A stretch of 64,000 nt of DNA from positions 248,001-312,000 of the forward strand of contig JAMWBK010000011.1 of assembly GCA_029953675.1 (NCBI GenBank), read 5' to 3'. Under the pieces are notes generated by a model. The model was not told where the DNA came from. It did not search any database and was given only the letters and a program-made list of their open reading frames with translations. Below, piece after piece: positions 1 to 64,000 of the stretch (position 1 is its first letter; every line of letters begins with the position of its first letter). The stretch is from Rhodosorus marinus CCMP1338. Taxonomy: Eukaryota; Plantae; Rhodophyta. The position numbers and the translations under genes are program-made.

Positions 1-780
1 AGGCTGTCGCATCAACCTAAGTTGTGGTAAGCCACGCTGAGTGTCTTCGTCCATGCGCTAGTCTGGACAGGACAGCATCAACTCGAGTAGGAATGTATGT
101 AACATAGCGCTTTGAAGGACACAAAAATTTTGACGATTCACAGTACCGAACGGAACAACGTATCAAAACCGCTGATTCCGAAAGCCTTGCGTCAGAAACG
201 ACCACAGCCGCAGCGTTGTGAAAGCACCAAAGCTCGAGTCATACTGTCCAGCCAAGCATCTTGGAACTTCATCCGCTCGGCATTCTTCCAATAGTTTCTG
301 GAAAAGAACCATTCTGAGACCCCAGGAAGGTCACGAAAAGTAGGAGACTGACTAGAGCTGATTCTTGTCAAGAGCAGGGGCTCAGTTTCTAACGTTCACA
401 ACAGGGAGAGGCAGATCCTCAACCCCGAAATCGAATAGACATATGTCACTAAATAATTGGATGAATCAGATCTTGATTACAGATGGCGTATTATTATTGA
501 TCAAATCCAAACCCGAGTTTTGTACGCTTAGGCCCGTGACTTGGGGTTGAGTATCGTTGACTGCCGAGACTTCCAGACGTGCTCAAGAATCTCTGCGAAG
601 ATCATGGATGGCTTTCGGAGCAGAGTATTATCAAGCTTGGCATAAGACACTTCTCTAATGATCGCCATCAGCGGGACTACTCGATCCTGGTTCGTTCGCA
701 GGGCTGCACACCAAGCGGTGCGGAGGGATTCATCGGGACGGCGGTCGAGGTGCTTTGGATGCTTGTCCTGTTCTGCACTT
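1..780 (-). CDS. Possible multi-exon gene of unknown function, running off the left edge
   Basis: Protein-like minus-strand segments (IIREVSYAKLDNTLLRKPSMIFAEILEHVWKS at ~540-660; QKLLEECRADEVPRCLAGQYD at ~230-300). No family recognised and boundaries are approximate. Confidence 0.25.
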
Positions 781-793
781 GAACTTTGGGAAA

Positions 794-2537
794 ATGCTAG
801 TTCAGTCCCTTCCTGAAGGTCCGTTGGACATCGTCGGTGAGTTCCTATCCACAAACGTTAGGCGTTTTCACATTGTACGGATTCCGAAGGCGACCGAAAC
901 TGAGCGCTTTCCCTCGGAAAAGGTGATATTCATGGAGAGTATGGCGCGCTTCTATCCCTTATGGACCGTATGGGATACGACTACGAAGGTAACCACAGCG
1001 AGGGACGAGTTATGGTGAGCTTTTGGCCTCATTGGACGTCCGGATCCCGGTGATATCCTCCGGGCATCAGCGCACTAATGATCCTCGCCGGTGTGACAAA
1101 GGTATTCGTTGGTGACTTGATCGATCGTGGGCCAGACTCAATATCAGTTGTGAGGCTAGTTCGTCGGCTTGTAGATACAAAGCGTGCGTACTGCATTCTA
1201 GGCAACCACGAGCTGAACGTACTGCTGGGTAAGGCCAACTCGGGGAGCAAGTGGCTCTATGGAGAGAAAGAGAGCTTGATACGTGATAAGAATGATAGAC
1301 ATACTCTGCAGGTAACTTCTCAAAGCCAAGAATCTTCATGCAAATATCCTTGGACAAACTCGAGAGCGGCTGAACGGGGCGGAACTCACTGCTCGTTTCG
1401 ACATGTTCTCGACTACAAAAGGCACTTGCCGATGAGGCAACCAGAAGCGAGATCTTGAGCTTCCTCCAGCAATTGCCAATTATCCTCGAACGAAGCGATG
1501 TAAGGGTCGTTCACGCCGCATGGGACGATGCGGCTGTTGACAAACTCAGGTTGGATATCCGCGTCCCACTTCTGTCAGTTTGGTGGAAGTCTTTAGCAGT
1601 AAAACGTACATATCTGTACTAACACGGTCTCCTGGGTTTCATATCGTTGTTACAGAGGTTCGAAGCTCAGAACGGTCCTGGACGCGTACTATTTCTATAA
1701 GGGTGAAGTGGACAATAGAATAATTTCCCTTTTAAAATCGGTCACGGCCAGTGCCGAACGCGACGTACTGCTGGCACAATGGACCCCTACTGGCACAGAG
1801 GAGTTGAGCGCCAACCAAAGGAACGCACGGGTTTCTGAAGACGAGCTTTCCGCGCAGTGCGCCGAGCTTATGTACCAGAACGAGAACCCGGTCAATGTCG
1901 TGCTGAGCGGTTTTGAGGAAGTCTCACCGAGCCCCTTTTTCGCAGGGGGAAAGGAGCGAACGGTGAGCAGAACGTCACAAGCCTTCTCGCCCCCCACCGA
2001 CTGTGCCTAAAGACTGCCGACCCCTCGCACGTTTCTGGATGGCTTCTGTAGCTACGACGGAAGAGGTGGTGGAATGACTACCCATCGGATTCCCCGCTGG
2101 TCGTCTTCGGGCACTACTGGAGAAAGGCTAGTCGCACGGAGTCCAACAGCGAGGACGTCCATCTGTTTGGCTTCGACGACTCCGGGAAAACTCCTGGTCA
2201 ACCGTTTTCTCTACTATATACATCCGAGAAATACGTCAACGCCGCTTGCATAGACTACTCCATTGGGAAGCGGTACATCGAGCGTGCTGAAGGCCTAATA
2301 TCGGGAGAAACAGGTAATGGCATGCAACCCGGAGCCCACCTAGGTAGTCCCACGCACTGTAGCGACTGACCTCGAGCGCTCTTCGCTATCCAATATCAAG
2401 GAACTGCCCTCGGAGCTCTTCGGCTTCCGGAAAGAAAACTATATCTACATGACAGAGCACCTCTCGACCTCCAAGGAGTTCCTGGAGAGGGAGTGAGCTT
2501 TGACAACGACGGCCACATTCTAGAATCACCGTCCTAG
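794..2537 (+). CDS. Calcineurin-like metallophosphoesterase (bacterial-type PPP/ApaH-like), multi-exon
   Basis: Spliced by eye: MLVQSLPEGPLDIVG|DIHGE (intron 837-922), VM|VFVGDLIDRGPDS (intron 1015-1101), ILGNHELN, VVHAAW, VVFGHYW, ACIDYSIG. The last exon (2401-2537) reads GTALGALRLPERKL...ESPS*. All PPP metal-binding motifs (GDxHG, GDxxDRG, GNHE) are present. Confidence 0.85.
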
Positions 2538-4283
2538 TTTGCAATTATGGTCTGAGCACTCTGTAGTTCGTCGAGAAGCCCCCTGGCGAAAGGGTACCAG
2601 TACTCGGAAATACGCAGGCTGATGTTGAAAGCATTCCCTAGGCCGCGCATCAAGAAGCTCAACCTTCCGACCATAATGAACTCGTCTGCCATTGAGATGA
2701 CGGGATCACGGCGATCCATCTCTTCCATGAACAGCTGGATGTTCAGACCCTCGGTGACGTCGTCAGAATCTCGATCGTGGAAGAAGCACGCTCGGCGATA
2801 CATTACATCGGGATCACTGTACTTGGACACAAAACCCAGCTCGTTCCCGTACAGCTTGACAATCTCCTTGCGATCGTCACGATATAGCGCATCCATAAAC
2901 TTTGCGTACGAGATACGCGATTCTAGGTCCATGTGCTTTACCTGTTTGGGTCAAAAAAAAAAGGACAAGAAGCTTTCTCAGGCAAAGACGAGTTGTTCTC
3001 GGAAATGGAACAGTCCAACATCTCATCAAAAGCGATTATCGACGACTATATCCCTTGCTTTCATCGGTGCCGACGTGAAGTGAATCACTCACCTGTCCAT
3101 AGTCGAGAAGGCCAAGCCTTCCGTCCTCGCACACGATGATATTCCCAGGGTGCGGATCACCGTTGAAGCTGCCGCAGGTGATCGCCTGAAATCCGTGGAC
3201 GTCAAGGAGGAGTTTCAAGATGTACGCCAGGTTTATCAGCTTGATCGGGTCTCTGTACTCCCACCTCGTTCCAAGCCTTGCAATCGTCATGTTCATGATC
3301 CAAGCAAGCGAGTTGTAAAGCGCGTCTACCACAGCAAAGTACATGTTGAGCATCCTCGTGTACCTCTGCGACGACTCCAGACTCATCTTTGTGCTCTCTT
3401 TCACTTCGTTCTTCTGCTCCTCCTCCAACTCCTCCAGAGTCTTTCCTAATCGAGCAGCGAGCTTACTGTACTGTTCTCTGATGCTGTCGACAAGCCTCTT
3501 CCCTTCGAGGTATTCCATGACCAGGACGTGCTTTGTGCAAAGGTCCATGATCGGCTCGGGGACTACCACCTTTGACCCGTACTTTGGCATCACAAAGTCC
3601 CGAATTGTATTGAGATTTTGGGCCTCGCCGCGATAGTCAAACTCAGTGACGAACTGCCTTTCTACTTCCTCCATAAAGCCTGTCTGGTGCGGCTGGAACA
3701 TCTTCACGAAGCGCATCATCGTTTTCATGTCGGCGCGAAACTTCTGCTCGATGTGGGGATACTGGACTTTCACCGCAACAGTTCGACCATCAAGAAGCTG
3801 GGCTCTATGGACTTGGCCGATCGAAGCAGCCCCGATAGGATCGTCTTCCAGAGAACGGAAAACGCTGTGGAAACTTCTCCCGAGCGATGTCTCGACGAGC
3901 TCTCGGACTTGAGGACCGGTGAGCTCTGGTGGCACATCGTCCTGTGTCTTCTTCGCCCATTTCATGTACTCTTCGGGGACGAACTCATCACGCGTCGATC
4001 CGATCTGCATGAGCTTCAAGTAAAAGCCTCGGAGGTAGTACACCAGCTTCTCGATCTCCGGTGAGTACCGCTGGTGTAGTTTCGAATAGGCTTTCGTCTG
4101 TTCAATATCGGTCCGGTCCTTCACTTGGTACTCCACCATGCGGTAGTGTAAGTACGTCGGAAGAGCGACTCTCCAGAACTCTACAGACCTCTGAATCCCC
4201 TCATCAAGCTGATACTGGGCCGTTCCCGCCGCGGCTCCACCAAGCAGCGTCGCCCCGACCACTTTCAACGCAAGAGAAGCCAT
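2534..4283 (-). CDS. ABC1/ADCK (UbiB-family) atypical protein kinase, 2 exons
   Basis: ORF 3036-4304 has GFYLKLMQ, AASIGQVHRA, VAVKVQYP, EFDYRGEA, NGDPHPGN and LLDYGQ. Intron 2942-3092 (GTGAGT...CAG) joins to VKHMDLESR...; first ATG at 4283. Confidence 0.9.
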
Positions 4284-5260
4284 TCCGAAAAGATCAACGC
4301 TCAAGAGTTACGAGACGCAGGTCGTTTAATGGCTGCTTGCGGTAGAATCAGATCCTCTTCTCAAGGTCCTCTTCACCTTAGCACGTCCATCATGAAGTTT
4401 CTCCGGTGAGTATGTATAGATACCCACTCCACCGCCTCGAAAAGTGGAAGCAATCGGTTTGGGGCTATCACGTCAGATTGACTACGACGAGGGTGAGCAC
4501 CACATTTGAGATACGGATCTGACTGAAGATGTCTATATTCTAGAAGTGCTCTGGATTGGTTTCGAAGAATCAGCGGTGCTCAAACAATACTTTGCTTGCT
4601 TCTTGCAAGGCCCGCACTGAGCTTTACGATTGGCCCTGTCTGGGGGGGGGGTTTTGTGCTTACTGACACAAAGAGAGGAAAAGAACGATCTGTTCAATCC
4701 AGACTGAAATCTCAGTACAGAATTCAGAAGTGGTCTCCAAGAGCGTCAGAGCCTGCTGAGTAGCCCCACCCATCTTAGTCCGTCCCTTTCCCTGGCAACA
4801 AGCCCTCACAGGAAATCCGGGACAGATGTTATATTACAATTGGATGTAACTAACTTAAGGGCCACGTGGTGAAGATATATTGGATTTTAAGCTAACGACC
4901 CATCTGGGAGGGCTTAGAATTAGCTCAATGGGACAGACCGCAAAGATTCATCGACACAAACATGCTTGCTGGCGTGTATTCACTGGCCAAAGGGTCCACA
5001 GAATTACCAGCAACGTCGCTCCCATTAGATGAAAGGATCGCGCCACGACAGCACGATGATGAGAGCTGGTTCTCTATCAAAAAAGAGCGCAAGTCCAATA
5101 GAGTACAGAAGACCCACTTGTGTCTATCCATTCAAGGAATCCAAATTGTGAGCTAGAGATTTCACCGCAGAGCGCACTTACTCTCTTGGTACCTTGATTA
5201 TTTACATTAATAGAGCTACACCGCTCAAGCGTCACGGGCGAGAGCGCATTGTGCAACGAG

Positions 5261-6718
5261 CTACGCCTTTTCTACTTCGAGGTTTGAACTAAGTTTTTCC
5301 CATGCGCTGGATCCGAGCAGGATCTCGTTAAACCGGTTGATATGAGCGCGAAGCTGTCGCGCAGATCCGAACGACATATCACGTGGAACGCCGATTCTGT
5401 CGCGCATGTATGCCAAACTGGTCGCGACCTCTGTCCTCTTCGATGCCTCGATTGGGGAGGTATCGAGATCCTGGTCCCCGCTGATGAGCAGTAAGATTAA
5501 GAGCCGGAGCGCGTGCTCAACTTCAGCTATGTGATTTCCTGGTGTGGCATCTGGATCGGCCAGTGGTGCGGTCACTGTCCGTGGTCTCTTTCCAATGCCT
5601 CGGAGAGCGAACCGGGCGATTTTCTCCGCGTTCCTCGCGACAGATGCTGCGGCCTCGATTCGATACTCCAGCTCAGTAGTCTTCGCAGATCGATCCTCCT
5701 CGGGATAGTTTTCATCGAGCGCCGACACGGGAAGCGTCCAGCTACCGTCCAGTCCATCCACGAACCTTCTGAATTCCTCCGATCCTTCCTCGGAGAAGGC
5801 GTTGCCATATTGCGGTGGAATATCATGGACAGTTGAATAAAAATCAGCCTTGGTCACACGGAACGCCTCGATCTTGTCCTCGAACGCCGCCATCCATCGA
5901 TCAATCGCGGGATACTCCTCACGAATCCTGAACCCCTTCCAGTAGACGGCGGTTGCCGTATACCTCTCAAAGAAGGGGATCGCCATGAGGTCGACCAGAC
6001 AGGCTTCAGCACCGAGAAGAAACGGACCCGACCTATCTATCTTCTCAAGTGCCTGGCTCCAGGCATCCAGTCCTCTCCTGAACGCACGCTTGTTGGACTC
6101 TGAACCGAAAGGTCTGAACATCCACTGGCACCAGAGGCCGAAACAGTCTCTCTCAAGAGACATGAGGGCGCGGGTAAGATTAGGAGCATCTGGGCGAGAT
6201 TCTTCTTCAGGTAGAAGCGGCTTGAATTCTGGAAAGCTCGACTCTATCAGGAACATGATGTCCACAGATTCTGTGATGAACTTGCCGTTGAGCTCCACTG
6301 CTGGAAGAAGTCCGGACGGTACCTTCTCCAAATAATACTCTGGTTTTGGCCCGTAACAACGCATGTTTATCATTCTCATTCGATATGGAATCCTTTTATG
6401 CTCAAGCTGCAACGTCATCCGCTGGCAATACGGACACCAATACGCCGGATCGCGATAAAGCGTGACTCGTATGTCTTCCTCCTTTCTCCCAAACAAGCGC
6501 ACCGATCCGTCCTTCGTATTCGCTGGACGCAGAACGCCATTGGGGTTTTCTTCGCCCAGAAAAGCCCCCACATCCACGCCGTATTGGGCGCCAAAGTCTC
6601 GAACGCCTTCCCGCACAAGGTCCCAAGAAGCGTCCGGGTTCATCGCAGCGGATACCTTCCTACCGCCACGAGACGAATGCCAACGACCACCGCTGACACA
6701 GAATCCGACGCCTTTCAT
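5261..6718 (-). CDS. Cys-type glutathione S-transferase (LYRDPAYWCPYC), probable plastid presequence, intronless
   Basis: 485-aa ORF with thioredoxin-fold CPYC, VPSGLLPAVEL, ESVDIM, a GST-C domain and a C-terminal RDRIGVPRDM motif. Confidence 0.9.
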   Translation of the reverse strand: MKGVGFCVSGGRWHSSRGGRKVSAAMNPDASWDLVREGVRDFGAQYGVDVGAFLGEENPNGVLRPANTKDGSVRLFGRKEEDIRVTLYRDPAYWCPYCQRMTLQLEHKRIPYRMRMINMRCYGPKPEYYLEKVPSGLLPAVELNGKFITESVDIMFLIESSFPEFKPLLPEEESRPDAPNLTRALMSLERDCFGLWCQWMFRPFGSESNKRAFRRGLDAWSQALEKIDRSGPFLLGAEACLVDLMAIPFFERYTATAVYWKGFRIREEYPAIDRWMAAFEDKIEAFRVTKADFYSTVHDIPPQYGNAFSEEGSEEFRRFVDGLDGSWTLPVSALDENYPEEDRSAKTTELEYRIEAAASVARNAEKIARFALRGIGKRPRTVTAPLADPDATPGNHIAEVEHALRLLILLLISGDQDLDTSPIEASKRTEVATSLAYMRDRIGVPRDMSFGSARQLRAHINRFNEILLGSSAWEKLSSNLEVEKA

Positions 6719-7631
6719 CTGAAAACTCCTATTAGAGTAAACAGAACAGCTGATTTTCCTCTCTCAGCATATTTGTTCCCAATAGAAACGTCGAAGACCC
6801 CTTTCACTCCCTCGATCTCCTACCGCTTCACACTCAAATTAGCGTCATCCTCTATCCCCGCTAAACAAGCTTTTCCATTAAAAAAACCTTCCGCTAATAC
6901 ACGAACGATATTCTAATCTAATTATTTTATTAATTCATGACAACTTTCATTCTAATAAAGAACTTTAACTGTCATTACCTTTTTGGGCCGAAAAATTCGA
7001 AATCAGCAACCTTGCACCTCAAAACTTATTCATTGCGGCTGAATTCTTGATACAAATCACGGCTATGAGGTGACGCTTAAAATGTTTTAGTTTTACTGTC
7101 ATGATCGGGTGTATGACAATTTCAACTTAATATGTGACCGGGCGTTGTTCACGGGGTGATGGTTACATACTTGTCTTCTTCGAATGAGCTCTCTTTTGAA
7201 CGTTCGCTCGCTTCTTACGGAAGCCGCGAGTCAAATTCTTTCCTTACCTATTCTCAAGCTAGAATCTACAATCACAAGCTGCATTAACCCCTCAATCCGT
7301 TCCTCCACGTACTTCCTGAAGAAACTAGGAGACCCTTTATCAAACCAAAGATTTTGATCTCCGCACTGCCTGACTGACTCCCCAGATTCGGTTCAACAGC
7401 TCCCAATAAGGTCACTTTAGACACTCAATCGAAAAGCACTGCAAATTCCTCTATGAACGACGAGCAGACTCAATCGCTTCACTGATGCCTTCACCAATTC
7501 GCAACCTGCAAACCAAGACCATCTACAAGGCGCGAGATTTTGAGCTCTTTACCAGAAATTGCGATGCAGTTCGGTAGCTACTGAGGTAGCAAGGCAGATG
7601 GATTGAGTAGGCGCACAGCAAAAATCTCTTG

Positions 7632-9083
7632 ATGGGATTCATCTGGAACCTAACTCGTCTGAACGGACGGATTGATCGACGTGGAGTCAGGCTCGTATCG
7701 TCCGTTTCCATGAGCTGGGACGTTGCCCGTACTCGTCTGGAACACTTGGCAGACAAGCAGGGCATCGATGCTGCGAAGCTGTTTGTGACGTCGCAGGTGG
7801 AAGGTGATCTGAGACCGCCTGTGGTCAGAGATGACGCCGTTCGAACTTTCGGTAAAGCTGAGGAGGATATCCGGGTCACACTGTACAGGGATCCAGCGTA
7901 CTGGTGTCCATACTGTCAACGCGTTCAGCTTCAGCTCGAGCTGAAGCGGATACCGTATCGCGTGAAGACGGTGAACATGCGATGTTACGGAGAGAAGCCG
8001 GAATACTTTCGGGCGCTTGTACCGTCCGGAGCGATCCCTGCGGTTAGCTTCGACGACGGACCCGTGAAGACCGAGTCGCTTGACTTGATGCTGGAGATCG
8101 AGCGGATGTTCCCAGACAGCTCACCCCTGATTCCGTCGGAGGACAACGAGGAGCTGTACAAAATCTTCCGGAGTTTCATGCAGCTCGAGCGTCGACTCTT
8201 CTCCAGCTGGTTCCAGTACATGTTCAGTGGCGGTTTCGGCCTGTTCGGTGGGGGTAAGGACAACTTTCTCTCAAACCTCGAAGCTTGGGACGCAGCGATG
8301 GGACAGGTCAGCAGCGGACCATTCGCCCTCGGAGGCAGTGTCTGTCTCGTCGACATTCTCGCGGTGCCTTTCGTCGAGAGGATGGTCGCATCGGCGCTGT
8401 ACTGGAAAGGGATCAACATTCGCGAGGACTATCCTGGCATCGACGCCTGGCTCAGAGGGATGGAAACCGAGTTCCCGGCGTACAAGGCGATAAGAGCAGA
8501 TATCTACTCCACTGTGCACAATCTTCCTCCGCAGACGGGGAGGGCGACTTTCGATTCTGGCTCAGACAAGTTTCGTGAGGTTATAGACGGAGTAGGCAGC
8601 AACTGGGAGCTGCCGTTGGTGGGGTCTGCGAGCTATGATCGAATCTATGGCGATGACTCTGAGGCGAAAATCGAGGCCGCGGCCGCGCTCATTCGTGGAT
8701 CGGAGTTCCTGGTGCCGTTTGCGATGCGTTCAGTTGGCGTTCGCAAACGAACCGTCTCCGCTCCGTTGGCAGATCCAGACGCGCAGCCCGTACTGTGGGG
8801 AAAGGAATTTGTGGAACGGGCTCTCTACGGAGTTGCTTTTGCTTTGATCGACGGAACCGAAGCACCGGAGGCGATAGACGCCGCCCAGAGCATTCCTGCA
8901 GATGAGCAGCGCAAAGTAATCGCCTCGCTTGCGTACCTTCGCGATCGAATTGGTGTTCCTCGAGACATGTCACCGGGCGCGGCGAGGCAGCTTCGCTCTC
9001 ACCTCAACTGGTTTTGCAGGAGCATGCTGGGGGAAGAGAGGTGGGCTGAGATCAAGCCCGAGTACGCTGTACTGAGTGCGTGA
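7632..9083 (+). CDS. Cys-type glutathione S-transferase, paralogue of 5261-6718, intronless
   Basis: Same motifs: LYRDPAYWCPYCQR, VPSGAIPAV, ESLDLM, RDRIGVPRDM. First ATG at 7632. Confidence 0.9.
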   Translation: MGFIWNLTRLNGRIDRRGVRLVSSVSMSWDVARTRLEHLADKQGIDAAKLFVTSQVEGDLRPPVVRDDAVRTFGKAEEDIRVTLYRDPAYWCPYCQRVQLQLELKRIPYRVKTVNMRCYGEKPEYFRALVPSGAIPAVSFDDGPVKTESLDLMLEIERMFPDSSPLIPSEDNEELYKIFRSFMQLERRLFSSWFQYMFSGGFGLFGGGKDNFLSNLEAWDAAMGQVSSGPFALGGSVCLVDILAVPFVERMVASALYWKGINIREDYPGIDAWLRGMETEFPAYKAIRADIYSTVHNLPPQTGRATFDSGSDKFREVIDGVGSNWELPLVGSASYDRIYGDDSEAKIEAAAALIRGSEFLVPFAMRSVGVRKRTVSAPLADPDAQPVLWGKEFVERALYGVAFALIDGTEAPEAIDAAQSIPADEQRKVIASLAYLRDRIGVPRDMSPGAARQLRSHLNWFCRSMLGEERWAEIKPEYAVLSA

Positions 9084-9324
9084 TATTAGCATGGTTTTCG
9101 GTCGTTAGAAGAAGACGAGACGAGGCTGGCCCTGTAGGGCCTGAAACTTGAACGACGTTTGCGGACGTGCTTATGAAACCGAAGAGTTGAGATTGTTTAT
9201 GTTAGAAAAGCTAGTTTAAAAGTAAGTTGGGGAACCCGAGGGATCCGTTCCCGCGCGTCGGTAGCGCTCTTGATCGCTCTTCTCGGAGATTTAGTCGACA
9301 GGAAAACGATCGCAGAGCGTGCTT

Positions 9325-12300
9325 CTACTTTGTTTCATACCAGGAAGAACCTATGCCGACCGAAACCTTGAGATTCACGTCGCCGGGGAACTCAACGGCA
9401 TTTGCCATTTGGTCAACTACGATCTCCCTGACCGTATCCAATTCGTCAGGGTGTACTTCAAACACAAGCTCATCATGTACCTACGACGTCGCTTCCAAGT
9501 TAGATAGCTATCGCTGGATGGGAGGATGGGACCAGGAGCGGTAGCGCGTGCAACTCACCTGAAGCACCATTCTACTCTTCAAGTTGAACTCATCCAACTT
9601 TTCCGATATGTCGATCATCGCTTGCTTGATGAGGTCCGCCTGAGTCCCTTGGATTGGCATATTTACAGCTACACGTTCTGCAGCCTGGCGTTCGAACGAG
9701 TTGCCGCTAGCTAAGCACGCGAACGAAAAGGATCCGAAGTGAGAGACCTCGTCGACCATCGCCCAAAACGGCGGATCGCGGTCTTACTTATCCCACGAGC
9801 GCGCCTTCGACGGCCAAGAAACGTTCGACTGTATCCGCTCTCCCTTGCATGCTCTATCAGAGAATCCAGAAAGTACTTGATCTTCGGAAATCCGTCGTAA
9901 AAGTCATCGATCACCCTCCTAGCCTCTTCAATACCACTCTGGAGCTGATACGCTAAACCAGGCGCTGAGATTCCATAGGGGATCCCAAAGTTTACCTGCG
10001 CATGGGGCGAATGATGTGAGGCTATTCGGCTAAGCGAAAGGTCCCCAAACACTGTGCTAGGTTGTAGCACCTACCGCTTTGGCATGGTTTCGCAGCTGAG
10101 GAGTGACCTCCGAAGTATCCTGCAGTCCGTAGATACGTATCGCAGTTGACGAATGTATGTCGTCGCTGCGAGAAAATGCTGCCTGCATATGCTCGTCGCC
10201 ACTCAGCGCAGCAAGGATTCTGAGCTCGATCTGCTCGTAGTCCGCGCCGAGAAGTACAAATCCATCTTCTGGCACGAATGCTTTCCGGATGTTTCGACCA
10301 ACGGCATCGCGTACCGGAATCGCCTGGTTCGATAGGAAGGATAAGTTGCTCCGAACGGTCAGCAACTGAGCATGATCCGCAATAAATCTGTAAAAATCTG
10401 TGCTGTTCGCTCATACCTGAAGGTTTGGTCGCGAAAATGACAAACGTCCTGTCACCGCAGCAGTCTGACTGATAAGAGCATGAATGCGAGAATCTTTCTC
10501 CGAAACGCACTTGGCAAGTCCAACCAGGTAAGTGTTCTGGAGCTTTGAAATCGACCGGTGCCGAAGTACCAGCGTTGCCATTTGTCGTACCCGCTCGTCA
10601 GGTTCAGTCTGGAGAAGACCCATGAGAACCTTTTCGGATGTGGACACATTCCTCGTCCGCCTCTTGGTTGGAAGTTTCGCCCCCATCTCGATTAGCACCT
10701 CTGCGAGCTGCTTCGAAGAAGCCAAGTTGAACGGCGCGACGCCTTCGATCGCGAAGATCTCCTTCTCGAGCCTCTCCTTCTGCGAAGCGATCTCCTCCTC
10801 AATGGACTCCAACTTCGTAACATCCACTCGAATCCCTGTGGATTCCATCCGTGCCAGAACTGGAACAAGCTGCATCTCCATCTCCTGGATCCCCGCCAGG
10901 CCGACCTTCTGAATCAGTTTCTCAGCTGCCTTTGCCGTTTCCACTGACAGCAGAGCGACAGTCACAGCATCCTCCTCGGCGTCGGACTGCAGCAGATCCT
11001 CAATATCCCTCGAAGTTGCGAACTGAACTTGTTGTACCCTACTCATGAACGCGTCCGGATCTAATAGGAACGCGACAATGTCCAAGTCTACAAACTGGCA
11101 CCGAGGTAGAATTTTTCGGCCCGTTTCAAACCAACCTGTTCGGGGGAGCTCACACAGTCAATTCGCGCAATCAAGGCTCATGTCCAAAGTCGACATATCA
11201 AAACGTGACCTCTCACCTCTGAGGAAGGGTTTTAACCCCCATCCGACTATCTTCACGTCGCGCCTGTAGAGGATCTCAGTGATTGCTTCCATCGCTGCTC
11301 GGAGGGAACGAACATGCGTCAGTATGGTCAGCACTTCGCTGTTAGTTGTGGCCTCCATTCACAGCTCCCCGCTCACCTGTTCCGTGATCAGGGATCTGGC
11401 ATCCGCGTCCGTCTGGCAGACACACGGATGCGTTCTCTTGTTGGCAGTAGATGCCAACAGTCGACTGCTCACTTAGGGCCTCTACAAAGGAGCTGAAACT
11501 GACAAGCTCTGCAACTCGGCTCGGATCCGCAGGGCTTTCCTCTTCTTCCGCGCCCACGCCAGTGTCGCCAATCTCCAGGAGGCCATCGTCCGCGAGTTGT
11601 CGGACCGGCTGGGGATTGATTCCCAATCCGCGGCACCACTCTTCCACATCGTGCCACACGACAGGGGGCCTCCTCGTAACCTGTTCGAAAAGCTCGTCGT
11701 CGATCTCAGACATGTATTCCTCCAGCGTCAGCACTTGCTTCATATTCTCCGCAATTTCTCGCCCTTCTCGAAGCCTACAAGAAGTTCTCTTCAGTTCCTC
11801 AGTTGGAAACAAAGAAGGCGTCCCAGACCCGAAAAACTCACGTCGTGGATAGCCTTTCCGACTTAACATTTTCAGCATTCTCTAGTATGGACTCCAAGCT
11901 GCCGTATTCCTTCATGAGCTTCAAAACGCCCTTTTCGCCGAATCCTCTGAGCCCCGGTAGACTGTCCGACTTGTCCCCAATCAGCGACCTCATGTCCACG
12001 TGCTGTGAGGGCGGGATTCCCTCGTACTTGTCCTTGAACGTATCCTCGGTGACGGCCTCCCAAGAATCCAAAGGTCCTCTACCAAAGCCCATCACTGGCT
12101 TCAAGATCTGCACGTCGCAACCAAGAAGCTGGTAAAAGTCATGGTCGGTTGAGATAATCGCCGACTTGAACCCTTTGTCCGACGCTTTTCTAGTCATGGA
12201 TGCGATAACGTCATCTGCTTCATAGCCAGGGACCTAACCGCGCAGAGCGTACACACAGTTGCGCCGAGCACTCATCAATATCATGTACTGCTTCTCTAAG

Positions 12301-13038
12301 TCTTCTTCGGTGCAGACGAAGTGCTGGAGTTCTTACCTCCAGGTGAGAGATCCCAATAACATCAGCGAAGGACTTGACAAAGTCAACGGCTCGAACCACC
12401 TCCTCCGGTACAGAATCTCTGGACAACGATTGACGAAGACAGTTTAGCTGCTTCAGCGAGCGGAACAAAAAGCTTGCCGTAGCCGTTTACTTACCTTCCC
12501 GTTTTGTACTCTGGAAAAAGAGCGCTCCGAAAGTCGACACCCTTGACAAGATGTCTCCCATCGAATACAATCACAACGGGCAGATCCCTTCCGGCATAGT
12601 CTCCGATCAGCCTCAGGATACGCCTGAAGAAGACAAACACGGTACCAAACGGAAGCTCCTTCCCTGCGCTGGACAGATTGGTCTTGGACGACGAATAGTA
12701 CGCTCTGAAGATCAAGTTCATCGCGTCCACCAAGTATATTTCCTTCCTATTGTCCGCTCCCTCCCGGCGTCGTTCTCTCGACAGAGCTACACGGACCGAT
12801 CAGAGAGTTTGGAGAAGTCCAAACAAAACGAAAAGAGCTTAAGAATCTCAACGGAATTCTGAAGGATGCGTCTGGGATGATGAACTCGTACTCTCGTTCG
12901 AAGCCGATCGCATCTCAGCAAACGCCGCTACGAGCTGTTTATCCGTAAGACCCGAAAGCTGATTCTCAAGCTTTACGGTTTCGGAAACCACCTGATCCGA
13001 AAGCACGTCTCCAACGTCCACATTTTGACCTTTACCTT
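9325..13038 (-). CDS. polA: Family A DNA polymerase I-type enzyme (5'-3' nuclease, degenerate 3'-5' exonuclease, intact polymerase), multi-exon; 5' end probably lies further upstream
   Basis: 5'-nuclease motifs LVDAMNLIFRAYY, VVIVFDG, PGYEADDVIAS, STDHDFYQLL and GDKSDSLPGLRGFGEK. Polymerase motifs TGRLSFSRPNLQ, motif A GADYEQIELR, motif B RNHAKAV|NFGIPYG, ERQAAERVAVNMPIQGTQAD and motif C LQ|VHDELVFE (intron 9481-9558). Stop at 9325. In-frame exons continue to an acceptor near 13039 with no obvious start codon. Confidence 0.92.
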
Positions 13039-13427
13039 CTCGAATCTCAATCTCTTCCTACAAGCCCAAGCAGAAAGGAGATCAGGAACGAACGAGATGT
13101 CAGCTCATGATCAGCGCCAGTAACTCAAAAACGATAAAACGCAGATCCTCTGACACCGCTCTACAGCACGAAGCAACTCGTTGATACGGAGCGCATAGTC
13201 GCTAGCGTCAAGGGGAGATGCCATGACCACTCAGAGAACCGAAACTGAACTATCGGTCTTTTCTTCTTTTTTTTCGCTGTGAATCCAGTAACCAGTCCAC
13301 GCGTTTCGACCACAGCATCAACTTCTTCTTCGCGATGGGGCTTCGCTTTGACGGACACGAGAAGCCAATCGAACATGTTGTCTTTCGTTCATCCAAATGT
13401 CGATACGGACGACATGGTCAGCGAGTA

Positions 13428-13960
13428 TCAGAGGAAGAGCCACGGCAACTCAGAGTACTCAAACTGAGTACTAAGTGAAGCTTCCCCTTGGAACGACTGC
13501 TTTATTTGCAAGACCAGTCCACGCTTTTCGTGTTCGAATTCCTGGCTTGAATGGTCAACGAGGTTTCCGTTTGAACTCAACAGGGACAGCCCGTCCCCTT
13601 TATGTCCAACTTTTCTGCTGGGTTCGCCAAAGAGTATTCGCATTGAAAACGACAAGACCGGTCCCACGATGTTCGTGCTCAACTCCTTGGCTTGAGTAGT
13701 CAGCGAGGTTTCGCCTTGAACGTGCTCTCAATGCGACCAGCTCATTCATTTGCTGTTCTACTTCCTGGCTTGAGTGATCGATGAGGCTCCGACTTGAACC
13801 CAGCAAAAGGCAAGCTCACGATCTTCGTGCTCCACTTCTTGGCTTGACTAGTCTGCCAGGTATTGCGGGGAATCCAGTTTTTCTCAAAAATACCAATCCA
13901 CCCGCTCTGCGTTCAACTCAGTGGCGTGTGGCTCCGCTTCCGGTTCGAATTCTTGGCTTG
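13428..13960 (-). repeat. Degenerate coding-type tandem repeat, consensus L(A/I/V)D(H/Y)SSQE(F/V)EHE.R.LV, about 5 copies
   Basis: Repeated TCAAGCCA(A/G)G(A)A core on the minus strand, visible in ORFs 13600-13806 and 13428-13682 and upstream (ETSQEFEPE; LAD*SSQEVEHE). Confidence 0.7.
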
Positions 13961-14043
13961 TCTCGTTCCCAGTGGTCTGGTGCCGCATTCGTGCCTGAGT
14001 TTTTACGGGACGAAAGCCCCGCTTGCGTACTGAACGACAGCTT

Positions 14044-14857
14044 CTAGTTGTGCGGTTCTGTGCCTAGAAGAGTGTACAGTTTGGGTTGATTCACACGTAC
14101 CGATCGCCTAACTAGGGTCTCGCTGGATTCGGCTATTGCAACGTTGAGCTTTGCTGGTTTCTTCTGGACAGATTTGAGGACGTCTTCGAGCAGCTGATTC
14201 ACGTCGGCGAAGTTTTGCATCTTCCTTGAAGCGCTCTTTGGTCCGAACCCCTTCAGCTCGCTCAGCGCAATGACGGACGGGACTTGCCCTGGTTCAACTC
14301 CGGGAAAGAGGCTGTTGAGGTGGATCTTCGTCAGCTCCTCTCGTTCGAATGAATGTGAGGGCGACTCATAGTTGAGCTTGAGTTGAAAGAGCTTCTTCCC
14401 ATCCGCTCCGAGGAGCTGATAGACCCCTGGGTTTGTGGAATAAACCTGGACAACGGAGCAGAAAGTCGCCGAAGCGATCAACTAGCGCTCACCTTAGTCG
14501 GACTATCGATGGGTTTGGACGGTTTACCTCGAGATCCTCATCGATCGCTGCTGAGCAGACCTTGAACAGTCCCACTCCATTCTGAAGATTCCATCCAGCC
14601 GAGGCAATCTCGCCTTCGGCAACGTCGCCTTTACCATTAACCAAAACCACCCGTCGCTTCCCCACGCACGTCCTCGCAACGAACAACAACGCCGAGATCA
14701 GAGACAGACGACCCTCGGAGAACGGCGGACAGCTCAAATCCACCACAGTCGTCGGAAAACCACCCGCCTGAGCCCTGACGATACATAAATTCCGCCATCC
14801 GCCCTGCCGACCACTCCGACGGTGAGGATAGAGACGAACTGATGAAAGGAATCCCAT
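14044..14857 (-). CDS. Plastid-presequence-bearing degenerate Pol I 5'-3' nuclease module; separate gene or N-terminal part of the Pol I gene
   Basis: MGFLSSVRL... presequence. TVVDLS and VVLVNGKG align with YLVDAM and VVIVFDGRH. VYSTNPGVYQLLGAD aligns with IISTDHDFYQLLGCD. ALSELKGFGPKSASRKMQNFADVNQLLED aligns with the H3TH of the neighbouring Pol I. Splice sites are tentative. Confidence 0.6.
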
Positions 14858-14899
14858 CAAATTCCTAACAGCGTCCTCTTAGCCAACGCCATAAGGACC

Positions 14900-15750
14900 A
14901 ACAAAAACCGAACAAAAACAACTCAACCAAAACACTGTCTCCGTTTCTAGTCAACTCAAATTGTCTCCCCATGAAGAAGACAGCATGGAAGACTATGACT
15001 TCTACCTCCACACCAAACAGTTGGTCAGTGTTAGGACAAGACTCCTCAGAGCGAAACCAGTTCGGCCCCAGAGCATAGAGAGCACGGATTCTCACGCTCG
15101 CGATGACTTCGATAGAACGGCGAAGCCTAGAGTCAAAGTAAGGCTGTCGGGAGGTGCTCACAGATTGGCAGGTTGATTTGGCAACAACTCGACAAGTGGG
15201 TCGTTGTTGTTTCTAGAGCAACCTGGCAACCCCTGAGAACCTTACGACAGCCTTTGCTTTGACTCCATTCTTTGGCTTCGCTTTCACACTGCTTCGCAGT
15301 TCTTGGCTTGCTTCGAGTAAGAGATTCAATTCATCTGAATGCTTTTCTGAACCCAAAGCTGTCGCGATCGTCGATTAGCATGACGATGGCACCAGAGTCC
15401 TACTGCGGCCAAGGCTCGGATGGCTGCGAGCCGCCCTGACTTGATTTTGTATTTTCGAAGTAGGCATCTTTGAAATCTGCCGGAGCTCAGCTCTAGTGAA
15501 GAGTTTGGTCGTTGGGATTCACATCCAGACCGAATGGATCGACCGTGGTTGGGTCGGCAGGTTTCCGCGACTCGCGTCACGGTGAGTGAACGAGAAATCG
15601 ATTTCTTCGAAGCATTAGCTTGATTAAGGCGAGGTGTACGGATGTATACCTTGCTCGACAGTGCTCGGTTCTCTCAGGTCGATGCTCAGCAAAGATCAGC
15701 TCGTGTTTGGTCGTGAAGAAACGTGCAGTCTCTGAACAGCCTGTCGCTCA
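14900..15750 (-). other. Unassigned exon-like sequence
   Basis: Protein-like segment SEKHSDELNLLLEASQELRSSVKAKPKNGVKAKAV followed by a GTAAGG donor at ~15240-15345. No family recognised. Confidence 0.25.
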
Positions 15751-15908
15751 ATCTTGTTCGGGAAGATAGATACTTTTCACGTGTATGTTTTGCACAGAAC
15801 TGTTCGGAAAACCTCGACGAGCTAGCATAGAAAGAGGGGCGACCCAACTACGCCGCGCTGTTAAAAAATAGATATGCGAAGCCACTGGCTCCATCCGGCC
15901 CCTTCTTG

Positions 15909-17870
15909 TCAGTCGTCTCGATCGGAGATCCCAACCACGACCAACTGTTTTCCGCTTTGCTGATCGTCGACTTCGGATATCTCCTGTCCGCTCTGGTCCC
16001 TTCTTCGTGAGCGGAGAGCGTGAATCCACTTGCTTACGTTCCTCGCAGAAAGCGCTGTGAAGACTATACCACAAGAAAACCACTGCCAGGAGCTCAGCTT
16101 CGTACCAATGACGAAGGAGGATACCATGACGCTTGAAACTTGCTGAACCTGCGGCAAGTGACGATACGGAGAGAAGCATAATGTTAGATGTGTGAGCGCG
16201 GAGAGACGAGAACTAACTCCAACCACAAGCCAAGTTCACTACGTCCGCAACTACAGCAGATGGTCTCACGTCTGCTGAGTTCACCAGCCTGACGAGACGT
16301 GTTCGAGCAGAACAGTGCCGGTCTTCTTGCGCACAGACGCAGCCTCATCGCTCCGCAGGAGCTTTTGTACATCTCGACGCTCACAGCAGACTTTTCGAAA
16401 GTTGTCAGGGCTTCGTAAGACAGCCGTGACAAACCGAAAGCGTTGATCTAGCGCTGATCATAACATTCTGTGTGCCTTTCACAAGCCTAGTGACCGAGCA
16501 CTAGCTTCCGCTCACGCTATCATCAGATACGAACCACATCGCTCAAGACTGCCTCGTCCGCCAGAGCTTCCAAAGACCTTCGTGACAGACTGAATCGTCG
16601 CTCGGGCGCTAATCGTCCCAGTCTGAGCGTTATCCGTAGGTGCGCGGCCTGAGCAATAGCTTCCGCTCATTGCTATCATCAGATCCGACCTCAGCCTCGT
16701 CGACACTTATCAGAGTTCCAAGAGACGGCAATGACAGGCGCGATGATCGTAGCAGACTGAGCGCTAGCGGGAACTACAGCTTCCCGCAAAACCCAGGTTG
16801 GAGTGTCATCGTCCTTCGAACGTGTCGTTCCGAAGTGGATGACCTTCTACTTGTATGAATCGTCCGGTGCGGTGTTCGAAAACGGTATCATCTGTTTGTT
16901 TGAGGAGGATAACTTACTGTGATGACCGTCCCGAAGAAGACTGCACCAAACTCCTTAATCGTCGAAGTAATGAAGAATTGTGCGGATACGGCCCCCAGGG
17001 TGAGGAGGCAGAGCTCCCTTGCGAACTGCCCACTGGAGCTGAGAAGCGACAGTGAGGATCGGAGTGCTCCTCCGGGGATGCAGCTGAGCAAAGACAGGAG
17101 CCCAGAGAACAGGTTCACGTACAGCATCTGGCTGTTCGACGAGAGTTTGTATCCGAGGAAAAGTCGCTCCTGGTACGCCATGAGGAGAGAATCGAAGAAA
17201 ATGTTTCCAAACATCAGCAGCAATCCAATCCAGCTGTTGCCTTCGGTAGCTACTCTGGATGAGATGTTCCCGTTCATGAAAGATGCAGTACCGAGTCCAA
17301 CTAGAACCTTGAGAAGCAGCGCGAAAAGTAGCACAAAAACTCTCAGTTCAACGTAGAGTAAACTCTCGACAGAGATTTGTATTGAAATGTTTCTGAGGCA
17401 GTTGGGAGGCCGCTGTTCTCCTCATTTCTTACCGCCGAAGAATAGTCGATGGTTGTATACGTCCTCTTGGAGAGCAGAGCGGACAGCACCATGACGGGAA
17501 TCAGTTTTGCGCACTTCAGGAGCGCTTGAGTAGGCAGTGAGATCCATTTAAGTGCTTCATATTGACAGGTCGTGGCCAGGAGGTTGGCGACAGAGACGAG
17601 AGGAAAACGATCTATCGGCGCTTGAGGAGCGAGCGCGCGTACGCCGCCGAACGCCACCAACACAACAGCGGCCGCCGCTGCCGCTGAGAGACGATTAGAC
17701 AGTACCAAAAAGCCTGTTTCTGTGAACAACCTCTCCTCGCCCTTCACGACAAACGGCCGGGTCATGATCCGCTCTTGGCAATACGAGTACGTCACCAAAG
17801 ACGCCACGATTCCAATCGCGTACACTACACCCTTCCATGGACTGGCGGCGCCTACTGGAACTGATCCCAT
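15909..17870 (-). CDS. UAA-family nucleotide-sugar/PAPS transporter (SLC35B-like), 3 exons
   Basis: QERIMTRPF, FLVLSNRL, CQYEALKWISLPTQALLKCAKLIPVM, FFDSLLMAYQERLF, QMLYVNLFS. The last exon joins as VIT|VQQVSSVMVSSFVIGTKLSSWQWFSCGIVF across intron 16149-16917. Confidence 0.85.
16480..16760 (-). ncRNA. Candidate intronic structured RNA pair (two ~155-nt related units)
   Basis: Direct repeat ATCTGATGATAGC..TGAGCGGAAGCTA.TGCTC at ~16495-16530 and ~16650-16686, each folding into a GGAA-capped stem, inside the 769-bp intron. Confidence 0.35.
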
Positions 17871-18845
17871 CGCTACTCAACCATCTCTCCAGACCATCTC
17901 CGCAAAGCCAACTCGGGCTCAAACCCCAAAAACTTTTCAAAGCACTTGCAAACTGTCTCAGTCGATCGATTAGCGCTATTCCAAACTGTCAGAAAGTCTA
18001 TGTCATCGAACTGCATGAATTGCTGCAAGAGCTGCTCGAGAAGAAAACAAAAAAAACCAGTCACGTTCGGATTGATCGAGGGCGTCTGTCAGGCCTTCTT
18101 CATCAGGACTTTTGGAAATTGTTTTCATCAGTGGGGAAGCGTTTTCAATGGGTTCCGAGCATCTTCAGCAGATTAGAATCTCGAAGGAAGGTATTCACGG
18201 CTTGAAATTTACTTTCTGTCACACTCCGAGGTCAGGAGCGTCTTCTGGGAGGCTATCTCCAACCCAGGCGGTGTTGAGGAACGGCATCGATCGGAAAGCG
18301 GAGGGTGAGGACCGTTCACAGAGGGATCAGGTAGTGAGTGGGTAGTAGCGAGTGCCAATACCGGTCAGTGTGAGCAAGTACCTTCGCGAGCTGCGCATCG
18401 TCATCAAACCCTTCTGCAGCAAATGCACGTTCTTCTGCGTCAAGGGAAATAGAAGCCGAGGATGCTCGAAGCTCCGTCTCGTCCAATCAGTTATAGCATC
18501 AGAACACGCGGGTCTACAGACCTGCACGGAAAGATTTCGTTCAGGTGTCCTGCACTACACCATGGATGAGGATTGACCCCTTTGCCGTAGTCGACAGAAC
18601 TGCGAGAGGAGGTTTCGTTAGCAAGCATCCACCCTTAATTAAACATTGAAAAGCTAGTTTGATTCCTGGCTTCTGTATTCGATATGACAACCAAGTACCG
18701 TCACCCAACGTTTAGATCGAAAAGATCAATAAGGATTGTCCAGACCTCCCCCCCACACTTCACAGGTTAACGAAGTGTTTACTATTTAAAAAATTACATA
18801 TAAGTTTTACTATTTAATTAGATACAGAATGGTTCTTTTGTTGAA

Positions 18846-18919
18846 ACCCGTGTAGCTCAATAGGTTAGAGCATCAGTCTTATGAGCTGAAGGTTGCGAGT
18901 TCAACCCTCGCCATGGGTA
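18846..18919 (+). tRNA. tRNA-Ile (anticodon TAT), intronless
   Basis: Full cloverleaf: acceptor ACCCGTG/CATGGGT, D-arm GCTC/GAGC, anticodon arm TCAGT-CTTATGA-GCTGA, T-arm GCGAG-TTCAACC-CTCGC. A T4 run follows shortly downstream. Confidence 0.92.
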
Positions 18920-19444
18920 CATAGTTTTCAGACTATCGAGGGTTTAGCTATGTACTCACACCTACTGCTGAGGACTGTCATGTTTCTTTTTCTGTTGCTA
19001 GACCGGGGGGCTCGCGTAGCTCGACTCGTATTTTCGTTGCCGGCCCCTTGAACTGCATGCGCATGATTGCTGCGCCGGTGGGCTTTGATTTTGTTGGTGT
19101 CCGAGAATACCTCTTAAAAACCTTACAGTACCCCCAGCAACAATTCACCACAGCTTGTCTGTTTCCACATGAGCTGGGCTCATAGCAGGTTGATGACTGC
19201 GTTTAGTGAGGGATCTGAAACCCCAAAGAGGATTTGTTCACCAAACCTCTGTCACATGGATAGAGTAAAAGCTGAGGTCCCAGCCTGCCCAATGTAGTCT
19301 TAAGAAATAGAATAGTGGATGAATCCCATAGCGGCGGAAGCGGCCAAGTTACGCACTGCTTTCATAGAGATTTTGTGTTGGATTGGCAGAATAATTATTT
19401 ATTGCTTCTACTGGTCTTCCCCTGTGCAAATTATTTTTCATACA

Positions 19445-19732
19445 GTCTCGCAGACGTGGAGATCGAGCTCTCGACGAGAGTCTCGAGGAGAGGATTAGGT
19501 TTCCTTGGATAAAACTAGGTATTGATGCCATTGCCGCCTGGAACGCGGTCATCAGCGTTTCTCTTCGTGTCGGCCCATGTCTTGCCAACTGTCTCGCAGA
19601 CATGGAGATCGAGCTCTCGACGAGAGTCTCGAGGAGAGGATTCGGTTTCCTTGGGTAAGCTAGGTACTGCTGCCATTGCCGCCTGGATCGCGGTCAGCGT
19701 TTCTCTTCGCGTCGGCCCATGTCTTGCCAACT
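19445..19732. repeat. Tandem duplication (146 + 142 bp) covering the last codons and 3' flank of the pseudo-polymerase gene
   Basis: Units start GTCTCGCAGAC at 19445 and 19591 and both end CTTGCCAACT. Confidence 0.9.
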
Positions 19733-22700
19733 CCGGTTCGAGCCGACATCGAGACAAACTTTGGAAGGCATAAGACATTTTTCATTTCAAAGTCAACAAG
19801 CTCCAGCATTTCCTGTGCGTGAGCCTCGCTGGTTTCGAATACCAATTGCGCTCGATCCTTTGAATTGCCAGTGCCAGATAGGAAAGGGTCAGTATTTATT
19901 CACGAGGAGGAAACCATTCCCAAGTCGCACGCGTACCTGAAACACGAATCTCGCTTCAACTCCTTTAGCTTCGCAGCGCTCCAGTATCCTCAACAGCGCC
20001 TGCTTGACCACGTCTGCCCTTGTACCGTGCCTGATAAGCCTGCTGCATGTTTTCCTAAGCTCTGCTCTCTGTCGATGGGGCCTGGTCGTGTCAAAGTCTA
20101 TGGGCATGCCAACACCCCTAGGGAGCTCCTTCCCTACGCGTGCTGACTCTGGCACCCTCACGTGAATCTTCCTTCCGGTCATCGTGTCCAAATGCCCAAA
20201 CTTCCTCAAAATCATAGACGGCTTATCATTAACCTTATCCAGACTTGCGAGCATTCTTCGGGCTCGTTCCACAGCCTCTGCGTCGTCAGCCAGACCCTCC
20301 AAGGTCGCAACCGATCGCTTATCAGTATCGCATTCTATGACCAAGTCAAGAAACGTGCGAGCCACTTGCCTCTGCTCCTCGCTAACTTTCTCCGGCCTCC
20401 TAGCAAATAAGTAACCGGCTACAACCCGGTCGGGCTCCAAACTCTCGCGAAAGGCCCGCATCAGGTACGGCTCTTCTGAGTATGAGGCGAAAATTCTCCA
20501 CTCCAGATCTTCAAACTCCGTATGTACTATCGACATTCCTTTCTCCGCCACTAGACCATTCCGCATGGCGTCCTTGGAGTTTGCCACCTCGTCAAGAATC
20601 TTCAAGTCTCCTCCTGCATCCAAAGAAGAGTACAAATCCGCCTGCAGGTTAACTTGCGGATGCAAGCGTTCAGAGGCCTGGTCGAAAAAGTCATCCAGTC
20701 GTTCCTCGAGCCCACGCAGAGCTTTATATTTCTTAAGAAGATGACGAGTGCTCTGCAAAGCATCCGCATCCAGCGCTTTCTCGGAGTCAGCAGAGGCGAG
20801 CACTCTCTCCATCTTTGAGACGCTCACTCTCTTACGCTCCCGAAACTGCCGTGTCATTTTCGTCTCGAAAACTGTCGGATTCTGTTCGAGCTCGTCCAGG
20901 AGAGTTTGTGTAGTGGACCTCAGAGCCACTGCTACGTTTTCGCCGATTAACTGTGCAGTCCCCCTAGAAAAGCTTACGCCCTTTGACTCTAGCTCTCCGG
21001 CGACTGAGGAGAGGACAGATTCCTGCTCGTCTACTACCTTCATCAGACCATGTCGAACAATCTTTTCCACTGCAGAGTCCTTGGCGACGATTGCCTTCTC
21101 CGCCTCCTCGATAAAGTCCGCCTCCAGCTCGGCTTGCTCCTCTTCGGTAAAGTCCACTTTTGGATCCTTCATCGACCTCTTAGTCCTCCTCTCAAAGGTT
21201 GGGTTGAGGAGCAGTTTTGCCGACAGCAGGTCGCAGGGACTGCCAATTCGGATACCCCACTTATTGTGCAGGATCTTACAGTCTTCCTTCAGGTTCCAAC
21301 TCAACTTGCCAATGTCTTCCCGCTCTAGGAGCTGCTTAACCAGTGTTAAAGTATTGCGGTCCTCGTGCTCGAAAGATATAAATATGCTCGAAGATCCACT
21401 TTTGGAATCCTTCGTCATCTCTCCGCCAGCACTAAGCGCAATACCTTTCTCATGTGCGCGAATTCCGATGTAGTCCGCAGAGTCCAGAGTCGTAAGGATC
21501 GCGAGGATGCTACTATCATCACTCTGCGCCTTCGGGCGCGGCTCAAGTACTTCGGCCTCAGCCACTGCAGATACTTCTACCACGCTATTTTCGAGACGGA
21601 TACCGACGGATCCACCTTTTTCTTGCGTTTCGGGCATTGCGTCGCATTGAACAGTATCGACCTTATAGTCAGTCTGTGCCCATGCACTGGTGAGCTCGTT
21701 CTCCGCGGATTCTACTAGTCTTTCGATCTCCACAGTCGCCAGGGAAAGCTCCTGAGCGGCCTCCAAATCGCTTGCCTTCGTCTCAACCCTTTCGCTTGGC
21801 ACCTCGACATCTTCGCTGGAGGCGGGTTCCATCTCAAACGCAGAATCGTTTAGGCACGGTGAGGTGGCGGGAACATTGTCAAGCGCGTCTGACGGATCTT
21901 TAACCTCGCTCACAACCGCAGCTCCCACCACTTCCGTATTTGTTGAGTATTGGTCCTCAAGTTCCTTCGCTGTTGGCTCAACAATTTCAACCATAGCGTC
22001 AGTCTGTACCAATGCACTGGCGAACTCATTCGCCACGGATTCAAACGATTTTTCGACCTTCACACTTGCCAAGGAAACCTCTGTAGCAGGTTCCACAGCG
22101 CTGGCCCTGGTCTTATCCATATCGACAAGCACTCCAGCTTTAACCACTTCCGTGGTCATCGAAGGTTGATCCACAAGTTCCTCTACCGTCGGCTCAATTG
22201 AGCTGGGACGCATATCAGTCAATGGCTCGCTAATATATGAAGTTTCCTTCGCCTTGACCTTGGCCAGGTCGTACTTGAGCAAAGGGACATCCACCAGCAA
22301 CCTCTCTATCTCGAGATCCGAAAGTGTGACTTTTGTAAAGCTTGTCAACGTCCTAAAAAGAAGCGGATCTATTCCATCCCACCCTGCGGAATTGACTGCG
22401 TGCTTGTGTCTGAATTTCATTATCGCCGAGTAAGCCTCAGACCCCTTTTCGTACCCAGGAGGCCATGTGCCCATTACCTTGCTGTCCAACAAGGCCACTC
22501 TGACCGATTTCGAATACCCGACTTCTTCGGCAGCTTTCCAGAGCCAATACAGTTCGCCCGGAACCTGTGGGCGATCTTCACAGAATCGTTGGCGATATTT
22601 AGCTCGGAATTCGCTCGCTTTCTTCTGCAACAACCGCGTCCGTCCTGGGCGCAGCAAAGAGTCCAACTTTAGCCTCGGGCTCAACAAGGAAACCTTGTAC

Positions 22701-24334
22701 CCTTCTTCTATCGCCCGCTTGTGAGCTGCTCCGATTGTATTGGCGACGTTCCTCCCTTCTATCCATGAGCATCCACTCTCCCGGAGTAAATGTCCCACTA
22801 AAGCTGTAATTTCGTGGTGCTTGTAAGCATCCGTCTCTTCATACATGAAGTGATGAAAGTCGCTCGGGCTCGTCTCCTGCAGAACAAAAACGACGGCTGC
22901 CCCTTCCCTCTTCGCGTGCGCACACACAGCTTCAGCGTGTAGCAATGCGTTCCTGATCCTCACTCGGGTGCTCGTCTCTTCATCCTTGCAATCCTTCACG
23001 ATCTTGTTTTGAATCCCAATGTAGTGGTCCAGGTCTGCGAGAATCACCTCGTTTCTAGAGGAGTTCTTCCACGCCGTTTCCTCGTTCCCTCCACTGTCAT
23101 TTGACTGAACCAAGTTTGGTAAACATTTCTCCAGCCTCCGGCAGTACCGCTTCGACTTTGCAACAGGAACGCGTTTCTTAAGAGCGTCCTTCAGAGACTG
23201 CAAGCAGCCTCTGGCTGCTAACGGTGACCCGGACTCCGTCGACTGCCCACGAAGCACTTGAATCAAAATCTTCCTGCTCATTCTCAATTCCTCTCTATCC
23301 CTCAGCAAAATGCTCTGCAACCTAGTCAATTTTTTGCCAGCCTTCTGCCGCGTCGCGGCGTTAAGGATCAACTCGTTCAATGTCTTGTCGCCTTTCAGCC
23401 TCCGACGAAGATCGGTTTTCTTTGCCGCGCGATCCAGTATTAATCTATCGACCTCCTGCATTATCACTCGTGAATCCGAGCTTATGCTGTTACGCAGGAT
23501 TTTCCACCTTCTCTGAGACAACTTCTTCGCATTCTCACCGATGGACTTTTCAGCGTCCTTCGACTCCTCGGGAAACAGCAGATGGATTCGTTCGCTGTAG
23601 CCTAGGCACTTCACCTTCTCGTCGTTTGTGACAATAATCTAAAGGACACGAAGTGTCGATGACCTTTAGCACATAACCTATTGAAATATTGCGTATTCAG
23701 CCCTAGAGGGCTGAAAGTGAGGATGGTGACAAACCTGCGGATTTTCTCCAGAACCTAGGGCCACCTCCAGTTTGTCCTCAATTCGAGCTCCTAAGGCTCT
23801 CAAGAAGTCGAGTTTCGGTTGCTCGATCCTCGAATCCCCTGTACACATTTTCACGAAAATGAGCGATCGGGGCACAAGCTTCTTTTCAAGCAATCCGGTG
23901 ACAACGGATACGAATTCCGTAAACCTCATTCTCTTGAAAAGTGGGCAGTCTCCGTCGATAATTGCAGTTTTCACCGTCTCTTTCTGCTTGCTTCGGCTGC
24001 CCTGATCTCTTGAACCACCAGACTCCGTGGAGTCATTGACGCCTGTCTGCCGAGCACCGAAGTCGGGGGTTCTAATCATCAAATAAAAACACGATGGAGC
24101 GAGTCAATCAACCGTGGAATCCTCAGTTAGTCGCCCACGTCCCAACAAACCGTACCTCTTCTTCTCTCCGGGCGCACTCCTCCGCAGCTTCCCATTCCTA
24201 AACTTCCGCAGCCGCTGCCGCTCAATACTTGAAGCTCCCACCCGGACCCCTTCATTGTTCCTATCCAGGCCCAGCTCCCCTTCCTCAAACCGTCCCACCC
24301 TCAGCCTCACCAGAGGATGTCCCACAAACGCCAT
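19660..24334 (-). CDS. Catalytically degenerate Pol I paralogue (pseudo-polymerase), ~1,470 aa, probable plastid presequence, 4 exons
   Basis: Exons 24334-24156, 24071-23735, 23638-19937 and 19857-19660, with an MAFVGHP... start. Pol I fold remnants: KLSWNLKEDCKIL..DLLSAKLLLNP, ERLHPQVN, motif A HTEFEDLEWRIFASYSEEPYLMRAF, motif B QRQVARTFLDL, GTRADVVKQAL, motif C FQ|DRAQLVFE and terminal GVGKTWADAK. The long reading frame is intact. Confidence 0.8.
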
Positions 24335-25623
24335 CTTTCAAGCAAACACCCACACCAACCACCTTCCCCCTTATCGAGCTTTTACGTAACAACCATATCG
24401 TCGGCCTATTCTCAAGACATATAGGAACCTCTCTAATCCTAACTATACTGCCAACCACCCCCGCCCCCCCGCCCCGCCCAGAGAGCCACCCTTCTCATAC
24501 AGCTCCAAGTCGTCCTCTTTAACTCTTCTTAATGAACCGTCCATTCACCGGACCCCACACGGCGTTTTCCATATTGAGAACAGCTACTGGGGAACGAGAG
24601 CAGCCAAGACGTAGTTATCGTCTAGACAGTTTGAAGATGAGGGAAGACAATATAGTGTCAGTCTTTTCCCTTAATAGCGTTGTGAAGCTCACATCGTTCG
24701 GCGCATGGTGAAAGCTGTTCCAGCAATACGGAAAGAGCGTGGGCTGTTTGGTAACGCGGCCCCACGGTAGGTGGGGCCAGGGTGCTGGGGGCTGGGGGAT
24801 GGGAGCCCGCGTCAAGACAATGGTTGACAGGTTACGGAGCTTATCCTCGGATTGAAGTAACTGATACTGCTGGGTTTTACGTAGAAAGAAATCAATGCCC
24901 AATGCGTTCCTTCCTCATCAGAGTACCCATGGAAACCCGGGTCTCTTCGGCCCCGAATCCCCCCACAAGAGATATCAAATTTCCTTGAGCTAACCAATTA
25001 AACCAATTTTCCTTTATTCAAAATTCAATCATTACGGTAAATAGACAGTTTGTCCTACTCATTTTCAACAGAATTTTATTTTCCAGAACTGTTTTCCGCG
25101 CGTTTAGACATGGCCCAGTTCATACTATTGATCGACTTCATACATTTAAAAATTCTTTAGATTGATATTCATATTTATATTCATAAAGTTTCTATATTAT
25201 GCCTTACACAAGATTATTTGGAGAAAATATCCATAATTGTTGTGACAAGAAAGAGCTATTTGACGCATATTTGTTCCACTCTGAGGCGATGGCCACCCGA
25301 ATCCGATCAGAAAAGGATCCTTTTTTAAAGTATCTAGAAATATGAGCATTTATCCCGAGCCCGTCTTGCGATTGAGGCCTGCGAAAGTTCGTTTGTTTGC
25401 ATAGTGCTGAGATAGAATTTTCGAAATTTGTTTTGGCGACACCTTAACTTACAGTGAAATCAGAGATATTTCAACGGTTTTTATTTTCTAATACAACAAT
25501 TTTAGACCAATCATTTACAGTAAACAGTTCCAAGCGTGTTTCATATCCAATGGGCTAGTGACAGATAGCCTTCGAAGGACAACAGTCAGAAGCGACCATC
25601 GGTGAATCCTTCAACAATTGTAG

Positions 25624-26848
25624 TTAGACTTCTGACATCCACTTCATCTTCGCCCAGTTCCAGTACTGAGTCGTCCTGGACCATCGCGAGATGCCTGGCC
25701 CAGCTCGCGGCGGGGCGTATAGTTTCTTATTCTGATCCAAATCCTCGTCCGCATCTGCGCTACTCCAAGCCGGAAACCCGGTTGCCGGCAGTTCACCAGT
25801 GCTCGCAGCGACTGGTTGCACCATGCGGTGATCGTACAGCATTGACTGAACCTTTGTGCGCCTCCTAGCAAGCTGTCTCCCCTTCAGCAGCGTGTTTACG
25901 TCCCTCTCTAGCAAACTCGGAAGCACACCAGGACCGTATCTCCCGACTGCATGACCGTTTTTATCAACAAGGAACTTGGTGAAGTTCCATTCAATGTTTT
26001 CTGAGCTATCGGGATTCTCGGTCTTCAAGAACTCGAACAAGGCATGACTTCTCGTGCCGTTCACGCTGACCTACGTCCGCACAATAGTGCCTTTCTCTTA
26101 GGCAACCGTTATTGGTATATGTTTCAGGGCTACTGTACCTTGTCAAATATTGGGAACTCGGCTGCGTACTGGTTCTTGGCAAAGTTTTTGATCTCCTCGC
26201 GCGTACCCGGCTCCTGGTGTCCGAATTGGTCGCACGGAAAAGCTGTACAGGAAGCAACAAAATAAGATCAGCGGTTCTGTCCCTTATGCTGAAGCACAAC
26301 ATATGCGTTTCTGCGGAGAAACATAAACGCTTACCGAGGACTTCAAATCCTTTCGCAGAATATTTGTCGTAGAGAGTCGCAAGCTCTTCATACTGCGGCG
26401 TGAGGCTGCTGTTCGACGCAACATTGACAACCATTAAGACTTTGCCTATCGAGTCGAAAACAAGATGGTGTCAGATCGCCGTGGGCTACTTCCTGAATAC
26501 TGAGGCATCTATCAACCTACCTCGGTATACGCTCATGTCGATCATCTTTCCATCCATGGTAGCGCTGAGGTTGTACATCGTGTTGCAAAAGAAATCCTGC
26601 AGCATACCAGAGAACAACCATCCCCCGATGACTGCGGGAACCCCGACCTGCAATAACTCCCTCCGAGTCGTATCCAGGTCTTCTTCAGTCTGCTCTTCCT
26701 TCGGACTGGCCTTCTCTGGGACAACGGGAGTAAACTCCTTCTCAGGAAAACCTCCCGGGTTTCTCGGGTTGATCGCGACCATGCATATCGCTGTCTTCGC
26801 GCCCGCAGATCGCCTCAAAGGCCGAAATGCTCCCGCCGTAAACGCCAT
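25624..26848 (-). CDS. Glutathione peroxidase-like paralogue 1 (peroxidatic Cys replaced by Ser), multi-exon
   Basis: MAFTAGAF presequence, [49 protein letters not shown], and a C-terminal extension. Confidence 0.85.
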
Positions 26849-28098
26849 CCCACTCTCCACGCACATCTTATCTTTGCCCATCCCTGACCACACAAAACAG
26901 GCACAAGTCAGCTGAATCTCATCAAAGCTATTCACGGCTTGCTCCGATAGAAGCAAGTACTCACCTCCAAGATACTACTCAAACGCCGTGGACTGGGGGA
27001 AAAAAAATCAACACCTTCCTTCTTCCTTCTTACTGCCAATTCACTACGTTCATCTAGAGAGCATCCACTCGCACCCCACCCGATCCTTTCTTCATCACTC
27101 CAGATCTACCATTATATGGCATTCCTTCAAACCCTTGCGAAGGATATCATCTCCACACATCCTAACTCTCTATTTCAAAAAAATCAATCATTCTCAAATT
27201 GCAGGACAGCTTGGGCACTAAAGTTTCTCGGTAATTCAAGTAGAAACATGAATTTCGGCGCACAAAGGAATGACGGATATTATCTCTCAATCCCAGTCTT
27301 TTTTAAATATCAATCAAGTTTGTGTGTAGGACAGTCTGTTCCTCGTTATTTCAACGAAAATTCTAATTTCGGGTATACTTGCCGGTAAGGACGGATCCCA
27401 GTCTGACATTAAATGCGATTCAATATTTTGAATCCTTCGTCGTGACTACGATAAGCATCCTATGACTTTGATTAATATAGTTTAAAAGATTTAGGAGATA
27501 TTCATCTTTAATAAAAGATTAATGATCAATATTATGCTACTATATCGTTTTAATTTGAAAAACGGGGATTAGAATCTAGTTTGTCTTAGTTATACGTCCA
27601 TTTGGCTTTATTTTATTCTCCGCGATCTTGGTTTTAATCGAATCCGAAGCGTTTTTAAAATGTGTAAAACATAAATGTTTTTAAATCGATTGGAGAAAAT
27701 AAAATCGGAAGCACAGAAGATGCAACAAAAAGATACGCAAAATCCTCTTGGTCAATCAGGAAGTTTTGGTCCTCTGGAGTATCGTGGCGGGAGAGGCCCG
27801 GCTTACAGTGATTCAAACTCCATTTCGTCGTTTTTTATTCTAAAATACAAATAAAACTTTACCAATTGTTTTTACGTGACGAATCCGAGGATGCTGATAT
27901 CCAATTTAAAAATGACAGATGTCCTTATGTTTAGAATATTACCGAATCATATTTGTTGTAGAGAAGTGATCGAATGGATCATACGCAGCGGTTTAGAGCG
28001 CGGATCGGTCTTCGGTGAGGACTGTGATCCAAGTCAGGGTACAGAGTATTAAGTGAAGTCTCCCATAAACCTTTTGCGGAGAATTATTTAGCTATTTA

Positions 28099-29376
28099 CT
28101 ATGGGTTATCGAAGTTTGAGAGCACCTTCTGCATTCCATCGTTGATTTGTTTCGAGGTTGTTTCCAAGTCGATGCTTGGGACGGTCGGTTTGGGAAGTTC
28201 GTCGAGCACGTCCTTGGCTTTCTTCTGGATCGCCTCTACGTCCAGTCCGTCTGGAAGAGACGGTAGGCCAGGCAGCGATATGTTTGAAGGCAGTTTCGGT
28301 ACTGAAGGCGTTGGTGGGTCTTCCAAGAAGCTCTTAAACCTGGCTAAAACTTCCTCCGGCGTTCTGGGGTTCGCCCCGCCATCTCGGGGCGGTAGGGCCT
28401 CCTCCGCAAGCAACAAGGATATCTCTTTGTCCAGCATGCTAGGAAGTATTCCAGGCTCGAATCTCGCAACGGCGTGGCCGTTTCTGTCTACGAGGAACTT
28501 TGTAAAGTTCCATTCCACCGGTTTCTTGCTGTCCGGATTGGTAGCCTTCAGAAACTTGTACACTGACGGCACGTCCGGTGGATTTACGTTGACCTGGCAC
28601 ACACATGTTCGAACTTGTTAGGATCGATCATCGCCGGCTAGGAAAGAAAGTCCCCGCATTGAGCGTACCTTGTCAAAGATCTGGAATTCGACTCCGTATC
28701 GGTTCCTTGCAAGCTTCCGAATGTCCTTGTTCCTTCCAGGTTCCTGCCCTCCAAACTGGTTGCACGGAAACGCTGCAGTAGACGCAAGCGAAGCAAAAAG
28801 ATTCTCTCCTCATCAGCTTTCGGTTGTGGTACAGACACCTTTTGGCGTGTCACACTAGCCATTTGACTACTTACCAATGATATCAAAGCCCTGTGCGTTG
28901 AACTTGTCATAAAGGGCTACGAGCTCCTGATACTGTGGCGTCAGTGCACTGTTCGTCGCAACATTGACGACAAGTACAACCTTGCCTTTCGAGTTGAAAC
29001 CGTGGAGCTGTCAGGTACCAGCGTGGCAGCGTTCAAAAATTCATTGACAAGATCAAAAACTCACCTCTGTACTCTTCCAGAGCAATCTTCTCCCCACCCA
29101 ACACGGCGCTCAGATCATACAGGGAATCGGGCGAGGACTTCTCTACTCGGCCAGTGATCCACCATCCCGCGATAGCACTAGGAATTGCAACCTTCAGAAA
29201 ACCCCTTCTGCCCGAGCTCGGCGCTGCGGAATCGGGTGCTTTAGCGGGCTCCTTCGGAGTCGACGGGTCCGGTTTTTTGGAGACGGGCCAGGACCTTTAT
29301 CAGACGCTTCACATTTCAATGACTTGAGACCCCGAGATCGCCTCAAATTCGGATATCCTACAATCGTAAAAGCCAT
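28099..29376 (-). CDS. Glutathione peroxidase-like paralogue 2 (peroxidatic Cys replaced by Ser), with an apparent 1-nt frameshift in exon 1
   Basis: [58 protein letters not shown], Pro/Ser-rich tail. The frame break falls at the A6 run (T6 on +, 29273-29278). Confidence 0.8.
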
Positions 29377-30008
29377 GGTACCGTCAACGCATTTTACATC
29401 CATGACTGCCCACCCCTACCCATCCTCCCCTTAACCCAATACTCGTCATCCGACCGCAACCCCTCCCAAAGCATACTAACAATCTCCCTCCATTTGCTAA
29501 ATCACCCACATCACCCAATCAATTTCTTAATCGCACTAATTACTCTTATCAGAACCTTCATAAGCGCACTAATCCTTTCTATCATCCAATTAACATTCTT
29601 AAACTATGCAATCAAATCTAATATAAATGATTTCAAAATACATAAGCCAATTGACAGAGTTTATGAGCAGCATTTAATCCAATCATATCCTCTAGCATCG
29701 ACTATTCATCAATGATATCTCTTCCAGAGTGGAAGCAATCACTATTTTTGAAAAAGATTGACTATTTGTTTATCGGGAATTATTGAAGCCCGTTGTTGAC
29801 TGATGCGATGGGGGGGTTACTTCTGGGCTTTGGGCAAAGAGCTGGCTGTGTTGCAGAGTGGAGTTGTTCTACTGTTTTGCTATGCTCTCGTCGCGTATTT
29901 ATTTCTAGAGCTTTGTTCTGAATCCGAAGAAAACTTACCCCCCAAGTCCAATAAGTTAAGTGTCGATGCAAACACGCGCAGGGGTTGAGTTGATGGCTCA
30001 GGCTGGGA

Positions 30009-30929
30009 TCAAAGCGCATTGACCTGGGGTTTGGGAATGAGGCGAGGAGGTAGTGGCTTCTCGTCAAGCAGCGCCGCTACATCCTTCTCAAGCATGCTGG
30101 GAAGTATGCCAGGTTTATATCTTCGCACTGGTTTGCCATCCTTGTCCACGAGAAACTTGGCAAAGTTCCACTCAATCCGTTTGTCGCTGTCCGGGTTGGT
30201 TGATTTGAGAAAACTGTACACATCATCAACGTTTGGAGGGTTCACGTTGACCTGATTCGTGGCAAAATAGCGGGAGAACTCAGTCCAGAACTCCAATGTA
30301 CCAGTTGATGCATCTCACAATACCTTGTCAAATATTGAGAACTTGGCGCCGTACTGGTCCCTCGCAAATTTACATATATCATCGTAATCTCCAGGCTCCT
30401 GATTTCCGAACTGATTACATGGATATGCTGTGCAGCGGGCGGGGGAAAACAGTCTCCTGAGCTTTTGCCTCTCTACAGGTGGCATGGCCTGGCTTTGCCG
30501 GCCACTTACCTAGAATTTCGAGTCCACGGGAAGCGTGCTTGTCGTACAGAGCAGTGAGCTCCTCATATTGCGGCGTCAGAACACAATAAGTCGCAACGTT
30601 GACAACCAGAGCAACCTTCCCTGTCATTTGGACGGATGGCCACATGAGTAAACAAAGTGAACAACTCCAGTATAACGCAAGGCACTCAAAACAAGCCCAC
30701 CTCGGTATTTGCTCAAGTCAATCTTCTCTCCACCCATGGTAGAAGTCAGATCATACAACGACGTCGACGGGGCGTCCTCCGCGAGTCCAAAGGCCGGCCA
30801 TCCAGCAACCACCGCGGGAACCGCAACCTTCAGGAACTCCCTCCGAGATGACTCGCGTACGGTACATTTCAGCGTCTTCAAGGAACCAGATCGTCTCACA
30901 GGCCGAAGCCCTCCAGTCGTGAACGCCAT
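30009..30929 (-). CDS. Glutathione peroxidase paralogue 3 (Cys-type)
   Basis: MAFTTGGL, SRREFLK, VVNVATYCVLTPQY, YPCNQFGNQEP, IEWNFAKFLVDKDG. Confidence 0.9.
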
Positions 30930-31543
30930 AGCTCAATCAACCTGTCCATCATCTACACCCATCTCAGCAATCCCATCCACGAGCTCCTATCCATAAAATG
31001 GTATCAAACTAGCGCACACCATTGAGAACCCTATTCATCCAATCCCAATATAAGAAAAACTCTTAGTCACTTAAATATCCAATCCCATACGTGAATACAT
31101 AATTTATGTATATTTTAGTATCCTTAAACCAATTAAGAGTACTACCTGCTCTATTCTATCCAATGAAGGTTATTGAAAGGGACAATATTTGCCAATGGTT
31201 CACCTCTGGGCGACCTTCGGTGCTGGATACGATCAATCATTACACGAATAAAGATTGAAATCTATCATTTTGTTTTTGAAAAACCGTATGCTCTTGATTG
31301 AGTTTCATATGTCCACAGAATCGACGGGCTGATTCGTGGTGGCAAGCGAACGTGCCGAGCGGGTAGGGTAATGAGAAAAACATCATTCGTACGTTCCAGA
31401 ATAATAGTCAGCAGTCTCAATAGCAGAGCCAACTTGTGGCTCGGACCAACGATCATCACGCTTCAGTAGCGGAGGCCACAGCCTGGACTGGTAATCCTGG
31501 AAGTACACGATAGAGCGTTCCGACGGCCAGAGTTCGTAATCTA

Positions 31544-34500
31544 CTAGACCCAGAGCTTGTTCGGAAATTTACATTGCCTGGAATGAAAATGCTTATCACT
31601 CTTCCTGGTGGCTTTTCTGGTGTTGGACGGTGATGATTTGCGCCCTCGACATAGTGCAATGGGGGAAGTTCTCGCTATGACACCCAAACCGGACATCAGT
31701 GTTACCGTCCGATCCTTGGTGAGGGCCTTGGTAAATATATCTGCGATCATCTCATTCGTGTTGAGATATTTAAGTCGTACTTCACCAGATGCACATCTCT
31801 CCCGTGCATATTGAAGTTTAACCGATACGTGTCTGGACATCCGGCTGTCCGTGGTTTTCGCCCAGCGCAAACGCGAGTTGTTGTCGGTGTATGCCACCAT
31901 TGGCACGCCCGTCACTCTACCGGCTTCCTCCGAAAACTCCTGAACCCATCTTTGGGTAGTCAGCATGTCCCCCAGCGCTCGATATTCCGCCTCGGCGGTA
32001 GACTGGGCAACCGACCTCTGTCTCCAGGATCGATAGGCCATTGGCGATCCGTTAAACATCACCAGCGATCCTGAAGTACTTTTCTTGGTTTCTTCGTTGT
32101 CGATCGCCCAACTTGCATCCGAATAACCAGTGACTCGATACGTGATCCCTTCTTTGTCAGATTCCGCCGAAAAATCTTGTAAATGTCGATCCGATCTCGA
32201 AAAACCTCCTAATCGCAAAGAAGTTTGCTTGGTTCCTGCCAGATATCTCAATATCCGCCGCGCTTTTTCGAAATCTCCGAGTCGATAATTTGCCCTTTTC
32301 CTCGCGATCTGCCCTACTGCGAAGCATATATCAGGTCGCGTCCTGGTGCTCAGATAGAGGAGGGATCCGCTTAGCTCCTGAAAGGGGGAAGAGGTCATTT
32401 CCATTGATTTTTCCCGAAGACTGGGTTCAATGGACATGGGAGTGGGTAGGGGGGGGCCACCCCTTCAAACCGTAAGTCGTCACTAACTTCCGAATGTAAT
32501 CCTCCTGCGACAAGTGAATCTCATGTCCTTCTCTGTCTCGCGTGATTCTGACTCCCAGAAAAATCCCTAGCTGCTCCAAGGTGTTTTTATGTCGTAGAGC
32601 CTCGACAACGTGTCTTCGCCTCAACAACTGAAGACCGCCCGCCGATGATCAACATGTCATCGACACAGACTGCGATAAGGCAGTCTCCTCTGCGGTACAC
32701 GCAGCTTTCGGTACGCAGGGCTGTGAACCTTTCCTTCTCAAGGTCTTGGCGGAGTTTGTTGCGCCACTCACGCCCTGCCTGTTTTAATCCATACAGGCTT
32801 TTCTTGAGCCGGCAGAAGTAGTCGGCCTTGCCAGGCTCCTCCAGCCCTTTCGGTTGCTGCATGTAGAGCTCGTCCTGCAGATCGGCATTCAGGTACGCCG
32901 TCTTCACGTCAGCTCGCTCTAGTTCCAGGTCCTCCCTTGCAGCTATTGTTAGCAGCATGCGGACCCTGGAGAAGTCTACCGTGGGAGCGAAGACTTCTTC
33001 GTAGTCCACGCCTGGGCGTTGTGCAAATCCTCGAGCAACGAGTCGTGCCTTGAAGCGTTGAACTGACCCGTCGCTTTTCTTTTTGGCTTTCAGAATGAGT
33101 CGCGAGCCCAGGGTCTTCGCAGATCGTGGTACTCGATCCCTGTGAACCAGGTCCCACATCTGGTTCGACCGCAGGGATCCGATCTCTTCTGCCGCTTCCC
33201 GCTTCCAGTCTTCGGCGTACTCGCTCTCGACTGCCTCACTCCAGGACTCCGGGTCCGCTACGTCATACAGCGAATCTCCCTTTCGCATAAGATTCATGGA
33301 TATCTCCTTTTTTCACATCAATGCGCTGACTTCTCGTCCTCCTCAGATCCATGTCTTTCGCAGGGAAGACATCCTCCGACACTCCCCAGTGTCGAGAATG
33401 TTGGAAGAGGTCGTTCGCCTCCGGGCCGTAGATCCTGGCGACGTGGGAATCTCTGACGTCAATGAGGATCCCAGTGCCTCTTCTGGTCTGCAACTTGCCC
33501 ATCCTTCCGGGTCCCGTCAGTTCGTAAGTTACCTGACTGCCGAATGGGTACAAGTTGCCGTAGTTTGGTACACAGCTAACCCGTTCCTCCGGGCTCTTTC
33601 CACCTAGGAACTTCCGCGGCGTGTTGTTGATGCCTTTGACGACCGCGGGCAATGCTTCAGGCCAGAAGTCATCTGGTAGTCCGCTGTCGAACATTGTGGC
33701 GCGCAGTCTTTCGGTGACCGTCCTCACCATCCGCTCCGCCATCCCATTGCCGGAGGGAGTATATGGCGCACATGGGTCCCATATCATGCCTAGCTCTATG
33801 AACAAAGGCTTCATGCCCTAGTACTCCAGGGCGTTGTCGCTCTTTAACCTCTTCACCTCCGCCTTATGCAGCGTGCGTACTGCATACGTGTTCGCGGACT
33901 AATGATGGCGGATCGCTGCGGAAGTAGGAGAGGTTCGGCGAGTGTCTGCATAGTGGCATTACTGGGCCACTGCCGGATGGGAGAGGAGGCGTCAAGTACA
34001 TTGGTTTATTTGTGGATGAGGCTACCGGATGGCTTGGGGCATACGCTCTGGAACACAAGATTTTTATTGACGAGGCCTTCCGCGAACACGTTATGCTGCG
34101 TCCGTAGGACTTTGCACCTGCGCCTGTGCAGGTGCAAAGACCGGCACCCAGTTATCCGCCGGGTACATCCCCGTCGGCACCATACCCTGCACCGGAACCG
34201 CCGCCACCCGCATTTTCTGCATGGGCATTTCTGCATACCCATATCCCCATACACCCCGAACTCTTGCTGAACGTATTTGTACGGAGCAGCAGCAGCAAAC
34301 CCGGGATTCGCAGCGACCATAGAACACATCCTATGATTGACGAGGCCTTCCGCGAACACGTTATGCTGTGTTCGTAGGAGCATAACGTGTTCGCGGAAGG
34401 CCTACGAACGCAGCATAACGTGTTCGCGGAAGGCCTACGAACGCAGCATAACGTGTTCGCGGAAGGCCTCGTCAATAAAAATCTTGTGTTCCAGAGCGTA

Positions 34501-36420
34501 TGCCCCAAACCATCCGGTAGCCTCATACACAAATAAACCAATGTACTTGACGCCTCCTCTCCCATCCGGCAGTGGCCCAGTAATGCCACTATGCAGACAC
34601 TCGCCGAACCTCTCCGACTTCCCAGCGATCCGCCATCATTAGCCGTAGTCGTCTTTGCTCGTTCACAGCTGGAGCATTCAAACTTCGCGGGTACTGTGCC
34701 GTTCACTTCCACGACTCCGTCCTTTTTCAGTTGACTGATCGCACCCGACCCTGGATGACCCAAACGTCTGTGCCATCCCATGGCATCCGTTTTCCCGTTG
34801 TCTCTCCTCGCCACAGCCAGCGTCCTACGTCGCGAACTGATTTCCAAATCCACAAAGCAAAGACCACATGTGTTTGTAGCTTTAAAGACCTCTGCATCTC
34901 CTTTTGATACTACTAAGCTCTTACTGCCAGTAGATCCAACACTAAAGCCCTTCTCTATCAATCTGCTAAGACTGACTACATTAAGCGCGCCTCCGGGGAG
35001 GTAAATTGTATCAGCAAGACGCAGAGTGTCTCCTCCGCGTGTGTCAAGATCCAGTCAAGATCCACCGTACCCACTTCGCTGAGGGTCTTGGTGTTGCCGT
35101 CGCCGAACGTGACATCCGTGTCAATTGTTCGCCTGGGACCCTGGAACGCCCCGTCCACTGTGCAGATATGGTCGGTTGCACCTGAATCAAGGATGAACTT
35201 ATCCTTGTGCATGTTTGCGACCATGCCCGCGTGGAATTTTCTTGTAGGCGTTTCCTCCTCGGGCTTCGCCTTGCCCTGCTCCTCAGGGCAATCCACACGA
35301 ACGTGCCCGGGTTTGCGGCATCCGTAGCATATGATGCCTCTACCACCCTTTTTCTTTTTCTTCTTTTGCATCGTCGTCACGTGATGCTGAGTTGCGTCCG
35401 CTTTATCTGCCTTCTCCGCTTTCTCAGCTTTCTCAGGCTTCTCGCACATGACACTTCTGGATTGCCTGGTTTAGTACAATCCTTCCAGGTCCCTTGCAAA
35501 TGCTGTTCCAGGAGATGTTCCTATCCTTGTACGAATAGTACAGGAACTCGCATATTCCTCTTTCTCCTCCAGTACCTTCCGGAGTGCCCGCCGTTTTTCC
35601 TCGTCAGAGGGTGGTACCCCGGTGATTTCACGAATATCGGAGAATTCGGACTCGAGCCGGTTGATTAGGGCTCGAGGTGATTCTGTCTCGTGTATCTTTC
35701 GTCTGTATAATCGCGTCCAGATACTGTCAGCCGTCTCATGCCAGGGGGGGGTTGTATCTCTACGCGAGAGAGGGGCTCCCTCCTTCGACGAGGATAGCGC
35801 TATATCTAGTGCTGGTCCCTCCAGCACCCGCGAGAATACTGCCGAGATATATCGTCTCTCGGCGTCACTGGCCTCTCCTGGATTGTCCAATACCTCCCTT
35901 TAGATCTTTCAAATCGGGGAAAGTCTCTACCTGGAAGCGCCAGTGCCTGAAGGACAGCTACGACTTCTTCTCCCCTCTAAACAGTGAGGCAAGCTTGAAG
36001 TCCTTCAGGCGGCCGTCTGCGTCCGAGGCACTCCCCCCTCGTCCCAACAACCATCTCACCTTCCCACTCTCACACTACAGACTCTCCTTTCTCTAAATCG
36101 CACCAAGCGATGAGACCATGTCAGAAATAATTGACCTCCGACGTATTTCTCCAAACTTCGGTGCCTTCTTTTACTGTTCCCTGCCCCAGAGGCTCACTAC
36201 TTCGGCCTTATTAATCAATGGTTGCCAACGCATGGCGGCCCAATGTCAGGCCCTCAATGATTCCAACTCAGGTCTACAGTATACTATCTATCCACCGGAT
36301 ATACTATCCTAGCTACGCTATCCTGCCGGTCCTTCCAACTATGCCAAGGGCGCAATATCACCACCGTCCAACAAGCCTCACAACAGGCCGCCAATGCCGC
36401 ATTGGCAGCCGTTGATTAAC
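31544..36420 (-). mobile_element. Degenerate Ty1/copia LTR retrotransposon inserted in the GPX array
   Basis: Order is gag (CYGCRKPGHVRVDC knuckle), protease (ILDSGATDH), GAG-pre-integrase (WHRRLGHPG), integrase (KSDNALEY, PYTPSGNGMAER), RT (KARLVARGF, ADVKTAYLN, KSLYGLKQA, CVDDML) and RNase H (GYSDASWA, STAEAEY, ADIFTKAL). It carries stops and frameshifts. One TG...CA LTR-like block sits at ~36119-36420 next to a PBS-like TGGTCTCATCGC (9/12 match to the usual iMet PBS). No matching second LTR was found. Confidence 0.9.
33900..34642. repeat. Inverted duplication of integrase sequence (~205-bp arms) plus three tandem 33-bp units and a 22-bp hairpin
   Basis: 33900-34107 is the reverse complement of ~34432-34642. 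The 22-mer CCTTCCGCGAACACGTTATGCT occurs twice on + and three times on -. Confidence 0.85.
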
Positions 36421-36544
36421 AAGTCCCAAGTGGTGCGCTCCTGGGACAGGGAACAGCAAAAGCAGGCACCGAAGTTTGGAGAGATACGACGGAGGTCAAC
36501 TGTTTCCAACATCTGGTACAGAAGTCCCAGCAGATGCGAAAGAT

Positions 36545-37462
36545 TTAAGCTGCTTTGATATGAGGTTTAGGCCGAGGGGGCAATGGCTTCCCATCCAGCA
36601 GCCTAGCTACGTCTTCTTCGAGCATACTGGGGAGTATTCCAGGCTTGTATCTTCGAGCGGCTTGTCCATCTTTGTCCACAAGAAACTTAGCAAAGTTCCA
36701 CTCGATCGGTTTATGGCTTTCCGGGTTGGTTGACTTGAGGAACTTGTACACGTTGTCCACGTTGGGCGGGTTCACGTTGACCTGAGGGAGTGTCACAGAA
36801 AACTTGAGCTGAGACCAGTTGTACACCCGCACCGGCGTTCGGTAGCTCTACTACCTCGTCGAATATCGAGAACTTGGCGCCGTATCGCTCCCTAGCAATT
36901 TTGCAGGTGTCTTCGTAGTCACTGGGCTCCTGCTGGCCGAACTGATCGCACGGATAGGCTGTTTCCCCACAACCAACGGCAGTGGTTTTAGTGATTAGTT
37001 CCACGGTATCGGCATCCCTCCTCTGCGACACAAACTCTTACACGCTTACCGAGGACCTCAAAACCCTTTCCAGAATACTTGTCGTACAGGGACAAAAGCT
37101 CTTCACACTGGGGCGTAAGAAGGGCGCAGTAAGGGGTTACATTGATGACTAGCACAACCTTGCCTGACATTCAGCGGTAGGGTCTTGTTAAAAGAAAGCC
37201 GGCAATGATCCACCCACCGAAACTACTAACCTCGATACTTGTTCATCTCAACTTTTTGCCCATCCATACTGGCGCTGAGATCGTACAGCGACATGGTAGG
37301 AACAGCATCCTCAGCCAGGCCATAAATCGGCCTTCCCACAAGGACACCAGGCATCGCGACCTTCATAAACGCCCTCCTCGTCGAGTCGCTAACAGTACAT
37401 TTCACCGTCCTCAAGCCTCCAGATCGTCTCAAAGGCCGAGGCCCTACAGTTGTGAACGCCAT
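36545..37462 (-). CDS. Glutathione peroxidase paralogue 4 (Cys-type)
   Basis: MAFTTVGP, TRRAFMK, VINVTPYCALLTPQCEEL, AYPCDQFGQQEP, IEWNFAKFLVDKDG. Confidence 0.9.
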
Positions 37463-37962
37463 GGCCCAGAATTCCGCTGGGGACAGTGATACACCCCACT
37501 TAGTCACCAGCGAGCCCCCAGCTCGTCCATCCGTGAATTCTAAGATATCATCTCCGCAACGAACGGAAAAAGAGACAGCTGTCCACCCCAAATACCAAGA
37601 CAACTGTCCGCATGAAAAACCAAAAAAAAACAACCCGCTCAAAAAGTTGTAAAAGTCAATATTCCAGTACGACTTCCGTCATCAAAAGTCCGTTAATCTT
37701 CATCCACAATCATTACTAAAGAATATAGATTGACAACTCACAAACTTTTATACTATTTATATATATTTTGACTGATCTATGTTTTTGGCCATGTTAGAGT
37801 CATCTCCGCTCGTGTCAGTTAGAAGCTGAGGATGGGGTGGGGTCATAGCTCTGCCTACCATGGCTATTGAGATGTATATTTTGAGAGCTGGCATGTAAAC
37901 GAGAAGCAGGAAGTGATGTTAAGAAGCATCCCTGGAAACACCCTACGATCGTTAACTAGAAA

Positions 37963-38005
37963 AGAGGATCACTTTCTGTGGGCCTCCCACAGAAAGTGAT
38001 CCTCT
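37963..38005. repeat. Perfect 20-bp inverted repeat with 3-nt loop
   Basis: AGAGGATCACTTTCTGTGGG-CCT-CCCACAGAAAGTGATCCTCT. Confidence 0.95.
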
Positions 38006-38289
38006 GGCACAGTTACGGTTTTGAGAGAAGATCAGCTGTGGTGGGCGATTTGGAAGTATTTTCTGAAGTGCTGTGAGGGGACTGGTTGATGTGGAGGTGG
38101 ACTTTTTTGGAGGGAGGTTGGAGTGTTTAGTCGTTGGCTTGTTTAGTTTCTTCTTGTAGGAAACAGACGCCTTTTTGTTTTGTTTCTCTTGAGTTTTGGG
38201 GGGTTTGCTGTTCAGCAGGTTTTTCGGCGGTTGTTTTCTTGTGAGTAGTTTTGGCGTGTGTTTGAAGATTTCGGTTTTTTTGGGGAAGT

Positions 38290-40463
38290 ATGGATTACGT
38301 TAGTGCGAAGATGGAGGCTTTCAAAGTCAACTCGGTGGGAAAATTCATTCGGCTTTTGTGCGTGGGTGTTGAGGTAGCTTTCGTAGTAGCTGAAGTTTTA
38401 TCGTTGATTCTTTCTTGGTGGTGGTTTAGGAAGCTGCGACCGCAGCGCCTGGGTTTACGGTGAAGCCGAGGGTGGATTATCGGACTGTTGCGGCGGTGAA
38501 CGGGCCTTTGGTAATTTTGGACAAGGTCAAGTCACCGAGGTATGCAGAGATCGTTAACGTTACGCTAGGAGATGGTACCCGACGACGAGGGCAAGTCTTG
38601 GAAGTCAATGGTGACAAAGCCGTCGTTCAGGTAAACTTTTCAGTCTCGTGTGGGACAAGCTATGATGTGGTGAAGAATGACGCAAGAAAGCTAACGGGAC
38701 GCTCTTTCATTGCTTCGATTTAGATCTTCGAAGGGACAACTGGAATTGACAACAAGAACACTCATTGTGAGTTCTCTGGCGAGATTTTGAAGACGCCCGT
38801 ATCCCGAGATATGCTTGGTCGTATCTTCAACGGCTCTGGGAAGCCCATCGATGGAGGTCCGCCAGTCGTACCCGAGGCGTACCTCGACATCTCGGTATGA
38901 CAAACATGAAAACACCAAAACCCGTTCTCTAGCGATCGACCTCTTAACTTTGCCTGACTGAGTATTACCCATTGTACTGTTGTTCCATCAAATTCAGGGA
39001 CAACCGATCAACCCTCAGTGCAGAACTTATCCTCAGGAGATGGTCCAAACAGGAATCTCGACCATTGATGTGATGAATTCTATCGCCAGAGGACAGAAGA
39101 TCCCGCTTTTCTCCGCCGCTGGACTGCCTCATAATGATGTTGCCGCGCAGATCGCTCGTCAGGTGAGCTGCTCGTGGACGAGTTGTATTCAACGACATTC
39201 CCTGTTACTCAAGGCATTTTCGCTCTGCAACGTACTAATTCGATTAGGCGGGTCTCGTCGCCCGGGAGGGAGTTGAACCGGAAGAGTTTGCTATTGTCTT
39301 CGCCGCCATGGGAGTGAACATGGAAACCGCACGATTTTTCAGGCAGGACTTCGAAGAGAACGGAGCTATGGAGCGTGTGACGCTGTTCCTGAACCTTGCC
39401 AATGATCCCACGATCGAGCGAATTATCACCCCGAGACTGGCTCTCACAACGGCGGAGTACCTCGCCTACGAGTGCGGCAAGCACGTGCTCGTCATTCTGA
39501 CCGACATGAGCTCCTACGCCGATGCCCTTCGCGAAGTTTCCGCGGCGAGAGAGGAGGTGAGCACGAAAAAAAAATAAAAAATGTTGCCCTTCCCACAATT
39601 CTCCTTGGAACTCTGAGCACTTATCAAGATCTCGTACGCAACCACCAGGTGCCGGGACGCCGAGGATACCCGGGATACATGTACACCGATCTTGCCACAA
39701 TCTACGAACGTGCGGGACGTATTGAAGGTCGACCCGGATCGATTACTCAGCTCCCGATCCTAACTATGCCCAACGACGACATCACGCATCCCATTCCAGA
39801 TCTGACTGGGTAAGCATTTCGTGCCACAAGCAAACTTCGCTTGCCTTGTTGAAGTTCGTTGCTGAGACTTTGTGCTCGTCACGCACCTAGGTACATCACG
39901 GAGGGCCAGATCTACCTCGATCGACAGCTCCATAACAGACAAATCTACCCGCCCATCAACGTTCTTCCGTCGCTGTCTCGTCTGATGAAGTCTGCCATCG
40001 GCGAAGGGATGACGCGAAAAGACCACTCTGACGTCTCCAATCAGCTCTACGCTGCTTACGCCATTGGCAAGGACGTCATTGCGATGAAGGCAGTCGTCGG
40101 AGAAGAAGCGCTGTCCCAGGAAGACATGCTTTACCTCGAGTTCCACGACAAGTAGGCTCCTCACCCACTTCCAAGTCGAGAGACAGAGACATGCGCATCT
40201 CCCGCCCGGGTGATTTGCTTTTGCGAAAGTACTGATTATGTGGTTCAACTCGATCTTTGAAACCTAGGTTTGAGAAGAAGTTCGTCACCCAGGGATCCTA
40301 TGAAACCCGGGATATCTTCATATCACTTGACACTGCGTGGGGTCTCTTGAGGACGTTCCCGCAGTACATGCTGAAGCGAATTCCGGAGAAGACGCTCAAG
40401 GAGTACTATCATCGTCGATCTGCAGCTGGAGGAGCGCCAGAGGCGACGCCAGCCAAGGAATAG
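38290..40463 (+). CDS. VHA-B: V-type proton ATPase subunit B, multi-exon
   Basis: [83 protein letters not shown]. Start is at 38290 or 38311. Confidence 0.95.
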
Positions 40464-40729
40464 ACCGCCCAGTCGTGAGCGACATCCATCGTTTGCCTGA
40501 ACGAATTGCTATAGCTCAAAAGTCTTTCCACAAGAAAAAAAAAATACTGTAAAAGAAAACAAGTGGCAATCCGCCCTCGATTTGAAGAGCCTCGTCCTGC
40601 GAAAGGAAATCAGCTGTGGGACATGTGCAACTGGTAGCCCGAGCCGGGGAGCGGAGACCTCAGGGCAGAGCCACGCAATATACTCATCGATCATTCAGAG
40701 ACAACAACCCTGAAAGGACAGGTGCACCG

Positions 40730-40802
40730 AGGTTCCATCGAGACTCGAACCCGGGTCTAGAAATTCAGAGTCCCTCGTGATAACCAGTACACCATAAAGA
40801 CC
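40730..40802 (-). pseudogene. tRNA-Gln(CTG)-like sequence with damaged stems (tRNA pseudogene or SINE head)
   Basis: Reverse complement GGTCTTTATGGTGTACTGGTTATCACGAGGGACTCTGAATTTCTAGACCCGGGTTCGAGTCTCGATGGAACCT. It has Gln-type D and T loops and a CTG anticodon. The acceptor stem is mispaired with one extra base, and there are extra G-U pairs and a C-A mismatch in the other stems. Confidence 0.75.
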
Positions 40803-42339
40803 TTCAACACTCGTGAATCCAAAACCCGCTGCAGATAATTGGACGAAAATCTAGGTCACAGCAATCCAACTGACAGCTCAAGTTTTGCTTGTAGAAATTG
40901 CTCGCAAAGGCGGCTGGCTCCAGTCAATTTGCTTTTTTTTTTTCGAACAACGGAGCCCATACGAGCGAGGTAGGGACCCACAGATTGACTGCGCAAAAGC
41001 TGCCTCAGTTTATCAATGGCAATCCCTCTTCAACCGCTGCGAGACCTGCAGACCCTCTTGTCATCTTCCTGCGGCCGGTTGTGCATGCAAGTTTTGAGTG
41101 AAATTCAGACACAAGACAAATTCCGGAATCAGCGACCAGCTCGCCGACGCGGGAGGACACGAGTGCCACGCCATCTTGTTCCGGTTTTGCAATTCATGCA
41201 CAAACACTGCGCTATGCCTTCAACAACGTTCCTGGTAAAGCGCCGGCAGATTCCTGGGTTGCGTCTTTCGCGCATCTATCAACATCCTTCCAATCCGTCA
41301 AGTCAACCACTCAGAAGCGACGACAACACATTCAACCGACGCCAATCCAAAACCCTACCCTATTGACATCCACATTTCCTAAACAATCTTCAAAAAACAA
41401 ACTAAAAACAACAAATTACCTCATATCTATCGTATCTAATCCCAGAAATATCCAAATAAAGATCTCTTCCCTAAAACTCAGACTGCGTGACCTCTCACCA
41501 ATTCCTATTTTCATAATTTAGTACCTGCGTTCAATATCTATATTTCACAAATATACGTCTAGATTTTACTATCTGCCTAGATTAAAATCTGAATACTAAA
41601 TAAATAAAAAATAACCGGGTACAAGCTCATAATTATGACAGTATTTAAACATAATCAGGAAATATCCTCTATCGTATAAAAATTATTATCCTACTAGTTT
41701 CAAATATTGATTGGCTAATGCCTTTCAACGCGGAGGATTTTCAGCGAGATATTTGATGGAAGCCGAAATAGACATGCGAAAAACAAATCTAGACAATATT
41801 TCTAAACTACCTAGATATAATGAATTAAAAAATTATAATTCTCCTAAATCATAATTATGCCCGAATATGTTTTTAATTAGAGATTGAGTAGATCAAGGAG
41901 ACTGAGATTGGATATTCAATGAAGCAGAAACAGAATGGTGGAGGGAGGGGGGTTGGATGGATGGATACTAAGCACATTGTACAATATATTTGGATTTGTA
42001 ATAAATAAATGAGCGATTTGGGTTGTGTACGAATGAAATGTGCGTTGTACTAAATCGATTTTACTGGTCTTGGAAGGTTCTGGGTGGTGAGAATGGTCAA
42101 GTCATTTGGCTAACTGGTGGCTGAGTGTCTGAGAAGGCCGATTGGGGAGGGTGAAGGTGGATGGAAGATTGACTCCTTCTGAAGGAACTCAGGCGAACAG
42201 ATTGTTTGCTTTTCTTTTGTTGTGGGTGGTATAAAAGGTTGGTTGGTAGGTTTGAGGGGTGCCAGTTTATGGCTTGGACAGGCAGTCAGATATGGGCTGA
42301 TGAGCGGATGAAGTTTGGGTTTGGTTGTTGACTGATGAA

Positions 42340-43398
42340 ATGGAGTTTGAGAGGGTTAGGGATGGAAGCGGTGGGATGGTGGGGTGTGAGAGGGGCTTTG
42401 GGACTGTTTGCTCGGAGGATGGATCCTTGAGGCTTGGAAAGTGCGATGGGGCGGTGGCCGCTCTGCAGAGGTTCGGCGGTGACGGAGCAGTGAGTGGATC
42501 CGAGGATGGGCTAGTCAGGCTCTGGGATGTACGGAAAGAGGTTGAGGTTGGGAGCGTGGATGCACATGATGGACCCGTGACTGATGTGCGGGTGTGTGAG
42601 CTTGAGGGTCTGGTGTACAGCAGCGGTGACGATGGGTACGTGAAGGTCTGGGACGTAAGGACCGGGAGGTGTGTTCGAGAGTTTCACGGTCACAACGATC
42701 CATGCAGTCAGATTGCGCTTTTAGGAAACGATAAGGTTGCTAGCGCTGGAGTGGATGGAGCCGTGTGGGTGTGGTCCACGGCCACTGGAGAGAGAATCGC
42801 AGGTTGCCAGGTCGATTATGCGTGGCCAGTCTGGTGCATCAAAGCGTTTGATGCTCACCATGTGATCTCTGGAGCTCATGATGGAGTAATTAGGGTGCTT
42901 GACGTTCAGAGCGGGCAGATGAGCGTCCTGAGAGGCCATGCTGGGACGGTCTGGGAGCTCGAAGCTGTCTCGGACAAGGCCATTGCGAGCGCCAGCGCCG
43001 ATGGAACCATCAGAATTTGGAATGTAGAGACGATGGAAGAGGTCAGAGTGCTCAGAGGACATTCTGCATCGGTCGAAGCACTGAGCTACATCGGAAATGG
43101 GCGACTGCTTTCCGGATCATTCGACCGCTCCGTACGGCTATGGAACGTCGACACAGGAGAGCCAACCTGCCAGTCCATGGAACGCCACCGAGGATACGTT
43201 CGATGCGTAGCCCCGTACTCGGACTACGTCCTCTCCGCCTCCAACGACGCCACACTCCGAATTTGGAACAAGACAGGAACGCTCGTCGCAACCCTAGAAA
43301 CCTCCCACCCAATCGAAGCCGTTGTCACCCTGAAAGGAACCATCGTCAGCGGTGAATCCAATGGAATCATACGATGCTGGCGACCACCTATGTCGTAG
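42340..43398 (+). CDS. WD40-repeat protein (about 7 repeats), intronless
   Basis: Repeated GH...S.S.D..V+LW+ units (SGSEDGLVRLWD, SSGDDGYVKVWD, SASADGTIRIWN, SGSFDRSVRLWN). Confidence 0.9.
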   Translation: MEFERVRDGSGGMVGCERGFGTVCSEDGSLRLGKCDGAVAALQRFGGDGAVSGSEDGLVRLWDVRKEVEVGSVDAHDGPVTDVRVCELEGLVYSSGDDGYVKVWDVRTGRCVREFHGHNDPCSQIALLGNDKVASAGVDGAVWVWSTATGERIAGCQVDYAWPVWCIKAFDAHHVISGAHDGVIRVLDVQSGQMSVLRGHAGTVWELEAVSDKAIASASADGTIRIWNVETMEEVRVLRGHSASVEALSYIGNGRLLSGSFDRSVRLWNVDTGEPTCQSMERHRGYVRCVAPYSDYVLSASNDATLRIWNKTGTLVATLETSHPIEAVVTLKGTIVSGESNGIIRCWRPPMS

Positions 43399-43835
43399 GA
43401 ACACGACAAACCAAAAAAGTGGGACACCATAGCATCTGTCCCAAACAACTGTCCATATTTGAATAGAGTTTTTCAGAAATAAATATATACTTGCCGTCAA
43501 AGAGCGTCTGAGGAAAAAACCTTCTCTCGGGAATGGAAACGACGGCCAACAAAAGGCGTGCGTTGATCGCATTCGCTCAAGCTAGGGGTGGTGTGAACCT
43601 TCCTCTATCAGGAAATTGCCAGGAACGTGTTTAGAGGATGGTTTTTGTTGCGTCTTAGACCCGACATAACACTTGAGCGTGTCGCGATTTTCTCCGTCGC
43701 TCAGAACTGAGGGGGGCGGTCGGCTCGAGCTGTACAAATTCTTTGAATCACATTTTGTTTTGATCTTTCGTAGTTCTGTTCATTTCAATATTTGTACAGT
43801 ACAGTATACTAGCTTCTATCTCCCAGAAAAGGAAT

Positions 43836-44471
43836 CTAATAGCTCGGCGCTGGGAACTTTCTAATGTATTGCGGGTTGGCAATCTCGTCACCGATAAACT
43901 TCCCGACATCGACGTGATGGATTTCGTACTTTGATCCCTTGGGATGGTACAGGTCCGCAGTCTTGTAAGGCTTGCTTCGACCCTTTCCGAGTGCTGGAAG
44001 TCGTACGACAGTCCACTCGAGGTTGTTGTCCTCAGCAAGGATGGTCTCCATCCGCCCAATGTCGATCAAGCTGTTGATCAAGTACAGCCGAAGGAGTCTG
44101 TTGTACATCCACGGAGCGTTTTTATCGTAGTCAACACCAGCTGCTGATAGCACCAACAGGCGTTTGATACCCTGAGCCTCCATCGCACGTCTGGCGCTCC
44201 TTACGCCGTCGCTGTACACAGTCGTATACTTCCGCGCGGCGACAATACTTCCAGATCCAGTCGCCATCACAACCGCATCAGATCCCCTCACAGCATTCTC
44301 CATGCTGGTCGAGTCGTCGAACCTGATCTTCCTCACCTCGACGCCCAGGAAGTCCTTCATAGTCTCGGGCCTCCGTACGGCTGCAATCACCGCCCATCCT
44401 TTGCCTATGCAGTACTTGCAGATCTCCTGTCCACTCGACCCGTTCGCTCCAAATACAGTCACTTGCACCAT
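43836..44471 (-). CDS. NAD(P)H-binding flavin/biliverdin-IXbeta reductase-like protein, diverged copy
   Basis: 211 aa; Rossmann motif VFGANGSSGQEI, AAVRRP, GSDAVV, WTVVRLP, IHHVDVGKF. Confidence 0.85.
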   Translation of the reverse strand: MVQVTVFGANGSSGQEICKYCIGKGWAVIAAVRRPETMKDFLGVEVRKIRFDDSTSMENAVRGSDAVVMATGSGSIVAARKYTTVYSDGVRSARRAMEAQGIKRLLVLSAAGVDYDKNAPWMYNRLLRLYLINSLIDIGRMETILAEDNNLEWTVVRLPALGKGRSKPYKTADLYHPKGSKYEIHHVDVGKFIGDEIANPQYIRKFPAPSY

Positions 44472-46057
44472 ACTTCAATAATCAATCAGAAGCAACTTCA
44501 CCCAATCTGTCTTTAAATCTTCTCCGTGATTCCCCTGCCTCTACACGTTTGCTCAACTCGCCTGTCTTGGCACACATCCACAACCAACCCCACTCAAACC
44601 ATCCGGCATATCCCACTATATAGTCTTCCTCGCCAGGCGACCACTATTCCCAGACAAAATCCCAGTCAAGACATCAAGACGGTCACACAGTCTCACAAAC
44701 CAGTCTCAGTCAGAGACTCACACAGCACTGTCGGTCATCCAGCACAAAACTCGTTGAAACGCATCGATCAAAATATAAAAAAACATAATTAATAATAGAT
44801 AATATCCAATACAACCAATAATGTAACCGAATGGCTATTTAAAAAACGAATAAACCCAATGAAACCTCGCCAAGGGAGTTTGTGTTATGTCTATTGACCA
44901 ATTATGTATCGTTATAGTTCCAGATTCTATCTCAGCAATCAATATTACCATATGTTTCTTTTTTAAATAAAGATTGAACAGTTCGAAATATAATATAATC
45001 GAAATAATTAGTCCACTAGGGAAATTAGTGAGTATTATGCAATCAACCGAAATACAGTAATAATTATCGAAGCGCTCCAGTTTGAAAAACGGAAAAAAGT
45101 GGAGCTGTTAAATAAAGGAACTATTTAGAGGTTCTTCTCAGCGGAGTTTTGTTTTGCTTTTTAGAATATTTTCTGTAGGATCGGGATTTTTTTGCTGGAT
45201 GACCAAAAAGCGGAACTAGCGGAACGTGCAAAAAGTCTTAGAGGCTTCAGGGGGTTGATGAGGGGAGGAGGTAGTTGCAAGAGGTATCTTCTCGACATCC
45301 GTTGGAATCTTTGAGGTGATTTCGAGCCCGTGGCCGATGGGTATTGGGCGAAGGGGTTCAGAAGAGCAAGCAGGAACAGTCCCCGGTGCGATGTGGGTGA
45401 TTTTCGGCCACTGATGAAGGCGATATTTCCTTGCTGTTAAGAAGGGAGACAGCTCTGCTGGTAGTTGCTGGCGGATTGTGAAGATCTCTGTCTTGGTGGA
45501 TACGCGTCTGCATCAAAGGGTATTTTGCAGATCCTGGATTTCCCTGCGAAGCTGAATTGCGTTTCAGCTTGTGCCGAGGTTAACTGTAGACACACTGGGC
45601 CCTTCAACTTATCGCGCACGAGGGGTTTGCTCGTGGGAGGTCTTCACATTTCGTGAGCATGGAACCTCTAGGTGTCTGCTACTAACTCCAGACCAGTAGT
45701 GTCCATAAAATATAGAGAGATGCGCGTTTTAGAGCTTCTATGGGTAGAAAGTCGTATGCGCCCGCGTTTCCATTTGCACGGAGCGTATTGGATTTGAGTT
45801 GTCCGGTTGCAACTCACCCGAAGGCGCACTAAACTAACTAAGAGGCTCTGGAGAAGCTTACATCACAGCACGGGAATCAGAAGTTCGTCTTTTGGGATGG
45901 CGCTAATTAGGAGAAGGGGACGAACCCCCCAAGCTAGTATCGTTGATTGCACAATTTCAATTGTTTTCCACGTTTATTTGAGGTCTGTATTTTTCTGTTC
46001 ACGATATCTTTTTACAATATATTGCGCATGGTGCACTACTACTACAATCCAACGAAA

Positions 46058-46693
46058 TTAGTAGCTCGGAGCGGGGAACTTCCTGATGAATTCCTCGTTT
46101 GCAATTTCGTCACCGATAAACTTCCCTACGTCCACGTGATGGATTTCGTACTTGGATCCCTTGGGATGGTACAGTTCCGCCGTCTTGTAAGGCTTGCTCG
46201 CGCCTTTTGACAGTGCCGGAAGTCGCACTACAGTCCAATCCAGGTTGTCGTCCTCAGCAAGGATCGTCTCCATCCGAGCAACGTCAATCATCATGTTCAT
46301 CAAGAACAACCTGAAAACTCGGTTGAACATCCACGGAGCTTGTCTATCGTAGTCGATACCAGCCGATGATAGCACTAGAAGACGTTTGATTCCCTGAGCC
46401 TCCATCGCCCTCCTCACGCTACGTACTCCATCACTGTACACCGTCGTGTACTTCCTCGCCGCCACAACACCTCCAGATCCAGTCGCCATCACAACCGCAT
46501 CCGATCCGCTCACACCCTTCTCCATACTAATCCCGTCATCGAAGCTGATCTTCCTCACCTCCACCCCCGCAAACCCAACCATGGTCTCCGGCCTCCTTAC
46601 AGCAGCAATCACCTTCCATCCCTTGCCTATGCAATATTTGCAGATCTCCTGACCACTCGATCCGTTCGCTCCGAATACAGTCACTTGCACCAT
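46058..46693 (-). CDS. Flavin/biliverdin reductase-like protein, tandem copy 2
   Basis: 211-aa ORF; protein identical to copies 3 and 4. Confidence 0.85.
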   Translation of the reverse strand: MVQVTVFGANGSSGQEICKYCIGKGWKVIAAVRRPETMVGFAGVEVRKISFDDGISMEKGVSGSDAVVMATGSGGVVAARKYTTVYSDGVRSVRRAMEAQGIKRLLVLSSAGIDYDRQAPWMFNRVFRLFLMNMMIDVARMETILAEDDNLDWTVVRLPALSKGASKPYKTAELYHPKGSKYEIHHVDVGKFIGDEIANEEFIRKFPAPSY

Positions 46694-47904
46694 CTTTCAA
46701 TAATCAATCAACAACAACCTCACTCAAATCTCTCGCGAAATGCCTGTCTGCTATTCTCCTTATCTCCTCTTTTCCTCAACTTGCTTGTAATGACAGACAT
46801 GCACAAACCACCCCACCAGAGTCATCCAAAGACCTCAATTATATACCCTTCCTCGCACCGATGGACCCCGATTCCCACAGACCATCTCACGTGCTCGTGC
46901 AAAACGGTCGCCCAGCATACCACCCTCATCCCGTGCAGAAATCTACCAAATCGACATTGGTCACCCAAACATCGACCGGAAGATCACCATCAAAATATAT
47001 AACCAAAAACCGAATACGCAATTCTACCAATCAATCAAGCCGTTTGTTGAGTTGGAGAAACAAGGCGTATAATTTGTTATTTTATCAATAGAAATATGTT
47101 CTCGATTTGTCAAAATAAATACTCCAAGTACTGGACGACCAACTTACATACAGAGTGGATTGCATGCTCTTGAATTATAGAATAAAGTGAACAGGAGAGG
47201 TGACATTACACTATATCTGAAAAAAAGAAGTATTTTTTTTGAAGGAAGAGGGAGTTGATTGATGGTGGAATTGTATTTCAAGTTCCATGTTCTTGAGTTC
47301 CCTGAATTGAAAACTGAAAAGTTTTGAACCAGTTTAGTTGGGTAGCTTTGCGGAGTGCCAGCGAATAGGGGCTGTTTCAAAAGGTCACCATGGACCGCTT
47401 CAGATGGTTTAGTCAGTAACAGTGTGCCGCTACAGTAGTGCACATGATGGTATCTAAACGAGTCCAAACCCCCTTTCCCTGGGTACCTTCAATACGAAGG
47501 GAATGTTCAGTTTGACGGGATGTTTTCAGCGATAAATTACGGAGGAATGGAGCCAAATTTATCAGCTCAGGTTAGGTTTGCTCTGTAGTTGTCTAGGATC
47601 ATGCTGTGAGATATGCCGGTCTGTTTGGCAAAGGTTTCCTCAAGCACAGGGTTCACCGCAGTACTGCCGGTATGGTGTGCTTCTTTTTTTTTATTTGAGT
47701 AGAACGTTGTTTAAGAGGTAAATCAGAGCTATTACTGGATCTCAAGATTCGTTGGCGAGTATTTTTTGATAGGGGCAAGCAGAACATTGCGGATTGCACA
47801 AGTTCAATTGTTTTCCACGTTTATTTGAGGTCCGTATTTTTCTGTTCACGATATCTTTGTACAATATACTACGCATGGTGCACTAGTACTACAGTCCAAC
47901 GAAA

Positions 47905-48540
47905 TTAGTAGCTCGGAGCGGGGAACTTCCTGATGAATTCCTCGTTTGCAATTTCGTCACCGATAAACTTCCCGACATCCACGTGATGGATTTCGTACTT
48001 GGATCCCTTGGGATGGTACAGTTCCGCCGTCTTGTAAGGCTTGCTCGCGCCTTTTGACAGTGCCGGAAGTCGCACTACAGTCCAATCCAGGTTGTCGTCC
48101 TCAGCAAGGATCGTCTCCATCCGAGCAACGTCAATCATCATGTTCATCAAGAACAACCTGAAAACTCGGTTGAACATCCACGGAGCTTGTCTATCGTAGT
48201 CGATACCAGCCGATGATAGCACTAGAAGACGTTTGATTCCCTGAGCCTCCATCGCCCTCCTCACGCTACGTACTCCGTCACTGTACACCGTCGTGTACTT
48301 CCTCGCCGCCACAACACCTCCAGATCCAGTCGCCATCACAACCGCATCCGATCCGCTCACACCCTTCTCCATACTAATCCCGTCATCGAAGCTGATCTTC
48401 CTCACCTCCACCCCCGCAAACCCAACCATGGTCTCCGGCCTCCTTACAGCAGCAATCACCTTCCATCCCTTGCCTATGCAATATTTGCAGATCTCCTGAC
48501 CACTCGATCCGTTCGCTCCGAATACAGTCACTTGCACCAT
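47905..48540 (-). CDS. Flavin/biliverdin reductase-like protein, tandem copy 3
   Basis: 211-aa ORF; protein identical to copies 2 and 4. Confidence 0.85.
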   Translation of the reverse strand: MVQVTVFGANGSSGQEICKYCIGKGWKVIAAVRRPETMVGFAGVEVRKISFDDGISMEKGVSGSDAVVMATGSGGVVAARKYTTVYSDGVRSVRRAMEAQGIKRLLVLSSAGIDYDRQAPWMFNRVFRLFLMNMMIDVARMETILAEDDNLDWTVVRLPALSKGASKPYKTAELYHPKGSKYEIHHVDVGKFIGDEIANEEFIRKFPAPSY

Positions 48541-49776
48541 CTTTCAATAATCAATCAACAACAACCTCACTCAAATCTCTCGCGAAATGCCTGTCTGCTA
48601 TTCTCCTTATCTCCTCTTTTCCTCAACTTGCTAGTAATGACAGACATGCACAAACCACCCCACCAGAGTCATCCAAAAACCTCAATTATATACCCTTCCT
48701 CGCACCGATGGACCACGATTCCCACAGGCCATCCTGCGTTCTCGTGCAAAACGGTCGACCAGCATACCACCCTCATCCCAAGCAGAAATCTACCAAATCG
48801 ACATTGGTCACCCAGACATCGACCGGAAGATCACCATCAAAATATATAACCAAAAACCGAATACGCAATTCTACCAATCAATCAAGCCGTTTGTTGAGTT
48901 GGAGAAACAAGGCTTATAATTTGTTATTTTATCAATAGACATACGTTCTCGATTTGTCAAAATAAATACTCCAAGTACTGGACGACCAACTTACATACAG
49001 AGTGGATTGCATGCTCTTGAATTATAGAATAAAGTGAACAGGAGAGGTGACATTACGCTATATCTGAAAAAAAGAAGTATGTTTTTAGGAAGAGGGAGTT
49101 GATTGATGGTGGAATTTTATTTCAAGTTTCATGTTCTTGAGTACATGAATTGGAAACTGAAAAGTTTTGAATCAGTTTAGTCGGGTAGCTTTGCGGAGTG
49201 CCAGCGAATGGGGAGCTGTTTCAAAAGAAGGTCACCATGGACCGCTTCAGATGGTTTAGTCGGTAACAGTGTGCCGCTGCAGTAGTGCACATGATCATAT
49301 CTAAACGAGTCCAAACCCCGTCTCCCTGGGACCTTCAACACGAAGGGAATGTTCGGTCTTTGCCTCCTTGGAGTAAGGGTTTGACGGGATGTTTTTTCAG
49401 CGATAAATTATGGAGGAATAGAGCCGAATGTATCAGCTCAAGTTAGGTTTGCTCTGTAGTTGTCTAGCATTATTCTGTGAGACATGCCGGTCTGTTTAGC
49501 AAAGGCTTTCCTCAAGCACAGGGTTCACCGCAGCCCTGACGGTATGTTGTGCTTCTTTTTTTTTATTTGAGTAGAACGTTGTTTAAGAGGTAAATCAGAG
49601 CTATTACTGGATCTCAAGATTCGTTGGCGAGTATTTTTTGGTAGGGGCAAGCAGAACATTGCGGATTGCACAAGTTCAATTGTTTTCCACGTTTATTTGA
49701 GGTCCGTATTTTTCTGTTCACGATATCTTTTTACAATATATTGCGCATGGTGCACTACTACTACAGTCCAACGAAA

Positions 49777-50412
49777 TTAGTAGCTCGGAGCGGGGAACTT
49801 CCTGATGAATTCCTCGTTTGCAATTTCGTCACCGATAAACTTCCCGACATCCACGTGATGGATTTCGTACTTGGATCCCTTGGGATGGTACAGTTCCGCC
49901 GTCTTGTAAGGCTTGCTCGCGCCTTTTGACAGTGCCGGAAGTCGCACTACAGTCCAATCCAGGTTGTCGTCCTCAGCAAGGATCGTCTCCATCCGAGCAA
50001 CGTCAATCATCATGTTCATCAAGAACAACCTGAAAACTCGGTTGAACATCCACGGAGCTTGTCTATCGTAGTCGATACCAGCCGATGATAGCACTAGAAG
50101 ACGTTTGATTCCCTGAGCCTCCATCGCCCTCCTCACGCTACGTACTCCGTCACTGTACACCGTCGTGTACTTCCTCGCCGCCACAACACCTCCAGATCCA
50201 GTCGCCATCACAACCGCATCCGATCCGCTCACACCCTTCTCCATACTAATCCCGTCATCGAAGCTGATCTTCCTCACCTCCACCCCCGCAAACCCAACCA
50301 TGGTCTCCGGCCTCCTTACAGCAGCAATCACCTTCCATCCCTTGCCTATGCAATATTTGCAGATCTCCTGACCACTCGATCCGTTCGCTCCGAATACAGT
50401 CACTTGCACCAT
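49777..50412 (-). CDS. Flavin/biliverdin reductase-like protein, tandem copy 4
   Basis: 211-aa ORF; protein identical to copies 2 and 3. Confidence 0.85.
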   Translation of the reverse strand: MVQVTVFGANGSSGQEICKYCIGKGWKVIAAVRRPETMVGFAGVEVRKISFDDGISMEKGVSGSDAVVMATGSGGVVAARKYTTVYSDGVRSVRRAMEAQGIKRLLVLSSAGIDYDRQAPWMFNRVFRLFLMNMMIDVARMETILAEDDNLDWTVVRLPALSKGASKPYKTAELYHPKGSKYEIHHVDVGKFIGDEIANEEFIRKFPAPSY

Positions 50413-51146
50413 CTTTCAATAATCAATCAACAACAACCTCACTCAAATCTCTCGCGAAATGCCTGTCTGCTATTCTCCTTATCTCCTCTTTTCCTCAACT
50501 TGCTTGTAATGACAGACATGCACAAACCACCCCACCAGAGTCATCCAAAGAACTCAATTATATACCCTTCCTCGCACCGATGGACCCCGATTCCCACAGA
50601 CCATCTCACGTGCTCATGCAAAACGGTCACCCAGCATACCACCCTCATCCCAAGCAGAAATCTACCATATCGACATTGGTCACCCAGACATCGTCCATAG
50701 CGATCATAAGCAAACGCCATTACAAACCTATCAAAAACTAAAACAAATTCTATTTCCAATCTAACCATTCAAGACTCTAAATGGATCCGTTATCCAATAG
50801 AAATGTAGAAGCTTTCCACGGGAATCCCAGTTAAGCCAATAATAAATCAATAAATATCGGACAGTCGTCGTTTCGTTCACGATGGCTGGCCGACCACATC
50901 CTTATTGATTGGCCCAAAAAGCTAATTATTTGGGCTCAAATGTAAATTACAAAAGCGGAATTGAAATATGAAAAGATTTAGAATGGTTCGCGAAATCCAA
51001 AGATCTGTTTGCGCAATTTGATGTTAAGAATGAATTTGTTTAGTGGGAGACTGAAGAAATAACCCCGAGGGGAGAAAAAAGACTAGGCGCGGCGAAGATC
51101 GCGTACCTCCAACATCCAAGCAGCGTTCATACGCCACAGCAAGAAA

Positions 51147-52478
51147 CTAAAACGGGTAAACAACGCCGACAGCGGTCAGGGCGTTCGCGGAACACTTCCC
51201 GAAGCCAACGAGAAGTCGGAATCCAGAAACCCAAAGCACGCAAAGCAGGCGCTGGGGGTTCCGCGCTCTCCCCTTGTACCGTTGGAGTACGTTGTCTGGC
51301 TTGTAGGTCTCCGAGTCTGCTCTCCAGGTATCGTGTATCGCTGCGAGAGTGTTGAACGAGAGTTGACTTCTGCGAAGCCTCGCGCGGATCCGGATAGTCT
51401 GTTCAATGGCCTTTTTCAGGGTCTGGGCCCCGATGTTCGCTGGGGCAATGTGCTGACGTTCATTATAGCCCAACAGGTTGTCTGTATCCAGTGCCTGTCC
51501 CGTGTAGAGAGTCACTTACCGATCGGGGTGTCTCTGGGTGAACGATCCGAAAATCCCCGTCCTGAAAACGCCCCAAGAGAGGGCGCTTTGTAGAATCGGA
51601 ATCGCGTCCGGATGGCATAGTAAGCACGCGTGGGAAGCGATGAAGTCCACGTGCGCCACATAAGAGCTCGGACTCCCCAATGCTCTGCAAAGAACCGTGG
51701 TGAAATCCGATGGGGCTACCTCGTCCAGCCGTGGCGGTCTTACATTCCTCAGGGTCGCCAGTGCCGGTTTGGTCTCAGGTCCCCAGGAGGACCCTCCCAC
51801 TGTGGCGTGCAGCTGTCGCAGTGGGGCCTGCTGGGTCTGTGGGCCTGGGCGTCCTGCTGGTCGCAGTTGAGCCCCTGATGCTCGAGCTGGAGTATTTTCG
51901 ACAGTGCGCTGAGCGTACGTTGGCCGTGTGCTGCTGGTCCCGATGACAGGGAAGGCCGTGGCATAGTCCGCTGAGGCTAGGACACCTGTCCCCTCCGGAA
52001 GTTGGTTGTTGATCGATGCTGGCACATATGGATTGACTGCCCCTGTCCGCGCGTGCTGCTGCGGGGGTTGAGGCGAGGTTGTAGTGACTGGTCCACCGTG
52101 CCACATTTGCGGTTTTTGGGCTAGCTCGTTGAGACGTGCTGTCACTCCTTGCATTTCTTTAGCACAATCTATCCGCGAGTAAAGGTTGAAGACTGCCTAG
52201 TAAAAGTCGACGATGTCAGTCTCGCCAATTCCCAGGGCTTGGTAGCACCGGTCGTAGCTGTGCAGCCGGTGGAGAAAGGCGGCAGCTGGGTCGGCTGCCC
52301 CCTGCCCCTCTGCTCTGTTTTCTGCATTCATCTCTGCGTCCTGTTCTGCTCCGGTATGCTGGTGCTGCTGCTGCTGCCGCCGCTGCTGCTCGTTCTCCAT
52401 TTCCCGTGTACCCGAGGGGTGTGGGCGCGGGATCACAAGAGGTTCGGGGTACGGCCCGCGTACCTCCTTCACAATCAT
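51147..52478 (-). pseudogene. Gag-like retroelement relic: one 444-codon frame broken by two in-frame stops
   Basis: ORFs 52197-52478, 51516-52154 and 51147-51515 are collinear in one frame, separated only by a TAG and a TAA. The product is Q/P-rich with VRPPRLDEVAPSDF. The gag assignment is by resemblance only. Confidence 0.45.
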
Positions 52479-52664
52479 ACGTGTAACTGCTTATAAACTT
52501 TTACCGTTGTTTTCCACAAATAAGGCCGTCCAAAATCTTCTCTCTTGTAAAGAACTGCAAGGAGTGACAGCACGTCTCAACGAGCTAGCCCAAAAACCAC
52601 ACATGTGGCACGGTGGACCAGTCACTACAACCTCGCCTCAACCCCCGTAGCAGCACCCGCGGAC
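52045..52664. repeat. Inverted repeat with 117-bp arms and 386-bp spacer
   Basis: 52548-52664 is the reverse complement of 52045-52161 with only a few mismatches. Confidence 0.9.
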
Positions 52665-54204
52665 GGCGGCGGTCAATACCATATCCTCATCTGTTCGACT
52701 CCGCAAAAGTCTCGCCCGAATGCAAACAAATTGATTAAATTAGTCACAGTGTCACCGAAAACCTTCTCAGCCGAGTTGATTTGGTCTAGAGGGACAGTAG
52801 GTCTTCAAAACTTTGCCAAACATCCTCAATAACCCATACAAATACAAGTAAGGGTAGCTCCTCCACCTGACCAATAACACAAACCATTTACCAGAAGAGC
52901 CCCTCTACAACTTCTCAAAAACTTAGTTTCCTTCAATACAAAAAATCTCGTCCTCTTCCACAGCTTCTGCAAGACCTGGAAAGGCCTTCACACCCACTCT
53001 TCCTACACCATCCTCGTTCCATCCTTATAGATAGATCCATTAAGCCATCCACAAATCCATTTCTAAATCGATCAAAAAATGCACTATCCGCATGACCCTC
53101 GAAAACGTGGTCATTTCGTTGGCCAGATTCCGTTGGCGAATGATACACGCTCGTCCAAAGTTTAAGATTCCGTTCAGAACAGATTCATGAAAACATTTGC
53201 TTGGCCAAAAGTAGTTGCCGAATGTCCTTTGTTTTCTTTATCCGAACCCGCTTTTTGCGTCCAGCAACGGCGATATTGAAAAACACAAGAAAATGATGAA
53301 ATTTTTGAGACCAAATTTCACCTTTCGAATGATCCAAAAAAAAATTTAACCATTTGCAAAACAGGGGCAGATAGGGTCATTTTTCAGGCCAAGCTCGTTT
53401 GGCTGATGATACCGCTTTTGCTTTATTCGCTCAATTTTTCTCACGTCTGAAAGACGTCAGTTCCAACGTTAAGTTCTAAACACCTGGAAAAGCGTCTTTT
53501 TTTGAGCTGTTCACAGACGAGCGTTTGCTCCCCGCCCTTCCTCATCAGTTAGCAAGCGCTTTAGGAAGGTACCTGCAGAGGAGGTTGGTCAACACACAGT
53601 CCTCTCTCGAATGAGTTGTGAGGGAAGACGATTCGGCTGAGACAGTTGAATTCCACCTCCCCGCTTCCATTATGTAAATGGGGTCAGAACTTGGAACTGT
53701 TAGACTCTTTGTGTAGCTGGTGTCTCCTCGAGGTAGTTGTCCATTTTCTGCAGCTCTACTGTGGTGACTTTCATACGACTGGGTCGGCCCGATCTTCTTG
53801 TGGTACACCCCATTCCAAAGAGATTGTGCGATAACCGACCTATTCCGCAATTACCTTGATCGTCAACAACCCTTGCCGGTGGCTAGAGTTTGGATGCTAA
53901 GAGGCGAGTCGCGGACCTCGTGACTTTTAAAAAAAATAAAAATCATGAATGGTGTAGGAGCACGTGACTTGACTTGGCGATTCCACATCCTCTGGAGAAT
54001 CGCGAATTGGATCTCGACCGTGGTGTCTCTGATAAATGCATTCGTCTTGTCTTGGCGTCAATCAGCGCTCGTGTAGAAGGGACTCTCTCTCTCATGAAGC
54101 ACTACAAATGGCAAAGTCCACTGCGTTAAGCAACTCCTCACTTGAGGGAGTGTGTATGCAAGAGAATAAGCGGATCTGAAGAAAACAATTCCACTTGCAC
54201 GTGG

Positions 54205-54910
54205 TCAAGCGGAGGACATTAGAAAGTAGAAGTTTGCGGGCAGCACTTGCATGAACTGGAGACGAGCGCTCTCTGAACCGTCTTTAGATCGGTTTAACTG
54301 GAGGCTAAGGCTCCGCGGCCACCTTAGCCTCCACTTCAATCGATCTGTCTGTGATAAACCTGATATGCAAACCGTGGAACTTCCAAATTGTAGCATAGGA
54401 TGACAACGCTCCCTCCCAATTGTACAAAAGCGGAAAGCAGCAGTGTATTAGCTATCACCTTGCAATCGCGCAATACACGACATTAACCAGCCTGCGCTTG
54501 GGCAAGACACGGTCATGGAGAGAACTCCCCCAAGCCTCCCCCCTCTTCCCAAAAAAGATCACCAGTTTGTTCTGGGTGGTGATCGCGGCTATGAAAGTCT
54601 TGTCGAATCTTGCTCTTGGCCGTGGAAGATTGCTTGATACCAATCCCACAAACTCAATGGTGCAAAAATTGGAGAGCTCCAGCGGCGTTGAGAGTAGGTT
54701 CCAAAGTATGGCCGCCAAAGCTGGATTCTCCACGATTCCGGTCGACACCGTTGAGCGCTTCAGGTATAGGATACTGAGCACGACGTCCGCATCCTCCTCG
54801 AACAGAACATCGAAGAAACTCAATGCTGTGACATCAGCCGCGATGAGCTCATCCATCCCCGAAGCAGTCGCCCAAACCGATGCTCCGTTCTGAAAACACG
54901 GCGTTAGCAT
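54205..54910 (-). CDS. Hypothetical multi-exon protein
   Basis: Protein-like ORF 54455-54922 (MLTPCFQNGASVW...FDVLFEEDADVVLSILYLK) and a possible further exon (TDRLKWRLRWPRSL). No family recognised. Confidence 0.35.
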
Positions 54911-55289
54911 CTTCCCATTCACCGAAAAACACCTACCCCTCTATCTCCAGCCAACTCCGACAAACGACTCAGCTTTCCTCATTGCTGCCAGGTTACAGTA
55001 GAGTCGACCTGAAAGTCTTGAATGTGACCATCATCGCTTAGCAGCAAGTGAGCGACTGTCCTGGGCAGTCGCTATCTACACCACCAGTAAAGCAAAAACA
55101 GTCAATGACAAGCCGTCTGACACTCGCTCGTCAACGGTGGCCGTAATGGCGGTGAAGTTTGCTGTCATGGAATGACGTAGAACCGAGGTGGAGGAGGGCG
55201 AGGGGGGTGCTTTCGAACTGTCGCGAAGAAAAGTTGTGGGAAAAAGTCTGTGAAAAGATTATTTAAAGAACGCTTTTGGTATTTCATCG

Positions 55290-58200
55290 ATGGAGGTGGA
55301 CGAGGTGGAGAAGCTTCTTCAACTGGCCCTAACGCCAGATTCCAAAGCGATTCAGGCAGCGGAGGAGAAGCTCAAGGAGCTAACCAAGACATCCGGAGGA
55401 TGTGGTCTGCTGTTACAGGTCTTACGGGGATCTAGAAACTCGTCCACGCGGCAGTTGGCGGCGACGCTTCTCAGACGGCACTTCCCGAAGGTTTGGGCTG
55501 AGGTGCCAGCGGCGGACCGGACGGCAGTGAAGGCTGGACTTGTGGATCTACTGGCCAGAGATGAGGATGATGAAGTAAGGAGCGCAATCAGTATTTTAGC
55601 TGCCGCGTTGACGTCGTCGGAGCCTTGGCCAGAGCTTCCGCGATACGCGCTTCAGATGATCGAGCCAGCGCAGAAAGATTCTACGAGGAAGATGGGATTC
55701 TCGATGCTGAAAATGCTCCTGGAGTCAGCTGGGCCTGACAACTTTCCGTTGCCGCTGGTGCTCCCGGCCGCGGCTTTCGCGATCAGCTCAGATCCGAGCG
55801 TTCAAGTGAGGATAAACGCACTTCATACTTACGGATCACTTCTAATCACGTTCCCAGACGACGCTGGTAAGCGAGCAGCTAATCATGATACGCTATCCAC
55901 CGACAAACTGAAATGACGAAATCACTTTTGCACACGGTCAGAGCTACTCAGCTCACTGCCAAAGGCTATAGAGGCTTCGCGAGGTCTGTTTGAGAATGCA
56001 AGAGTTAGTGGAACAGTGTCCGAAGACGAGCTGGACTTGGTTGCGTGCTCCATTTTCGAGATATTTGCCGAGATTCTCGAACTCTGGACGACGAAAGTCC
56101 GCGAAATATTTCCTATGATGCTGAGCTTTTCCCTCGAAGAGGCTCTTCGTCCTCATCCGAGGGACTCCATGTTACCGGCGTCACGAGAAGCTGCGACCGA
56201 ATTCGTCGCGACTTGCGTCACTCTCTTTCCGAAGGCCGTTCGGCGAGCTACGATGAGCGACCAGTGTATTGACGCTTCGTTTCAGTTAATGGTCGAGTCG
56301 GAAGGAGGTAGGTAGCGCAGCTATTCCTTCCCATTGCAAACCTTTGAAACCCCTCTCTGAAACAAGTTAGGCGTTTTCTCTAGACGCTGCATCTGCTTTT
56401 GAGGGTGACCTTGACGACGACGAAACAACGGCACTGATGCTTGGTGTACGGTTGCTTGATGCAGTAGCGTCAAAGCTACCTTCAAAGGATGTTTACAGCC
56501 GGGGTATGAACGCAGTCCAGAAGCTTGCCGGGTCCACCATGCCCTATCAGAGGGCGATCGCGTACCGGTCCATGGCAATTATGGTTGATGGATGTCGAAA
56601 CGAGGTATTCTTGCACTCCCCCCCCCGGCCCCAGTCTGTAACGAGCAAACACATGACCCTGGGATTCTGTTGATGCCCCACCCCCAAGTTCACCACACAG
56701 GCCAAACAGTTGATTTCGGCGCTCTCGAATGCTTACAAAGGCGATTCAGAAGCGCAGGTCCGTGCCAGCGCGATGAGATCGATCGGGGCTCTAGTCGAAG
56801 GTCTGGAGATTTACGAACTAGATGAGAAGACGCTTAGGGAGGTGCGAGAGATGAGCCTCGAAACATCGATTCTTGGGATAAAGGATCCGGACATCAGAGT
56901 CCGAAAGATCGCGTGCGCCAGCTTGGAGGCGGCGCTTACTGCGTACGCTGACGAAGGCGACATTGCTCCAAGAGTGGATGACATAACCAACGTCCTTTCC
57001 CAAGCCGGAATCCCGGAGGTTTGCCAAGCTCAAGAGGTACTAAGTCTTGGGCTCAGAATTGGTTGATTGAAGGAAAACTCTCACCCGTGCTGTAGGAGGC
57101 CGTGTCAGCAGCTGCTGCTCTGGCTGATGTTGCAGGGGACAGCTTTACTAGGTCCCCAGCTTTCCAAGGAGTCGTTCTGGCAATCTTGGAGTTGATGAGT
57201 TACGAAGATGAAGAGCGTATCCCCGCCAGGGCTGTGGCCACTGCATCTGCAGGGTCAATTCTCAAAGTAATCCGTGCTGATGATCCGAAGAAAGTGGAAC
57301 TGATGAACATGATCGGAACCAAAGCCCTTCAGGGGTACTCAATTGACAGCCCCGAGCTGAGGGAGCACACGCACATATTGTTCGCTCGCCTTGCGGAGAC
57401 GCTTGGCTCGGCTGTCGTAAGCAACATGCGAATCCGTCTTCCCATCTTCTTGACAGTTTGCTTGGAGTACGTGGCTTAACATGTTTCTTTCCCGTCACAC
57501 GTGTAAGACTGCGGTGTTTGCCCGTGAGGTTATCGTGGAAGCTCTTAAGTCACTGGAAAGAGACGATGGCGTCTTTTTAAACGCGGATGGGCAGGAAATT
57601 TCCCCAGACGATTTGGATTTGGAGGATTTCGACGAAGATGAGGGGGGCGGTCCGACAGCGTTTAGCGTGAGGACGGCCCTAATGGACGAGAAAATCGCCG
57701 CAGCGGAGGTGCGTGTGGAGGTCTGGAGGTTTCCCTCACGGGAGGCGTCGCACTGACAGGAGTTTCCCGTTTCTAGGCAATTGGGGCTATCGCCATGACG
57801 GCATCGTCAGAGGATTTCGTCGCCCCGGATCCTCAGGGGCTGACGACTGCCTTCACCAAAGCCATGGATGCCGTCGATCAATACCATGGCTACTATCATG
57901 AGCTTATCCGAGCGTCGACAATCCGACTGGCGGCTAGGATTGCCGTTAGTTCGAAGGGGTCGTTCTTTCAGAATCGAGATGAAATGAGGAAGCGGGCTCT
58001 TGAGAGTACGCTTTCCTCTGTTCAGGACTTTATTCAAAATGATGACGATATACAGGTGATTTGCAACAGTCATCCAGAAGTCTCAATGTATGTGTGCATC
58101 CGTTGTTCGGATCTTAAGACACAACCCATGGCTTTCTCAGGTCGTCGCCGCCGCGTTGGACAGTATTTGTATCATTTGCGATGGACTTGGTCCGGAGGCC

Positions 58201-59445
58201 ATCGAGCCATTCCGCGAAGGAATTAACTTAAGTGTGAAGAGTATACTGGACGGGACAGCCCCAGTCTGTAACGCTGATTTTGAGGCAGACGATCAGGTTC
58301 ACTACGAGGAGGAGGTTGATGGTAAGGGAGAAAACAGCCCCCCGACGCGTCATATAATGGAACTGTCAAAACTCACTCCAATTCCACAACTGCGTACAGA
58401 GCGAAGGGATTTCCTCGTGGACTCTCTCATGGAGGTTTTCGTGAGCCTCTGCAAGGCATACCGAGCCTTTTACGTCAAGGACTTTGCCGCTATGCTTCCG
58501 TTAATTATGGAGCGCTTTTGCAAGAAGAATAATCCACCTGCTGACTTCAGTGCGGCACTCGGAGGAATTGCTGAGAGCTTCAACTACCTTCATTTTGGAA
58601 AGCCCATGGTACCAGCTGGACTCACAGTTGATCAATTGGCCATGGACACGATGGCGGCGGACTCTCTCGCGCCGCAAGTGATTCCAACCGCACTTTTGGG
58701 GATGAAAGAGAAGGAGCATTCCGACATTCGGCGCAATTCGGTTTTCTTAATCGGTACGAAAGGAATGAACAAGAACCCTGCACGTAGGTGGAGATGAAGG
58801 CACTGACAGAGAACGGGGTTGATTTGATTTCAGGTGTAATCATGCATCGATCCAGCAAGTCGGGATTCATATGGGGACACTTTGAGGGGATAGTGCGGGA
58901 GATTGCGAGCTTGTTCGATCAAAATGTCGAACAAGAGAGATCTGTAGTAGACAACGCCTGCGGTTGTCTCGGGAGAATACTCGCATCCGCGCATTGTCCA
59001 CTTTCAGATTCGGACGTCGGCGGGTTTGTAGAAATGATGCTCACCCCGGTGCCTCTGACGACTGATCTAAGCGAGAATTTTTCCGTAGTCCGCGGTTTAC
59101 TTAATATCGTCGGAAGAGGGGACGCTGGCTGGTCTGTAGTTGTTCGCAACGCTGCAAAAGTGGCAGAGGTCGCTGCAAGAAGCGTTCTTATGCACACTGA
59201 TAAGACGAGGGAGGTATGTCAAAAGTCCAGCATCTTAGCATTGCCACTTTGAAGCCTTCTCTAAACTCCAATCGTGGCCTAACTCACAGGTAGCCGATGC
59301 TATGGCCGAGCTGAATGCGGAGGAGATCGGTCAGACCCGACAATTACTCATGGAGATTGCATCGCGCGTTGGGAACAATGTATTGGATTCCACAACTCTC
59401 AGCGCAGACGAGAAGCAATCCCTTGCGGAAGTTTTCCGCGGATAG
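55290..59445 (+). CDS. IPO4: Importin-4 / karyopherin-beta (HEAT repeats), multi-exon
   Basis: IBN_N-like start (LALTPDSKAIQAAEEKLK...RQLAATLLRRH), HEAT exons, acidic loop DDLDLEDFDEDE...FSVRTALMDEKIAA, DNACGCLGR. Last exon ends ...AEVFRG* at 59445. Confidence 0.85.
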
Positions 59446-59903
59446 AACCGGACCAACATATCCTGCTTCGCTGGGTTTAGCTCCTATCTCCTTATTACCA
59501 GGATTCGGACGGTTCTCCACCGAGGGACTACATGGGTCTTTTTTTTGTTTTGTTTCTAGCGCTTAAAAGCTAGCGCAGTTGCTTTCTAACTATTGACTGA
59601 ACGGAATTTGGAGGGAAACCTTAAAATAGCCTTCTGAGACAAGTCTGGAAATCCTCAAGCTTTGCCGAGGCAACCCGAGGCGTGGCCTTGTTGAATATCT
59701 TCTTTTCCGGCAGCTCCAGGTTTACCGTTCTGGCCGCCACTGACGGTCCGCCCGTTCGTGGTTCGATTAAGGTTTGCGAAAATACGTCCCCACCTAATCA
59801 TAGGCAAGCTGCACGCCTCCCTGCTTCGCCAACCTTTGAACCCCTGATTGACTTGCTCCCATCAAATCATGCACTATGCTATAATGGTACGCAGGATTAT
59901 CTC

Positions 59904-61769
59904 CTAGATCAGCGCGGGGGAGTCAACCACAGCCACACCGGCTGCTACTCCACCGTCGTCCACCGCTGAGAGCTTGGTCCTCAGCAAGTGACCCGAGGTT
60001 GAGTTCCTGAGGACAGCTCCGTTCTTCACCAGGTAGACGCCAAACATGCCAAGCTCGAAGACGCTCATACCTTTCACGTATAGCCCATTTCGGACCAAGA
60101 TCGATTCGTTCATTGCGGGTCTTATTCTCTCCATCAGGATGTACGCATTCAGCTCCGTTGCACTCATCCGTTTCAACTCGGAGGCCATTTCCTCCTCGTA
60201 AAGGTTGTTCCCTGTTCGTTAGGTCAAGACTTTTCAGTTGGAAACCGTGTATGGCGGCACTAGCCCGGGGGTTTGCTCACCTCCTCCTTCCCGTTGTGGC
60301 TTGAGCACGTATCCATGTGGGTTGGCAATAGCTAGCTTGGTAGCTTCAACACCGGATTCGCCGCTCATCGACCACTGCTTTGCAAAGCATTTCCGCACGA
60401 GATCGGCCTCCTCCACGTTCGGGAGAAACCTTTCAACAACACCGTCCAGGTCCAGCACCTGCTGAATTTTCTTTGTCCCGACGAGCTGGTAGGCGACGCT
60501 CGGACACTTTGCGGCAGAGGACTGCTCGAGCAACTCCCTAGCCTTCCAACACTTCTCCTCAGGGTAGTCATCTGGGGAGTAGCCGGCCCGGAAGTACACC
60601 ACTGAACCGATGAACTCTTCGACTCCAAGCCCAAGCCCACCGCTTTTGACATGAAGGGCGTGGCCGTCATCATCAAGGACAGTACAGAGCTCGGAGATCT
60701 GTTCGAGGCTCATACGAACGCAGTCGACTGCATGGTTTGCCATCAGGGTCTCGGACAGGCCCTCCTGATCGAAGATGTTGCGCTCGCCGTGTTGAACTAC
60801 CATGATAACCCTCACCGATTGATCTTCTTTCCCCTTCCTCGTTGCGACGAATTCGTCGTGCGCGAATGCCATCGCCGCAGCGAGCTCCGAGAGGAGATGG
60901 TTCTGAGGAAGCTCAACGTTTCCTGAACAACAAACGACAACCATCCAACCGATTTTTGTGAGCGTTGTGAACCCAGCCAGACGCGAGCTGCTAGTAGAGG
61001 GAGGTCAAGCTTAGCAGGTCTTCGTAGCTTACTGTTCGCCAACTTGGTCGTGAACTTGTGCAGAGACGTGGCGCGTGTGGACATGGTGCCAAACGAAGCT
61101 GCGATTGTGTTCAGCTCAACTTGTCGTAGCAGCGGAGTCTGATCCTCGGTTACAAAGTAATCGAAACGACATATCCCGAATTCGATCGGGGACACCTGCC
61201 TGTTTCCGTTCTCTACCACCGCGCTTTTGAATATCCCCATCAACCTGCCGGTGAATTCATCTACTTGAACAACCTCGGAGAGCGTACTGACCATGGAGAG
61301 CGTGTTTCAGGCGCGAGGATCAGTCGATTTGAATGCAGAAGAGATCATTAGCGCAGGTGTATTCGCGGATTCCAAAAACCGCTGAGTAAAGGCCAAGCTT
61401 GTAACTTACTCGAGTAGGAACTGGTGATCTCTAGATATCTCATAAACCAGCCGATTGAGGACAGGTGTGAGCTCACGAGCCTTCCGATAAATCTCCCTGT
61501 TCAACGGAGACGGGAACAGCGAAAAAGGGATATGCACAACCGTTGACCCACTCATCTTCGTCTTCTCCCAATCCTCTCGATCTAAATTTTTTTTAATCCA
61601 AAAGCACTGTGAGTGAGGCACTGAATATAAGATATGCAGATCCCGACCGGAAGGCAACGCGGGTGCTCCGCTTACCATTATCAATTGAGCAGGATTCCGG
61701 AGCGGTCATCACCATTCCATGTGATACTGCATACGTCACGGCTCGCTCAACCAGCCGTGAAACATCCAT
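59904..61769 (-). CDS. GSS: Eukaryotic glutathione synthetase, multi-exon
   Basis: HIPFSLFPSP, ICRFDYF, RQVELNTIAASFG, ERNIFDQ, YFRAGYSP, KCPSVAYQLVGTKKIQQ, YVLKPQREGGG|NN, YILMERI, ELGMFG, GHLLRTK, GGVAAG. Confidence 0.93.
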
Positions 61770-61922
61770 GGTAGATTCCTCAATCTAACTACTTAGAACA
61801 CAAGCACCGTCATCATCGAGCCAGCCATGCTGCGACGCTCTTATCCACTTCGCGCAGATGTGATAAACAGAGGACCAGGGGACTTGGATCAGGATGTAGT
61901 CACAATCCTGCGGGATTTCATA

Positions 61923-62065
61923 GTACTAGAAAGGACGTACAATAGAAGTACGACCCGCTCACGGGAATTTTAGCAAAACCAGTCGGTCAACAGTTCGCCC
62001 AGTAATGTTGACAGTACACGTACTACAACCTCTAGATAGTACATGTACGAAGACAGTAATTGTAC
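61923..62065. promoter_or_regulatory. Cluster of eight GTAC palindromes upstream of glutathione synthetase
   Basis: GTAC at 61923, 61937, 61948, 62014, 62020, 62039, 62045 and 62062. Confidence 0.45.
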
Positions 62066-62819
62066 GAAAAATGCTCACATACCCCTCAAATGATTCCACT
62101 ATACAAATATAAACAGTCAGCATTTTCATCCATAAACGAGTGTTGCACTTTAAACCATAGAAACTTTAAAATATATTCATATATTATTTTAATCTATCCA
62201 ATCATAATAATCAACCCCTTTTTACATTAAAAACAATACTGTAGGAAGGTTTGTTTATATATTTTTCCCCTCCACTGTAATTGACTCAAATACAGTCAAT
62301 ATAAAATCTATTTTCTAGAATATTCAGGCAAAAGTTTAATAAATTTCGTATAATCAGTCATATTCAATCTAATTTATATCATATAAGAGAAGTATTTGAG
62401 CCTACTAGGATGGACTAGCCAATCTATTCACCACATCCTTTTTTGTTACATTAAACAGAATCTGTAGAAACGACAGGTGTTCGTCTGAGCATGACCATTT
62501 TTTTCAAGGAAAAAAACAACAAATGAAGATATGCGGAAATCGATGCTAAAATCGGGGGGTGGGGTTTTGGGAGGGGGGTTTTGACGTTTTTGGAGAGGGG
62601 CCGTTGTGATCGGTGTTGTAATCCGGTGAGTTGATAGGTGACGTTGAAAAAGGATGGTTTTCGATAGGATTTGAACTGGTGAGGCGGAAGACTAGGTGTT
62701 GGATGAGGAAGGGGGTAGGTGTGGTTGGTTTAGTTTAGGAAACTTTCTTCAAGGGTGAAGGGAGGTTTGGTATAAAACAGGAGGGGGTTTTTTAAGAAGA
62801 AGGATCGAAGGAGGAAAGG

Positions 62820-64000
<1,181 letters not shown>

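Follow-up and report, generated by a model that had tools for sequence, protein, structure and literature searches.

A probable tandem DNA polymerase I with a degenerate N-terminal copy of its 5'-nuclease in the red alga Rhodosorus marinus

The window analysed here is a stretch of 64,000 nucleotides of nuclear DNA from Rhodosorus marinus. On its minus strand, NCBI places one gene of 13 exons (9325-14857) whose 1188-aa product is deposited in GenBank as KAJ8901217.1 under the name "hypothetical protein". The R. marinus annotation was made by BRAKER2 with RNA-seq mapping (PMC10250338). An independent splice reconstruction gave a protein identical to KAJ8901217.1, and the features of the locus are listed in Table 1. 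Removal of intron 3 was needed to reach the deposited length. The donor TTCC|GTTGAG would give 1201 aa for this gene and was rejected in favour of GTACGA, 39 nt upstream, which gave 1188 aa. This exon 3 donor (GAGA|GTACGA) was confirmed by the MMETSP protein P0043, reading ...SNETLSRE..., and the junctions of exons 4-7 were confirmed by P0003 and P0043. The end of exon 1 (DLEV|) was identical in P0163/L005. Exon 2 ends in phase 0 at CGATCG|GTACGT, a donor common to the related transcripts L001 and L002. With its 1043 nt, intron 2 stands out from the other 11 introns, which measure 66-105 nt. The 5' UTR reaches at least to position 15095, as judged from the alignment with L002. A neighbouring open reading frame in the window encodes a GST.

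Table 1. Features of the Pol I gene in the window (minus-strand gene; aa, residues of KAJ8901217.1)
Feature	Position	Strand	Evidence
Start codon and presequence, aa 1-33, MGFLSSVRLYPHRRSGRQGGWRNLCIVRAQAGG	14759..14857	-	composition; conserved MGF(L/V)SSVRL
Remainder of exon 1, aa 34-110, N-terminal half of putative pseudo-nuclease (TTVVDLS...GKRRVVLVNG...DEDLE)	14528..14758	-	
Intron 1, 82 nt, GTAAAC...CCAG	14446..14527	-	spliced out in L001 and L002
Exon 2, aa 111-225, C-terminal half of putative pseudo-nuclease	14101..14445	-	BLASTP, hhalign, residue table
Intron 2, 1043 nt, GTACGT...TTGTAG, phase 0	13058..14100	-	excision reproduces KAJ8901217.1 exactly
Five to six degenerate local direct repeats in intron 2, non-coding	13512..13966	.	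families D1-D3
Exon 3, start of linker, aa 226-281, conserved motif GDVLSDQVVSETVKLENQLSGLTDKQ	12892..13057	-	coding constraint
Intron 3, 105 nt, phase 1	12787..12891	-	spliced in MMETSP P0043; retained in L002
Exons 4-7 (part, introns included): last 15 linker residues, then active 5'-3' exonuclease/FEN, aa 297-556	11714..12786	-	
Rest of Pol I: spacer aa 557-801, family A polymerase aa 802-1186, stop codon	9325..11713	-	PF00476; motifs DYEQIELR, RNHAKAVNFGIPYG, QVHDE

The downstream part of the gene encodes a complete Pol I. Its 5'-nuclease matched Pfam PF02739 and PF01367 with E values of 3e-35 and 3e-22, and all of the acidic ligands are present (LVD, VFD, YEADD, STDHD and GDKSD). The polymerase domain matched PF00476 with an E value of 6e-128 and carries motifs A, B and C as DYEQIELR, RNHAKAVNFG and QVHDE, respectively. 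No Pfam match to the 3'-5' exonuclease PF01612 was found at E<=1 in aa 557-801, and the protein therefore fits the red-algal Pol I type rather than the bacterial type. One of the closest described enzymes is like it in being nuclear-encoded and bacterial-type: CmPol I of Cyanidioschyzon merolae (CMT462C; Moriyama et al. 2008, 2014) combines a 5'-3' exonuclease with a family A polymerase and has no functional 3'-5' exonuclease. CmPol I has 5'-nuclease and polymerase, lacks 3'-5' exonuclease activity, is localised to the plastid and is presumed to serve in primer removal or nick translation in the organelle (PMC3914683). By its description CmPol I has two domains, whereas the Rhodosorus protein adds a presumably dead nuclease of about 190 residues and a linker of about 70 residues before the active nuclease.

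A sequence-only reading of this region had proposed that the added part is a second, inactive 5'-nuclease, and the motifs that it quoted were all found in place on the minus strand: MGFLSS from 14857, TTVVDLS at 14752-14732, VVLVNGKG at 14650-14627, STNPG at 14439-14425, YQLLGAD at 14421-14401 and LKGFGPKSASRKM at 14256-14218. LIAS (14481-14470), which it also quoted, lies inside intron 1 (14527-14446), an intron that two related transcripts have removed by splicing. The resemblance of the module to the neighbouring Pol I 5'-nuclease went beyond chance. In BLASTP the module exon matched the paralogous Pol I 5'-nuclease exon with an E value of 4e-7 and 28% identity over 97 aa. When a five-sequence profile of the module was compared with a profile of 31 real 5'-nucleases in hhalign, aa 97-199 (14569-14179) matched with a probability of 97.3% and an E value of 2e-11, over a span of about 100 residues that is limited to the final core strands and the H3TH. 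The real score was 77.1, against 21.8 for the best of 40 column shuffles and 18.3 for the reversed profile. The first ~63 residues of the module (TTVVDL...VVLVNG) had no significant similarity to nucleases when taken alone (E 0.24). This N-terminal half, where a FEN-like protein would have its PIN-like (resolvase-like) α/β core, aligned in a colinear manner with β1 and β2 of the real enzymes both in MAFFT and in hhalign at low mact, and the MAFFT alignment, which was made independently, was colinear across the entire domain with the motifs in register.

Pfam and PDB searches did not detect the module, and this gives some room to the reading that it is unrelated to nucleases, that is, an N-terminal extension with a chance HhH-like hairpin and a YQLLG-like stretch. 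Pfam on the exon alone gave PF01367 at 13.5 bits and E 0.1 against a cutoff of 40, so that the gathering thresholds were missed, and no PF02739 or PF01367 match was obtained for the spliced module or for residues 1-283 of the related protein P0044. An hmmsearch of the PDB with the module profile returned nothing significant (Xni, E 1.9). AF2 with a three-sequence, orthologue-only MSA reached a pLDDT of 37, too low for a usable model, and the lack of significance in the N-terminal third points the same way. AF2 with a mixed MSA that included real nucleases reached a pLDDT of 78.7, in a model biased by that MSA. The top Foldseek matches of this biased model were of the FEN family (E 3e-6 to 7e-4, TMq 0.47-0.62), namely plastid exonuclease 1, T5 D15 and Rad2/XPG. 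Against a chance resemblance stand the hhalign E value with its far lower shuffle scores, the BLASTP match to the adjacent paralogue and the whole-domain MAFFT alignment, and we regard non-homology as hardly tenable. Profile similarity to 5'-3' exonucleases, on which the earlier domain call depended, was thus found between profiles, while single-sequence Pfam was blind to the module. On these alignments, aa 34-225 can be described as a degenerate and shortened version of the 5'-nuclease (FEN-like) domain of Pol I, with homology shown for the C-terminal ~100 residues. Among 1.84 billion representative proteins searched with its profile, the module turned up in only four, all of close relatives. 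Scans of metagenome contigs with protein patterns and with a degenerate DNA pattern for exon 3 gave no match in a collection that contained no related transcript contigs.

The loss of acidic residues proposed in the sequence-only reading was borne out in the alignments, where STDHD has become STNPG and the residues of GDKSD are missing. Among D6, D61, E115, D117, D118, D140, D142, D197 and D200, the module keeps D6 and has lost the other eight metal ligands, six of them (D61, E115, D117, D118, D140 and D142) by substitution and two (D197 and D200) by deletion. The first catalytic Asp is retained in exon 1 as D40, and the second is lost. D140 is additionally kept in the modules of P0044 and L005. 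Every module sequence lacks about 50 alignment columns of the helical arch, Y79, K80 and R83 among them. In exon 2, STNPG stands in place of S-x-D-x-D and the YQLLG helix is present. The H3TH retains LKGFGPKSA, including G207, G209 and K211, and its acidic GDxSDN loop is deleted. The hairpin G-x-G-x-K-[TSR]-A reads KGFGPKSA in the window, L001 and L002, KGFGLKRA in P0044 and RGIGLKRA in L005. The module is under purifying selection: its dN/dS was 0.17-0.36, and the remainder of exon 1, the N-terminal half, was the most constrained part at 0.07.

From its residues, the module is predicted to be unable to cut DNA. In FENs, the glycine hairpin and Lys of the H3TH touch the DNA backbone. Their retention makes a non-catalytic DNA-binding or substrate-positioning domain the most likely role; alternatively, the module could be a protein-interaction domain for a plastid polymerase that carries out nick translation or primer removal. 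A duplication of the red-algal Pol I nuclease is the probable origin of the module, since the two have in common a rare GFG in the H3TH, which was present in the module and in all three red-algal active nucleases and in none of 140 bacterial nucleases. The ranking of nucleases by the module HMM was rejected as proof of intragenic duplication: a bacterial sequence came first, and the red-algal copies were 2nd, 3rd and 11th of 160.

In the order of elements seen in the alignments, the module is like the bacterial Pol I 5'-nuclease and the FEN paralogues ExoIX/Xni, FenA and T5 D15 (PF02739 and PF01367): the first Asp on β1, central strands, a strand at the S-x-D-x-D position, the QLL helix and the H3TH with G-x-G-x-K. 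Unlike these enzymes, it lacks eight of nine acidic ligands, the arch (YK..R) and the GDxSDN loop, and it falls below the Pfam thresholds; unlike the stand-alone FEN paralogues, it forms a tandem fusion in which an intact copy follows downstream. A precedent for a FEN that has lost one metal site is ExoIX (PMC3783174). In Foldseek, the MSA-guided model was matched best by the plant organellar 5'-3' exonucleases, 5'-3' EXO1/2 of Arabidopsis (OEX1/2; plastid exonuclease 1, PDB 9L55/9L56), which are likewise Pol I-derived, organelle-targeted and FEN-like. The plant proteins stand alone, are active and have lost the polymerase, whereas Rhodosorus has kept both polymerase and active nuclease beside an extra copy that is inactive by its residues.

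The module and the active nuclease are joined by a linker of aa 226-295, made of the 55-residue exon 3 and the first 15 residues of exon 4. The open frame without ATG that had been noticed upstream of Pol I is this exon 3 (13057-12892). It has no in-frame ATG before AEM, and the TAG of its acceptor is an in-frame stop. In comparison with L002, exon 3 had a dN/dS of 0.23 and no indels, its substitutions fell at codon positions 5/1/11 in the coding frame only, and the linker motif GDVLSDQVVSETVKLENQLSGLTDKQ is kept in P0044 and L005. The earlier description of a repeat linker did not hold, since the repeats lie within the 1043-nt intron 2. These repeats (D1-D3) share 62-88% identity at a spacing of 74-145 nt and match only their own region within the window. 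Scans of 12.5-15.3 kb for tRNAs, Rfam families and tandem repeats (TRF) gave no match. A reading of the repeats as snoRNA- or tRNA-like elements was dropped for two reasons: the intron diverges as fast as synonymous sites do, and it has no sequence in common with the equivalent intron of L005, which is 384 nt long (GTAAGC...CAG) and lies at the same codon and in the same phase. Intron 2 evolves neutrally; compared with L002, K was 0.29, close to the dS of 0.25-0.31, with 55 gap columns. When intron 2 is retained, the reading frame ends at the TAG at 14046-14044, 18 codons past RRS. The read-through tails after RRS are 18, 31, 65 and 58 aa long, each species having its own length and sequence; as these tails are variable and neutral, there is no conserved stand-alone C-terminus.

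Evidence from relatives supports a continuous protein. P0044, encoded on the 4218-nt transcript-like contig L004 of a distant relative, is a single open reading frame with module, linker and active nuclease. In-frame stops lie upstream of its ATG, its module was found by hmmsearch with an E value of 8.8e-20 and its active nuclease by Pfam at residues 340-602, and it is colinear through the RRS|EEIEI junction without insertion. The same order of module, linker and nuclease was found in L005, a genomic-like contig of a third lineage, and the fused order is conserved in three divergent lineages. The Rhodosorus transcript contigs L001 and L002, both of which span the donor, and MMETSP0011 Transcript_35240 retain intron 2. 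In Transcript_35240 the ten downstream introns are spliced (P0043, one 915-aa open reading frame) and the module is a separate open reading frame, P0165. Both L002 and Transcript_35240 run without a break through the intron 2 interval as RNAs. The protein search yielded no Rhodosorus transcript product of about 1190 aa.

We consider it likely that positions 14857-9325 hold one gene for a 1188-aa organellar Pol I made of presequence, dead module, linker, intact nuclease, spacer and polymerase. The protein would begin with the presequence (aa 1-33), the dead nuclease (34-225), the linker (226-295) and the intact 5'-nuclease (297-556), and would continue with a spacer that has no recognisable 3'-5' exonuclease (557-801) and the family A polymerase (802-1186). 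The single gene proposed in the sequence-only reading is thus upheld by the deposited model, P0044, the L005 intron and the constraint on exon 3, but its linker has another composition than was proposed. The alternative raised there, a stand-alone inactive nuclease, can be put in its strictest form as two genes, an inactive nuclease at 14857-14044 and a separate Pol I whose own promoter and first exon would lie within 14040-13058, in which case the deposited model would be a prediction artefact. The upstream frame does stop by itself at 14044 and intron-retaining transcripts exist, and among the possible ATG-initiated first exons inside intron 2, of which only three tiny conserved candidates with weak donors were found, the mini-ORF MRSVSTSCF (13196-13170) is conserved and ends at a phase-0 GT. 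However, its donor GTGCTG is unlike the 12 donors of the gene, it differs at four of nine residues and it would give no targeting peptide. The single frame of P0044 through both parts, the intron position and phase conserved in L005, the RNAs that run through the interval and the neutral evolution of that interval also argue against two genes, which we regard as very improbable.

A weaker form of the alternative has the main polyA+ RNA keep intron 2 and yield, through regulated or leaky retention, an organelle-targeted pseudo-nuclease of about 243 aa, while the smaller spliced fraction gives the fused Pol I; both proteins would be functional. It agrees with the retention of intron 2 in L001 and L002, with Transcript_35240, where the module frame stays separate although the ten downstream introns are spliced, with the unusual length of intron 2 beside the other 11, and with the missing fused Rhodosorus product in the protein search. 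Its short product would, however, end in read-through tails that differ everywhere and are neutral. De novo assemblers often keep unspliced isoforms, which weakens the weight of the retained intron. Exon 3 is constrained as coding sequence, so splicing is required, and P0044 represents a fused mRNA in a relative. We hold dual output to be possible but somewhat doubtful. The stand-alone alternative thus survives in part, in that the intron-2-retaining polyA+ assemblies would encode the presequence and dead module only, but it is the fusion that is supported. With one fused gene as the preferred reading, splicing of the 1043-nt intron may be inefficient in Rhodosorus; since the Rhodosorus assemblies retain this intron, a short isoform of presequence and module may coexist with the fusion.

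The presequence contains six R/K and no D/E, with Phe at position 3, and its N-terminal MGF(L/V)SSVRL is kept in L001 and L002. It is probably an organelle transit peptide, because of this composition and the plastid localisation of the Pol I of C. merolae (PMC3914683), the one species for which localisation is known.

Pol I-type 5'-nucleases are textbook enzymes whose domain order is regarded as fixed, and the literature searched held no description of a tandem Pol I with a maintained, catalytically dead N-terminal nuclease copy. The Rhodosorus protein would be an undescribed, lineage-restricted variant of this well-known enzyme, and it has gone unremarked in a "hypothetical protein" because standard domain scans miss the module. 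A further-reaching proposal, which we think unlikely, is that in Rhodosorus and its relatives the conserved pseudo-nuclease serves organellar Pol I as a new functional accessory, either as a second, non-cutting sensor of flaps or nicks or, freed by intron retention, as a competitor of active FENs for DNA ends. Its practical importance is limited, since only a small clade has the module and its role is putative. The module is a natural case in which the work of a FEN scaffold can be studied apart from catalysis, be it DNA binding, substrate hand-off or regulation. Mitochondrial genomes are minicircular in this red-algal class, and the module is a candidate to be added to the differences in organelle DNA maintenance found there. 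For annotation, the locus shows how a 1-kb intron amid introns of about 80 nt, kept in transcriptome assemblies, can make one gene resemble two.

The whole locus is called as one gene in the NCBI record, and its 1188-aa product matches 5_3_exonuc_N, 5_3_exonuc and DNA_pol_A. BRAKER 2.1.5, trained with RNA-seq mappings, produced the deposited annotation, and the R. marinus nuclear assembly (GCA_029953675.1) stems from work on the minicircular mitochondrial genomes of Stylonematophyceae (PMC10250338). Our splice reconstruction of the whole gene, based on homology and GT-AG sites, gave 13 exons and 1188 codons with the donor GAGA/GTACGA at 12892/12891. The reconstructed protein was identical to GenBank KAJ8901217.1 ('hypothetical protein NDN08_007066'). 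The MMETSP protein P0043, with the sequence MRSSSNETLSRE, bears this donor out. Intron 2 is 1043 nt long, and the remaining eleven introns are about 66-105 nt. The model itself is in GenBank already, but the second, cryptic nuclease-like domain that it contains (aa 34-225, the module) is unannotated and, within the literature and database searches made, undescribed.

Every motif quoted in the sequence-only reading was present on the minus strand. LIAS, which had been counted as a module motif, is non-coding and lies within intron 1, as shown by two related transcript-like contigs, L001 and L002. The claimed likeness to the neighbouring Pol I nuclease was recovered with the module ORF (BLASTP E 4e-7, 28% identity over 97 residues), STNPG standing opposite STDHD and a gap opposite GDKSD. 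Single sequences gave only an H3TH/SAM-fold model in Pfam (13.5 bits, E 0.1), the spliced module had no Pfam match, and a PDB sequence search with the module profile returned no significant match. The domain call had been made to hinge on profile similarity to 5'-3' exonucleases, and such similarity is present: with hhalign, a five-sequence module profile matched 31 real 5'-nucleases with a probability of 97.3% (E 2e-11) over module residues 97-199, a stretch that runs from the helix following the EADD position through the S-x-D-x-D strand and the QLL helix to the H3TH. The real score was 77.1, while 40 column-shuffled profiles scored at most 21.8 and the reversed profile 18.3. Whole-domain colinearity was obtained with relaxed hhalign settings and, independently, with MAFFT, placing TTVVDL as β1 and GKRRVVLVNG as the VVFD strand; the first ~63 residues by themselves were not significant (E 0.24). 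AlphaFold2 gave a pLDDT of 37 with an orthologue-only alignment and 78.7 with real nucleases in the alignment. The best Foldseek matches of the latter model were FEN-family proteins (plastid-localised exonuclease 1, T5 D15 and Rad2/XPG; E 3e-6 to 7e-4, TMq 0.47-0.62), and since the alignment steers this model, it shows compatibility and no more.

Bacterial and red-algal active nucleases have nine nearly invariant acidic positions in common, and the module retains one of them, the first Asp. In P0044, from a more distant relative, and in L005, from a third lineage, the S-x-D-x-D motif of the module has its first Asp as well. Two segments are lost from the module: ~50 alignment columns with the YK..R arch, and the 8-residue GDxSDN loop. 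All five lineages keep the H3TH G-x-G-x-K hairpin. Judged from known FEN active sites, the module very probably lacks two-metal catalysis, and it may plausibly still bind the DNA backbone.

Among three Rhodosorus-like lineages, module protein identity was 82-91%, with a dN/dS of 0.17-0.36 overall and 0.07 in the N-terminal half, which is the best conserved part and yet the least nuclease-like. Searching 1.84 billion cluster representatives with the module profile brought up no more than P0001, P0002, P0044 and P0163, apart from one repeat protein matched by chance, so, as far as similarity can be detected, the module belongs to this small clade alone. The module shares a GFG in its H3TH with each of the three red-algal active nucleases examined; none of 140 bacterial ones has it, and G[VIL]G is seen 135 times among them. 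This distribution favours the view that the alga duplicated the nuclease of its own Pol I; ranking nucleases with the module HMM placed the red-algal copies 2nd, 3rd and 11th of 160, which is not decisive on origin.

The module and Pol I could be expressed as one fused gene, as the sequence-only reading had proposed, or separately. Intron 2 was kept unspliced in L001 and L002, and past intron 1 L002 was unspliced and colinear to 12756, immediately before the first Pol I nuclease exon. MMETSP0011 Transcript_35240 (R. marinus CCMP769) carries two separate ORFs: P0165, the module with a read-through tail (290 aa), and P0043, Pol I from MRSSSNE (915 aa) with every downstream intron spliced. A search with the full protein revealed no Rhodosorus transcript product of ~1190 aa; together with the three retained copies, this indicates that intron 2 is often retained in Rhodosorus polyA+ RNA. 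The read-through tails (18, 31, 65 and 58 residues) are different in each species and show neutral evolution, and the module has no conserved stand-alone C-terminus. For a Pol I-only transcript, a scan of intron 2 found only three conserved ATG-to-GT phase-0 mini-exons (3-9 codons), with weak donors and poorly conserved peptides. The only conceivable alternative first exon is a weak candidate, the small ORF MRSVSTSCF, whose ATG, open frame and phase-0 GT (GTGCTG) are kept in L002.

The fused reading is supported by exon 3, exon 2 and two further lineages. Compared with L002, exon 3 showed no indels, 5/1/11 substitutions by codon position and a dN/dS of 0.23 confined to this one of the three frames, and it is evidently coding; its flanking intron showed 55 gap columns and a K of 0.29, equal to the synonymous rate (0.25-0.31). 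No ATG occurs in exon 3 until its last few codons, in line with the earlier reading that the Pol I exons run upstream without a start codon, and the exon starts right after an in-frame TAG that is its own acceptor; it must therefore join an upstream coding exon. Exon 2 is the only conserved coding sequence upstream, and its end (CGATCG/GTACGT, phase 0, donor kept in L001 and L002) fits the phase-0 acceptor. P0044, encoded on the 4218-nt contig L004 with stops upstream of its ATG, is one ORF spanning presequence, module, linker and active nuclease (module profile E 8.8e-20; active nuclease at residues 340-602 in Pfam), and it aligned across the predicted RRS/EEIEI junction with zero insertion. 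L005, a genomic-like contig of a third lineage, has module exon 1, module exon 2, an intron, a linker exon and the active nuclease in this order, the intron (384 nt, GTAAGC...CAG, phase 0) lying exactly after LLKRS. The finding is real, and we consider the fused architecture quite likely.

Further along L004 (~2700-2790), a frame shift inside the polymerase spacer follows ...SLESERKR, and the protein picks up as ...IEDELFGLDGVGRFN in a different frame. A short intron left unspliced is the probable cause, and the gene call is broken into ORFs of 946 and 324 aa as a result.

The Pol I of Cyanidioschyzon merolae (C. merolae) resides in the plastid, combines a 5'-nuclease with a polymerase without 3'-5' exonuclease activity, and was assigned to primer removal (PMC3914683). 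The Rhodosorus protein shares this domain make-up and, probably, the organellar location and role; its polymerase motifs are intact, and aa 557-801, between active 5'-nuclease and polymerase, gave no PF01612 (3'-5' exonuclease) match at E ≤ 1, fitting the exonuclease-deficient C. merolae enzyme. The pseudo-nuclease is an addition to this plan, and so is a linker in which a GDVL...LENQLSGLT motif is conserved. Tandem 5'-nucleases go unmentioned in a recent reclassification of family A polymerases (PMC10201439), which does discuss inactive accessory domains as processivity modules; the pseudo-nuclease may play a role akin to these.

Coordinates of the Pol I gene, its parts and its neighbours
Feature	Window position	Strand	Remarks
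GST-like paralogue	5261-6718	-	485 aa; GST_N_2/3, GST_C_2
GST-like paralogue, intron-less ORF	7632-9083	+	483 aa; GST_N_2/3, GST_C_2
Pol I gene	9325-14857	-	
aa 557-801 of Pol I	11713-10816	-	
Exon 3	13057-12892	-	
MRSVSTSCF ORF	13196-13170	-	
Direct repeats	13512-13966		
Intron 2	14100-13058	-	
Module ORF	14481-14044	-	
Intron 1	14527-14446	-	
UAA-family nucleotide-sugar transporter gene	15909-17870	-	355 aa; PF08449

The repeats, which had been read as a linker, fall inside intron 2. They number five or six, are direct and degenerate (62-88% identity, units of ~74-145 nt) and have in common a core resembling TTCGTGYTCNAMTTCYTGGCTTGA. They match nothing but themselves in the 64-kb window, gave no tRNA, Rfam or TRF matches, are partly alignable in L002 and are missing from the 384-nt intron that L005 has in this place. 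Neutral local duplication appears to have produced them and so enlarged the intron.

Transcripts assigned to Rhodosorus marinus by label or by clustering (L001, L002 and P0043; MMETSP0011 and others) differ from window 15095-12756 with a dS of 0.25-0.31 and only ~80% nucleotide identity, which suggests species-level divergence from the genome strain under one name. Directly past the Pol I stop codon lies the GST-like pair (485 and 483 aa), its members head to head with ~900 nt between them. The Pol I gene has a 5' UTR of at least 238 nt in the L002 alignment, and the transporter gene lies upstream on the same strand, ~1 kb from its start codon.

Follow-up and report, generated by a model that had tools for sequence, protein, structure and literature searches.

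In 2008, Moriyama et al. reportedly described rgPolA as a Pol I-type polymerase of the plastids of Rhodophyta and Glaucophyta. Plant and protist organellar polymerases (POPs), a further organellar group, combine an active 3'-5' exonuclease with a polymerase domain and are devoid of a 5'-nuclease domain. The plastid polymerase rgPolA has been recorded from every red alga surveyed, and it is plastid-localised in Cyanidioschyzon (Harada et al. 2024, PMC10877234). Homologues of DNA polymerases that have lost their activity are established scaffolds in the B and Y families. For instance, ImuB is a catalytically inactive Y-family homologue belonging to bacterial mutasomes (PMC12926913), and the C-terminal half of Pol epsilon is an inactivated polymerase-exonuclease module (PMC2669801). 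Furthermore, the N-terminal UCR of the Trypanosoma brucei Pol I-like protein POLIC has a non-catalytic role (PMC12068568).

Here, a window of 64,000 nucleotides from Rhodosorus marinus CCMP1338 (GCA_029953675.1, JAMWBK010000011.1:248001-312000) was found to carry, next to an intact Pol I gene, a long paralogue in which the catalytic residues are lost at all three Pol I active sites, most likely implying a non-enzymatic role in organelle DNA maintenance. Like rgPolA, this pseudo-polymerase is the product of a red-algal nuclear gene and keeps the Pol I domain order claimed for it in a preliminary description of the same DNA, namely a 5'-nuclease-like domain followed by a vestigial 3'-5' exonuclease-like domain and, finally, a family-A polymerase domain with thumb/palm/fingers fold. 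In contrast to rgPolA, all its catalytic residues are replaced, it is ~500 residues longer and additionally comprises an N-terminal module (N1), a basic region and an acidic linker, and it was found in Stylonematophyceae only.

The coding sequence occupies 19660..24334 on the minus strand, as do all features below unless stated otherwise, and runs from an ATG at 24334 to a TAG at 19662-19660, encoding 1,471 residues plus the stop. Mapping of P0001 onto the window gave four exons (24334-24156, 24071-23735, 23638-19937 and 19857-19660), the third of 3,702 nt, separated by GT-AG introns of 84, 96 and 79 nt. The translation is 100 % identical to NCBI KAJ8901219.1 (NDN08_007068), labelled as a hypothetical protein of R. 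marinus, and the frame is common to the MMETSP transcripts P0002 and P0003, which are 83-84 % identical and originate from another R. marinus strain. The preliminary description had drawn a four-exon gene of ~1,470 residues with a 3.7-kb exon, and its coordinates proved exact. It had singled out the FQ|DRAQ junction for transcript support, and had noted that an alternative splice restoring the HDE of motif C would contradict the loss of catalysis; both independent transcripts keep the predicted junction FVFQ|DRAQLVFE across intron 3 (19858..19936, phase 0, between Q1406 and D1407 by direct reading of the sequence). The gene is therefore transcribed in R. marinus.

Homology to the large fragment of Pol I extends over the C-terminal 600 residues, as judged by both HMM comparison and predicted fold, which bears out the affiliation first proposed from sequence. 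Although the single-sequence homology is weak (phmmer against PDB, E ~1e-6; NCBIfam Pol I, E = 5.5e-25 at 88 bits), the family profile gave a strong match (E as low as 2e-31 at Z = 1e6), and a precomputed PF00476 match is present. The cut-offs of the NCBIfam DNA polymerase I equivalogs (NF004397 / TIGR00593) were missed, with 88 bits vs 720 and 62.8 vs 600. An AF2 model (pLDDT 77.6, pTM 0.78) matched the Klenow/Bst large fragment from end to end, and its best Foldseek matches were the large fragments of Bst, Klenow and M. smegmatis Pol I (E ~1e-23, TM 0.65-0.71), a likeness that is partly by construction because true Pol I sequences dominated the input alignment. By descent, the protein is thus a family A DNA polymerase (Pol I-like, PF00476) on sequence and fold homology, sharing with bacterial Pol I (Klenow, Taq, Bst) the fold of these 600 residues as well as structural residues, and differing from bacterial Pol I by the absence of the motif A Asp, the motif C Asp/Glu, the O-helix Lys/Phe/Tyr and the EADD/DKD motifs.

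Within the degenerate polymerase domain (aa 1006-1471, 19663..21139, spanning intron 3; delimited by HMMER, alignment and translation), HMMER and MAFFT mapped the motifs identically and without gaps. Translation confirmed the eroded peptides quoted in the preliminary description, with motif A reading HTEFEDLEWR (20524-20495), motif B RQVARTFLDLVIEC (20371-20330) and motif C FVFQ (19948-19937) joined to DRAQLVFE (19857-19834). Relative to Taq, D610 corresponds to E1213, K663 to R1266, F667 to D1270, Y671 to E1274, and H784/D785/E786 to R1408/A1409/Q1410. Hence, in the alignment, the catalytic Asp of motif A (Taq D610 / Klenow D705) is missing in both genera known to possess the gene, with Rhodosorus having Glu1213 and Bangiopsis Ser, and the Asp and Glu of motif C (Taq D785/E786 / Klenow D882/E883) are replaced by Ala1409 and Gln1410 in Rhodosorus and read Asn and Glu in Bangiopsis. 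The O-helix pattern R-x3-K-x3-F-x3-YG is likewise broken, with Lys changed to Arg, Phe to Asp and Tyr to Glu/Asp, and its Arg (R1262) is kept in Rhodosorus only, Bangiopsis having Gln. Since TGRLSS, PNLQNIP and the Gln of NxPIQG are also eroded in the Pol I alignment, primer-template binding in the usual mode appears doubtful. Of the 93 columns that are invariant or nearly so in 13 active Pol I, no more than 34 are kept. Structural residues such as R1220, G1320, R1328, D1381, K1384 and W1453 persist.

The two nuclease domains show comparable losses. The degenerate 5'-nuclease (FEN-like) domain (aa 365-545, 22520..23062) escaped detection by HMMER alone and was recognised when hhalign compared it with a profile built from the neighbouring Pol I and 52 Pol I 5'-nuclease domains, with a score of 35.6 (P = 1.9e-4) vs 13.5 +/- 1.8 (maximum 17.4) for column-shuffled controls, that is, ~12 SD above them. 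Its metal-binding carboxylates are gone: as previously read and now verified by translation, EADD has become VANT (22747-22736) and the DxD motif, DKD, has become PRL (22678-22670), and the Bangiopsis orthologue has GLRA at the position aligned to VANT. The vestigial 3'-5' exonuclease-like domain (aa 871-1005, 21140..21544; from the Pol I alignment, the AF2 model and family conservation) lacks the Exo I segment, and in the Pol I alignment the Tyr/Asp of Exo III read Phe/Ala, so that the Exo II-like N954/D958 are the only residues left of the DEDD exonuclease motifs. The block LSWNLKEDC...DLLSAKLLLNP of this domain is strongly conserved in the family (42 % over aa 951-1000). Membership in the POPs was considered and rejected, as the protein possesses a domain derived from the 5'-nuclease and lacks the exonuclease motifs. 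Judged by alignment, the canonical catalytic residues are replaced at each of the three active sites (polymerase, 3'-5' exonuclease and 5'-nuclease), in agreement with the loss of catalysis originally proposed.

Could the protein nevertheless still be an enzyme, either by means of non-canonical carboxylates (E1213, D1216, E1218, D1407) or because N1 (DGD ... TNDE) acts as a PIN/NYN-like nuclease positioned by the dead Pol I body? Four acidic residues that never vary within the family (D1216, E1218, D1270 and D1407) are located 2-3 positions from canonical sites, so that, for D1216, E1218 and D1407, metal binding of a non-canonical kind retains a small probability. The N1 module itself (aa 89-200, 23555..23986, spanning intron 2; defined by the family alignment as IIDGDCPLFKRM ... 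LLEKKLVPR ... IIVTNDE) ranks with the most conserved blocks in the comparison of Rhodosorus with Bangiopsis (30-36 % identity vs ~24 % overall), and, as read from the sequence, it suggests an alternating beta/alpha-like pattern with acidic residues at apparent strand ends. However, the ungapped HMMER motifs A and C put Glu/Ser and Ala/Asn at both essential Asp positions, and the O-helix Lys, Phe and Tyr as well as the primer-binding motifs are gone and not conserved between genera. N1, for its part, fits no known nuclease family: it has no match in PDB or NCBIfam, and its hhalign score against the 5'-nuclease profile (16.4) is not above that of shuffles (14.3 +/- 2.6). We therefore regard residual enzymatic activity as quite improbable.

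The intact neighbour (probable rgPolA type), a multi-exon gene of approximate extent 9334..12745 delimited by ORFs, sequence and tblastn with bacterial Pol I, lies on the same strand 6.6 kb downstream of the pseudo-polymerase and is 91 % identical to the MMETSP transcript P0004. Its motifs are canonical (GADYEQIELR, RNHAKA|VNFGIPYG, LQ|VHDELVFE and EADD), and those attributed to it earlier could all be read at ~9.3-12.8 kb. A phase-0 intron before motif C occupies one aligned position in both genes, FVFQ|DRAQ in the pseudo-polymerase equalling LQ|VHDE in the neighbour, with flanks aligning without gaps; the chance of coincidence with any of the four introns of the neighbour in this region is estimated at ~4 in 1,290 positions. 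Both genes also contain a two-residue C-terminal insertion ([LF]P..V) that is absent from ~35 bacterial Pol I inspected, and both lack the Exo I segment. The common intron position and insertion support the paralogy with the neighbouring Pol I put forward in the preliminary description, to which sequence phylogeny adds no support owing to saturation. We presume that the neighbour is the parent or sister copy of the pseudo-polymerase.

An independent origin, in which a separate bacterial Pol I was acquired by horizontal transfer instead of duplication of the neighbouring rgPolA-type gene, has some arguments of its own. Several bacterial Pol I outscore the neighbour on the family profile (114 vs 70 bits), on which it ranks only 56th to 105th among Pol I matches, and in an NJ tree including it as the only presumed rgPolA it was not the closest relative and joined the pseudo-polymerase in 0 of 100 bootstraps. 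Yet these bacterial matches are extremes drawn from 1.84 billion proteins, and the tree is saturated, with distances of >2 substitutions per site and long branches on both sides, whereas the intron position, the insertion, the loss of Exo I and the physical linkage point to duplication within the nuclear genome. Horizontal acquisition thus seems to us rather unlikely.

A search for orthologues, advised in the preliminary description, retrieved a full-length one from Bangiopsis sp. (P0014, 1,445 aa) with common architecture, all seven parts being colinear from end to end at only 24 % identity. Its catalytic positions carry other substitutions, with Ser for the Asp of motif A, Asn for the Asp of motif C and Gln for the Arg of motif B, and such differing, non-conserved residues fit sites that are no longer under catalytic constraint. 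Catalysis was lost before the split of Rhodosorus and Bangiopsis. A search of 1.84 billion representative proteins yielded no other close relative, and the family thus seems to be restricted to Stylonematophyceae.

The loss of every catalytic motif might suggest a neutral relic, that is, a decaying Pol I duplicate which by chance is still open and transcribed, all the more as its amino-acid divergence between R. marinus strains (16-17 %) is ~2x that of the neighbour (9 %). Against this, the frames of 1,445-1,474 aa are unbroken in two genera, represented by at least four sequences, and the architecture has stayed colinear over its full length despite the low identity. Moreover, ~14 stop-creating changes would be expected between strains under neutrality and none was seen. 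Amino-acid identity between R. marinus strains amounts to 92-100 % in the domains, and drops to 52-58 % in linker aa 701-800 and 69-80 % in the remaining linker, a sharp contrast indicating that the pseudo-polymerase is under purifying selection. Together with expression, these observations uphold the earlier view of selection instead of decay, and make a neutral relic barely credible.

Taken as an expressed, selected and non-catalytic Pol I paralogue, the protein would most likely serve as an adaptor that binds DNA or protein during replication or repair of organellar DNA, a reading to which we assign a probability of roughly 60 %. The pseudo-polymerase would work without catalysis, its preserved Klenow-like and FEN-like folds serving as binding surfaces, and the organelle would probably be the plastid. 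About 280 residues of family-specific N-terminal sequence have been gained, comprising N1 and a strongly basic stretch (aa 201-364, 23063..23554; net charge +22, pI 10.7) with helices predicted in a low-confidence model, plus a long, acidic and poorly conserved linker (aa 641-870, 21545..22234; net charge -36); the N1/basic extension may carry a new, selected function. Such a role would parallel that of other dead polymerase homologues acting as scaffolds. Of the roles raised in the preliminary description, namely organellar nucleoid scaffold, DNA-binding regulator or partner of the active Pol I, each may apply. By functional analogy, ImuB also lacks the catalytic carboxylates, has been retained by selection and functions as an adaptor beside active polymerases, but it is a bacterial protein of the Y family whose partners (ImuA, DnaE2 and the beta-clamp) are known. 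The Pol epsilon module likewise represents a duplicated polymerase and exonuclease that lost catalysis and was retained as a structural element; unlike the pseudo-polymerase, it belongs to family B, shares a single polypeptide with the active module to which it is fused, and is universal in eukaryotes.

With respect to localisation, the presequence-like N-terminal region (~aa 1-88; 24071..24334 for aa 1-60 and intron 1, continuing to ~23987; identified by charge count) has a net charge of +9 and Phe at residue 3, which, together with its basic character, is a sequence-based hint of the plastid targeting proposed in the preliminary description. The MAF... start of the R. marinus sequences fits the F-based plastid-targeting motif described for rhodophytes (PMC7038456), and rgPolA, its presumed parent, resides in the plastid in Cyanidioschyzon. 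On the other hand, the region is unusually rich in acidic residues (11 in 88), the first Phe of the Bangiopsis N-terminus occurs only at residue 10, and the family was found only in Stylonematophyceae. A role outside the plastid, whether in the mitochondrion or in the nucleus/cytosol with the basic region as nuclear localisation or nucleic-acid-binding segment, therefore keeps an appreciable, if minor, probability. Stylonematophyceae are the one red-algal class with a minicircular mitochondrial genome. The presence or absence of the pseudo-polymerase in this class and its localisation are thus directly testable.

Several organellar family-A proteins likewise occur in T. brucei, another lineage with minicircular organelle DNA, where POLIC has a lineage-specific N-terminal region with a non-catalytic role in localisation or distribution. 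However, POLIC keeps an essential active polymerase domain and is unrelated in lineage and origin, and a mitochondrial role in our case is speculative. By this analogy, it is conceivable, though improbable, that N1 and the dead body form a Stylonematophyceae-specific, Pol I-derived factor that organises or regulates an unusual organelle genome, most strikingly the minicircular mitochondrial one; if true, this would be the first conserved family A pseudo-polymerase with a dedicated structural role.

In line with the preliminary description, to which no red-algal organellar pseudo-Pol I was known, our literature search found no paper on such a protein, and a text search of two recent family-A surveys and an organellar inventory (PMC10201439, PMC12926913, PMC10877234) gave no description of a conserved inactive family-A group. 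New here are the Bangiopsis orthologue, the Stylonematophyceae range, the intron and insertion common with the neighbour, the indicated purifying selection and the conserved N1. The pseudo-polymerase would provide a clear family-A case, with its active parent adjoining and an orthologue that shows the loss to be old, and would add a component to the poorly known toolkit of red-algal organellar DNA maintenance. It also illustrates that the homology-based label "family A palm domain-containing protein" may conceal a non-enzyme.

A minor feature concerns the 3' end of the gene, where Tandem Repeats Finder reported a 146-bp tandem duplication (19450..19732, no strand assigned; 2.0 copies, 91 % match). 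It extends from the last 24 codons across the stop codon into the beginning of the 3' UTR, and the C-terminal peptide of the pseudo-polymerase has a second match inside the 3' UTR.

The large open reading frame on the minus strand at 19889-23614, in nuclear DNA of the red alga Rhodosorus marinus, is part of KAJ8901219.1 ("hypothetical protein NDN08_007068", 1,471 aa), which is 100% identical to the pseudo-polymerase in the window. Mapping of this NCBI protein onto the window placed four minus-strand exons (24334-24156, 24071-23735, 23638-19937, and 19857-19660), separated by introns of 84, 96, and 79 nt that are all GT-AG, with a TAG stop codon at 19662-19660, matching the coordinates and the intron given in the preliminary description. 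Two proteins from independent R. marinus MMETSP transcripts, P0002 and P0003 (1,473 and 1,474 aa; 83-84% identity to the window protein), keep the frame unchanged over all three exon junctions, including FVFQ|DRAQLVFE, so the gene is transcribed and spliced as had been proposed, down to the FQ|DRAQ junction. No MMETSP transcript contains a splice variant restoring HDE. The EukProt R. marinus / MMETSP0011 entry sits in one cluster of these transcripts. Residues 701-850 are 100% identical in P0002 and P0003, though the rest of these transcripts differs by 7%, which suggests that they are mosaics assembled from two alleles. At its 3' end, the gene carries a tandem duplication of 146 bp (2.0 copies, 91% match; 19450-19732) spanning its last 24 codons, stop codon, and 3' UTR; the untranslated second copy encodes ...KRNADDRVPGGNGINT, which matches the C-terminal end found in the other R. 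marinus strain (ADDRVPGGNDSSI) more closely than the translated copy does.

Searched alone, the protein gave weak matches to Pol I structures (E about 1e-6). The NCBIfam Pol I models recognized it at E = 5.5e-25, although its 88 bits fall short of their curated cut-off of 720. With a profile of its family, bacterial Pol I was reached at E values as low as 2e-31. For aa 864-1471, an AF2 model (pLDDT 77.6, pTM 0.78) had its best full-length PDB matches in the Pol I large fragments Bst, Klenow, and that of M. smegmatis (Foldseek; E about 1e-23, TM 0.65-0.71); because true Pol I sequences made up most of the alignment behind this model, the fold match is supporting and not independent proof. For the C-terminal 600 residues, HMM searches and the predicted fold both point to the Pol I large fragment. 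The catalytic motifs could be mapped without gaps, identically by MAFFT and HMMER, and at the canonical positions their described erosion was evident: motif A has E1213 for Taq D610; motif B has R1262, R1266, D1270, and E1274 for Taq R659, K663, F667, and Y671; the Gln of NxPIQG is His1376; and motif C has R1408, A1409, and Q1410 for Taq H784, D785, and E786. The primer-contact motifs TGRLSS and PNLQNIP are beyond recognition in the Rhodosorus protein, which retains 34 of the 93 columns that are invariant, or have one exception, in 13 active Pol I, chiefly structural Gly, Leu, Ala, Phe, and Trp. An alternative alignment of motif C, keeping an Asp (D1407) via a two-residue insertion, had no HMMER support and stays as a caveat. 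The acidic residues D1216, E1218, and D1407, invariant in the family and 2-3 positions off the canonical sites, leave a small possibility of non-canonical metal binding.

The nuclease domains are degenerate as well. The 3'-5' exonuclease-like domain is devoid of the Exo I segment, which is missing from the intact neighbouring Pol I too, and of the Exo III Tyr/Asp. Homology to 5'-nucleases was invisible to HMMER, but emerged when the profile of aa 380-650 was compared with one made from 52 Pol I 5'-nuclease domains and the neighbour: the score was 35.6 (P = 1.9e-4), with 40 column-shuffled controls at 13.5 ± 1.8 (maximum 17.4). In this alignment, VANT stands in place of EADD and PRL in place of DKD, as expected from the motif loss noted earlier. 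Since all three catalytic centres are dead, the protein is very unlikely to work by a two-metal mechanism, be it as a polymerase or as a nuclease. We classify it as a pseudoenzyme of Pol I/rgPolA descent.

When 1.84 billion representative proteins were scanned exhaustively with HMMER, only two clusters fell below E = 1e-10, one being R. marinus and the other P0014 (1,445 aa, E = 5.8e-43) from Bangiopsis sp. CCMP1999 (EukProt/MMETSP), a full-length orthologue in another red alga; a 4.7 kb JGI transcript contig codes for the same protein, and the remaining matches were ordinary Pol I at E 5e-10 or weaker. A word-indexed profile search of a 5.8-billion-protein collection yielded ordinary Pol I only and no further family members, and a scan of JGI metagenome contigs with the family pattern returned solely Ga0114996_10324329, an ordinary bacterial Pol I C-terminus with intact QVHDE, outside the family. 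Both genera belong to the Stylonematophyceae. Their proteins are colinear over the full length at only about 24% identity, with a common order of presequence, N-terminal module N1, basic region, 5'-nuclease remnant, acidic linker, exonuclease remnant, and polymerase remnant. The catalytic positions differ: in Rhodosorus and Bangiopsis, respectively, the motif A Asp is Glu and Ser, the motif C Asp is Ala and Asn, the motif C Glu position holds Gln and Glu, and the motif B Arg position holds Arg and Gln. Other blocks are strongly kept (IIDGDCxLFKRM, LSWxLKEDC, DLxxAxLLNP, LRKxG...GRKI, and CLPxxV), a combination that would be expected if catalysis had already been given up in the common ancestor of the two genera and other surfaces are now under selection.

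The suggestion that selection maintains the intact frame despite lost catalysis was assessed by three protein-level proxies, and all agree with it. Between R. marinus strains, many 50-residue stretches of the folded regions reach 92-100% identity, with the acidic linker falling to 52-58%; about 14 stop-creating substitutions would be expected neutrally in the CDS from the 16.5% amino-acid divergence, with none observed; and uninterrupted frames are retained in two genera. The protein evolves at about twice the rate of its neighbour (16-17% versus 9% divergence), which fits relaxed but real constraint.

This neighbour, a Pol I gene with several introns, lies on the same strand at about 9.3-12.8 kb and proved to be intact as described, with canonical 5'-nuclease and polymerase motifs. 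Its hand-assembled protein model is only roughly defined upstream of the polymerase domain, whereas the motif-bearing exons and the intron junctions quoted here were taken straight from the sequence. By its features, it appears to be of the rgPolA type, described in PMC10877234 as the plastid Pol I type of Rhodophyta/Glaucophyta; in a literature text search, the term rgPolA occurred only in its coining paper and preprint. Two discrete characters tie the pseudo-polymerase to it. First, a phase-0 intron interrupts the two genes at an identical point of the alignment (neighbour ...MVLQ|VHDELVFEV, pseudo-polymerase ...FVFQ|DRAQLVFET), a coincidence with a chance of about 0.3% by our estimate (four neighbour introns in roughly 430 alignable codons), or somewhat above, given the CAG|G proto-splice site common to both introns. 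Second, both share a two-residue C-terminal insertion (FPGDVNL; CLPKFVSM / CLPRYVNL), a feature that about 35 inspected C-termini of bacterial Pol I all lack. However, the neighbour is not the top-scoring relative of the family in an HMM ranking that is biased by hit selection, and a neighbour-joining tree in which the family was monophyletic in 100/100 bootstraps joined it to the neighbour in 0/100, a placement that carries no information, with distances above 2 substitutions per site. We consider the pseudo-polymerase probably (roughly 0.75-0.8) a nuclear-genome duplicate of an rgPolA-type gene, and its 3.7-kb intron-free exon, compared with the intron-rich neighbour, suggests that introns were lost later. 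Another gene at 14.0-14.9 kb and minus-strand ORF fragments of a multi-pass membrane protein, by eye possibly a transporter (16888-17870), lie in between, so that the paralogues are linked without being immediate neighbours. P0004, a 307-aa MMETSP product of the neighbour, diverges from the window protein (9793-10881) past ...ARTVIDD and ends in unrelated sequence, which could reflect a retained intron or a frameshift in transcript assembly. A third Pol I-like match at 61.4 kb, weak and from a single query (E = 0.003), was put down to chance.

In the family-specific N-terminal extension, N1 (aa 89-200) ranks with the best-conserved blocks and precedes a strongly basic, predicted-helical region of net charge +22. 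N1 had zero matches in PDB and NCBIfam, and its interpretation as a second degenerate 5'-nuclease copy was unsupported (hhalign 16.4 versus 14.3 ± 2.6 for shuffled controls; P = 0.28 against the family's own 5'-nuclease-like region). An AF2 model of the N-terminal 590 residues, based on an alignment of three close sequences, reached pLDDT 38 and was set aside. The acidic spacer (aa 641-870; 22234-21545) is the fastest-evolving part between the window and MMETSP strains; an apparent internal repeat within it was not confirmed by self-BLAST. The basic MAF... start of the R. marinus protein fits the F-based motif for plastid targeting in rhodophytes (PMC7038456) and may serve as such, yet this segment holds many acidic residues and the first Phe of the Bangiopsis orthologue is at residue 10.

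Selection has kept the overall Klenow-like and FEN-like folds, the N-terminal extension (N1 and the basic helical region), and the acidic spacer with its net charge of -36. Our best reading is that the protein would take part in the replication or repair of organelle DNA without catalysis, as an adaptor or a factor associated with DNA. Such a role would be reminiscent of ImuB (PMC12926913), the C-terminal half of Pol epsilon (PMC2669801), and trypanosome POLIC, whose N-terminal region acts non-catalytically (PMC12068568). Text searches for mentions of inactivity in an organellar family-A inventory and two family-A surveys (PMC10877234, PMC10201439, PMC12926913) brought up no passage on a catalytically inactive family-A group. 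The genome paper on R. marinus reports minicircular mitochondrial genomes across the Stylonematophyceae (PMC10250338), and the apparent restriction of the family to this class, as seen in two genera and within database coverage, is suggestive.

Elsewhere in the window, four tandem intronless minus-strand genes (43836-50412), spaced about 1.85-2.2 kb, code for NAD(P)-binding proteins of 211 aa that resemble biliverdin IX-beta / flavin reductase (PDB 1hdo, E = 1e-6); the protein sequence is the same in three of these copies. Two plus-strand ORFs seem to be ordinary flanking genes: one of 357 aa (42325-43398) with WD40-type repeats by eye, and one of 484 aa (7629-9083) with a CPYC thioredoxin-fold / GST-like N-terminus.
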